Of a DNA stretch of 32,000 nt, positions 1 to 32,000 are shown piece by piece. The notes beneath the pieces are model-generated. The model worked only from the letters and a program-made list of their open reading frames with translations. It was not told where the DNA came from and ran no database searches. Within the stretch, counting starts at the first letter, position 1, and every line of letters begins with the position of its first letter. Origin of the DNA: Candidatus Iainarchaeum sp. (lineage in GTDB: Archaea > Iainarchaeota > Iainarchaeia > Iainarchaeales > CSSED10-239); assembly GCA_028700115.1 (NCBI GenBank), contig JAQVTI010000001.1, positions 30,001 through 62,000 on the forward strand, read 5' to 3'. Made by a program: the position numbers and the translations under genes.

Positions 1-423
1 AATATTAAAAAAGAAAAAACAGATCAAACATCTAAAGAAGAAAAATATGAAAATACTATACCAGAAAATAATAACATAGAAGAAGAAATAGAAGATAATA
101 ACATTGAAGAAGATAATAACATAGAAGAACAAAAAATAGAATTTAAAAAAAATGAAAATATTAAAAATGAAAAAAATAGAAAAATAGAAGAATCAGAAGA
201 TAAAATTGAAAATGAAATGATTGAATCTTCAAAAGAAATAAATAATATTAATGAAAACGAAGAAAATAAAAAAATAAAAAAAATTGAAACAAATAAAAAA
301 AGTCAAACAGAAATTTCAGAAATTTATTCAGAAATTACAGAAATAAAAGCACAAATAAAAGGACTTACAAAAATAATGAAAGATATTCTTGAAGAAAATA
401 GAAATATACTTAATAAATTATGA
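1..423 (+). CDS. 3' end of a larger ORF entering from upstream; Glu/Lys/Asn-rich low-complexity, probably coiled-coil protein of unknown function
   Basis: Frame 1 is open from base 1 to the TGA at 421-423, so the track ORF 217..423 is only its last Met-initiated part. It has repeated acidic NNIEE-type units and no recognisable catalytic motif. Confidence 0.4.
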   Translation, partial: NIKKEKTDQTSKEEKYENTIPENNNIEEEIEDNNIEEDNNIEEQKIEFKKNENIKNEKNRKIEESEDKIENEMIESSKEINNINENEENKKIKKIETNKKSQTEISEIYSEITEIKAQIKGLTKIMKDILEENRNILNKL

Positions 424-849
424 AAAAAGATAATCATAAGATTCTTTTGAAAATAAAAAAATTATTTCAAAAATAATTTCTCTTCTTTCAATTAAATTCT
501 TCGAAAAAATACTTTTTACTAAACTATCAATTTTATAAATATCTAAAAAAGAATTATTAGTAGCAATAAAAATATCTCTTAAAGTATTCTGTTTTTCAAG
601 TTCTGGCATATTTTTAAAAATAAAATCTGATTGCTTTCCAATAACATATAAAGGTAAAGACATTTCTTTTAAATTAATAATTTTTTTAATATAAAAAATA
701 CCTCTTTTATATTCTCTTGGGTAACTTTTTGCAAGAATAGAATTAGATGCTCTTTTTTTTAAAGCTTTTTTATATTTATAACTATTATAAATATTTTCTT
801 TTTTTAATTTTAAAATAATTTTACTAATAGGCTTATATTTATTTAACAT
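418..849 (-). CDS. hypothetical protein (143 aa), basic, no recognised domain
   Basis: Last ORF of a co-directional string rpl15e > 85 aa > 102 aa > 143 aa. Its stop overlaps the stop of the convergent ORF 1..423 (shared TTATGA). Confidence 0.35.
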   Translation of the reverse strand: MLNKYKPISKIILKLKKENIYNSYKYKKALKKRASNSILAKSYPREYKRGIFYIKKIINLKEMSLPLYVIGKQSDFIFKNMPELEKQNTLRDIFIATNNSFLDIYKIDSLVKSIFSKNLIERREIIFEIIFLFSKESYDYLFS

Positions 850-881
850 ATATTATCAAAAATACATAAAAACTATAACAA

Positions 882-1190
882 TTATGCCCCACCAAAAAGT
901 TTTGAAAAATCAAAACCATCATCTGATGAGTCATCTTTTATTTTTTTCTTTTTAAATATATTAACTAATATTAATATTATTAAAAGAATAAAAGAAGAAA
1001 TAAATCCAAAAGAAAAATCTAAATTAAAAAAATAAAAACATAAAAAATAGATTAATAATAAAAATAAATTAGACCATGAAGCAGAGAAAATAAAAAATAC
1101 ACCTAAAGCAAATGCAGAAAGTATAATATAATTATATTGTGAAGAAATTATAATTAATAAAGAAAACAAAATAAAAGTTAATATCTCCAA
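882..1190 (-). CDS. small integral membrane protein (102 aa)
   Basis: Three long hydrophobic stretches (LFSLLIIISS, ILSAFALGVFFIF, FISSFILLIILILV) followed by a charged tail KKKKIKDDSSDDGFD. Confidence 0.45.
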   Translation of the reverse strand: MEILTFILFSLLIIISSQYNYIILSAFALGVFFIFSASWSNLFLLLIYFLCFYFFNLDFSFGFISSFILLIILILVNIFKKKKIKDDSSDDGFDFSKLFGGA

Positions 1191-1219
1191 AATAAAATCT
1201 CCTTTATAAATTTATTAAA

Positions 1220-1477
1220 TTATATTTTTATTTTTATTGCTTTTTTAATATCTGCACCATATATCCAAAAAACTACAACCCCAATTGCAACAATCCAAAC
1301 AAGTTCTTGGAATCTAATAAAAATAAGATAAACAATAATAAGAGTTATAATTATTGCTGCAGTCTTATTTGCAATCTTACCTTTACTCCAAACATATATA
1401 GACATTGAAAAAACTATCAATAACAATAACCATAAAACATCTTGAAAAGATGTTGCTAAAAATATATTTGGATACAT
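1220..1477 (-). CDS. small integral membrane protein (85 aa)
   Basis: Three hydrophobic helices (VLWLLLLIVFSMSIYV, AAIIITLIIVYLIF, VWIVAIGVVVFWIY). Lies 29 nt downstream of rpl15e on the same strand. Confidence 0.45.
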   Translation of the reverse strand: MYPNIFLATSFQDVLWLLLLIVFSMSIYVWSKGKIANKTAAIIITLIIVYLIFIRFQELVWIVAIGVVVFWIYGADIKKAIKIKI

Positions 1478-1506
1478 AATAAAATTAATAAAAGAAAAGT
1501 TTAAAA

Positions 1507-2115
1507 CTACTTAGTTTTTCTTTTATTTGCTCTATTAGAAGGTCTTGCCTTTTCAGAACCAAAACCTTTATTTGAAAGACCTCTATTTTTCTTTGAAGCA
1601 GAAGTTTTACCTCTTTCAGCTCTACCTTTGTGTTTTTCTGAAACAATCCAATTAATCTTTAAATCATTTACAACTGCTGGATGATTTGGATCTACCATAA
1701 TTACTTCATAATATTTTTTTTGACCATCTTCTCCAATTAAATAAGAATTTAAAGCTTCTAAATTTGAATATTTTGCACTAGCTTTTTGTTCAGCCATTCT
1801 TTGAATAGAAATTCTTCTTGTAATTTTATTTACACCCATTCTTTTAGGTCGTCTACCAGCATTTGGTCTTCTAACAAGCCCAGAACCTTTTCTTACCTTT
1901 ACAAAAACTATATTAAAACCTTGTTTTGCTTTATAACCTAATTCTCTAGCTCTAATAGGATTTGTTGGTTTATCAAGCATAATAATTGATCCTTCTTTAT
2001 GTCTAAAATCAATTAATCTGTTTGTATATATTTTTTTATAATTATAATTTTCATCTTTTGTCTTACCAATAGATTTTTGAAAAGATTTTTTTATATATTG
2101 TGTTGCTGTTGTCAT
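1507..2115 (-). CDS. rpl15e: 50S ribosomal protein L15e
   Basis: Family-typical strings: TNPIRARELGYKAKQGF, VRKGSGLVRRPNAGRRPKRMG, YEVIMVDPNHPAV. Has a basic C-terminal tail and a GTGAT Shine-Dalgarno-like element upstream of the ATG. Confidence 0.92.
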   Translation of the reverse strand: MTTATQYIKKSFQKSIGKTKDENYNYKKIYTNRLIDFRHKEGSIIMLDKPTNPIRARELGYKAKQGFNIVFVKVRKGSGLVRRPNAGRRPKRMGVNKITRRISIQRMAEQKASAKYSNLEALNSYLIGEDGQKKYYEVIMVDPNHPAVVNDLKINWIVSEKHKGRAERGKTSASKKNRGLSNKGFGSEKARPSNRANKRKTK

Positions 2116-2425
2116 TTTTAATCACACTCGTTTATATTTTTTAAAATAAATTTAAATCTAAAAATTAAATAAATTAATAATTAGTAAATAAATTAATGAA
2201 CAGTAAAGTTTATATAATAGTTGTTAAAATAAGCTTAATTTGACCTTTTTTTTATAAAAAATGATTAAAAATAAAACTATTTATTTTTAATAAAATAAAA
2301 AATTATATAAAATGATAAAACAATAATTGTTTATCTTATATAAAATAATAAAAAAATAAAATTAAAAAATCTTTTATATTCTTCTAAATATATATTATAT
2401 AATATATTTATTAAATAAAATTAAT

Positions 2426-2608
2426 ATGAACACATATAAAATAAAATTAAAAGAAAAAGAATTTGGAAAAACTCTAAGAGATATATTAATATCTAGAAAG
2501 ATTAATCCAGAATATATTATATTAAAAGAAAAAAATAAATTCATACCAATCTCTAAAACTTATAAAAAAGAAGTTGAACTTGAAGTTTTAGAAGTTATAA
2601 AAATGTAA
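2426..2608 (+). CDS. small ThiS/MoaD-like (beta-grasp) protein lacking a C-terminal Gly-Gly
   Basis: 60 aa with a ThiS-like layout: short N-terminal strand KIKL, then G-x-T-L-R-D-I-L, then I-x-x-N/K-x-x-x-I-P and an E-V-E-L-E-V-L-E-V tail. It ends ...VIKM-stop rather than GG. Sits 11 nt upstream of the PP-loop thiolase gene. Confidence 0.4.
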   Translation: MNTYKIKLKEKEFGKTLRDILISRKINPEYIILKEKNKFIPISKTYKKEVELEVLEVIKM

Positions 2609-2619
2609 ATTGAATAATT

Positions 2620-3555
2620 ATGGTTAAATGTGAAAAATGTAAAAAAGAGGCATTAATTTATCTTGCATATGGAAAACACAACTTTTGTAAAGATCACTTT
2701 AATGAATTTTTTGAAAAAAGATTTAAAAAAAACATAAGACAACATAATATATTTAATAACAAAGACTACATAGGTATTGCAACTTCTGGTGGAAAAGACT
2801 CAATGGTTTTATTATATTTATTTAATAAAATATTTAAGCCTAAAAGATATAAGTTTTGCGCAATTTTTGTAAATGAAGGAACACATAACTATTCAGATAA
2901 AACTGAAAAGTTAGTTACTGATTTTTGCAAAAAACTAGATACTAAATTAATTAAAAGTTCACATAAAGATGAACTTGGAGTATCTACTCAAGAAGTCTCT
3001 GTAAACTATAATAAAAAAGAAGGTTCAATTTGTACATATTGTGGGGTTATGAGAAGAAAAGTTTTAAACATTCTAGCAAATAAAGAAAATATTACAAAAA
3101 TTGCAACAGGACATAACTTAGATGATGAATGCCAAACTGTTTTAATGAACCTTTTAGATAATGATGCAATTAGATTTTTTAGAACTGGCCCTGTTACTGG
3201 GATAATTGATTTAAAAGAAACAAAACCTAGAATTAAACCTTTCTATTTAACTCCAGAAAAAGAAATTGCTGCATATGCATTATATAATGACATTCCATTT
3301 TACAAAGAAGATTGCCCTTTTTATAAAGCAGCTAAAAGAAATCATTTTAGAGAATTTATTAATGAAACTGAAGTTATGCATCCAGGATCTAAATTTTCAT
3401 TAATTAAAAGCTTTTTAAAAATCAAAGATTTATGTGATATTAAAAAAATAACTAATAAAATAAATAAACCATTAAACAAATGTGAAATTTGTGGAAGTGA
3501 AACTAGTGGTAAGATTTGTAAAAGCTGTCAATTATTAAAAGATATGAAAATTTAA
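2620..3555 (+). CDS. ttuA: tRNA 2-thiolation PP-loop ATPase, TtuA/NcsA(Ncs6/Ctu1) family
   Basis: N-terminal zinc finger CxxC...CxxH (CEKC...CKDH). PP-loop SGGKDS. CTYC plus a later DCPF cysteine, the TtuA-type Fe-S ligand pattern. ATGHNLDDE motif. C-terminal CEIC...CKSC zinc finger. Confidence 0.85.
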   Translation: MVKCEKCKKEALIYLAYGKHNFCKDHFNEFFEKRFKKNIRQHNIFNNKDYIGIATSGGKDSMVLLYLFNKIFKPKRYKFCAIFVNEGTHNYSDKTEKLVTDFCKKLDTKLIKSSHKDELGVSTQEVSVNYNKKEGSICTYCGVMRRKVLNILANKENITKIATGHNLDDECQTVLMNLLDNDAIRFFRTGPVTGIIDLKETKPRIKPFYLTPEKEIAAYALYNDIPFYKEDCPFYKAAKRNHFREFINETEVMHPGSKFSLIKSFLKIKDLCDIKKITNKINKPLNKCEICGSETSGKICKSCQLLKDMKI

Positions 3556-3626
3556 TAATTTTTTATAAAATAAATTTATATTTAAATCTTTTTAATTACT
3601 ATTTTATTAAAAATAGGTAAAAAAAT

Positions 3627-5255
3627 ATGCAAAAATACACAGAAATTCTAAAAAAGTTAAACTATAACTTTAAACAAACTGATTTGTATAAGTATAAACC
3701 TTTTTTTGGAAATATAAAATATTTACTTGAATATCAAGAAGCTTTAGAAAATCCACTTCTTGCACAAACACGTATTCTTAAAAAAATTATTAAAAAAAAT
3801 AAAAAAACAGAATATGGTATAAAATATAATTTCTCAGAAATAAAAACAATTAATGACTTTCAAAAAAAAGTTCCAATAATCACATTTAAAGATATTGAAA
3901 AAGATATTGAAAGACTTAAAAAAGGAGAACAAAATATTTTTACAAAAGACAAAGTGGTTTATTTTGCATCAACTTCAGGAACAACCTCTAAAATAAAACT
4001 AGTCCCTGTTACAAAAGATAGAGTTAAAAACTTCAAAAGAGAATTTTCTTTATGGGCACTTGACCTAATTAAAAAAAGTGCAAATGTATTTGGTGGAAAA
4101 ACACTTTATTTTGCAGGCCCTTATTTTGAAGGAGAGACTGAAGGTAATATAAAATATGGAAGTATTTCTGGTTATTTAATATATAAAGCTCCTTGGTTTA
4201 TTAAAAGTAAGATTACAAATAAAGTTAGAATTTATAATGAAATGAACTTTAATAAGAAAATTAAAAAAATGGCAATTTCTGCTCTTAAAACAAAAAACAT
4301 AACCCAGATTGGATTTACTACACCAATTGAAGCAATTTTATTTTTTGATTATATTAAAAGAAATAAAACTAAACTAATTAAAGAGATTGAAAAAACAAAC
4401 AAAGAAAGAGCAAACTATCTTAAATCAATTGAAGATTTTAAACCAATTAACATCTGGAAACATCTAAGCTTAATTAATTGTTTTAAATCAGAAACAAATA
4501 TGATGTATATCCAAACACTTCTTGAAAAATTAGGAAAAGAAATTGAAGTTAGAGACCCAGGAATTAATGCTTCTGAAGGTAGACTTTCAATTGGTATTGG
4601 AAAAGACGGAGTTTCTGGAATTCCTCCTTTAAATGAAAGCTTTTTTGAATTTATTGATATTAATAAAAAAAATGCAAAACCAATAACAATAGATAAACTT
4701 AAACTTAATGGAAAATATAAAGTAATAATTACAACTTCTGAAGGACTTTATAGATACGATATGGGAGATGTAATTACAGTTACAGGTTTTAAGAAAAAAA
4801 TACCTTATATTAGATTTTATAATAGAGAAAATTTTTTAAACATAGCAGGAGAGCTTGCTTACGAAGATGAGATTGTAAAAGCCATGGTTAAAACTATTAA
4901 AGATTTAAAAATTAATATTAAGCATTATACATTTTTACCATATATTAAAAATTTAAGTAGAAAACCAAGATATGAAGTTTTAATTGATTTTGAAAAAGAA
5001 TTAAATGAAAAAAAAATTAAAGAATTTATTAAAAAACTAGACTCTAATCTACAAGAAATCATAAATGATTATAAACAAATGAGAAATGAATTTGGTAGAC
5101 TAGACACACCTGTTGTTTCTGTTCTTAGAAAAGGAAGCTATGATATGTATGATAAAAAAAGAGTAGTTGCATCAGGAAACCCTAAACCTATAAATATATG
5201 TAAAGATGCAGGTTTTAGAAATAATTTTGAAATTGAAAAAACTTATAAACTTTAA
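3627..5255 (+). CDS. GH3-family adenylate-forming acyl-acid amido synthetase-like protein
   Basis: GH3/ANL motifs in order: STSGTTSKIKLVPVT (phosphate loop), INASEGRLSIG (YxSSE-like), and GLYRYDMGDVITVTGFKKKIPYIRFYNREN (the GH3 hallmark YRxGD..v.gf.n..P.f.F..R). Confidence 0.72.
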   Translation: MQKYTEILKKLNYNFKQTDLYKYKPFFGNIKYLLEYQEALENPLLAQTRILKKIIKKNKKTEYGIKYNFSEIKTINDFQKKVPIITFKDIEKDIERLKKGEQNIFTKDKVVYFASTSGTTSKIKLVPVTKDRVKNFKREFSLWALDLIKKSANVFGGKTLYFAGPYFEGETEGNIKYGSISGYLIYKAPWFIKSKITNKVRIYNEMNFNKKIKKMAISALKTKNITQIGFTTPIEAILFFDYIKRNKTKLIKEIEKTNKERANYLKSIEDFKPINIWKHLSLINCFKSETNMMYIQTLLEKLGKEIEVRDPGINASEGRLSIGIGKDGVSGIPPLNESFFEFIDINKKNAKPITIDKLKLNGKYKVIITTSEGLYRYDMGDVITVTGFKKKIPYIRFYNRENFLNIAGELAYEDEIVKAMVKTIKDLKINIKHYTFLPYIKNLSRKPRYEVLIDFEKELNEKKIKEFIKKLDSNLQEIINDYKQMRNEFGRLDTPVVSVLRKGSYDMYDKKRVVASGNPKPINICKDAGFRNNFEIEKTYKL

Positions 5256-5292
5256 AAATGGATATAAAATATATAAAAGGAGATGATCTAAT

Positions 5293-5418
5293 ATGCCATG
5301 TTTAAAAAGAACAGTATCTAAAAGATTACAAAAAAAACCAAGTAATAAAAAACAAGAACAAAAGGAAGCAGTTGAAAAAAAATTACATGAATACCTAAAA
5401 AAGAAAAAAAATGAATAG
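5293..5418 (+). CDS. unannotated 41-codon Lys-rich ORF (MPCLKRTVSKRLQKKPSNKKQEQKEAVEKKLHEYLKKKKNE)
   Basis: Below the ORF-track cutoff and read by hand. GGAGATGATC at 5279-5288 matches 9 of 10 positions of the consensus SD GGAGGTGATC and ends 4 nt before the ATG. Its stop (TAG, 5416-5418) overlaps the ATG (5411) of the next gene, which suggests translational coupling. Confidence 0.45.
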   Translation: MPCLKRTVSKRLQKKPSNKKQEQKEAVEKKLHEYLKKKKNE

Positions 5419-6487
5419 AAAATATTTTTATAAAAATTATTTTGAAGCAAGAAATAAATTTATAGAATTATCAAAAAAAAACAAATTTGAACAAGAAAAC
5501 TATAAGATTGAAAAAAATTTAACTATAGATGTATCTTTTAAAAAAACAAATAAAGATAAATTAATTATTTTTTTATCTGGGGTTCATGGAGTTGAGGGTT
5601 ATTTAGGTTCTGGTTTTCAGAACTTATTTTTAGATAAATTTTTTCAAAAAAATAAAAATAAATCCTCAGTTCTTCTTATTCATTCTCTTAATCCTTATGG
5701 ATATGCAAACAATAGAAGATATAATAAAAATAATGTAGATTTAAATAGAAATAATATTGAAAACTTTAAAAATGTTAAAAATATTAATCCAAAATATACA
5801 GAAATTTTTAGAAACTTACTACCAGTATATAATCCAAAAAACACTAACTTTTTTACAGTATATTTTTATTATTATATAAAACTATTTTTACAAATGATAA
5901 AATATGCTCCATCAGATGTAATTAATGCAAGTGGTTTTGGACAAAACATTGATTCAAAATCAGTTTGCTATTGTGGGAATAAAAAGGAAAAAGAAACTTT
6001 AATTTTAGAAAATATTTTAAAAAAACACACTAAAGAATTCAAAAAAGTTATATTTGTAGATATACATTCTGGAAGTGCAAGAAAATACGAAATTGCAACA
6101 TACACAAATTATCCAGAAGACTCTAAAGAAATTAAACTAATTAAAAAAATATGGAAAAATACAAAATCTAGATTTACAAAAGCAAGAGCAATGAATCATA
6201 TTGGTTCAGTTGAAGATAGTTTTTATAAAAATTGTAAATCTAAAGAAAAATACGATATTACTTTAGAATATGGAACTATTCTTAGATTTTCTATGATTAT
6301 GTCACTTAGTTATCTTGCAAGACTTTTAGTTATTGAAAACTCAATTTATAATAGAAAGAAAAAAAGAAAATATAAAAAAATTAAAAGAAGAATGAAAGAA
6401 GCTTACTTTCCTGAAGACGAAACATATTATCTTTTCTTTAAAAAAAGAACAAGTAAATTTATTAAAAGAATTTACAAATATTTCTAA
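5411..6487 (+). CDS. M14-like zinc metallopeptidase/amidase (DUF2817-type, AstE/AspA-carboxypeptidase clan)
   Basis: HGVE (HxxE zinc ligands) within LSGVHGVEGYLGSG. IHSLNPYGYANNRRYNKNNVDLNRN (NPxG...R..N.VDLNRN core). A later VDIHSG supplies the third His. Strongly basic C-terminal tail. Confidence 0.6.
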   Translation: MNRKYFYKNYFEARNKFIELSKKNKFEQENYKIEKNLTIDVSFKKTNKDKLIIFLSGVHGVEGYLGSGFQNLFLDKFFQKNKNKSSVLLIHSLNPYGYANNRRYNKNNVDLNRNNIENFKNVKNINPKYTEIFRNLLPVYNPKNTNFFTVYFYYYIKLFLQMIKYAPSDVINASGFGQNIDSKSVCYCGNKKEKETLILENILKKHTKEFKKVIFVDIHSGSARKYEIATYTNYPEDSKEIKLIKKIWKNTKSRFTKARAMNHIGSVEDSFYKNCKSKEKYDITLEYGTILRFSMIMSLSYLARLLVIENSIYNRKKKRKYKKIKRRMKEAYFPEDETYYLFFKKRTSKFIKRIYKYF

Positions 6488-6488
6488 A

Positions 6489-8447
6489 TTATTTAATTCT
6501 TTCCTTTAGAGCATTTATTTGATTTCTTATTTTTATTGCATTTTCAAAATCTAGATTGTCTGCAAAACTTCTCATTTCTTTTTCTAATCTTTTAATAACT
6601 TTAGAAATTTCATTTTTTGGAATATGCTTTATATCTTTTACAATATCTTTTTTCTTCTCAGGAATTTTTTTAATAATTGTTTGAGGTATAATTCCATTCT
6701 TTTTATTATATTTAATTTGCAAACTTCTTCTTCTATTAGTCTCGCTTATAGCTTTTTTCATAGAATCTGTATTTCTATCTGCATATAAAATAACTTTAGA
6801 TTCAGAATTTCTTGCAGCTCTACCTATTATCTGTATTAGACTTTTATAATCTCTTAAAAATCCTTCCTTATCTGCATCTAAAATACCAATTAATGCAACT
6901 TCAGGAATGTCTAGTCCTTCTCTTAAAAGATTTATCCCAACTAGACAATCAAAATCACCTTTTCTTAATTGTCTAATAATCTCAGTTCTATCAAGAGTAT
7001 CTATCTCAGAATGCAAATATCTTGTTTTTATTCCTTTTTCTGAAAGAAATTCAGATATTTCTTCAGCTAATTTTTTAGTTAAAGTTGTAACTAAAACTCT
7101 TTGTCCAAGTTTTATTGTGTTTTTAATTTCTTTAATTAAATCTTCAACTTGTCCTTCTGTTTTTCTGACTTCAACTGGTGGATCTACTAACCCAGTAGGT
7201 CTAATTATTTGTTCAACTATTTGAGAAGAGTTATCTTTTTCATAATCTGAAGGTGTAGCTGAGACAAATATTACATTTTTCATAAAATGTTTCTCAAACT
7301 CTTTAAATTTTAAAGGTCTATTGTCTAATGCAGACGGAAGTCTAAACCCATAATCTACTAAATTTTTCTTCCTAGAATAATCTCCTGCATACATAGCTCT
7401 TAACTGAGGAAGTGTTTGATGACTTTCATCAATTACAAGTAGAAAATCTTTTGGAAAATAATCTAATAAACAAAAAGGTCTCTCTCCTGGTTTTCTTCTA
7501 TCAAAATATCTTGAATAATTTTCAATTCCATTACAATAACCAGCTTCCTGTATCATCTCTAAATCAAACTTTATTCTTTGAGAAAGTCTATATGAAGATA
7601 CATCATCTAATTCAGGTAATCTTTTATCTAAATCTTCTTTAATTTCTTTAACAGCAACATCAACTACTTCTTCAGGAACAACAAAATGTTTTGCAGGATG
7701 TATTCTTATGTTTTTTAAAGTATAAATTACAGAGTTATCTAATTTATCAATTTCTGAAATTCTATCAATTTCATCTCCAAAAAACTCAATTCTTAAAATA
7801 TTATTATAATAAGCAGGAATTACATCAATTGTAGACCCTCTAACTCTAAAATTACCAGATTCTAAATTATTATCATTTCTTTTATATTGTATATCTACTA
7901 AATTTTTAAGAAAATCTTTTTTATTAATATTTTGACCTACTAAAAGATTAATTCCTAAATCCTTATAGACTTTAGGATTACCTAAACCATATATACAAGA
8001 AACAGAAGCAACAATTATAACATCATTTCTAGAAGTTAGAGATGCAGTTGCTGAAAGTCTTAACTTTTCTATTTCATCATTAATTTTTGTATTTTTCTCA
8101 ATATATAAATCTCTTTGAGGAACATAACTTTCTGGTTGATAATAATCATAATATGAAACAAAATATTCTACTTTATTATTTGGAAAAAGTTCTTTAAACT
8201 CATTATATAACTGAGCAGCTAAAGTCTTATTATGTGCAATAACCAAAGTTGGTTTTTGATACTTTTCAATTACATGAGCAATACTATATGTTTTACCAGA
8301 TCCAGTTATACCTAAAAGTGTTTGGAAATTTTTAGATGTATCTTTATTTTTTATAAGATGTTCCGATAGTTGTTTAATTGCCTTAGGTTGATCTCCTTTT
8401 GGAGAAAATTTAGAAACAAGTTCAAACTTATTTTTAGAAGTATCCAT
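6489..8447 (-). CDS. uvrB: excinuclease ABC subunit B (UvrB)
   Basis: FSPKGDQPKAI, Walker A GITGSGKT, DESH box (VIDESHQT), helicase motifs LLREGLDIPEV and GRAARN, and a C-terminal UVR domain (DFENAIKIRNQINALK). The start is placed at the Met of MDTSKNKF (8447). The 18 hydrophobic codons up to 8501 look like a spurious extension. Confidence 0.94.
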   Translation of the reverse strand: MDTSKNKFELVSKFSPKGDQPKAIKQLSEHLIKNKDTSKNFQTLLGITGSGKTYSIAHVIEKYQKPTLVIAHNKTLAAQLYNEFKELFPNNKVEYFVSYYDYYQPESYVPQRDLYIEKNTKINDEIEKLRLSATASLTSRNDVIIVASVSCIYGLGNPKVYKDLGINLLVGQNINKKDFLKNLVDIQYKRNDNNLESGNFRVRGSTIDVIPAYYNNILRIEFFGDEIDRISEIDKLDNSVIYTLKNIRIHPAKHFVVPEEVVDVAVKEIKEDLDKRLPELDDVSSYRLSQRIKFDLEMIQEAGYCNGIENYSRYFDRRKPGERPFCLLDYFPKDFLLVIDESHQTLPQLRAMYAGDYSRKKNLVDYGFRLPSALDNRPLKFKEFEKHFMKNVIFVSATPSDYEKDNSSQIVEQIIRPTGLVDPPVEVRKTEGQVEDLIKEIKNTIKLGQRVLVTTLTKKLAEEISEFLSEKGIKTRYLHSEIDTLDRTEIIRQLRKGDFDCLVGINLLREGLDIPEVALIGILDADKEGFLRDYKSLIQIIGRAARNSESKVILYADRNTDSMKKAISETNRRRSLQIKYNKKNGIIPQTIIKKIPEKKKDIVKDIKHIPKNEISKVIKRLEKEMRSFADNLDFENAIKIRNQINALKERIK

Positions 8448-8647
8448 ATATAATATAATATTAATAATCAATATATAATTATCTAAAAATAAGTTAATCA
8501 CAAAAAAAGAGTATTTAAAAACATTCTTAGAATATAATATATTATAAATTAATATTAATTTTTATAAAAATTAAAAAAAATAAATTATAAAAAATTAATT
8601 TAAACCTTTTAAAAATATAAAAAATACTTTAAAAAAATGGTGAAAAT

Positions 8648-8773
8648 ATGACAACAGTTAAAGGTAGAAAGCAAGAAAAAAAAATAGGAAAATATCTAAA
8701 TAGAACAAAAAATAAAGCTGCAAAAAGACTAGAAGAAAAAAATGAAAAAAGAAAAATTGCAAAAACAAAATAA
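8648..8773 (+). CDS. unannotated 41-codon Lys/Arg-rich ORF (MTTVKGRKQEKKIGKYLNRTKNKAAKRLEEKNEKRKIAKTK)
   Basis: Read by hand in the uvrB-uvrC spacer on the opposite strand. GGTG lies 5 nt upstream of the ATG. The TAA stop is 4 nt from the uvrC stop. It could also be a chance ORF in A-rich DNA. Confidence 0.3.
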   Translation: MTTVKGRKQEKKIGKYLNRTKNKAAKRLEEKNEKRKIAKTK

Positions 8774-8777
8774 ATAT

Positions 8778-10340
8778 TTATTTAAATATATTTTTTCTAA
8801 GAAGCTTTTGATAGGTTATTGAAAACCTATGAGCTTCATCTCTTATTTCTTGAATTAATTGTAAAGATTTATCTTTTCTAGAAAGCTTAATTCCTATTAA
8901 ATTATTAGGTTTAAATATAATCTCTTCTTTTTTTGCAATTGAAATTAAATCTATATTTTTTATATTTAAATTATCTAAAGCTTTTTTAGCAGAAGAAAGT
9001 TGACCTTTACCCCCATCTATTATAAATAAATCTGGAAAATTTTTTTGTTCTTCTAAAAGTTTTTTAAACTTCCTATAAGTAACTTCATAAATTGATGCAA
9101 AATCATTATTATCTTTAACAGTTTTTAATTTATATTTTCTATACCCTTTTTTATAAGGTTTTGCATTTTTATAACATGAAATCCCAGAAACTATATTTGT
9201 CCCAGATAAATGTGAAATATCGATACATTCTATGTGATAAGGAATATTTTTTAGGTTTAATGTTTTTTTTAAATCTTTAAGAATAAAATCTGTATTTATA
9301 ATATTTTCAAGAATATTTTCATAAACTAAATCAAGTAATTTTTTTTTATCTCCTTTTTTTGGAACTATAATTTTAATTTTTTTAGAATAAATCTTTTCTA
9401 GTTTAAAAATAATTTCATTAAAAATATTTTCTGGAAGAATTATTTCTTTAGGTAATGGATTTTCTAAATAAAAATTAAAAATAAAATTACTAAAATTAAC
9501 AAATCTATCTAAATTTAAAATAAATTCTTTTTTATTAATTAAATTTCCTTCAAAAACATTAAATAAATAAATATAAACTTTATCTTTATCTATATAATAA
9601 TTAAAAATATCTTCATTTAATTTTTTATTTCTTTCAATAATTTGTTTATTTTCTAAATATTTTATAGATTCGATCTTATTTTTTAAAACAAGAGCACTTT
9701 CAAAATTATTAATTTTAGAAAAATAAAACATTTGATTATTTAAATCTTTTAACAAAGAAGATGTATTACCTAAAAAAATTTGTTTAACTTCTTTAATTCT
9801 TTTATTATATTCAGAAATATTTTCTTTTCCAAAACAAACTCCATTACAAAGACCCATATAAAATCTAAAACAAGGATTTTTAGAAAGTTTATTACAAGTT
9901 CTAAGTTTAAAAATATTATTTAAAGTTTTAATAATATAATCTCTAGAATTTGCAGACACAAAAGGTCCAAAATAAGTACCTTTTTTAGATTTATCTCTTG
10001 AAACTAAAAGTCTTGGTATTTTTTCATCAGTTAAAAGTATATAAGCATATTTTTTATTATCTTTTAATTCAATATTAAATTTTGGTTTATATTTATTAAT
10101 TAAATTATTTTCTAAAATTAAAGACTCAATCTCAGTTTTAGTAACAATATAATCTAAAAAATAAATATTTTCAACCAAAAGAGAAGTCTTAATATTTTTT
10201 TTAGACTTTGAAAAATAAGATGATATTCTTTTTTTTAAATTTTTAGCTTTTCCAATATATATAATTTTATTATCTTTATTTTTAAAAATATAACAACCTG
10301 GTTTTTGGGAAATATTTTTTAAATCAATATCATTATTCAT
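8778..10340 (-). CDS. uvrC: excinuclease ABC subunit C (UvrC), short form without C-terminal (HhH)2 domain
   Basis: GIY-YIG nuclease N-terminus (GCYIFKNKDNKIIYIGKAKNLKKRISSYF). Central UVR-like helix pair (MFYFSKINNFESALVLKNKIESIKYL). RNase H-like endonuclease half (IECIDISH, IIDGGKGQL, RDEAHRFSI). The protein stops 16 residues after the conserved AHRF. Confidence 0.9.
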   Translation of the reverse strand: MNNDIDLKNISQKPGCYIFKNKDNKIIYIGKAKNLKKRISSYFSKSKKNIKTSLLVENIYFLDYIVTKTEIESLILENNLINKYKPKFNIELKDNKKYAYILLTDEKIPRLLVSRDKSKKGTYFGPFVSANSRDYIIKTLNNIFKLRTCNKLSKNPCFRFYMGLCNGVCFGKENISEYNKRIKEVKQIFLGNTSSLLKDLNNQMFYFSKINNFESALVLKNKIESIKYLENKQIIERNKKLNEDIFNYYIDKDKVYIYLFNVFEGNLINKKEFILNLDRFVNFSNFIFNFYLENPLPKEIILPENIFNEIIFKLEKIYSKKIKIIVPKKGDKKKLLDLVYENILENIINTDFILKDLKKTLNLKNIPYHIECIDISHLSGTNIVSGISCYKNAKPYKKGYRKYKLKTVKDNNDFASIYEVTYRKFKKLLEEQKNFPDLFIIDGGKGQLSSAKKALDNLNIKNIDLISIAKKEEIIFKPNNLIGIKLSRKDKSLQLIQEIRDEAHRFSITYQKLLRKNIFK

Positions 10341-10358
10341 AAAAAATCAATAATTTTT

Positions 10359-13169
10359 TTAAACAAAATATTTTTTCAAAAAAGAACCTGTATAACTTTT
10401 TTTAATTTTAGATATTTCTCTTGGTGAACCTTGAGCAATAATTCCCCCACCAAAAGCACCTCCATCAGGACCTAAATCAATTACCCAATCAGAAGATTTT
10501 ATAACATCTAAATTATGTTCAATAACAACAACAGTATTTTTTTTATCAACTAATTTATTTAAAACTTCAATTAATTTTTTCACATCATGAAAATGAAGCC
10601 CAGTTGTAGGTTCATCTAAAATATATAATGTTTTCCCAGTTGAAATTTTAGAAAGCTCTCTTGTAATTTTAATTCTTTGGGCTTCTCCTCCTGAAAGAGT
10701 TGTTGAACTTTGGCCTAATTTAATATAAGATAAACCAACATCTATTAAAGTTTTTAACTTTTTTTTAATTTTAGGAATATTCTCAAAAAAATCATAAGCT
10801 TCTAAAACACTCATATTTAATACATCTGAAATATTTTTATTTTTATATTTAATTTCCAAAGTATCTTTATTATATCTTTTACCTTTACACTCTTGACAAG
10901 TTACATAAACATCAGGTAAAAAATTCATTTCAATTTTTACAAGACCATCACCTTGACAAGCTTCACATCTCCCACCTTTTACATTAAATGAAAATCTACC
11001 AGATTTATAACCCCTTATTTTAGACTCTTCTGTTCTAGAAAAAACATCTCTAATTTCATCAAAAACTTTTGTATAAGTTGCAGGATTTGATCTTGGAGTT
11101 TTTCCAATAGGAGATTGATCTATTGAAATAACTTTATCAATATAATTATTTATAATAATTTCTTCACATTTTCCAACATTTAATCTTGATTTATAAAACT
11201 TATTCATTAAATATCTATATAAAATTTGATTAATTAAAGTAGATTTACCAGACCCAGAAACACCTGTAATAGAAGTTAAAACACCAACAGGTATTTTTAC
11301 ATTTATATTTTTTAAATTATTTTCACTTGCTTTTCTTATTTCAATAAAATTTTCTGGAATTCGAATATTTTTAGGAATAGATATAAATTCAATACCTTTT
11401 AAATATTTACCTGTTAAAGAATTTTTACAATTTTCAATATCTTTAACACTACCTTTTGCAATTATTTCCCCTCCATTTATTCCAGCTCCAGGACCAATAT
11501 CAATTATAAAATCTGCTTTTCTAATAGTATCTTCATCATGTTCCACTACAATCAATGTATTTCCTAAATTTTTTAAATTTATTAAAGTATCAATTAATTT
11601 TTGATTATCTTTTTGATGAAGACCAATTGAAGGTTCGTCTAAAACATATAAAACTCCAGTTAAATTTGTACCTAAATTTGTGGCAAGTCTAATTCTTTGG
11701 GCTTCCCCTCCAGAAAGAGTTCCTGCTGTCCTTGAAAGAGTAAGATATGATAATCCAACTTTTTCTAAAAAATCTAATCTAGAAATAATTTCTTTAAGAA
11801 TATGAACAGCAATTTCTTTTTTAGAATCATCTAAAGTTAAATGCTTAAAAAAATTAAGACACTCTATTATAGAATAATTTGTAATATCTATAATATTTTT
11901 ATTTGCAATTTTAACAGATAAAGCAATATTATTTAATCTATTTCCTTTACAAGTATTACATGGAGATATTTTCATAAATTTTTCCATATCTCTTTTTCTA
12001 TAATCTGATTCAGTTTGGGTATAAAGTCTTGTTATTTGAGGTAAAAGACCTTCCCAAATACCTGTATGCTTATATTCTGTATTTCCATTATTCATTTTTA
12101 TATTATAATTTATTTTTTCATTACTACCATACATTAAAATATTATATTGCTCTTCTGTAAGATCTTTAATAGGAGTAAAAGCATCAAAACCATAATGCTT
12201 AGAAATAGAAGCAATATGCGCTCCCCTCCAACCATCAACTAAATTTTTATAAACTTTTATTGCTCCATCTGCAATTGATAAATTTTTATCAGGAATAATT
12301 AAATCAGGATCAAAATCCATTTTAAATCCAAGACCAGAACAATCTTTACAAGCACCAAAAGGAGAATTAAAAGAAAACATCCTTGGTTGAAGATCAGGAA
12401 TAGAAAATCCACAAATTGGACAAGAATGCTTTGAAGAATATATTTTTTCAAAACCGTTATTATCAACAATTTTCACAAATCCTTTTGATTTTTCCAAAGC
12501 AAGAAAAATAAGTTCATAAATATTAATATTATTTTTCAAATTAATTTTATCAATTACAATATCTATATCATGCATTTTATATCTATCAAGTTTAATAGGT
12601 TCATCAGTTCTATAAATAATATTATTTACTCTAATTTTAGAAAATCCATCTTTATTTATATCTTGAAATAATTTTTCATAAGTGCCTTTTTTTTTAGAAA
12701 TTATAGGTGAAAGAATTATAATTTCTTTATCTTTAAAATCATTTAAAATATTTTCTGAAATCTTATCAGGAGAATATGATTTTATCTCAATATTATGATC
12801 TGGACAATAAGCAGTACCTATTCTTGCAAACAAAAGTCTTAAATAATCATAAATTTCTGTAACAGTTCCAACAGTTGAACGAGGATTATTAGAAGTTGTT
12901 TTTTGTTCAATTGAGATTGCAGGAGAAAGACCTTCTATAGAATCAACATCTGGTTTATCCATAATCCCCAAAAATTGCCTAGCATAACTAGATAAAGATT
13001 CAACATATCTTCTTTGTCCTTCTGCATAAATAGTATCAAAAGCAAGAGTAGATTTCCCAGAACCTGAAAGACCTGTTATTACTACTAATTTATCTTTTGG
13101 GATATTTATATTTATATTTTTTAGATTATGCTCTCTAGCACCTTTTATAATTATTTCTTTATAACTCAT
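10359..13169 (-). CDS. uvrA: excinuclease ABC subunit A (UvrA)
   Basis: Two ABC ATPase modules (GLSGSGKST and GVSGSGKST; LSGGEAQR twice; YVLDEPS and YILDEPT). Zinc modules CPICG...CKDCSGLG and CEACQGDG...CQECKGKRY. Confidence 0.95.
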
Positions 13170-13325
13170 AAAATCACATAAAAATGAATAAATATCTAAA
13201 ATAATATAGATTTATAAAAATATTAATTATTTGTAAGAGGTCGTGACCAAATAATAAAATAAGTATATATATTATATATGAAAATATTTAAAAATGAATC
13301 TAAAATCATTTGTATAATTATAAAA

Positions 13326-13706
13326 CTATTCTTTTTCAAATTCAAGCTCTAAAATATTATTTTTATAACTTGCATTTAAAGAATCTTTTTTAAGATTATA
13401 ATTAAAATAAAATTCTTTAAAATAATAATCATCAAAACTTCTTATAACTAAAATATTACTATTTTCATCAATATAAAACTTTAATTGATTAATAGTATAT
13501 GGCATATATAAAGTTAAAAACATTTTATTTTTATCATAAATTATATTTTCTATCTCTTCATGGAAATCATCTTCATCTTGATCAGAAAATTGTATATTTA
13601 GACTTATTGGTTTATTTAAATTTTTAGAATTATTAACTAAATCAGATAAAGCTTTTTTAATTGCTAAATCTAAATCTTCTAAAGAAAAACTATTTGTCTT
13701 TTTCAT
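13326..13706 (-). CDS. divergent small heat-shock protein (Hsp20/alpha-crystallin-like), tentative
   Basis: The C-terminal ~75 aa follow the ACD pattern: MFLTLYMPY...LKFYIDENSNILVIRS...FKEFYFNYNLKKDSLNASYKNNILELEFEK (compare x-A-x-y-x-N-G-v-L-x-i-x-l-p-K). The start overlaps the rnhB 3' end by 17 nt. Confidence 0.4.
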   Translation of the reverse strand: MKKTNSFSLEDLDLAIKKALSDLVNNSKNLNKPISLNIQFSDQDEDDFHEEIENIIYDKNKMFLTLYMPYTINQLKFYIDENSNILVIRSFDDYYFKEFYFNYNLKKDSLNASYKNNILELEFEKE

Positions 13707-14382
13707 TAAACCACCCTATTTTCTTTTGATAAAGATCTTTAAATATATTATCTATTGTCTTCCATTTTGTTCTTGCAAAATCAGGAAGTTTTTTGTTTTC
13801 TAAAATATAATTTTTAATATATTCTATTGTTTTTGGATCAGAAGAATAACCAGATAAATTTGAACCAATTAATTTATTTAAAAGAAAATCTCTTGTAACC
13901 TTTGCAATAATAGAAGCACATCCTGCACAAATATAATTTAGATCAGCTTTATGCTCAGAGATAATTTTATTTTCATCAAAATCAAATTTAATTTTTTTTA
14001 AATTACTAATTATTCTTAATTTATACATATTTTCAGAAATATCAGGCGAATCTAAAATTACTTTAGAAGTTTGTTTTTTAAGAGATGAAATCATTTCTGC
14101 AGTTTTTATTGCTTCAATTTCATTTAAAGAATAATTATTCATTAAAATATTTAATTCTGCAGCAGGAATAACACTAATTTTATATTCAACAGCTTCTTTT
14201 TTAATAATTTCAAAAAGATTTTCTCTCTTTTTTTTTGGAATTAATTTTGAATCAGTTACCCCTTTTTGCCTAAAAAAATCTTCTTTAGATTCTTCAATAG
14301 AACAAATTGATAAAACCATCGGACCAAGAACACATCCTCTTCCTGCTTCATCAACTCCTGAAATTACTACCATATTAATCAT
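13690..14382 (-). CDS. rnhB: ribonuclease HII
   Basis: GVDEAGRGCVLGPMV catalytic N-terminus, DSK, ILDSPD, and AGCASIIAKVTRD (ASIiAKv.RD) motifs. Confidence 0.9.
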   Translation of the reverse strand: MINMVVISGVDEAGRGCVLGPMVLSICSIEESKEDFFRQKGVTDSKLIPKKKRENLFEIIKKEAVEYKISVIPAAELNILMNNYSLNEIEAIKTAEMISSLKKQTSKVILDSPDISENMYKLRIISNLKKIKFDFDENKIISEHKADLNYICAGCASIIAKVTRDFLLNKLIGSNLSGYSSDPKTIEYIKNYILENKKLPDFARTKWKTIDNIFKDLYQKKIGWFNEKDK

Positions 14383-14417
14383 TAATTTATATTTTTAATT
14401 AAAATTTAGAAAAAAAA

Positions 14418-15005
14418 CTATAAAAAATCATTAAATTTATCTAATTTTTTAAAAGACAATTTATTTTCTTTAAATTCTTTTTTTTCAGTTATATTATTTT
14501 CAATTACAACTGGTTCTTCTATATTTTCTTTAATAATAGAAGTTTTTTTATTTATAAAATCTTCTTCCTTAGGCATTTCAATATTGTCTTCTGGAAAATC
14601 TGAAAATAAAGGAGGATCTATTTTTTCATTTTTTATATCAAAAAATTCCAATTTTTTTAAAACTTTTTTTTGAAAATCTTTATCAATTTCTTGAAAGTTT
14701 TTATTTTCTTTATATATTTTATTTTTTTGTTTTAAAGAAAAATTATCAAGATTATCTTTATTAAAATTTTTAATAGTTAAATCAGCTTTTGGGATATTCA
14801 AACCAAAATCTTTTACTTTTGTAGAAGATTTAACAATTAATACTAAAATTATATAAATTATAAAAAATATAATTATAAATTCAATTAACAAACTAATATA
14901 GTTTATATTAATATTAAAAAAATTAAAATTGTAATTAAAAGAAAAAAAAGCATAAATTAAACTTAAAAAAAATGAAACACTTAAAGAAAATATATACTTA
15001 TTCAT
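14418..15005 (-). CDS. membrane protein with two N-terminal TM helices and a Lys/Glu/Asn-rich tail
   Basis: FSLSVSFFLSLIYAFF and LLIEFIIIFFIIYIILVLIV are followed by about 130 aa of charged low-complexity sequence. No domain recognised. Confidence 0.4.
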   Translation of the reverse strand: MNKYIFSLSVSFFLSLIYAFFSFNYNFNFFNININYISLLIEFIIIFFIIYIILVLIVKSSTKVKDFGLNIPKADLTIKNFNKDNLDNFSLKQKNKIYKENKNFQEIDKDFQKKVLKKLEFFDIKNEKIDPPLFSDFPEDNIEMPKEEDFINKKTSIIKENIEEPVVIENNITEKKEFKENKLSFKKLDKFNDFL

Positions 15006-15121
15006 AAAAATACCTTTTTTAAATACTTAATATATAATATATAATATATAGAAATGATTTAAAAACTTCTTAATTATATAAAAAAACAAAAAAAATTAAA
15101 ATATCAAAAAAATTAAAAAAA

Positions 15122-15910
15122 ATGAAAAATATGGATAAAATAAAGATATTAAATCAAACAAAAAAAGATGTGAAAAATATATTAGAAAACACAGATCAAC
15201 AAATCATTAATTTATCTTTAATTTTAACAAAAATTCCAGAAAATATAAATGAACAATATAATAATTTAAGAATATTATCTGATTTACTATTTCCTACATT
15301 AGAAAAAGAATTAACTATTAAAGAATATTGCTTATTTATTAAAGAATATATAATTGATGAAAAAATAAACTATAAAAAACTTCAAGAAAATGGGATTTCT
15401 AAAGAAAAAATTAATATTATAACAAAAATTAATTCATATAATACAAATATTGAATATAAACTAGAAACTAAAAAAATAATACAAAAATTATCCAAAAATA
15501 TATTAAAACTAATAGAAATAAAAGAAAAAATTGAAAAAGAAATAGATATATTATTTGAAGAAAATTATAAAAATACAAAAGAAATTGCAACAATATCAAT
15601 TGCATGTAAAATGTTAGAAATTTCTGGATCTTTTAAAAGATTATCTAGATTCCCAGCATCAACTATACAACTTTTAGGTTCAGAAAAATCTTTTTTTAAA
15701 GCATTAAAAACAAATAGAAAAACCCCAAAATATGGAATACTTTATAATCATCCATTAATAATTAAACAAAAAGAAAAAAATAAAGGAAAAGTTGCAAGAA
15801 GTCTTGCAGCTAAAATATCAATTTGTTTAAAAGCAGATATTGATAAAGTAGAAATTTATAAAGACATAATTGAAAAACTAAATATTAAAATAAAACAACT
15901 AGAGAGATAA
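15122..15910 (+). CDS. nop5: C/D box sRNP core protein Nop5 (Nop56/58 homologue), short form
   Basis: Nop-domain core: SGSFKRLSRFPASTIQLLGSEKSFFKALKTNRKTPKYGILYNHPLI...KGKVARSLAAKISICLKAD. The fibrillarin gene follows directly, 2 nt away. Confidence 0.85.
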   Translation: MKNMDKIKILNQTKKDVKNILENTDQQIINLSLILTKIPENINEQYNNLRILSDLLFPTLEKELTIKEYCLFIKEYIIDEKINYKKLQENGISKEKINIITKINSYNTNIEYKLETKKIIQKLSKNILKLIEIKEKIEKEIDILFEENYKNTKEIATISIACKMLEISGSFKRLSRFPASTIQLLGSEKSFFKALKTNRKTPKYGILYNHPLIIKQKEKNKGKVARSLAAKISICLKADIDKVEIYKDIIEKLNIKIKQLER

Positions 15911-15912
15911 TT

Positions 15913-16506
15913 ATGAAAAATTTAATTATAAAAGATAAAATATATACATTAGATCTAAATACAAAAGAAAAAAGAGAATGGTCTCCTTTTCATTCAAAAG
16001 TATGTGCTGGAATTAAAAAAGGAATAATCCCAGATATTAAAGAAGATTATAAAATATTATACCTTGGAGCAGCAGAAGGATATACAATTTCATATATATC
16101 TGATTTAATATCTATTGGTGAAGTTGTTGGAATAGATATTTCAGCATATAGTATGCAAAAATTAATCTTGCTTTCAGAAAAAAGAAAAAACTTAATTCCT
16201 ATTCTAGGAGATTGTAACTTACCAGAAAATTATAAAGAAACTATAGAAAACGAGAAATTTGATTTAATAATTCAAGATATCGCTCAAAAAAACCAAATAG
16301 AAATACTTAAAAAAAATGCAGACTTATTTCTTAAAAAAAATGGAAAAGTTTTATTAAGTCTTAAACTTTCTGCAATTTCTCAAAAACATAAATCTATAAT
16401 TAATGAACAATTAAATGAATTTGAAAAAAATTTTAAAATTATAAAAAAAACAAAACTAGACCCTTTTGAAAAAAAACATATTTTAATATATGGAGAAAAT
16501 AAATAA
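15913..16506 (+). CDS. flpA: fibrillarin-like rRNA/tRNA 2'-O-methyltransferase
   Basis: REWSPFHSKVCAGIKKG, ILYLGAAEGYTISYISDL (variant of LYLGAASGTTvSHvsD), NLIPILGDCNLPENY, IIQDIAQKNQ, DPFEKKHILIYG. Confidence 0.85.
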   Translation: MKNLIIKDKIYTLDLNTKEKREWSPFHSKVCAGIKKGIIPDIKEDYKILYLGAAEGYTISYISDLISIGEVVGIDISAYSMQKLILLSEKRKNLIPILGDCNLPENYKETIENEKFDLIIQDIAQKNQIEILKKNADLFLKKNGKVLLSLKLSAISQKHKSIINEQLNEFEKNFKIIKKTKLDPFEKKHILIYGENK

Positions 16507-16508
16507 AT

Positions 16509-16700
16509 TTATTTTTTTCTTAAACTTATAAAATAATCAATAGATCTATCATATGTCTTTTCTGCATCTTTTGGAAAATAACATGCAGGAAGTTCATCTC
16601 TTTCTCTATGAAATTTAATACATTCACAACAAATACCTTTTGTAGGACAATTATATGTACAATTACAAAATTTTTTATTTTCTTCTTTTCTACATTCCAT
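16509..16700 (-). CDS. small Cys-rich protein (63 aa), DUF6485-like by recollection
   Basis: C-x-C-x3-C-x5-CC-x-C-x2-H...C pattern ([32 protein letters not shown]) then YDRS. The family name comes from memory of similar Clostridia/methanogen proteins and has not been searched. Confidence 0.45.
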
Positions 16701-16721
16701 AAAAACACCTAAAATATTATT

Positions 16722-17690
16722 CTACACAATTCCAAAAATATGACCTAAAAAATAAATATAAAATATCAAAAGAGCAAAACCTTCTATATATGTTAATTTA
16801 TTATCTTGAATTACAAAGAAATAAATTAAAGTAGAAACAATTAACATAGGAATTCCAAAAGTTAAAAGTGAACTTGGAACAACTATTTTTCCAAAAAGAG
16901 AAGTTATTCCAATAACTCCTACTAGATTAAATATATTTGAACCTAAAACATTACCAATTGCAATTTCTGGTTTGTTTTTTCTTATAGCTTGTAAAGTAAC
17001 AACTAGTTCAGGAAGTGAAGTTCCTAAAGCAACTGCACTTATTGCAATTATATCAGTTGCAATTTTTAAAATTGAAGATATATTTAAAATTGAATCAACT
17101 ACATATTTGGCACCAAAATAAATTCCAGCACAACTTAAAATTAAAATAAATAAAGTTTTTAAAATATTTAATTTCTTTTTAGAATTTTCAATATCACTAA
17201 ATTCTTTTCTAAGTTCTTTATCTTTTGATGTTCTTGAAGAACTAATAATATTATAAATATAAAAAACTAATAAAACAAGACAAATTATAGTTTCTAGAAC
17301 AGTAAAAGTCTGATTAAAAAGCATTATACCTACAATAAAAGAAGTTGCAACTAAAAAAGGTAAATCTGAACTTAAAATATTATAATTTATCTTAATTGTT
17401 TTTCTATAAACTACAGCAGTAAGTCCCAAAACAAAAAATATATTTGTAATATTTGAACCAATTACAGTTCCTACACCAATTTCTGAAGCACCTTTTAAAA
17501 CAGAAAAAATAGATGATATAAGTTCTGGTAGAGATGTACCTATACTTACAATAATTATACCTATAACAAAAGCAGGAAGCCCAAAATAAACTCCAATTTT
17601 TTCAGCTGAATCAATAAAATAGTCAGATGATTTAATTAATAAAAATAATGATGCTAAAAAAACTATAATCCAAACTGCTAAACTAAACAT
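16722..17690 (-). CDS. Ca2+/cation antiporter, CaCA (YrbG/NCKX-like) family
   Basis: Two alpha-repeat signatures (GTSLPELISSI...GSNITNIFFVLG and GTSLPELVVTL...GSNIFNLVGVIG). About 10 hydrophobic helices separated by a charged central loop. Confidence 0.85.
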   Translation of the reverse strand: MFSLAVWIIVFLASLFLLIKSSDYFIDSAEKIGVYFGLPAFVIGIIIVSIGTSLPELISSIFSVLKGASEIGVGTVIGSNITNIFFVLGLTAVVYRKTIKINYNILSSDLPFLVATSFIVGIMLFNQTFTVLETIICLVLLVFYIYNIISSSRTSKDKELRKEFSDIENSKKKLNILKTLFILILSCAGIYFGAKYVVDSILNISSILKIATDIIAISAVALGTSLPELVVTLQAIRKNKPEIAIGNVLGSNIFNLVGVIGITSLFGKIVVPSSLLTFGIPMLIVSTLIYFFVIQDNKLTYIEGFALLIFYIYFLGHIFGIV

Positions 17691-17771
17691 ATATTTCTCA
17701 CTATATATTATTTAAATAATAAGTTTATATAGGTTATTGATTTAAAAGAAAAAAAAGAAAAAAAGAAGAAA

Positions 17772-20396
17772 TTAATTTTCTTCTAAAATAGCAGCTTGAG
17801 CTGCAGCAAGTTTTGCAATTGGAACTCTAAAAGGAGAACAACTCACATAGGTTAAGCCCAATTTATGACAGAATTTAACAGATTCAGGCTCTCCTCCATG
17901 CTCACCACAAATTCCAAGTTTTAAATTAGGATTCTTATTTAGTCCTTTTGCAATTGCAATTTGCATAAGTTGACCAACTCCATCTTGATCAATTGATTGG
18001 AAAGGATCTGTTTTATAAATTCCTAAAGAAACATATTGTTTTAAGAATTTACCAGAATCATCTCTTGAAAGCCCAAGACCCATTTGTGTTAAATCATTTG
18101 TACCAAATGAAAAAAATTCAGCATGCTCTGCAATCTTATCAGCTGTAAGTGCAGCTCTTGGAATTTCAATCATTGTTCCAATCTTATATTTAACTTCTTT
18201 TTCTTTCTCTGAAATTACTTCTTTAATAGTTTGTTCAATAATTTCTTTTTGTATTTCAAATTCTTTTGAATTACCAATCAAAGGAACCATAATTTCTGGA
18301 ACTATTTCTTGTCCAAGTTTTTCTGAAGCAATAATTGCAGCTTCAATTATAGCTCTTGTTTGCATCTTTGCAATCTCTGGATAAGTTATTGCAAGTCTAC
18401 AACCTCTATGTCCAAGCATAGGGTTAAATTCATGTAGATCTTCAATTTTTTCTTTTAATTTTTCTAAAGAAACATCCATATCTTTTGAAAGTTCAACTAT
18501 ATCATTTTCTTCTTTTGGTAAAAATTCATGTAAAGGAGGATCAAGTAATCTAATTGTTACAGGTCTATTTCCCATAGCCTCATAAATTCCAACAAAATCT
18601 TCTCTTTGCATAGGTAAAAGTTTATCTAATGCCTTTTGTCTTCCTTCAAGACTTTCAGACAAAATCATTTCTCTTACAGCCTTTATTCTATCTCCTTCAA
18701 AAAACATATGTTCAGTTCTACAAAGCCCAATTCCTTCTGCTCCAAAAGAAACTGCAACCTTTGCATCTTTTGGTGTATCTGCATTTGTTCTAACACCTAA
18801 CTTTCTATATTTATCAGAAAGAGACATAAGTTTTGCAAAAGAACCTTCCAGAGAAGGATTAACAACATCTAATTTACCTTCATAAACAACTCCTAAAGAA
18901 CCATCAATTGTAATAAAGTCTCCTTCTTTAAAAGATTTATCTCCAATAACTAACTTTTCTTGCTTATCATAAACTACAATCTCAGAAGACCCAGAAACAC
19001 ATGGCTTACCCATACCTCTTGCAACAACAGCTGCATGTGAAGTCATTCCTCCTCTTTGTGTTAAAATACCTTCAGCAGCATTCATACCTTTAATATCCTC
19101 AGGAGAAGTCTCTGTTCTTACTAAAATTACTTTATTTCCTTTTTCTTTTTCATCAAAAGCCTTATCTGCATCAAAAACAATTTTTCCAAAAACCGCACCT
19201 GGAGAAGCAGGAAGTCCTCTTGCAAGAACAGTTGCATTTTTAACTGCATTAGGATCTAATGATTTATGAAGTAATTGATCTAAAGATTTAGAATCAATTC
19301 TTAAAATTGCTTCCTTTTCATTAATTAAACCTTCCTCTAACATATCCATTGCAATTTGAACAGCAGCCTTTCCTGTTCTTTTACCATTTCTAGTTTGAAG
19401 CATATATAATTTGCCTTCTTGGATAGTAAATTCCATATCTTGCATATCTCTATAATGATTTTCTAGATTTTTATAAATTTTAACTAACTCATTATATTGC
19501 TCAGGCATTTTTTGTTCAAGAGTAGAAATATCTTCAGGAGTTCTAATTCCTGCAACTACATCTTCTCCTTGTGCATTTATTAGATATTCTCCATAAAATT
19601 TATTTTCACCAGTAGATGGATTTCTAGAAAAACAAACACCAGTTCCTGAAGTTTGCCCCATGTTTCCAAAAACCATAGCTTGAATATTTACAGCAGTTCC
19701 TAAAAGTCCTTCTATTTTATTTAACTTCCTATATTCAATTGCTCTTTTATTATTCCAAGATTTAAAAACTACATTTATAGAAAGTTCTAATTGCTTAAAT
19801 GGATCTTGTGGAAATTCTTTTCCTGTTTCTTTTAAAATAATTTTTTTATATCTATTTACTAATTCTTTTAGATTCTCAGCAGATAAATCAGTATCAAATT
19901 TTACATTATTTTCTTTTTTTATATTGTCTAAAGCTTCTTCAAATAAAGAATGCTTAACACCCATATCCACATCTCCAAACATTTGGATAAATCTTCTATA
20001 TGAATCATATGCAAATCTTTCATTTCCTGACTTTTTAGAAAGAGCTAAAACTGTTTTATCATTTAGTCCTAAGTTTAAAACAGTATCCATCATTCCAGGC
20101 ATAGAAACCGCTGCACCACTTCTTACAGATAAAAGTAAAGGATTTTCTTCTCCTCCAAAAAAAGTTTGGGTTTCTTGTTCAATTTTTTTTAAATTTTCTT
20201 TAATATCATTTTCTAAAGTTTCTGGCCAACTATTATTTTTAATATAAAAATCACAAGTTTGTGTTGTAATTGTAAATGCTGGAGGAACTGGAACATCTAG
20301 ATTTTTCATTTCAGCTATATTTGCACCTTTTCCACCTAAAATTTCTTTCATACTCTTATTACCTTCAGTAAAGTAATACACATATTTTTCATTCAT
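17772..20396 (-). CDS. ppdK: pyruvate, phosphate dikinase
   Basis: LGGKGANIAEM, phospho-His motif GGMTSHAAVVARGMG, GLCRTEHMFF, FSFGTNDLTQM, LGICGEHGGEP. Full-length at 874 aa, with a GGTGA SD 6 nt upstream of the ATG. Confidence 0.95.
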   Translation of the reverse strand: MNEKYVYYFTEGNKSMKEILGGKGANIAEMKNLDVPVPPAFTITTQTCDFYIKNNSWPETLENDIKENLKKIEQETQTFFGGEENPLLLSVRSGAAVSMPGMMDTVLNLGLNDKTVLALSKKSGNERFAYDSYRRFIQMFGDVDMGVKHSLFEEALDNIKKENNVKFDTDLSAENLKELVNRYKKIILKETGKEFPQDPFKQLELSINVVFKSWNNKRAIEYRKLNKIEGLLGTAVNIQAMVFGNMGQTSGTGVCFSRNPSTGENKFYGEYLINAQGEDVVAGIRTPEDISTLEQKMPEQYNELVKIYKNLENHYRDMQDMEFTIQEGKLYMLQTRNGKRTGKAAVQIAMDMLEEGLINEKEAILRIDSKSLDQLLHKSLDPNAVKNATVLARGLPASPGAVFGKIVFDADKAFDEKEKGNKVILVRTETSPEDIKGMNAAEGILTQRGGMTSHAAVVARGMGKPCVSGSSEIVVYDKQEKLVIGDKSFKEGDFITIDGSLGVVYEGKLDVVNPSLEGSFAKLMSLSDKYRKLGVRTNADTPKDAKVAVSFGAEGIGLCRTEHMFFEGDRIKAVREMILSESLEGRQKALDKLLPMQREDFVGIYEAMGNRPVTIRLLDPPLHEFLPKEENDIVELSKDMDVSLEKLKEKIEDLHEFNPMLGHRGCRLAITYPEIAKMQTRAIIEAAIIASEKLGQEIVPEIMVPLIGNSKEFEIQKEIIEQTIKEVISEKEKEVKYKIGTMIEIPRAALTADKIAEHAEFFSFGTNDLTQMGLGLSRDDSGKFLKQYVSLGIYKTDPFQSIDQDGVGQLMQIAIAKGLNKNPNLKLGICGEHGGEPESVKFCHKLGLTYVSCSPFRVPIAKLAAAQAAILEEN

Positions 20397-20466
20397 TGTA
20401 TTTCACCAAATTTATATATTTTTTAAAAAAATTTTTTTAGAATAAAACTAGTAATTAATAATAAAT

Positions 20467-20518
20467 ATATAAATATTTATAAAATAAACATATAAATATT
20501 TATAAAATCATATAAATA
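20467..20518. repeat. short AT-only direct repeats upstream of ppdK (ATATAAATATTTATAAAAT twice, plus a partial)
   Basis: Copies at 20467-20485 and 20490-20508, with a partial at 20510-20518. Contains the palindromic core AAATATTT, also present in the 24-bp array at 27077. Confidence 0.5.
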
Positions 20519-20539
20519 AAAAAAATAAAAAAAATGATT

Positions 20540-21184
20540 TTAATGAATAAAAACATCTTCAATTATAATATCTTCAACAGGCCAGTCTTGATGACCATCT
20601 TTTGAAGTAGTCTCTGCATTTTCAATTTGCATAACTACATCCATTCCAGAAACAACTTTTCCAAAAACAGCATAACCTGGATTTTTAGAATCTTTAAAAT
20701 CTAAAAAATCATTATCTACTGTGTTTATAAAAAATTGTGAAGTAGCTGAGTTTGGATCAGGTGTTCTTGCCATTGCAATTGTTCCTTTTTTATTACTAAG
20801 TCCAGTAGCTTGAGTTGTTTCTAGTAGTATAGGATCAAAATTATCTTTTTTTGTACCATCACTAAAAAAACCACCACCTTGAATCATAAAATCTTTAATT
20901 ACTCTATGAAATATTGTTTCATCATAAAAACCTACCTTTACATATTCTAAAAAATTAAAAACTGTAACAGGTGCATTTTTATCAAAAAGTTCAACTTCAA
21001 TATCTCCTTTATTTGTTCTAATTGTAACAAAAGTATTTTCACTTTCATTAACATCTAAACTTTTATTTTCATCCATATTTGTTCCCTCTATATCTTTACT
21101 TGTAGTTATTTTAAATATTGCAAAAATAATTGCAAGAACTAAAATAACACATAAAACATAAATTATAATTTTTGTAGTCTTCAT
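20540..21184 (-). CDS. cyclophilin-type peptidyl-prolyl cis-trans isomerase with N-terminal membrane anchor
   Basis: N-terminal TM segment IIIYVLCVILVLAIIFAIF, then the cyclophilin core FHRVIKDFMIQGGG, GTIAMAR, NSATSQFFIN, YAVFGKVVSGMDVV. Confidence 0.9.
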   Translation of the reverse strand: MKTTKIIIYVLCVILVLAIIFAIFKITTSKDIEGTNMDENKSLDVNESENTFVTIRTNKGDIEVELFDKNAPVTVFNFLEYVKVGFYDETIFHRVIKDFMIQGGGFFSDGTKKDNFDPILLETTQATGLSNKKGTIAMARTPDPNSATSQFFINTVDNDFLDFKDSKNPGYAVFGKVVSGMDVVMQIENAETTSKDGHQDWPVEDIIIEDVFIH

Positions 21185-21299
21185 TAAAAATCACTTTTTT
21201 TAATATATTATAATATATATAATTTAGAATGAAAATATATAAATAAACTCTTATTTTTATAAAAAATTACTAGTTTTATTCATATGAATTAAAATACAT

Positions 21300-22004
21300 A
21301 TGTTTAAATCTCCTTTTATGTATATAATATTTATGGATGAAAAAATAAATTTTGGAAAAGTTATCTTAAAAATCAAAAAAGGAAAACATTTTCTTCTAAA
21401 AATAGATAAAAGACTATTTTATAGACCAGGACAATACATTGATATTTATGAAATAAATGAAAGAAAAAAGATATTAGATAAAAGAGCATTTACTTTAGCA
21501 CAAAAAACAAATGAATATGAAACAGAAATTTATATTAGTCAAGTAGATAAAGGAAAATTCTCAAACATGCTTTCTAAACTAGAAGTTGGGGACACAATTT
21601 ATTTTTCAGATCCAGAAGGACTTTGCATACATCAAAGAACAAATAAAAATAAAATTATAATGATTGCTCTAGGAAGTGGAATTTCTACTTATAGATCTTA
21701 TATTTATAATCATATAGACAATAAAGACTTAGAATTTAATTTATTTTATGCAAACAAACATGAAGAAGATTTCTTTTTTAAACAAGACTTTTTAGAATTA
21801 GAAGAATATAAAAATAATTTTAAATTTTATCCAGTAGTTACTGAAGAAAAAAATTTATTTAAAGAAATGGATTTATTTCTATCTAAATATAAAAATTTAG
21901 AAGAATATGACATTTTAGTTTCTGGACCAATGAAGGCTAATCAAAAAATTATTGAGTTTTTAGAAAATAAAAAAATAAAAGCAGAAAATATCCTAATAGA
22001 CTAA
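21300..22004 (+). CDS. ferredoxin-NADP reductase-like FAD/NAD(P)-binding oxidoreductase
   Basis: PGQYIDI, RAFTLAQ (R-x-Y-S-type FAD motif), GDTIYFSDPEG, IIMIALGSGISTYRS (GTGIaP-like NAD(P) motif), ILVSGPMKAN (vCGP). Start uncertain, with Met1, Met7 and Met12 all possible. Confidence 0.55.
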   Translation: MFKSPFMYIIFMDEKINFGKVILKIKKGKHFLLKIDKRLFYRPGQYIDIYEINERKKILDKRAFTLAQKTNEYETEIYISQVDKGKFSNMLSKLEVGDTIYFSDPEGLCIHQRTNKNKIIMIALGSGISTYRSYIYNHIDNKDLEFNLFYANKHEEDFFFKQDFLELEEYKNNFKFYPVVTEEKNLFKEMDLFLSKYKNLEEYDILVSGPMKANQKIIEFLENKKIKAENILID

Positions 22005-22016
22005 AGATATTTATTT
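21985..22016 (+). repeat. left copy of an imperfect direct repeat bracketing the secreted-protein block; overlaps the true 3' end of the FNR-like gene
   Basis: AAAATATCCTAATAGACTAAAGATATTTATTT compared with 26949..26979 AAAATATACAAATAGACTAAGATATTTATTT gives 29 identities, 2 mismatches and 1 single-base indel, aligned by hand. Confidence 0.55.
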
Positions 22017-22025
22017 TTTAAAAAA

Positions 22026-22637
22026 TTAATTTATTGTACAAACTCCACCATTACAAGTATAACTTGTTCCTAAAGCAGAAGAACTTAAATAAGGATTTGG
22101 CATTTCTATACCCACTTCAAATAAATTTACTTCAGATGAAGCAGTTTGTTTTTTCACAAAAATATCTAAATCATAAGATCTACAATCCCCAATATCTGAA
22201 ACATCAATTGGACCTATAAAAAAACCATTTTCAAATAAACTTATAACTTCAGAATTATCAAAATAATAATTAACTCCATTAAAAACAGTATACTCTTCAG
22301 AAGTTACACTTGAATCAACCCCACAACCTTGATAAATATTTGCACCAATAAAAATTGCAGTCCCCCCATGTGCTTTATAAGTAATTCTACAACATTTATC
22401 TTCTGAAAAATTTAATTGATTTAATTCTTCTTCGGAACTTAAAGTAGAATTCCCTTGAGTGTTTATTGTATTTGTATTTAAACCACAATTTACAGAACAA
22501 ATAGTAGAATCATTAAATGAAATATCTCCTGTAACTTTTAAAACAATTGGTGCATCAAAATCTGTTATTGCAAAAACTGTTCCAAAACTTAAAATAAAAC
22601 TAAAAACAAAAAATATATTAAAAATTTTAAAATTCAC
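22026..22637 (-). CDS. secreted Cys-containing protein (203 aa), unknown function
   Basis: Signal peptide MNFKIFNIFFVFSFILSFGTVFA|ITDF. GTG start with GGTGAT 4 nt upstream. Shares a 38-bp upstream element with the pilin-like gene at 25175..26872. Confidence 0.5.
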   Translation of the reverse strand: MNFKIFNIFFVFSFILSFGTVFAITDFDAPIVLKVTGDISFNDSTICSVNCGLNTNTINTQGNSTLSSEEELNQLNFSEDKCCRITYKAHGGTAIFIGANIYQGCGVDSSVTSEEYTVFNGVNYYFDNSEVISLFENGFFIGPIDVSDIGDCRSYDLDIFVKKQTASSEVNLFEVGIEMPNPYLSSSALGTSYTCNGGVCTIN

Positions 22638-22657
22638 AAAATCACCTTATAAAACAT

Positions 22658-22695
22658 ATATATTTAATATTTATTAAGAAATAGTTTATAAAGGT
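22658..22695 (-). promoter_or_regulatory. 38-bp promoter/leader element, copy 1 (upstream of the 203-aa secreted protein gene)
   Basis: ATATATTTAATATTTATTAAGAAATAGTTTATAAAGGT is identical to 26897..26934. It contains a TTTATAAA TATA-like box about 47-54 nt upstream of the GTG start. Confidence 0.6.
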
Positions 22696-22705
22696 ATAGT
22701 ATATA

Positions 22706-25087
22706 TTATTCCTCTATATAATTAAAATCATAAGAAACTTCTTCCTTACAAAAATAAACATAAATAAAATCATATTTAGATTGACCATATTCATCTTCAA
22801 CTGTAAGTTTAATTTTTCTTTTATCACAAATATTTATTTCAAAAAGATCTTTTAAAATTCTTTTTCCATATAATAAATCTAAAACTTTATTTTCTTTAGA
22901 AAAATTAATTGGATTTAAAAAAATATTTTTTAAATTTTCATTTTTAAATTTATTAAAAACCCCAAAATTAAAATCAAAATAAGGATTTTGAATTATAAAA
23001 TTACAATCAGAACTTAAAAAAATATCTGAATAAGTTTCTTCCCAAACACAAGTAGTCTCCCCAATATTATTTATAAAAGAAGAAGTAAAAATTATAGGTT
23101 TTTTGTATGCATGATAAATTTTATTTTCTGGAGTTAAAATATCTACATCAAGATATTTCATTTTTATATATAACTCATCACTTGAAACTCTACCTTCTTC
23201 ATCTTCTCCTATAAGTGTAATTAAATGATTTCCAGGCATAATATTTAATTCTTGTGGGGTTGCAGAAAAATTACATTCAGAACTTAAAATAATTTGTTCT
23301 TTTTTATTTTCATCATAATCTTGTATCCATTCACAAATTACTTCCCCAGTAGGATCTTGATGATCTGAAATAAAATTAATTATATCTTCTTGATTATATT
23401 GAGTATTTGCAATAGGAGAAGAAATTGTTGCTAGATAAGGAACTCTACTTTGTAGATATGCAGTAATATATTCACCGCTTTCACTTAAAGCTTCAACTAC
23501 AACTTCAGTATCTTGTAAATTATTATAAGTGTGAGATGTTGTATCAAAAGTATAATCTAAAGGTAATCTTTGTAAATTATCATATTTACCATAAGGACTT
23601 ATTCCAAAAATTACATCATATTCAGTTGTATATAATGATGGAAGTCCATATCCTGTACTATTAATATCATACATTGTATTTGTTTCAAATCTTAATCCAG
23701 GATGATTTAATGTATCATCATAAGGTATACCATCAGGGTCATAAGTAATTGCATTATAAGGATACCAATATTCTATTTGATTTTCATCTACATGATAAAT
23801 AACAATACCCCCATAATAATTAGGATAATCTGGACTTCTAGATCCAAATAAATATTTATCTTGTGTATTATTTGAAGCAAATCTATTTTCTACTAAAAAA
23901 TATTCTCGATCATTCATCTTAGTTTCATCTTTTAAAACATAAGCTATTTGATATTGATCTTGATTATAAACATCATAAATACCAGCATCTTGAGAATCAA
24001 TTTCTTCAGCTTCTAACCAACCTAAAAACATTTTAGACCATGAATCAAAATTTATAGGATTATTCCCATAACCATAATTATTAGACATCATAGAAACACT
24101 ACCAAGCCCCACACCACCATTTCCTTGATTAAAAGGATCATGTGCATATAAATCTGGAAGACCTAAAATATGTGCAAACTCATGAGTAAAAGGAATAACT
24201 TCTGCTCTACAGTCTTCAGGATGATTTTGATCTTCAATCATATATTGACAATGAGTTGAATTTATCTTATTTGAAATAATAGCTGTATTCCCATAATAAA
24301 GCCCTTGAACAGAATAATTTGTAGTTCCATTAAAAAGTCTTACTTGGTCAGCAAACAAACCAAATCCTTCTTTTGTTCCTGATCTAATTATACCTATACC
24401 ATCTATTCTACCATCATTATCAGAATCATATTGACTAAAATCAACTAAGGAGTCCATAATTTCAATAGTATCTGGAATTAATTCAAATACAGTTGCACTT
24501 GTTTGGGAATAATATTCATAAGTATGAGGTAATAACACCCAATCATAAACATCAAATGTAAGATTTAAATCCCCATAAGATTCATGTAAATAATATTGGT
24601 TTACACTTATTCCAGAACCATCTAAATAGTTTTCAGAATTTAAAAGTGCCTCAAAATCTGAAGGAGTTATTTCTAAATCATGTGGTTTATCAGAAAATTC
24701 AACCATAAAAATAGGAAACCTTACATTTCCTTCTAAAGGTGAAGTCCCCCAAACATTTTCAACTGTAGTTACAATTGTATCTTTATTTCTAGGAATTACT
24801 TTTTTTAAATCAGAAATAACTTCTTGCATAGAACAATAATCTGGAGTATATGAAATATCTCCAAAAACTAAAGGTTGACAAAAATTATTATCTATATATA
24901 TATTTTCTTGTGAGATTTCAAAAATATTAGAATTATCTAAATTAATAGTGATATTTGGATTAATATTTACAATATTATTATTTTCTTCAGAAATATTTAT
25001 TTGTTGTACATTATAAGCATAAAGATAGTTAGAAAATAAAAAAAAACTTATAATTAAAATAATATAAAAAATATAATATTTTTTCAT
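22706..25087 (-). CDS. secreted M6-family (immune inhibitor A-like) zinc metalloprotease with tandem C-terminal Cys-pair domains
   Basis: Signal peptide MKKYYIFYIILIISFFLFSNYLYA. HEFAHILGLPDLY (24146-24184), which is the M6 signature HExxHxxGxPDxY. FPIFMVEFSD upstream block. Two repeated C-terminal modules (GEVICEWIQ...LSSECNF and GETTCVWEE...LSSDCNF). Confidence 0.72.
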   Translation of the reverse strand: MKKYYIFYIILIISFFLFSNYLYAYNVQQINISEENNNIVNINPNITINLDNSNIFEISQENIYIDNNFCQPLVFGDISYTPDYCSMQEVISDLKKVIPRNKDTIVTTVENVWGTSPLEGNVRFPIFMVEFSDKPHDLEITPSDFEALLNSENYLDGSGISVNQYYLHESYGDLNLTFDVYDWVLLPHTYEYYSQTSATVFELIPDTIEIMDSLVDFSQYDSDNDGRIDGIGIIRSGTKEGFGLFADQVRLFNGTTNYSVQGLYYGNTAIISNKINSTHCQYMIEDQNHPEDCRAEVIPFTHEFAHILGLPDLYAHDPFNQGNGGVGLGSVSMMSNNYGYGNNPINFDSWSKMFLGWLEAEEIDSQDAGIYDVYNQDQYQIAYVLKDETKMNDREYFLVENRFASNNTQDKYLFGSRSPDYPNYYGGIVIYHVDENQIEYWYPYNAITYDPDGIPYDDTLNHPGLRFETNTMYDINSTGYGLPSLYTTEYDVIFGISPYGKYDNLQRLPLDYTFDTTSHTYNNLQDTEVVVEALSESGEYITAYLQSRVPYLATISSPIANTQYNQEDIINFISDHQDPTGEVICEWIQDYDENKKEQIILSSECNFSATPQELNIMPGNHLITLIGEDEEGRVSSDELYIKMKYLDVDILTPENKIYHAYKKPIIFTSSFINNIGETTCVWEETYSDIFLSSDCNFIIQNPYFDFNFGVFNKFKNENLKNIFLNPINFSKENKVLDLLYGKRILKDLFEINICDKRKIKLTVEDEYGQSKYDFIYVYFCKEEVSYDFNYIEE

Positions 25088-25150
25088 ATATATATAAATA
25101 AATAGAAGTATATAAACTTTACTACTTAACTAAACTAAGTGAAATAAATA

Positions 25151-25181
25151 AAAATAAAAAAACCTTAAAAAAATCTAAGGT
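25151..25181 (-). terminator. hairpin plus T-tract at the 3' end of the pilin-like gene
   Basis: On the minus strand, ACCTTA-(8 nt)-TAAGGT (25162-25181, includes the TAG stop) is followed by TTTTTTATTTT. Confidence 0.35.
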
Positions 25182-26872
25182 GTTGTTTTTCCAATAAATA
25201 CACATAAACTACCATTTGTATTTGTTACACAACTAGGAGATAAACTATATCTTTCAAAAATATCTGGATGATTTATATAAACTTTTAGAGAACCATAAGA
25301 AGAAATATCTTCTCCTTCTAATTTATTTATACATACATAAATTTCTCCATTAGAGTTTATAACTTTTTTACAAAACGCATAATTTGGAGTAATATTATTA
25401 GATATATCCCAAGTAGATATTTCAAAATCAGGATCCCCAACAGATGGTGTTCCAGTAAATTCAAATTTATAAATTCCTTCTGAATTACAATTAAATTGAT
25501 ATGTGTGATCTCCAGAACTTACATCCCCTAAACTATAAGATGAATTACAACTATTTCCTACTAAACAACAATTATTTGTTGGATTCGAAGTAATTGAATT
25601 AATAACATTTAAATTTAAATTATAAGTATCAACACCTTCTCCATTAACAGTAATTAAAAAATTATTATTAAGTAAAGCAGAACTATTTAATGGATTCACA
25701 CTTAATTCAAAACTAAAAATACCCCCATTATCACAATCAATATTACAAATACCTTCTTCTCCAAAATTACAAACCCCATCTCCACAACATGGTGAACAAT
25801 TAAGTGCATATGGGTCATTATGACAAATAGAACAATAAGATATAGAACTTTGACAAATATCATTAGTAATATTTAAACAAGCTAAAAGACCACAATCATC
25901 TGGACAAGTCCCATTTGCTCTTTCTAAATCATCACAAACTAAATCCCCACAACTACAATCTTCTAAACAATTAGAATAATTTTCTCCATCTTCACAAATT
26001 GCATTCCCACAACATATACCAGTAATATTTCTTATATCACAAACACCTGTTGTTTGACCACTTATAATTTTACAATATGCTTCTTGACAATCACCTAATT
26101 CAGAACCTAAACTAATACAATCAGAATTATTTTGACAAGTATTATCAAAAGGCCTACAATCCCCACCCAAACAATATCCATCTTCTGAAGGATCTGATTT
26201 AATTATACAATATGTTCCATCTACTAATTTTTTTTCTACACATCTACCCTCTTCACAATTCCATTTATAACAAGGATTAGGAACACCAAAATCATTTAAA
26301 CAATCAGATGGTTGAACACAATCAAAATCAGAAACACATTCTCCATCTATACAAACCCCAAAAGAACAAGAAACTCCATTTGTTAAATTTTTTTCAACAC
26401 AAGTTCCTTCAATAGAACATTCATAAATAGTACAGTCATTAGAAGTATCTCCACATTGATTAAATTCCAAATAAGGATTACATTCAGAACTATTAGCTAC
26501 ACAAACCCCATTTACACAAGTTCCAGGATTATTTAAAGAAGTTGTACAATTACCAGAAGTTAATAAAGTCCCAACACAATTTCCATTTTCATTACAATAA
26601 TCTAATATACATTCATTATCTTCATGTATAGAACAATCATCATTAGAATCACATTCAAAATCATCATAATTAGGAGTACCCATATCACCAGTATCATTTA
26701 GAAAATCAGAAAAAGAATTTGAAGTACTACTAATATCTGTTGCTTCTTGTGTTTTTTTATTAATATTATTTAAATAAAAACTCCCAAGAATAATACCTCC
26801 AATTATTAAAATCCCTAAAATTATTAAAACTTCAATAGAAACTTGCCCTTTTAATTTAATTTTTTTTTTCAA
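25175..26872 (-). CDS. archaeal type IV pilin-like (class III signal peptide) surface protein with a large Cys-rich repeat ectodomain
   Basis: N-terminus MKKKIKLKG|QVSIEVLIILGILIIGGIILG is a basic stretch, then a KG|Q prepilin-peptidase-type site, a QxSxE motif and a hydrophobic helix. By my count 56 Cys in 565 aa: three ~55-aa 8-Cys modules, then three C-G-[DN]-x-[IV]-C-x(7-9)-C-x2-D-C modules. TTG start with GGTGA 7 nt upstream. Confidence 0.7.
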   Translation of the reverse strand: MKKKIKLKGQVSIEVLIILGILIIGGIILGSFYLNNINKKTQEATDISSTSNSFSDFLNDTGDMGTPNYDDFECDSNDDCSIHEDNECILDYCNENGNCVGTLLTSGNCTTSLNNPGTCVNGVCVANSSECNPYLEFNQCGDTSNDCTIYECSIEGTCVEKNLTNGVSCSFGVCIDGECVSDFDCVQPSDCLNDFGVPNPCYKWNCEEGRCVEKKLVDGTYCIIKSDPSEDGYCLGGDCRPFDNTCQNNSDCISLGSELGDCQEAYCKIISGQTTGVCDIRNITGICCGNAICEDGENYSNCLEDCSCGDLVCDDLERANGTCPDDCGLLACLNITNDICQSSISYCSICHNDPYALNCSPCCGDGVCNFGEEGICNIDCDNGGIFSFELSVNPLNSSALLNNNFLITVNGEGVDTYNLNLNVINSITSNPTNNCCLVGNSCNSSYSLGDVSSGDHTYQFNCNSEGIYKFEFTGTPSVGDPDFEISTWDISNNITPNYAFCKKVINSNGEIYVCINKLEGEDISSYGSLKVYINHPDIFERYSLSPSCVTNTNGSLCVFIGKTTP

Positions 26873-26896
26873 AATAACTCACCAAAAATATATAAA

Positions 26897-26934
26897 ATAT
26901 ATTTAATATTTATTAAGAAATAGTTTATAAAGGT
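26897..26934 (-). promoter_or_regulatory. 38-bp promoter/leader element, copy 2 (upstream of the pilin-like Cys-rich protein gene)
   Basis: Exact 38/38 match to 22658..22695, at a similar distance from the start codon (24 vs 20 nt to the proximal edge). Confidence 0.6.
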
Positions 26935-26948
26935 TACATAAATTTTAA

Positions 26949-26979
26949 AAAATATACAAATAGACTAAGATATTTATTT
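26949..26979 (+). repeat. right copy of the bracketing direct repeat; reads as a degenerate duplicate gene end (..KNIQID-stop vs ..ENILID-stop)
   Basis: See the left copy. It lies 14 nt beyond promoter copy 2. Confidence 0.55.
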
Positions 26980-27076
26980 ATCTACAAATTAAAAATATTA
27001 TTCTAATTAATTAAATATATTTATATACCTTAAATTATTTTAATTTATTTTTAGTAAAAAAGCAAAAACATATTTT

Positions 27077-27161
27077 GATTAAAAATATATACAAATATTT
27101 GATTAAAAATATATACAAATATTTGATTAAAAATATATACAAATATTTGATTAAAAATATA
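27077..27161. repeat. tandem repeat, 24-bp unit GATTAAAAATATATACAAATATTT, 3 full copies plus a 13-nt partial
   Basis: Identical units at 27077-27100, 27101-27124 and 27125-27148, with a partial at 27149-27161. Each unit junction forms the perfect 10-bp palindrome CAAATATTTG (27092-27101, 27116-27125, 27140-27149). Confidence 0.85.
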
Positions 27162-27238
27162 ATTAAATAATAAATAAAAAAAAATATTAAAAATCAAAAA
27201 AACATTTTTTTTGACTTAAAATATAAGATTTAAAAAAA

Positions 27239-28768
27239 CTATAAATCTTTAAAACTAATTTTACCAAAATAAAGATCTTTTGAAACCTCTAGAAGTTTAT
27301 CTACAGATATTCTTTTTTGATCAAAGCTATCTCTATCTCTTATAGTTACAGTTTTTTCTTCTAGAGTATCATGATCTACAGTTATACAGAAATTACAACC
27401 AATTTCATCCATTCTAGCATATCTTTTTCCAATTGATCCTTTTTCATCAAAATTAATTTCAAAAAGATCATATGAATTTTCAACTAATTTAGAATGTAAA
27501 TCCTTAGAAAGCTCTAACAAACCATCCTTTTTAACTAATGGGAAAACAGACATAAAATATGGTGATATTTTAGGTTTTAATTTCAAAACATTTCTTAGAT
27601 CTTTTCCATCATTGTTAACATCAATTACTTCAAAGTTATTCTCTAATATTAAATATAATAATCTACCTAAACCAATTGAAGAAACTTCTAGAACATGAGG
27701 CAATATTTCCTTACCATCTTCTTTTACTGACAGAGTAGATTTTGAACCATCAGCATGTGCTTTTAAGTCATGGTCTGTTCTGTAGTTTATACAAAATAGT
27801 TCTACCCATTCCTTATTTGTCTTAACCTCTAAATCAAATGTTTGTTTTGAATAAAAGGCTCTATCTTCTTTAGAAACTTCTCTAAATCTTATATTTTCGT
27901 GTTTAATTCCTATTTTTTCTAAAAAATCATTCATTAAATAAGTATAATATGTAATAATATCTCCAAATGAGATATTTTGTTCTTTAACTTCTTTTACTGT
28001 ATAGTCTTTTTCAGAATCATCTTTTAGAAGTCTATATCTTATTATTTTATTATAATAAGGCTCTAGATTAACATCATCAATTTTATCCTTATCAAAAAAT
28101 AGTTCAGTTTCTAATTGTTCAAACTCTCTTGCTCTTAAAAGTCCATTTCTTGGAGAAATTTCATTTCTATACACTAAACCATGTTGTGAGATTGCAATTG
28201 GTAGGCCTATTCTTGAAGTTTTATATAATCTTAAAAAATCTAAAAATATAGATTGACAAGATTCTCCTCTTAAATAACCTTTTTGTCCTTTTTTTGCACC
28301 TACTATAATATTTGCCATTAAATTAAATCTTGAAACATTATCAATTCTAGTTTTACATTTAGTACATAAAACCTCATTTTCTTCTAATAACTTTTCATAT
28401 TCTTCATTTGTTAAGTTTTCAGGAACTTCTTTATCTAATTGATTTGATAAAACTTTATCAAGTCTATATACTTCACCACATTTTTTACAAGTAGAGATTG
28501 GATCATCAAAGTTTCCTAAATGCCCTGAAGCTCTAAAAACATCTTCTGGTAGAATTAATGAACCTGAAATTTCTAAAAAGTTGTTTTTTCTTACAAGTTC
28601 TTTTCTCCAAAAATCAATAATATTTAATCTAATTTTATTTCCTATTGGACCATAATCAAAAAATCCAGAAAAATTTTTTGAATAAATCTCAGCTGAAGGG
28701 AAATATATAGATTTATTTGAAATTAATTCATTTAGTCTTTCAATTCTTTTGCTTTCTTCTAAAACCAT
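27239..28768 (-). CDS. glyS: glycine--tRNA ligase, archaeal/eukaryotic dimeric type
   Basis: FFDYGPIGNKIR, SGHLGNFDDP, FNLMANIIVG, YRNEISPRNGLLRAREFEQLETELF (class II motif 2), SIGKRYARMDEIGCNFCITVD. Confidence 0.9.
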   Translation of the reverse strand: MVLEESKRIERLNELISNKSIYFPSAEIYSKNFSGFFDYGPIGNKIRLNIIDFWRKELVRKNNFLEISGSLILPEDVFRASGHLGNFDDPISTCKKCGEVYRLDKVLSNQLDKEVPENLTNEEYEKLLEENEVLCTKCKTRIDNVSRFNLMANIIVGAKKGQKGYLRGESCQSIFLDFLRLYKTSRIGLPIAISQHGLVYRNEISPRNGLLRAREFEQLETELFFDKDKIDDVNLEPYYNKIIRYRLLKDDSEKDYTVKEVKEQNISFGDIITYYTYLMNDFLEKIGIKHENIRFREVSKEDRAFYSKQTFDLEVKTNKEWVELFCINYRTDHDLKAHADGSKSTLSVKEDGKEILPHVLEVSSIGLGRLLYLILENNFEVIDVNNDGKDLRNVLKLKPKISPYFMSVFPLVKKDGLLELSKDLHSKLVENSYDLFEINFDEKGSIGKRYARMDEIGCNFCITVDHDTLEEKTVTIRDRDSFDQKRISVDKLLEVSKDLYFGKISFKDL

Positions 28769-28906
28769 AAAGTATCACTTAAATTTAATATATATTTTAG
28801 AAGTAAAGATTATATAAATATATATTATTTATAAAGTATTTGGTATATTAATTATTTATAAAATAAGCTAATTTTTTAAAGTTTTATTTATATATTTTAT
28901 TATATT

Positions 28907-28988
28907 GCAGGGGTTCCCGAGTGGTCAAAGGGGCACGGCTTAGGACCGTGTGCTTAGTGCTTCGCAGGTTCGAATCCTGCCTCTTGCA
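28907..28988 (+). tRNA. tRNA-Leu (anticodon UAG), type II with long variable arm, no encoded CCA
   Basis: Folded by hand: acceptor GCAGGGG/CTCTTGC (two G-U pairs), D arm CCC-GAGTGGTCAAA-GGG, anticodon stem CACGG/CCGTG with loop CTTAGGA, 13-nt variable region, T arm GCAGG-TTCGAAT-CCTGC, discriminator A. Followed by CTTTTT. It is a sharp GC-rich island in AT-rich DNA. Confidence 0.9.
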
Positions 28989-29009
28989 CTTTTTAAATTC
29001 TGAAAATTT

Positions 29010-30032
29010 ATGAGAACATTTTTTAATTTTAAAGAAACTAATTATAATCCAGATAAATATCTAGATTTAATAAAAGAAGAAATCAAAGATTATAAATTTA
29101 ATACATTTAACTTAGGTATATCTATTCCTTCTGAAAAAACTATAGATGAAAAAGAAGATATTAAACTTAATTTTCAAAAACAACTAACATCTCTAATTGA
29201 AGAAAAACTAAATATTAAAAAAAGAAATGAATATGGAGATGTAAATATTGTAGTTGATTTTAATTATAATAGAATAGATTATAATATAACTCCAGTTTAT
29301 GTTTATGGAATTTATAATAAATTACAAAGAAACCTACCTCAAACAATAGATTATTGTTTTAAATGTAAAGGAAAGGGTTGTAAGCTTTGTGATTATAAAG
29401 GAGTTATAAACAAAACTTCTATTCAGGAGAAAATTAATTCTTATTTTAAAGAAATTTTTAAAAATGAAGACAATAAATTCCATGGTTCAGGAAGAGAAGA
29501 CAAAGATGTTTTAATGCTTGGAAATGGTAGAGAGTTTGTTTTAGAACTAATTAATCCTAAACTAAGAGAAATTAGTTTAGAAGAACTAAATAAACTTTTA
29601 GACAAAATTAATCTTGAAGAAAAAGATGTTTTACAAATAAGTAATCTTAGTTTTTGTGAAAAATCTAAAATTAAAGAAATAAAAGAAGCTAAACATTTCA
29701 AATCATATAGAGCAATTGTTTCTTGTGAAGAAAAGATTATACAAGATAAATTAAACACATTAGAAAAAAACAAAATAATAGAAATTATTCAGAAAAATCC
29801 AAAAAGAATGAAAAAAAGCAGAGCAAATATTGAAAGAAAAAGAACTTGTGAAATTATTAATTATAATATTATTAATGAAAATGAATTTGAACTAGAACTA
29901 AAAGCAGAAGCAGGACTTTATGTTAAAGAATTTATTTCTGGGGATAATGAACTTACAAAACCTTCTATTTCAGAAATTATAGAAAATAAATGTATATGTA
30001 AACAACTAGATGTAATTTACATACATAGATAA
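29010..30032 (+). CDS. pus10: tRNA pseudouridine(54/55) synthase Pus10, short form
   Basis: CFKCKGKGCKLCDYKG zinc motif. Catalytic block GSGREDKDVLMLGNGREFVLEL (GREDvDvRmLG.GRPF). AGLYVKEFISGD...TKPS (aGtYIKElvsGD..rT.Ps). Confidence 0.85.
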   Translation: MRTFFNFKETNYNPDKYLDLIKEEIKDYKFNTFNLGISIPSEKTIDEKEDIKLNFQKQLTSLIEEKLNIKKRNEYGDVNIVVDFNYNRIDYNITPVYVYGIYNKLQRNLPQTIDYCFKCKGKGCKLCDYKGVINKTSIQEKINSYFKEIFKNEDNKFHGSGREDKDVLMLGNGREFVLELINPKLREISLEELNKLLDKINLEEKDVLQISNLSFCEKSKIKEIKEAKHFKSYRAIVSCEEKIIQDKLNTLEKNKIIEIIQKNPKRMKKSRANIERKRTCEIINYNIINENEFELELKAEAGLYVKEFISGDNELTKPSISEIIENKCICKQLDVIYIHR

Positions 30033-30034
30033 AG

Positions 30035-30074
30035 TTACCCTGGACCCTACAGAAATATTAAAAGTCCAGGGTAA
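30035..30074. terminator. GC-rich perfect 11-bp inverted repeat between convergent pus10 and ogg; candidate bidirectional terminator or structured element
   Basis: TTACCCTGGAC (30035-30045) and GTCCAGGGTAA (30064-30074) with an 18-nt loop. Starts 3 nt after the pus10 stop and is followed by the T-rich GTTTATTTATTTT on the plus strand. Confidence 0.45.
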
Positions 30075-30080
30075 GTTTAT

Positions 30081-30716
30081 TTATTTTAAAACTTCACCAG
30101 TCTCAAGATACCAAAGATATAAATCTAATTCTCCTTGAGTAAGTTTAAGTTTCTTAGACATCTTAGATAAAATTTCTTCAATCTCTAGATATCTTTGTTT
30201 ATTTAGAGTTTTTGGTTTTTCTTTTAAAAACTTATAATCTATTAACACATCAATTATATGAAAATCAATTATTGCATAATTAAAAAAACCTATATTTCTT
30301 AGAAAATGAGAAGCTTCCTTATAAGATAAACCCTTTATGTTTTTTACAATATACTCTCTTCTCTCAAGATCGTCTTTAAAAGAAAATATATTTTTTCTTA
30401 AATCTTTTATAAACTGACGATTATAAACAATAAAAGAAGACCTTAGATTTGGATATCTATAACCTAGTTCTTTAAGTTTAGATGAAAGCTTTTTTTCAGA
30501 AAAAGAAATAAAACCAGATTTAATTTTCTTAGTAATCTCAATTGCTCTTTTTGCACTATAGTTTGCAGTAAGGTTACAAAAGCTCATTTCCAAGAAAAGA
30601 TATTTAGAAGGCTTTTTCTGAAATGATAAAAACTCACTTTTTCTTTTCTCAATAACTTTTCTAATATCTGATTTTTTTAAATCATTTACTTTCTTAAACA
30701 AATCTTTTTGGTTCAT
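30081..30716 (-). CDS. ogg: 8-oxoguanine DNA glycosylase/AP lyase, archaeal Ogg2 type
   Basis: HhH-GPD core NIKGLSYKEASHFLRNIGFFNYAIIDFHI, containing the catalytic Lys and Asp. C-terminal ELDLYLWYLETGEVLK. Length and layout match my recollection of Methanocaldococcus Ogg. Confidence 0.82.
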   Translation of the reverse strand: MNQKDLFKKVNDLKKSDIRKVIEKRKSEFLSFQKKPSKYLFLEMSFCNLTANYSAKRAIEITKKIKSGFISFSEKKLSSKLKELGYRYPNLRSSFIVYNRQFIKDLRKNIFSFKDDLERREYIVKNIKGLSYKEASHFLRNIGFFNYAIIDFHIIDVLIDYKFLKEKPKTLNKQRYLEIEEILSKMSKKLKLTQGELDLYLWYLETGEVLK

Positions 30717-30737
30717 AATAAAAAAATAAAAGAACTA

Positions 30738-31121
30738 TTAAAGTTCTTTTTTCCAAAATCCATGTAAGTTACAATATTCTCTTGCAATAACTTTTTGACC
30801 TTTCTTAACACAAAAATTAACTATAGGTTTATCTTCTGGTTTTAGATGCTTAATATAACTTACATCATCTACAATTAACTCAATCCATTTAATATAATGC
30901 CCTTCTTCCATAGGATGTAAGACTTCACCAACAATTACTTCATAACCATTTTCTGTTTCTTTGATTACAGGAACATGCTTTTCGTTTGCTGCATCAGTTG
31001 TATTTTCTTCAAGTCTAGACATAGGCTTATTACAACAAACAAGTTGACCCATACCAGTATCTAACACTTCAACTATGTTTCCACAAATCTCACATTTGTA
31101 AACTTCTTTTAATTTAGTCAT
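30738..31121 (-). CDS. dfx: desulfoferrodoxin (2Fe superoxide reductase)
   Basis: N-terminal desulforedoxin-like centre YKCEICGNIVEV...LVCCNKPM. Centre II ligands EKHVPV, HPM, EGHYIKWIE, CNLHGFW. GAGGTG SD 8 nt upstream of the ATG. Confidence 0.92.
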   Translation of the reverse strand: MTKLKEVYKCEICGNIVEVLDTGMGQLVCCNKPMSRLEENTTDAANEKHVPVIKETENGYEVIVGEVLHPMEEGHYIKWIELIVDDVSYIKHLKPEDKPIVNFCVKKGQKVIAREYCNLHGFWKKEL

Positions 31122-31143
31122 TTTTAAAACACCTCAAATATTT

Positions 31144-31497
31144 TTATTTTTTTAAAGACTTCTCAATAGATTTAACACCATACTCAAAAGAAAAACCATC
31201 CATATTCAAAGAAACTTTTCTTTTTTCAAGTTCATCTAGAAACTCTCTATAAGACAAACCAGAAATTTCTGCTCCTTCTGATAAATTAATTTCTCTTTTT
31301 TTATAAGCTTCAATTGCTTTTTTTAGTTTATACTCAGAAATATCATTTTCTATTAAATGCCTAATATACTCAGACTCACTTATGTTTTTTTCTTTAGAGA
31401 TTAAATATACACTCTCCATAACAGAGTCTTTTAATCTTAAAGTCTTAACATTCATTTTACTACAATCTTTATATTCTTTTGATTTCATAAAAACCAC
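31144..31497 (-). CDS. putative antitoxin-like DNA-binding protein: ribbon-helix-helix segment fused to a UPF0175-like domain
   Basis: RHH-like KTLRLKDSVMESVYLISKEKNISESEYIRHLIEND, then UPF0175-like AIEAYKKREINLSEGAEISGLSYREFLDELEKRKVSL. Start uncertain: GTG at 31497, ATG at 31488 or ATG at 31455. Confidence 0.5.
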   Translation of the reverse strand: MVFMKSKEYKDCSKMNVKTLRLKDSVMESVYLISKEKNISESEYIRHLIENDISEYKLKKAIEAYKKREINLSEGAEISGLSYREFLDELEKRKVSLNMDGFSFEYGVKSIEKSLKK

Positions 31498-31993
31498 ATA
31501 TTTCTTTTAAATAATTTTTAGGTATAGAATCACAAATAATTCTTAATTTATCTTTTAATCCATTTTTCTTAATTTTTTTATGTTTATACAAATAAAACAT
31601 AAACTCAACAATGTTTGAACATAATATATTATTTTTCACACAAAAACTATAAGGCCTACCATTATCAATAAACACAATTGCCTTAATTTCTTTTGCAAGC
31701 AAGATACTAAAATATTCTCCTGAATTTTTAGATACTTGAAATGGTAAATTTTTATTAACTAAAGTTTTTGGTTGTTTAATAAGTATTTTTTTATCTTCAA
31801 CTAATTTTAATAAAAATCTAATATCAAATGGAAGATATAAACTTTTGTCTTTAAAATATGTTATTTCTTCATAAACCTTTTTAGTCATCACTAAATCATA
31901 ATGTTCTAAAAAGATATTTATTAAATTAGTTTTAACTAGATGAATATAAAAAGAGGAATCTAATATAGCTAAAGGTTTTTTTGAAATAACCAT
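31469..31993 (-). CDS. PIN-like nuclease domain protein (DUF3368-type), putative toxin
   Basis: LAILDSSFYIHL (N-terminal Asp), KKVYEEI (acidic residue), SGEYFSILLAKEIKAIVFIDNGRPYSF (GE..a..LA.e....lliDd..aR). Sits next to a UPF0175-like gene, the usual partner family. Confidence 0.55.
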   Translation of the reverse strand: MVISKKPLAILDSSFYIHLVKTNLINIFLEHYDLVMTKKVYEEITYFKDKSLYLPFDIRFLLKLVEDKKILIKQPKTLVNKNLPFQVSKNSGEYFSILLAKEIKAIVFIDNGRPYSFCVKNNILCSNIVEFMFYLYKHKKIKKNGLKDKLRIICDSIPKNYLKEICGFYEIKRI

Positions 31994-32000
31994 ATATATT

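Follow-up and report, generated by a model that had tools for sequence, protein, structure and literature searches.

How a block of three genes for predicted exported proteins came to lie between two copies of a short direct repeat, one of which is the 3′ end of the neighbouring gene, is the question raised by this locus. The window, by which we mean the whole stretch of DNA analysed, comprises 32,000 nt of contig JAQVTI010000001.1 (GCA_028700115.1, positions 30,001–62,000, forward strand) from Candidatus Iainarchaeum sp. and has a GC content of 23%. The host is a very small archaeon of the Iainarchaeota (DPANN). The features of the locus are given below in window coordinates, with L021 denoting a sister genome used for comparison.

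21300..22004, plus strand: predicted FNR-like oxidoreductase gene, 234 aa (Pfam FAD_binding_6 and NAD_binding_1)
21985..22016, plus strand: left repeat copy (R-left), comprising the FNR 3′ end, stop codon and T-rich spacer
22026..22637, minus strand: gene for a 203-aa predicted secreted protein with a Sec-type N-terminal hydrophobic segment and 8 Cys
22658..22695, minus strand: putative promoter copy 1, a 38-nt perfect repeat with BRE/TATA and leader, upstream of the 203 gene
22706..25087, minus strand: gene for a 793-aa predicted zinc metalloprotease of the M6 (InhA-like) type; signal peptide present, HEFAH motif at residue 302
25175..26872, minus strand: gene for a 565-aa Cys-rich protein (56 Cys) with a predicted archaeal class III (prepilin-like) signal, KGQ/VSIEVL
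26897..26934, minus strand: putative promoter copy 2, the identical 38-mer, upstream of the predicted 565–M6 operon
26947..26966, plus strand: proximal right repeat (a′), a 17/20 match to the final 20 nt of the FNR ORF, at the very end of the insert
26967..27027, plus strand: distal right repeat (26967–26979) running into the decayed interior of a wHTH gene of 290 aa that is intact in L021
27036..27066, minus strand: 6-codon stub left from the 5′ end of the 290-aa gene (start codon and the codons just after it)
27074..27161, minus strand: perfect tandem array, 24 nt × 3.7, the putatively amplified orphaned promoter of the lost 290-aa gene
27239..28768, minus strand: glycyl-tRNA synthetase (GlyRS) gene, conserved, which anchors the variable locus on its right-hand side

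The layout given in the preliminary description was borne out. Specifically, global alignment of 21985–22016 with 26949–26979 reproduced the imperfect 31/32-nt direct repeat, with 29 identities, 2 mismatches and one single-base gap. R-left consists of the last six codons (ENILID) and stop codon of the FNR-like ORF, and the right copy (R-right), which reads KNIQID-stop, falls within a non-coding spacer of 366 nt (26873–27238). All three ORFs between the copies are on the minus strand, as expected for the co-oriented exported-protein genes described there. Pfam scans likewise upheld the proposed annotations as FNR-like protein and M6 peptidase, and they fit that of a putative class-III-signal Cys-rich protein, whose class III score (19 bits) is below its cut-off. 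For 21300..22004, the PF00970 (29.5 bits) and PF00175 (36.1 bits) matches both exceed their cut-offs, and by its predicted domains this gene is ferredoxin–NADP reductase-like.

The origin of the block is best approached through L021, in which the gene order is Pus10–GlyRS–290aa (wHTH)–DUF6036–FNR–PPIase–PPDK. This genome matches the window at approximately 91% nucleotide identity over 16719–22035 and 27158–30079, and its GlyRS is 95% identical at the amino acid level (the corresponding value for the relatives L002 and L007 is 61%). The FNR-like ortholog of L021 is 88% identical and also ends in ENILID, so the left repeat copy is not only a genuine gene end, as had been proposed, but an ancestral one. 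L021 carries a single copy of the repeat, shows no trace of the 203, M6 or 565 proteins by tblastn, and holds the wHTH (290 aa) and DUF6036 genes where the window has the block. R-left falls within the homologous stretch of 91% identity to L021, which extends to about 22030, and we place the left junction within about 22017–22035. On the other side, the L021 counterpart of window 26967 onward sits 1.17 kb beyond the repeat site. With the junctions defined in this manner, the ends of the block coincide with the two repeat copies. Because L021 has the flanks, one repeat copy and no block, we conclude from this sequence comparison that the block (~22025–26966) is a lineage-specific 4.9-kb insertion relative to L021. 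An empty site had been anticipated in the preliminary description, and L021 fits this expectation in having one repeat copy and no block, but not in the DUF6036 and wHTH genes found there, remnants of which are kept by the window.

The case for insertion draws on one sister genome and on approximately 20 informative bases. The polarity could also be the reverse, with an ancestral block lost from L021 via recombination between the repeats; we found no genome that combines the block with intact DUF6036 and 290-aa genes. Per-gene divergence around the block gave no recombination-tract signal. The GlyRS–PPIase interval as a whole is variable, containing Hsp20 in L002 and L007, wHTH, DUF6036 and FNR in L021, and the three-gene block and FNR in the window. 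GlyRS-anchored loci in GTDB and JGI metagenomes yielded only relatives of ≤61% identity (L002 and L007), and these Hsp20 loci were too distant for defining junctions. The FNR-like protein was absent from GTDB genomes, a word-indexed search returned only the protein itself, and exact-protein look-ups returned just short Logan unitigs broken at repeats.

To the right of the block, the window retains decayed remnants of the 290-aa gene spanning 26967–27066. Positions 26967–27027 are collinear with L021 9986–10050 (27.3 bits versus 15.9 ± 1.8 for shuffles, with 0 of 500 reaching this score), BLAST aligns the remnant at 77.6% across 98 nt, and positions 27036–27185 match the start and promoter of the gene. 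These remnants are significant only as DNA, as tblastn searches of the window with the 290-aa and DUF6036 proteins of L021 gave no protein-level remnant. The 24-nt unit of the tandem array is single-copy in L021. Moreover, L021 has exactly two copies of the 12-mer ATATTTATTTTT on that strand, one at each end of the 1.17-kb segment absent from the window, and one hybrid copy is left in the window. These sequences suggest that a 12-nt microhomology deletion probably removed the neighbouring genes. The sole two ATATTTATTTTT copies bounding the missing segment are a feature shared with microhomology-mediated deletion, although the process is read here from its end states only.

With respect to the order of events, we put at about even the chances of a history in which insertion at the FNR 3′ end by short-homology crossover was followed by deletion and promoter amplification. 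What is observed is an insert of three genes, promoter to stop codon, located in the short spacer downstream of the FNR-like gene. Cassette-bearing DNA would have recombined at the FNR 3′ end and terminator through a single (Campbell-type) crossover in a homologous stretch of ~30 nt, in our view by host recombination rather than a dedicated integrase, and this crossover would have duplicated the target to give R-left and R-right. A second event between the 12-nt direct repeats would then have removed the adjacent DUF6036 gene together with two-thirds of the wHTH gene at its 3′ end, fusing R-right to the interior of the 290-aa gene. The promoter orphaned by this deletion may later have been amplified into the 24-nt tandem array.

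This history depends on the right repeat copy being a true duplicate, and the unlikely alternative is a one-step event, illegitimate or microhomology-mediated, in which the cassette took the place of DUF6036 and of part of the 290-aa gene, with the likeness at 26949–26966 arising by chance in AT-rich DNA. The shuffle test suggested in the preliminary description went against the repeat, which taken alone is not above chance across a window of 23% GC. Repeats were ranked at +1/−2 or with composition-weighted bits and compared with shuffled windows. At +1/−2 the pair takes 12th place among direct repeats in the window with a score of 23, which is matched or beaten in 21/24 local-composition-preserving shuffles and 2/24 dinucleotide shuffles; composition-weighted, it scores 32 bits and ranks 4th, with 3/36 shuffles reaching 32 bits. 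Scores of 32–34 bits were also obtained in the real window for three unrelated direct pairs and one inverted pair, such that unrelated genes are linked by equally strong matches. One-step replacement also gains from the distal 13 nt of R-right being ancestral 290-gene sequence, from the 17/19 match of its proximal half to the local tandem-repeat unit, and from the non-significant fold of the repeat as a hairpin or terminator (−2.4 kcal/mol, z = −0.2). Nonetheless, the FNR-end 20-mer has one other match at ≤3 mismatches (26947–26966), where 0.02 are expected (64 kb, both strands), and this match stops at 26966, the last base before L021 homology resumes. An equally good match to the left-junction region is achieved by only 0.4% of the 20-mers in the window (empirical P = 0.004). 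The FNR-end copy at the far end of the insert is, furthermore, in register with the shared ATATTTATTT string, and it has two window-specific bases in common with R-left (GACTAA in R-right and in the FNR end of the window, GATTAG in L021). Judged from these alignments, the repeat becomes significant only after the junctions have been fixed independently by L021, and we consider the FNR-end duplicate probably genuine. As the distal 13 nt are ancestral, however, the true duplication covers only part of the repeat. The reading of the right copy as a decayed FNR-end duplicate thus holds for its first 18–20 nt, for which it is the best explanation of the sequence, but not for 26967–26979, which is orthologous to the 290-aa gene interior. 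The repeat, the promoter and the tandem unit had no extra copies in any of the loci retrieved, among them a further contig from this MAG.

The attL/attR architecture raised in the preliminary description is supported in part. In full it would entail site-specific integration in which the FNR 3′ end served as attB, the two repeat copies represent attL (R-left) and attR (R-right), and an integrase acts in trans or has since been lost. We regard this full reading as improbable, even though direct repeats are present at both ends, the 3′ end of the target gene is preserved, the junction and repeat coincide, and L021 has a single repeat copy and lacks the block. The reported absence of an integrase from the block extends to the full 32 kb, as Pfam scans of 26 window ORFs of at least 100 aa (3 block and 23 others) detected no recombinase, transposase or Cas1 domain. 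Only 9 nt separate R-left from the 203 stop codon and 12 nt separate the 565 promoter from the right repeat, and spacers of this size could hold neither att arms nor a lost integrase gene. Distinct k-mer and codon composition, a possible sign of a mobile element, was not found: block GC3 (0.05–0.07) and synonymous KL (0.03–0.08) are inside the window range, and the 4-mer deviation (29.2) is below the 37.1 ± 1.2 expected from the amino acid composition of the block in flank codons, which explains it. Also against integration are the cargo, a conserved chromosomal DPANN pair found elsewhere beside ribosomal-protein genes, and the viral contigs, which gave no match to the promoter 38-mer, repeat or M6 protein. 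An assembly artefact, in which a metagenome assembler misplaced the block at short repeats, is far less probable again. The assemblies found do all come from one lineage (two NCBI MAG records and Logan unitigs of run SRR22315503), and k = 31 Logan unitigs are broken by the 38-nt perfect repeat. However, the two separate MAG assemblies agree over all junctions with 8 SNPs in 7.9 kb, the second (L016, same population) having identical structure at 99.9% identity. Logan unitigs also bridge parts of the locus, L001 running across FNR, R-left and gene 203 and L012 across the promoter, 565 and M6, and the R repeat is neither long enough nor exact enough to mislead an assembler. Overall, nothing shows a mobile element or integrase to be the maker of the scar, and present evidence does not point to a mobile element of a new kind.

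The locus can be compared with several known systems. Integrative elements and islands of the tyrosine-recombinase type form attL and attR at the 3′ end of a target gene, and archaeal examples with SSV-type and pNOB8-type integrases are usually found at tRNA genes. Our locus resembles these in the imperfect direct repeats that bracket the block, one being the intact target 3′ end, and in the close relative with a single copy and no block. It differs in lacking an integrase, arm sequences or mobile-element genes, in its native codon usage, in its target (a protein-coding gene end and terminator spacer), and in a repeat of only ~31 nt that partly belongs to the pre-existing flank. The different content of the GlyRS–PPIase interval in each relative is reminiscent of flexible genomic islets and replacement hot spots. 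Islets of this type typically swap through double crossovers in the flanking core genes, without target duplication, whereas the far junction here is marked by a duplicate of the neighbouring gene's end.

In terms of cargo, the clearest assignment is that of the 793-aa protein. Peptidase family M6 includes immune inhibitor A of Bacillus and PrtV of Vibrio, and the window protein resembles this family in its PF05547 match (25.3 bits against a cut-off of 22, residues 155–355), the pattern HEFAHxxGxPDxY with ILGLPDLY following the HEFAH motif, C-terminal extension domains and predicted secretion. By profile and HEXXH motif it belongs to family M6, and it has 514 homologs, with homologs annotated M6 and the nearest 46% identical. 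Unlike the Bacillus and Vibrio members it is archaeal, and in DPANN genomes its gene consistently adjoins one for a pilin-like protein with a class III signal. The 565 protein shares with archaeal type IV pilin-like proteins the KGQ|VSIEVL motif followed by a hydrophobic helix and alignment to the full PF04021 profile (positions 2–27 of 27), but differs from PF04021 members in a sub-threshold score (19.0 bits, E = 0.0013, cut-off 23.7) and in its 500-aa Cys-rich C-terminal part, which has 56 Cys and matches no known domain. The class III motif is kept in the M6-adjacent proteins of L014, L017, L018, L019 and L020; as L019 and L020 are near-identical, this N-terminal conservation counts four or five other DPANN genomes. 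The 203-aa protein has no Pfam match and no similarity to the 565 protein that would suggest a larger duplication, although L014 encodes a weak homolog two genes away from its M6 gene. An AlphaFold model of the 203-aa protein made without an alignment was unusable (mean pLDDT 35.6). From their predicted signals, the cargo products are probably exported to the cell surface. The attachment or attack role earlier suggested for the block is a functional conjecture, to which the recurrence of the pilin-like/M6 pair in other DPANN genomes is the sole support added.

DPANN archaea are thought to depend on host-cell contact, and to our knowledge little has been established about how their surface repertoires change. 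The pilin-like/M6 module is a conserved DPANN pair, yet it is present in one and absent from the other of two genomes ~91% identical in the flanks, and we flag it as a candidate host-interaction module. Our literature search found nothing on this pair or on such elements in Iainarchaeota. As a long shot, self-contained promoter-to-stop cassettes for host-interaction surface proteins, with a portable promoter (here the two identical 38-nt copies), might enter terminator spacers beside gene 3′ ends by an integrase-independent, target-duplicating route that involves repeats of 12–31 nt. If this were true, strain-specific surface repertoires would arise in streamlined DPANN genomes without classical mobile elements. 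A Fic gene in L021 was considered as a second direct-repeat insertion and rejected, since the hairpin copies on either side of it are in inverted orientation (38/40 against the reverse complement) and similarity past the hairpin is non-significant; a recurrent target-duplication mechanism is therefore unsupported by Fic. For the present locus, the surviving scars allow putative steps of target duplication, wHTH/nucleotidyltransferase microhomology deletion and orphaned-promoter amplification to be reconstructed, and the locus supplies specific junction sequences that can be searched for in reads.

The promoters of the block are themselves a repeat, and one that the preliminary description missed. 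A 38-nt perfect duplicate carrying BRE/TATA (CCTTTATAAAC...) and leader fronts both the 203 and 565 genes, and two transcription units, 565–M6 and 203, are predicted, each from an identical promoter copy. This pair is stronger than the FNR-end pair, scoring 54 bits, a value reached by no shuffle.

Realignment of the direct repeat claimed in the preliminary description recovered the same counts, with 29 identities, 2 mismatches and 1 single-base gap between 21985–22016 (R-left) and 26949–26979 (R-right) in a window whose overall GC content is 23.1%. The co-oriented three-gene block reported between these copies was likewise present as three ORFs, all on the minus strand. The features of the locus are as follows.

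21300–22004, FNR-like ORF; Pfam domains FAD_binding_6 and NAD_binding_1
21985–22016, R-left; last six codons of the FNR ORF (ENILID), its stop codon and a T-rich spacer
Minus strand, 203-aa protein; N-terminal hydrophobic signal
Minus strand, M6 peptidase of 793 aa; PF05547 at 25.3 bits (cut-off 22), HEFAH at residue 302
Minus strand, 565-aa protein; 56 Cys, N-terminus aligned across the entire class-III-signal profile PF04021 at 19 bits, under the 23.7 cut-off
26949–26979, R-right; in non-coding DNA, the 366-nt spacer that separates the 565-aa ORF from the GlyRS gene

Judged from the window sequence alone, the R-left/R-right repeat is not convincing. With +1/−2 scoring it obtains a score of 23 and ranks 12th among the direct repeats of the window, and pairs scoring at least as high were found in 21 of 24 shuffles preserving local composition and in 2 of 24 dinucleotide shuffles. 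Base-composition-weighted scoring places it 4th at 32 bits, a value reached in 3 of 36 shuffles; scores of 32–34 bits were also obtained in the real window by three direct pairs linking unrelated genes and by one inverted pair. A hairpin within the repeat is not significant (−2.4 kcal/mol, z = −0.2), and the proximal half of R-right resembles a nearby tandem-repeat unit at 17 of 19 positions. Composition-matched shuffling, named earlier as a check, therefore did not lift the repeat above chance with the window alone. The strongest direct repeat of the window (10552–10701 and 11576–11721, 63 bits) lies within the UvrA gene, probably because that protein has two ABC ATPase halves.

A much stronger repeat than R-left/R-right, overlooked in the preliminary description, is located inside the block. 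Specifically, 22658–22695 and 26897–26934 form a perfect 38-nt direct repeat of 54 bits, a score that no shuffle approaches. On the coding strand this element reads (A/T)ACCTTTATAAACTATTTCTTAATAAATATTAAATATAT and corresponds to a BRE/TATA promoter plus leader, and its two copies precede, at equal distance, the GGTGA ribosome-binding site and the GTG or TTG start codon of genes 203 and 565 (named for the lengths of their products), which encode proteins unrelated to each other. Given identical promoters ahead of 203 and 565, the block would contain two transcription units, 565–M6 and 203. The M6–565 pair is bracketed by the two copies, such that recombination between them would remove it; Logan unitigs (k = 31) are broken at this promoter repeat.

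With respect to related genomes, GlyRS-anchored loci were compared in L002 and L007, two Iainarchaeota MAGs with 61% GlyRS identity. Both loci run collinearly with the full 32-kb window and share with it the order Dfx–Ogg–Pus10–GlyRS–[X]–PPIase–fibrillarin–Nop5–RNase HII–...–L15e, where X is a single Hsp20 gene in both MAGs. At this distance the FNR-like gene itself falls in the variable segment, and these genomes are consequently unable to define the junctions. A closer relative was identified by a GlyRS protein search, which returned a 95%-identical ortholog on a 131-kb ENA contig (L021). Nucleotide identity between L021 and the window is ~91% across 16719–22035 and 27158–30079, and the FNR, PPIase and GlyRS proteins are 88%, 91.5% and 94.7% identical, respectively. 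The gene order in L021 is Pus10–GlyRS–290aa–219aa–FNR–PPIase–PPDK. Of the two genes between GlyRS and FNR, the first encodes a 290-aa protein whose winged-helix (MarR/TrmB) matches fall below threshold, and the second a DUF6036 nucleotidyltransferase of 219 aa. No sequence related to 203, M6 or 565 was found in L021, where the repeat occurs once, at the FNR 3′ end. Moreover, no M6 ortholog of 46–100% identity was present in the protein collection searched, and the block thus appears to be absent from the organism represented by L021.

The junctions could be placed by alignment to L021. On the left, homology continues past the FNR stop codon and the 12-mer ATATTTATTTTT, fading over ~22017–22035, where gene 203 has its stop codon, and on the right strong homology is regained from 27158. 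In the intervening spacer, 26967–27027 matches the interior of the 290-aa gene (L021 9986–10050) with 27.3 bits, versus 15.9 ± 1.8 bits for shuffled sequence (0 of 500 reaching the observed score) and 15.5 bits on the wrong strand; by BLAST, this remnant is 77.6% identical over 98 nt. The adjacent 27036–27066 matches the start codon region of the same gene, now a 6-codon stub, and 27074–27161 consists of 3.7 tandem copies, without mismatch, of a 24-nt unit (TTTGATTAAAAATATATACAAATA) that is orthologous to the promoter of the 290-aa wHTH gene and single copy in L021. On this alignment, the array is the putative orphaned promoter of the 290-aa gene, amplified after gene loss. The collinearity of these remnants with the 290-aa gene indicates that the ancestor of the window had this gene, and the block sits in place of the DUF6036 gene and the 3′ two-thirds of the 290-aa gene.

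With the junctions fixed, the two parts of R-right can be told apart. Its distal 13 nt (26967–26979) are orthologous to the interior of the 290-aa gene. The sequence at 26947–26966, on the other side of this boundary, appears essentially unrelated to the orthologous L021 sequence in a four-way alignment and agrees at 17 of 20 positions with the 3′-terminal 20 nt of the FNR ORF. This is the only other match to the FNR-end 20-mer at ≤3 mismatches on either strand of the window (0.02 expected), and it stops at 26966, the final base ahead of the 290-aa remnant. An equally good match to the 200 nt around the left junction is seen for only 0.4% of real window 20-mers, and in both copies the match keeps the same register relative to the ATATTTATTT string. 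R-right and the window's own FNR end also share GACTAA, where L021 has GATTAG. From these comparisons, a genuine duplication of the FNR end is probable, though not demonstrable from the window alone. The proposal that the right copy is a decayed duplicate of the FNR end accordingly probably holds for 26947–26966 but not for the distal 13 nt.

In terms of how the locus arose, ATATTTATTTTT occurs exactly twice on the relevant strand of L021, once directly after the FNR stop codon and once inside the 290-aa gene, and these copies mark the ends of a 1.17-kb segment that the window lacks. The most parsimonious history is a two-step one: a cassette would have been inserted with duplication of the FNR end and the ATATTTATTTTT string, and a subsequent deletion from the duplicated string to the copy within the 290-aa gene would have removed the intervening genes. 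Alternatively, DNA already bearing the duplication may have replaced these genes in one step, or an ancestral block may have been lost from L021 via recombination between the repeats. An assembly artefact is unlikely; contig JAQUYT010000035.1 of a second MAG assembly (GCA_028691725.1; L016) spans 19468–27347, including both repeats, both promoter copies and the tandem array, with 8 substitutions and 0 indels. The interpretation given in the preliminary description is partly supported: the block is read as an insertion, flanked by a real though in part ancestral direct repeat in which the end of the neighboring gene is probably duplicated. In place of the simple empty site anticipated in a relative, L021 has a single repeat copy and no block but carries other genes there, pointing to a more involved history in which insertion was combined with deletion. 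The locus would then be a repeat-flanked genomic islet of a known kind.

As for the agent of insertion, there is no sign of a dedicated mobile element, and the attL/attR integrase reading was borne out by no feature of such elements. No recombinase domain was detected among the 26 window ORFs scanned (≥100 aa). The gaps from R-left to the gene 203 stop codon (9 nt) and from the 565 promoter to R-right (12 nt) are too short to have accommodated att arms or an integrase since lost. Composition is native: 203, M6 and 565 have GC3 values of 0.05–0.07 and synonymous codon usage typical of the window, and the 4-mer distance of the block is raised (29.2), yet below the expectation for its Cys/Asn/Ser-rich proteins in flank codon usage (37.1 ± 1.2). 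Relatives of the repeat, promoter and M6 gene were not found in the viral contigs searched. Because mobile-element features are lacking, host recombination via a short homologous stretch (Campbell-type), by a putative enzyme, is favored over integrase-mediated integration.

As regards the cargo, other DPANN genomes (L014, L015, L017, L018, L019 and L020) encode M6 homologs immediately beside, in either gene order, a protein with the same pilin-like N-terminus, K(G/A)Q|xSxExL...GSFYLSxVN; for L015 only the C-terminus of the neighbor is on the contig and its N-terminus was not seen. The genomic contexts of these pairs vary, several lying amid ribosomal-protein genes (S2–TrmB–M6–...–L7Ae–S28e–L24e), and in L014 a homolog of the 203-aa protein is encoded two genes further on. 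Pairing in such varied contexts indicates an old functional association, probably one in which a secreted zinc protease acts together with a protein displayed on the surface or associated with a pilus, and a role in host contact may be envisaged. A second M6 paralog, 46% identical, occurs on another contig of the L016 MAG (L013; GCA_028691725.1 JAQUYT010000015.1, 230–2578) beside a radical-SAM gene cluster, with no pilin-like gene visible in the 229 nt present upstream. Of the eight differences that separate the window from L016, six fall within 370 nt of the 565 gene (26287–26655), all of them nonsynonymous (E73G, V173F, P188L, L192S, G196C); this cluster may stem from microdiversity among strains or from diversifying selection on the Cys-rich surface protein.

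Gene content also varies elsewhere along the otherwise collinear backbone. TtuA-like, GH3 and DUF2817 genes and a bacterial-type UvrB–UvrC–UvrA cluster (2620–13169) are present in the window but absent from the L007 and L002 loci, and the Na/Ca exchanger and pyruvate phosphate dikinase genes (16722–20396) are shared by the window and L021 but absent from the same two loci. Between Ogg and Pus10, L021 carries a Fic-domain gene (5573–6556) that the window lacks. A GC-rich hairpin (TTACCCTGGAC...GTCCAGGGTAA) borders this gene on both sides, at 5502–5537 and 6561–6596 (−17 to −21 kcal/mol, z −3 to −4.8), and its two L021 copies are mutually inverted (38/40 to the reverse complement); the hairpin is single copy in the window (30037–30072). 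In the Dfx–Ogg interval, L021 has an extra gene pair (4246–4846) encoding a 92-aa protein and a 112-aa ParE-like toxin, with no flanking repeat seen; 6 nt occupy this position in the window. Next to the desulfoferrodoxin gene, the window (31144–31993) and L021 (2963–3812) both retain a UPF0175/DUF3368 pair that likely encodes a small antitoxin and a PIN-like toxin.

Follow-up and report, generated by a model that had tools for sequence, protein, structure and literature searches.

A cysteine-rich gene in a housekeeping region

What could be the function of an archaeal protein that begins like a type IV pilin and continues as a long chain of cysteine-rich modules? The question is raised by a gene located in a 32,000-nt stretch of DNA from Candidatus Iainarchaeum sp. 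(hereafter the window), for which a preliminary description made from the sequence alone had proposed a disulfide-knotted adhesin displayed on, or as the tip of, a type IV pilus-like fibre. The open reading frame proved genuine: it lies on the minus strand and encodes 565 amino acids including exactly 56 cysteines, i.e. 9.9% Cys versus 1.26% (113 of 8997 residues) for the other 27 open reading frames of the window.

25175..26872, minus strand: whole gene, encoding the predicted 565-aa class III-signal cysteine-rich surface protein (stop codon at 25175-25177)
26879..26883, minus strand: GGTGA ribosome-binding site, 6 nt 5′ of the TTG start

The TTG codon at 26870-26872 is the earliest possible start of this reading frame, and both TTG and GGTGA are kept in a 65%-identical orthologue (L002) and in a paralogue (L001). 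Scanning for terminators and promoters was uninformative in this AT-rich archaeal DNA. No cysteine occurs in aa 1-73, 48 are found in aa 74-380 and the remaining 8 are C-terminal, which matches the previously described extent of the cysteine-rich part (25733-26653). The NCBI protein P0001, annotated ‘Candidatus ainarchaeum sp.’, is 99% identical to the 565-aa protein. A viral or mobile element origin was rejected because the window consists of housekeeping DNA, with genes for L15e, fibrillarin/Nop5, Pus10, GlyRS and UvrABC. The window also contains a desulfoferrodoxin gene at 30738-31121.

The N-terminus resembles EppA-type prepilin peptidase substrates

Three segments precede the first cysteine.

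26846..26872, minus strand: leader peptide MKKKIKLKG, aa 1-9, with a predicted prepilin peptidase cut after Gly9
26738..26845, minus strand: mature N-terminal helix QVSIEVLIILGILIIGGIILGSFYLNNINKKTQEAT, aa 10-45, a candidate pilin-type alpha-1 helix or membrane anchor
26654..26737, minus strand: Cys-free low-complexity linker, aa 46-73 (pLDDT <50), variable in the family alignment

The class III (prepilin-type) signal noted in the preliminary description is borne out and is of the EppA/Epd kind, with a KG/QVSIE site, Gln+1, Glu+5 and a hydrophobic stretch of >20 residues. The short and basic leader ends in Lys-Gly, and Ser+3 and Glu+5 are followed by an uninterrupted hydrophobic helix (QVSIEVLIILGILIIGGIILGSFYL); position +9 of the QxSxExxxL motif is occupied by Ile, not Leu. 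Hydropathy is highest over aa 11-29, the top-scoring segment starting at aa 11, and AlphaFold2 (AF2) models a helix at aa 13-45. Among the N-termini of the family, Lys is found at −2 in 54 of 64, Gly or Ala at −1 in all 64, Gln+1 in 62 and Glu+5 in 64. The Pfam model PF04021 (Class_IIIsignal) matches aa 8-33 over its full length with 18.9-19.1 bits (E ~1.3e-3), below the 23.7 cut-off, and is thus a consistent lead, not curated membership; the same model matches 26 of 41 family N-termini at E <= 0.01 (best 1.5e-6). TIGR04205, which describes an archaeosortase D/PIP-CTERM class III signal protein, matches the N-terminal helix only (E 1e-4, 22.2 bits versus 65 required). When the N-terminal profile was searched against the PDB, the top sequence match was the archaeal pilin 6w8u, with the mature N-termini in register (E 0.07).

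EppA substrates are known for KGQV, KGQI or KGQL sites with Gln+1 and Glu+5, and the Methanococcus maripaludis pilins EpdB and EpdC, whose processing is experimentally proven, share the KGQV site (PMC4371748). An Epd-type system 1 is present in DPANN (bioRxiv 10.64898/2026.04.22.720090). Judged from its sequence, the N-terminus studied here is the signature of EppA-type archaeal prepilin peptidase substrates, and such a peptidase would remove the leader.

Might the likeness to prepilins instead be a coincidence in an AT-rich, Lys/Ile-rich proteome, the protein being an ordinary Sec-secreted or type II signal-anchor protein? A Pfam score under the curated threshold is compatible with this idea, as is a genome with ~22% G+C, a composition biased towards K, I, L and N. 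We nonetheless consider it very improbable: K-G-Q-x-S-x-E has a fixed position and does not vary across 60+ relatives, the hydrophobic stretch exceeds 20 residues and is followed by no small-x-small site, and a normal Sec signal in the same genome looks like that of the neighbouring protease, MKKYYIFYIILIISFFLFSNYLYA.

Organization of the cysteine-rich middle

The three 8-Cys modules, the looser fourth module and the three CG[DN]x[IV]C units that had been described were all recovered.

26501..26653, minus strand: 8-Cys module 1, aa 74-124 (motif and module alignment)
26336..26482, minus strand: 8-Cys module 2, aa 131-179 (module alignment; modelled)
26156..26320, minus strand: 8-Cys module 3, aa 185-239 (motif and module alignment)
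26012..26137, minus strand: degenerate module 4 with 6 Cys, aa 246-287 (module alignment)
25733..26011, minus strand: three 4-Cys CG[DN]x[IV]C-x(7-9)-C-x2-DC units, aa 288-306, 308-327 and 363-380 (motif)

A 6-Cys segment (aa 328-362) separates the second and third 4-Cys units. The number of cysteines is even in each module, and seven Cys columns are invariant when the modules of the protein are aligned with those of P0002, P0004 and P0008. The [YW]-x-C-x-[EN]-[EG]-x-C-V-E-K core previously attributed to the three modules is exact in module 3 but only approximate in modules 1 and 2. The AF2 model of module 2 (pLDDT 90.1) consists of two beta-hairpins.

The 8-Cys module corresponds to no named family, as had been suspected. 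Searches of the modules against Pfam returned only noise, even at E <= 10, and NCBIfam gave no match; the best match of the 8-Cys profile in the PDB (E 0.15) was non-significant, as was that of the module 2 model in a Foldseek search of the PDB (E 3.3). Named cysteine-rich families, including EGF-like, PSI and TIGR02232 (myxo_disulf_rpt), showed no significant HMM or structural match to either the 8-Cys module or the CGxGxC unit, and the latter has no matching Pfam model. The CGxGxC unit recurs in unrelated surface proteins, often directly before a C-terminal membrane anchor. We regard CGxGxC...DC as a widespread, unnamed 4-Cys stalk repeat, an identity that the preliminary description had missed.

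A conserved C-terminal head and an exchangeable middle

Relatives were found by an exhaustive HMMER search; word-indexed searches with the single protein and with the family profile gave three proteins each. On sequence similarity, the protein is assigned to a family from low-GC archaea, mostly DPANN-like, in which the N-terminal helix and a C-terminal tandem beta-sandwich (aa 383-565) are kept, and in which the cysteine-rich middle is exchanged like a cassette. The tandem sandwich had escaped the preliminary description, which presented the C-terminal part as Cys-poor and rich in Asn and Ser. The composition stands (28% Asn/Ser), but the region is a conserved domain with 8 Cys, 6 of which are invariant in the family.

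25388..25720, minus strand: conserved Ig-like beta-sandwich, aa 385-495 (pLDDT 80-94), with invariant Cys435 and Cys462
25178..25384, minus strand: conserved terminal beta subdomain, aa 497-565 (pLDDT ~55-60), with invariant C501, C514, C548 and C557

The terminal subdomain follows the pattern YA[LF]C...C[VI]N...G.L.[IV][YF][VI]N[QH]P...C...G.LC..G. A Foldseek search with the Ig-like sandwich gave generic Ig-like matches only. The AF2 model of the whole protein has a mean pLDDT of 54 and a poorly modelled middle, and its Foldseek matches are generic Ig folds, not pilins. In this model, no pilin-type globular domain is found behind the helix, and aa 46-85 have pLDDT <50.

The paralogue P0003, carried by the same NCBI metagenome-assembled genome as P0001, shares both ends of the protein and has a different middle. 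A recent gene conversion of the paralogues’ 5′ ends was rejected because many aligned positions differ between these coding ends and the two proteins share only ~60% identity over aa 1-67. The conserved helix also precedes unrelated ectodomains (CHB_HEX_C_1, InlB B-repeat and myxo-type repeats), and is found on proteins of ~130-150 aa that resemble ordinary pilins.

A strict M6 metalloprotease partner

The gene that follows on the same strand encodes a secreted protease, and a smaller secreted protein is encoded beyond it.

22706..25087, minus strand: 793-aa secreted M6 (immune inhibitor A-like) zinc metalloprotease, starting 87 nt downstream
22026..22637, minus strand: candidate third member, encoding a secreted protein of 203 aa (8 Cys), weakly similar to the gene at the equivalent position in L015

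The protease carries a HEFAH motif and a Sec-type signal, and exceeds the cut-offs of both TIGR03296 (133.7 versus 110.8 bits) and PF05547 (25.3 versus 22 bits). Its HExxH catalytic domain and C-terminal PKD/Ig-like repeats bear comparison with M6 peptidases such as immune inhibitor A of Bacillus and PrtV of Vibrio. Membership of the 203-aa gene in the unit is doubtful because it is not conserved in other loci.

M6 homologues adjoin the class III gene in L002, L004, L013-L017, L023, L024, L029 and L030, an M6 neighbour is probable in L027, and an M6 gene lies within ~1 kb of the class III gene in L008. Relatives with the C-terminal head thus adjoin a secreted M6 gene in every locus with readable flanks, in about nine lineages among which the genes flanking the pair differ; the contigs of P0003, P0004, P0024, P0020 and P0009, which stop at the gene, stand outside this count. 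Full-length M6 neighbours are 35-45% identical to the window protease. The HExxH motif is present in 9 of the 9 M6 neighbours that extend beyond a short N-terminal stub (from eight loci, as L016 has two), and those of L008, L013, L015, L017 and L023 score 29-44 bits, all reaching the Pfam M6 cut-off. At L020, the class III protein runs on into a post-catalytic M6 protease segment. BLASTP revealed no homology between head and protease; the PKD-like region of the protease weakly matches the small class III protein P0063 (E 7e-4).

Since the two genes adjoin in every checkable relative, the class III protein and the M6 protease probably cooperate on the surface of the cell, and this invariable coupling changes the most likely function from the one first proposed. 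The literature that we searched contained no link between an M6 enzyme and a pilin-like protein, and nothing relevant on cysteine-rich adhesins of DPANN or on M6 peptidases in archaea; clade 1 pili have been linked to surface peptidases of a different family, transglutaminase-like (Makarova et al. 2016).

One way to account for the pairing would be that the protein regulates or inhibits its neighbour, its cysteine-rich modules keeping the M6 enzyme latent or directed in the manner of disulfide-rich inhibitor domains. The strictness of the pairing fits this proposal, and the weak best PDB matches of the module profile include small cysteine-rich secreted proteins, every one of them, however, non-significant (E >0.1). 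Moreover, it is the beta-sandwich region, not the cysteine-rich middle, that is conserved with the pairing; the middle is variable, and M6 partners carry myxo-type repeats, one module or none. We therefore find an inhibitor improbable.

Pilus-like fibre or anchored stalk

No gene for a prepilin peptidase, a secretion ATPase or a platform protein was found in the 32-kb window, nor were pilus assembly genes detected near relatives (neighbours in L009 searched with Pfam, L013-L026 with a Walker-A pattern, and L005-L012 by reading the N-termini of open reading frames). Pilin genes are commonly unlinked to their assembly machinery (PMC4371748). The protein could be an N-terminally anchored surface stalk that is never polymerised, acting as a receptor or envelope spacer with its class III N-terminus cleaved or not, as many archaeal non-pilins with class III signals stay anchored; the M6 protease would merely be a co-expressed secreted enzyme. 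This reading agrees with the lack of pilus genes near the window gene and the inspected relatives, with a helix that no globular pilin domain follows in the model, and with CGxGxC units, which are typical of membrane-proximal stalks in C-terminally anchored proteins. Yet the conservation of the helix (55-83% identity over aa 1-60 among relatives whose ectodomains are unrelated, Gln+1 and Glu+5 being invariant) far exceeds anchoring needs, the helix is common to small pilin-sized proteins, and pilin genes often lie apart from those of their machinery (PMC4371748). We give a stalk that never polymerises a fair chance, though a smaller one than the pilin-like reading.

On balance, we lean towards the view that this DPANN archaeon makes a modular surface protein resembling type IV pilins, a stalk or adhesin that would form one surface unit with the M6 protease. 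The protein would be inserted through Sec, its leader would be clipped at Gly9, and the hydrophobic helix would then keep it in the membrane. Most likely, this helix would allow a type IV filament machinery to incorporate the protein into a pilus-like fibre, or to mount it at the fibre's end, the fibre itself consisting of the small pilins having the same helix. Beyond the flexible linker, the four 6-8-Cys beta-hairpin modules and the three 4-Cys CGxGxC units may form a rod, presumably with 24 disulfides (predicted), that would hold the conserved head, a tandem beta-sandwich, at a distance from the cell. In view of the desulfoferrodoxin gene, the window organism and its nearest relatives may be anaerobes, which, if so, makes extracellular disulfides of the protein less certain. 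The tethered stalk and head would either capture a target or keep the protease, which has no other anchor, close to the cell, and the enzyme would degrade protein of the surface or the environment. Adhesion and host contact are roles that we infer for the protein. A 520-aa ectodomain fits poorly in a filament body, which counts against this pilin-like explanation.

A more specific version, which we put forward as speculative, is that the conserved head is the docking site for the M6 protease, so that these small low-GC (DPANN-type) archaea would bear the enzyme either on a stalk tethered to the membrane or on a fibre resembling a type IV pilus.

Comparison with known systems

The closest resemblance of the N-terminus is to the Epd pilins of M. 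maripaludis (EpdB, EpdC, EpdD and EpdE), which are processed by EppA and have KGQV, Gln+1, Glu+5 and a hydrophobic helix in common with it. Epd pilins are small, whereas the cysteine-rich protein adds ~520 residues of Cys-rich modules and beta-sandwiches; an Epd-type system (clade 1) is reported in DPANN, and the PF04021 score of the protein lies below the cut-off.

Grafting of modules onto pilins has been described in bacteria, where >1,200 modular type IV pilins of 264 architectures, among them Streptococcus sanguinis PilB (vWA module) and PilC (lectin module), are predicted to be located at the tip of the fibre and to act in adhesion (PMC8179133). In these pilins, as in our protein, modules not specific to pili are grafted onto a class III signal and helix. 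The graft follows a complete pilin module (helix and beta-sheet) in the bacterial proteins but, in our model, only helix and linker here, and the present protein further differs in being archaeal and in having an EppA-type signal, unnamed cysteine-rich modules and a fixed protease partner gene. The type IVb tip minor pilins CofB and TcpB are likewise built, in this order, of a pilin-type N-terminal part, a flexible linker, repeats and a terminal beta-sandwich, and CofB is, according to the description in PMC8179133, an adaptor for the separately secreted CofJ. No sequence or fold relation to CofB or TcpB was found, and those proteins are bacterial and trimeric with an adhesin as partner, unlike the protease-paired protein studied here. 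Lastly, class III substrate-binding proteins of Sulfolobales (bindosome) also have large ectodomains behind a conserved class III N-terminus and genes unlinked to assembly genes. Bindosome proteins are, however, solute-binding, PibD-processed and encoded beside ABC transporters, and no such domains or neighbours occur at the cysteine-rich gene.

Implications for DPANN surface biology

DPANN archaea are assumed to live in dependence on other cells, yet little is known of their contact proteins. The present analysis defines a family of pilin-type surface proteins that is widespread and whose cysteine-rich rods are exchangeable. Addition of the 8-Cys hairpin module and the CGxGxC unit, which have no database models, could improve the annotation of surface proteins in archaea and candidate phyla. 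The strict M6 partner provides a concrete, testable hypothesis for how these cells may retain a degradative enzyme, be it on their surface or on a fibre. If the protease does dock on the head, these archaea would possess a ‘proteolytic pilus’, extending outwards to break through the protein surface layer of a host or to harvest peptides, and the exchangeable cysteine-rich rod would set its reach and diversify the surface.

Genomic setting and gene call

The very AT-rich window (G+C content of ~17–31%) carries a single tRNA-Leu gene and archaeal housekeeping genes coding for L15e, Nop5, fibrillarin, Pus10, an archaeal-type glycyl-tRNA synthetase, RNase HII, UvrABC and pyruvate phosphate dikinase. 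It is chromosomal DNA of a small archaeon, and this housekeeping content rules out a mobile-element origin. The gene under study and its partner are as follows.

25175-26872, minus strand: class III gene, an ORF of 565 residues
22706-25087, minus strand: M6 protease gene, the next gene downstream of the class III gene, 87 nt away on the same strand

The class III protein is 99% identical to P0001, annotated at NCBI as a "hypothetical protein" from a metagenome-assembled DPANN archaeon, "Candidatus ainarchaeum sp.". The first start codon past the upstream stop is a TTG with GGTGA 6 nt before it, and an orthologue with 65% identity and a paralogue retain both. A perfect 24-bp tandem repeat (TTTGATTAAAAATATATACAAATA, 27074-27161, 3.7 copies, 100% matches) lies in the intergenic stretch that separates the glycyl-tRNA synthetase gene from the class III promoter region. 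Elsewhere in the window, two overlapping genes, one for a small UPF0175-family protein and one of 174 aa without a family match (31144-31993, minus strand), resemble an antitoxin-toxin pair in their layout. The plus-strand content at 3627-6487, a GH3-family acyl-acid amido synthetase-like gene with a DUF2817 gene after it, is unusual for a small archaeal genome.

The N-terminus carries a class III signal

The protein begins with MKKKIKLKG followed by QVSIEVLIILGILIIGGIILGSFYL, that is, a basic leader ending in Lys-Gly, then Gln at +1, Ser at +3, Glu at +5 and more than 20 hydrophobic residues. The Pfam model of class III signals (PF04021) covers residues 8-33 over its whole length at E ~1.3e-3, its score of 18.9-19.1 bits lying below the 23.7-bit cut-off, and NCBIfam TIGR04205 matches the same stretch at E 1e-4, far under its own cut-off. 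HMMER, run exhaustively against 1.8 billion representative proteins, returned 76 relatives. Among the motif-bearing relatives and the window protein, Gln+1 is found in 62 of 64 sequences, while Glu+5 and a Gly or Ala at −1 are found in all 64, and conservation of the helix reaches about residue 45. PF04021 matches 26 of 41 family N-termini at E <= 0.01 (best 1.5e-6); the best PDB sequence match of an N-terminal profile is the archaeal pilin 6w8u, with mature ends in register at only E 0.07.

Experimentally studied pilins of Methanococcus maripaludis are processed at KGQV (EpdB and EpdC), KGQL (EpdD) and KGQI (EpdE), and substrates of the dedicated peptidase EppA share a conserved Gln+1 and Glu+5 (PMC4371748). 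The KGQV site of the window protein is that of EpdB and EpdC. A 2026 preprint places system 1, the type with EppA/Epd-like signals, in methanogens and DPANN archaea (bioRxiv 10.64898/2026.04.22.720090). The class III assignment made in the preliminary description is thus well supported by the site, its Gln+1 and Glu+5, the family-wide motif and the sub-threshold PF04021 match, and cleavage at this site is predicted. That the protein is exported by a plain Sec signal instead is highly improbable because the motif is invariant.

A cysteine-rich array of modules outside named families

The protein contains exactly 56 Cys (9.9%, against a mean of 1.26% for the other 27 ORFs of the window). Residues 1-73 lack Cys, residues 74-380 contain 48 and the other 8 lie further C-terminal. 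The Cys-rich part comprises the following units.

aa 74-124: 8-Cys module 1
aa 131-179: 8-Cys module 2
aa 185-239: 8-Cys module 3
aa 246-287: degenerate module 4, with 6 Cys
aa 288, 308 and 363: three CG[DN]x[IV]C-x7-9-C-x2-DC units, the last two separated by a 6-Cys segment

The initial account of a 56-Cys modular region, with three 8-Cys modules, a looser fourth and three 4-Cys units, was correct, except that the consensus string quoted for the core of the 8-Cys module was somewhat idealised. In an alignment, seven invariant Cys columns are common to the four modules and to those of three other proteins. P0001 shows a few residue differences in the Cys modules over window aa 73-204, one of which replaces Gly200 with Cys (FGVPNPC to FCVPNPC) and brings the count to 57, an odd number.

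No Pfam or NCBIfam model matched the Cys-rich part even at E <= 10, and a ten-copy module profile found nothing better than E 0.15 among PDB sequences. A model of module 2, built with the same ten copies as input alignment, consists of two beta-hairpins (mean pLDDT 90); a Foldseek search of the PDB gave no match better than E 3.3, its weak top rows being Cys-rich hairpin regions of an Entamoeba lectin, ADAMTS4 and the MSP1 EGF domain. As first suspected, the 8-Cys module is an unnamed small hairpin domain, known so far from only a handful of relatives (P0002, P0004 and P0008). Because the Cys count is even in every module and the fold is confident, the modules are probably disulfide-bonded. 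The CGxGxC...E...C..DC unit, for which there is no Pfam model, recurs in unrelated extracellular proteins, often in many tandem copies, alongside esterase, SpvB, peptidase or fibronectin-like regions and frequently directly N-terminal to a C-terminal membrane anchor; it behaves like a generic stalk element.

Conserved ends and variable middle across the family

Across 14 aligned full-length relatives the order is fixed: class III leader and helix, linker, variable Cys-rich array and a conserved C-terminal region of ~185 residues, in which six Cys are invariant (C435, C462, C501, C514, C548 and C557). Some members carry 8/9-Cys modules, many carry CGNGxxExGExCD myxococcal-type repeats and some have almost none. 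The paralogue P0003 (732 aa), from the NCBI metagenome-assembled genome that also encodes the 99%-identical copy, shares both ends with the window protein but not the middle. Since the Cys modules are the part that varies across the family, they are very unlikely to act as an inhibitor.

The whole-protein model comprises an N-terminal helix (13-45), a poorly predicted middle, a confident Ig-like sandwich (385-495, pLDDT 80-94) and a second beta unit (500-560, pLDDT ~55-60). Foldseek searches with this model retrieved generic Ig-like folds only and no specific pilin head. The helix also heads unrelated ectodomains (CHB_HEX_C_1, InlB B-repeat) and proteins of only 120-156 residues, one of which, at locus L009, has the size of an ordinary pilin and joins Class_IIIsignal (22.8 bits) to a PKD-like domain. 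Such conservation across unrelated cargo would be expected if a single peptidase and a single filament core have to accommodate all of these proteins, which is an argument and not a proof.

Class III genes lie directly upstream of ScpA/ScpB genes at L009 (9170-11605), L010, L011 and L022, coding for proteins of 71-763 aa (141 in L011, 143 in L009). A divergently transcribed KaiC-like ATPase gene, Pfam-confirmed in L009 only, flanks the other side at L009-L011. At L005 (10001-13447) and L019 (216-4297), a 128-aa class III gene directly precedes one of 950-1165 aa, which looks like a small pilin followed by a giant modular pilin; the related representative P0014 has CHB_HEX_C_1 and InlB B-repeat domains.

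An M6 protease gene accompanies the head

The partner, 793 aa long, has an ordinary Sec-type signal and an HEFAH motif, and it belongs to the M6 (immune inhibitor A) proteases above curated thresholds (TIGR03296, 133.7 vs 110.8 bits). An M6 gene adjoins relatives with the Ig-like C-terminal region in every locus with a readable flank, and no counter-example was found among these loci.

M6 gene downstream of the class III gene: L002, L004, L013, L014, L015, L016 (two copies), L017 and L030; probably L027
M6 gene upstream: L023, L024 and L029
M6 gene ~1 kb upstream: L008

Identity to the window enzyme is 35-45% among the full-length neighbour proteases, the HExxH motif is present in all nine neighbours longer than a short N-terminal stub, and all five scanned reach the Pfam M6 cut-off. 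The paired loci represent about nine lineages, and their other neighbours vary (ribosomal protein clusters, glycosyltransferases, radical-SAM genes). Six look-ups intended to test the pairing gave two clear confirmations, one probable case and three contigs ending uninformatively. Our search of a paper library found no description of this pairing; an unexplained association of clade 1 pilus loci with a different family of surface peptidases has been noted (Makarova et al. 2016).

At L020 (152-2610), a reading that starts with a class III N-terminus and goes on through Cys repeats and an Ig-like region runs into a segment 42% identical to window M6 residues 382-643. This fused reading is a pseudogene or assembly error because stop codons break the frame. 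Two tandem M6 genes follow the class III gene of one genome (L016, 11112-15894). The M6 partner at L008 (28-2843) bears CHB_HEX_C_1 domains, an accessory domain also present on several class III family members; partner proteins seem to take their surface domains from a common pool. A further window gene (22026-22637, minus strand) codes for a secreted protein of 203 aa with 8 Cys and no family match, weakly similar to the product of the L015 gene (14422-15675) at the corresponding place behind M6.

A modular pilin-like protein with a protease partner

Our results indicate that the gene encodes a modular pilin-like surface protein, a new version of a known kind. The closest described concepts are the bacterial "modular pilin" (PMC8179133) and the CofB-type tip pilin, an adaptor for a separately secreted protein; the window protein differs in its archaeal EppA-type signal, a helix that no globular pilin module follows, its unnamed Cys modules and its fixed protease partner.

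Beyond the signal type, modular anatomy, family plan and protease pairing established here, we propose that the protein would be exported and clipped after Gly9, and that its helix would either hold it in the membrane or, more likely, allow type IV machinery to place it in or at the end of a fibre composed of small family members. Pfam scans of the window and of the L009 neighbourhood revealed no prepilin peptidase, secretion ATPase or platform gene, nor did ORF inspection and a Walker-A pattern, the only means applied to the flanks of the other relatives. The main alternative, a non-polymerised stalk anchored by its N-terminus, is possible, if the less probable outcome. Of the preliminary description, the class III signal and the unnamed Cys module stand, while the pilus or pilus-tip location, adhesin role and host contact remain suggestions. 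In our proposal, a rigid Cys-locked rod would project the conserved beta-sandwich head.

Since the protease itself lacks an anchor and its gene tracks the head domain, not the variable rod, we think that the two proteins act together at the cell surface, where the head may bind a target while the protease digests it, or may retain the protease. The boldest reading, that the protease is carried on a pilus or stalk, is rather unlikely. What adds interest to this family is the conserved protease partner itself, which had not been remarked on before in the literature that we searched.
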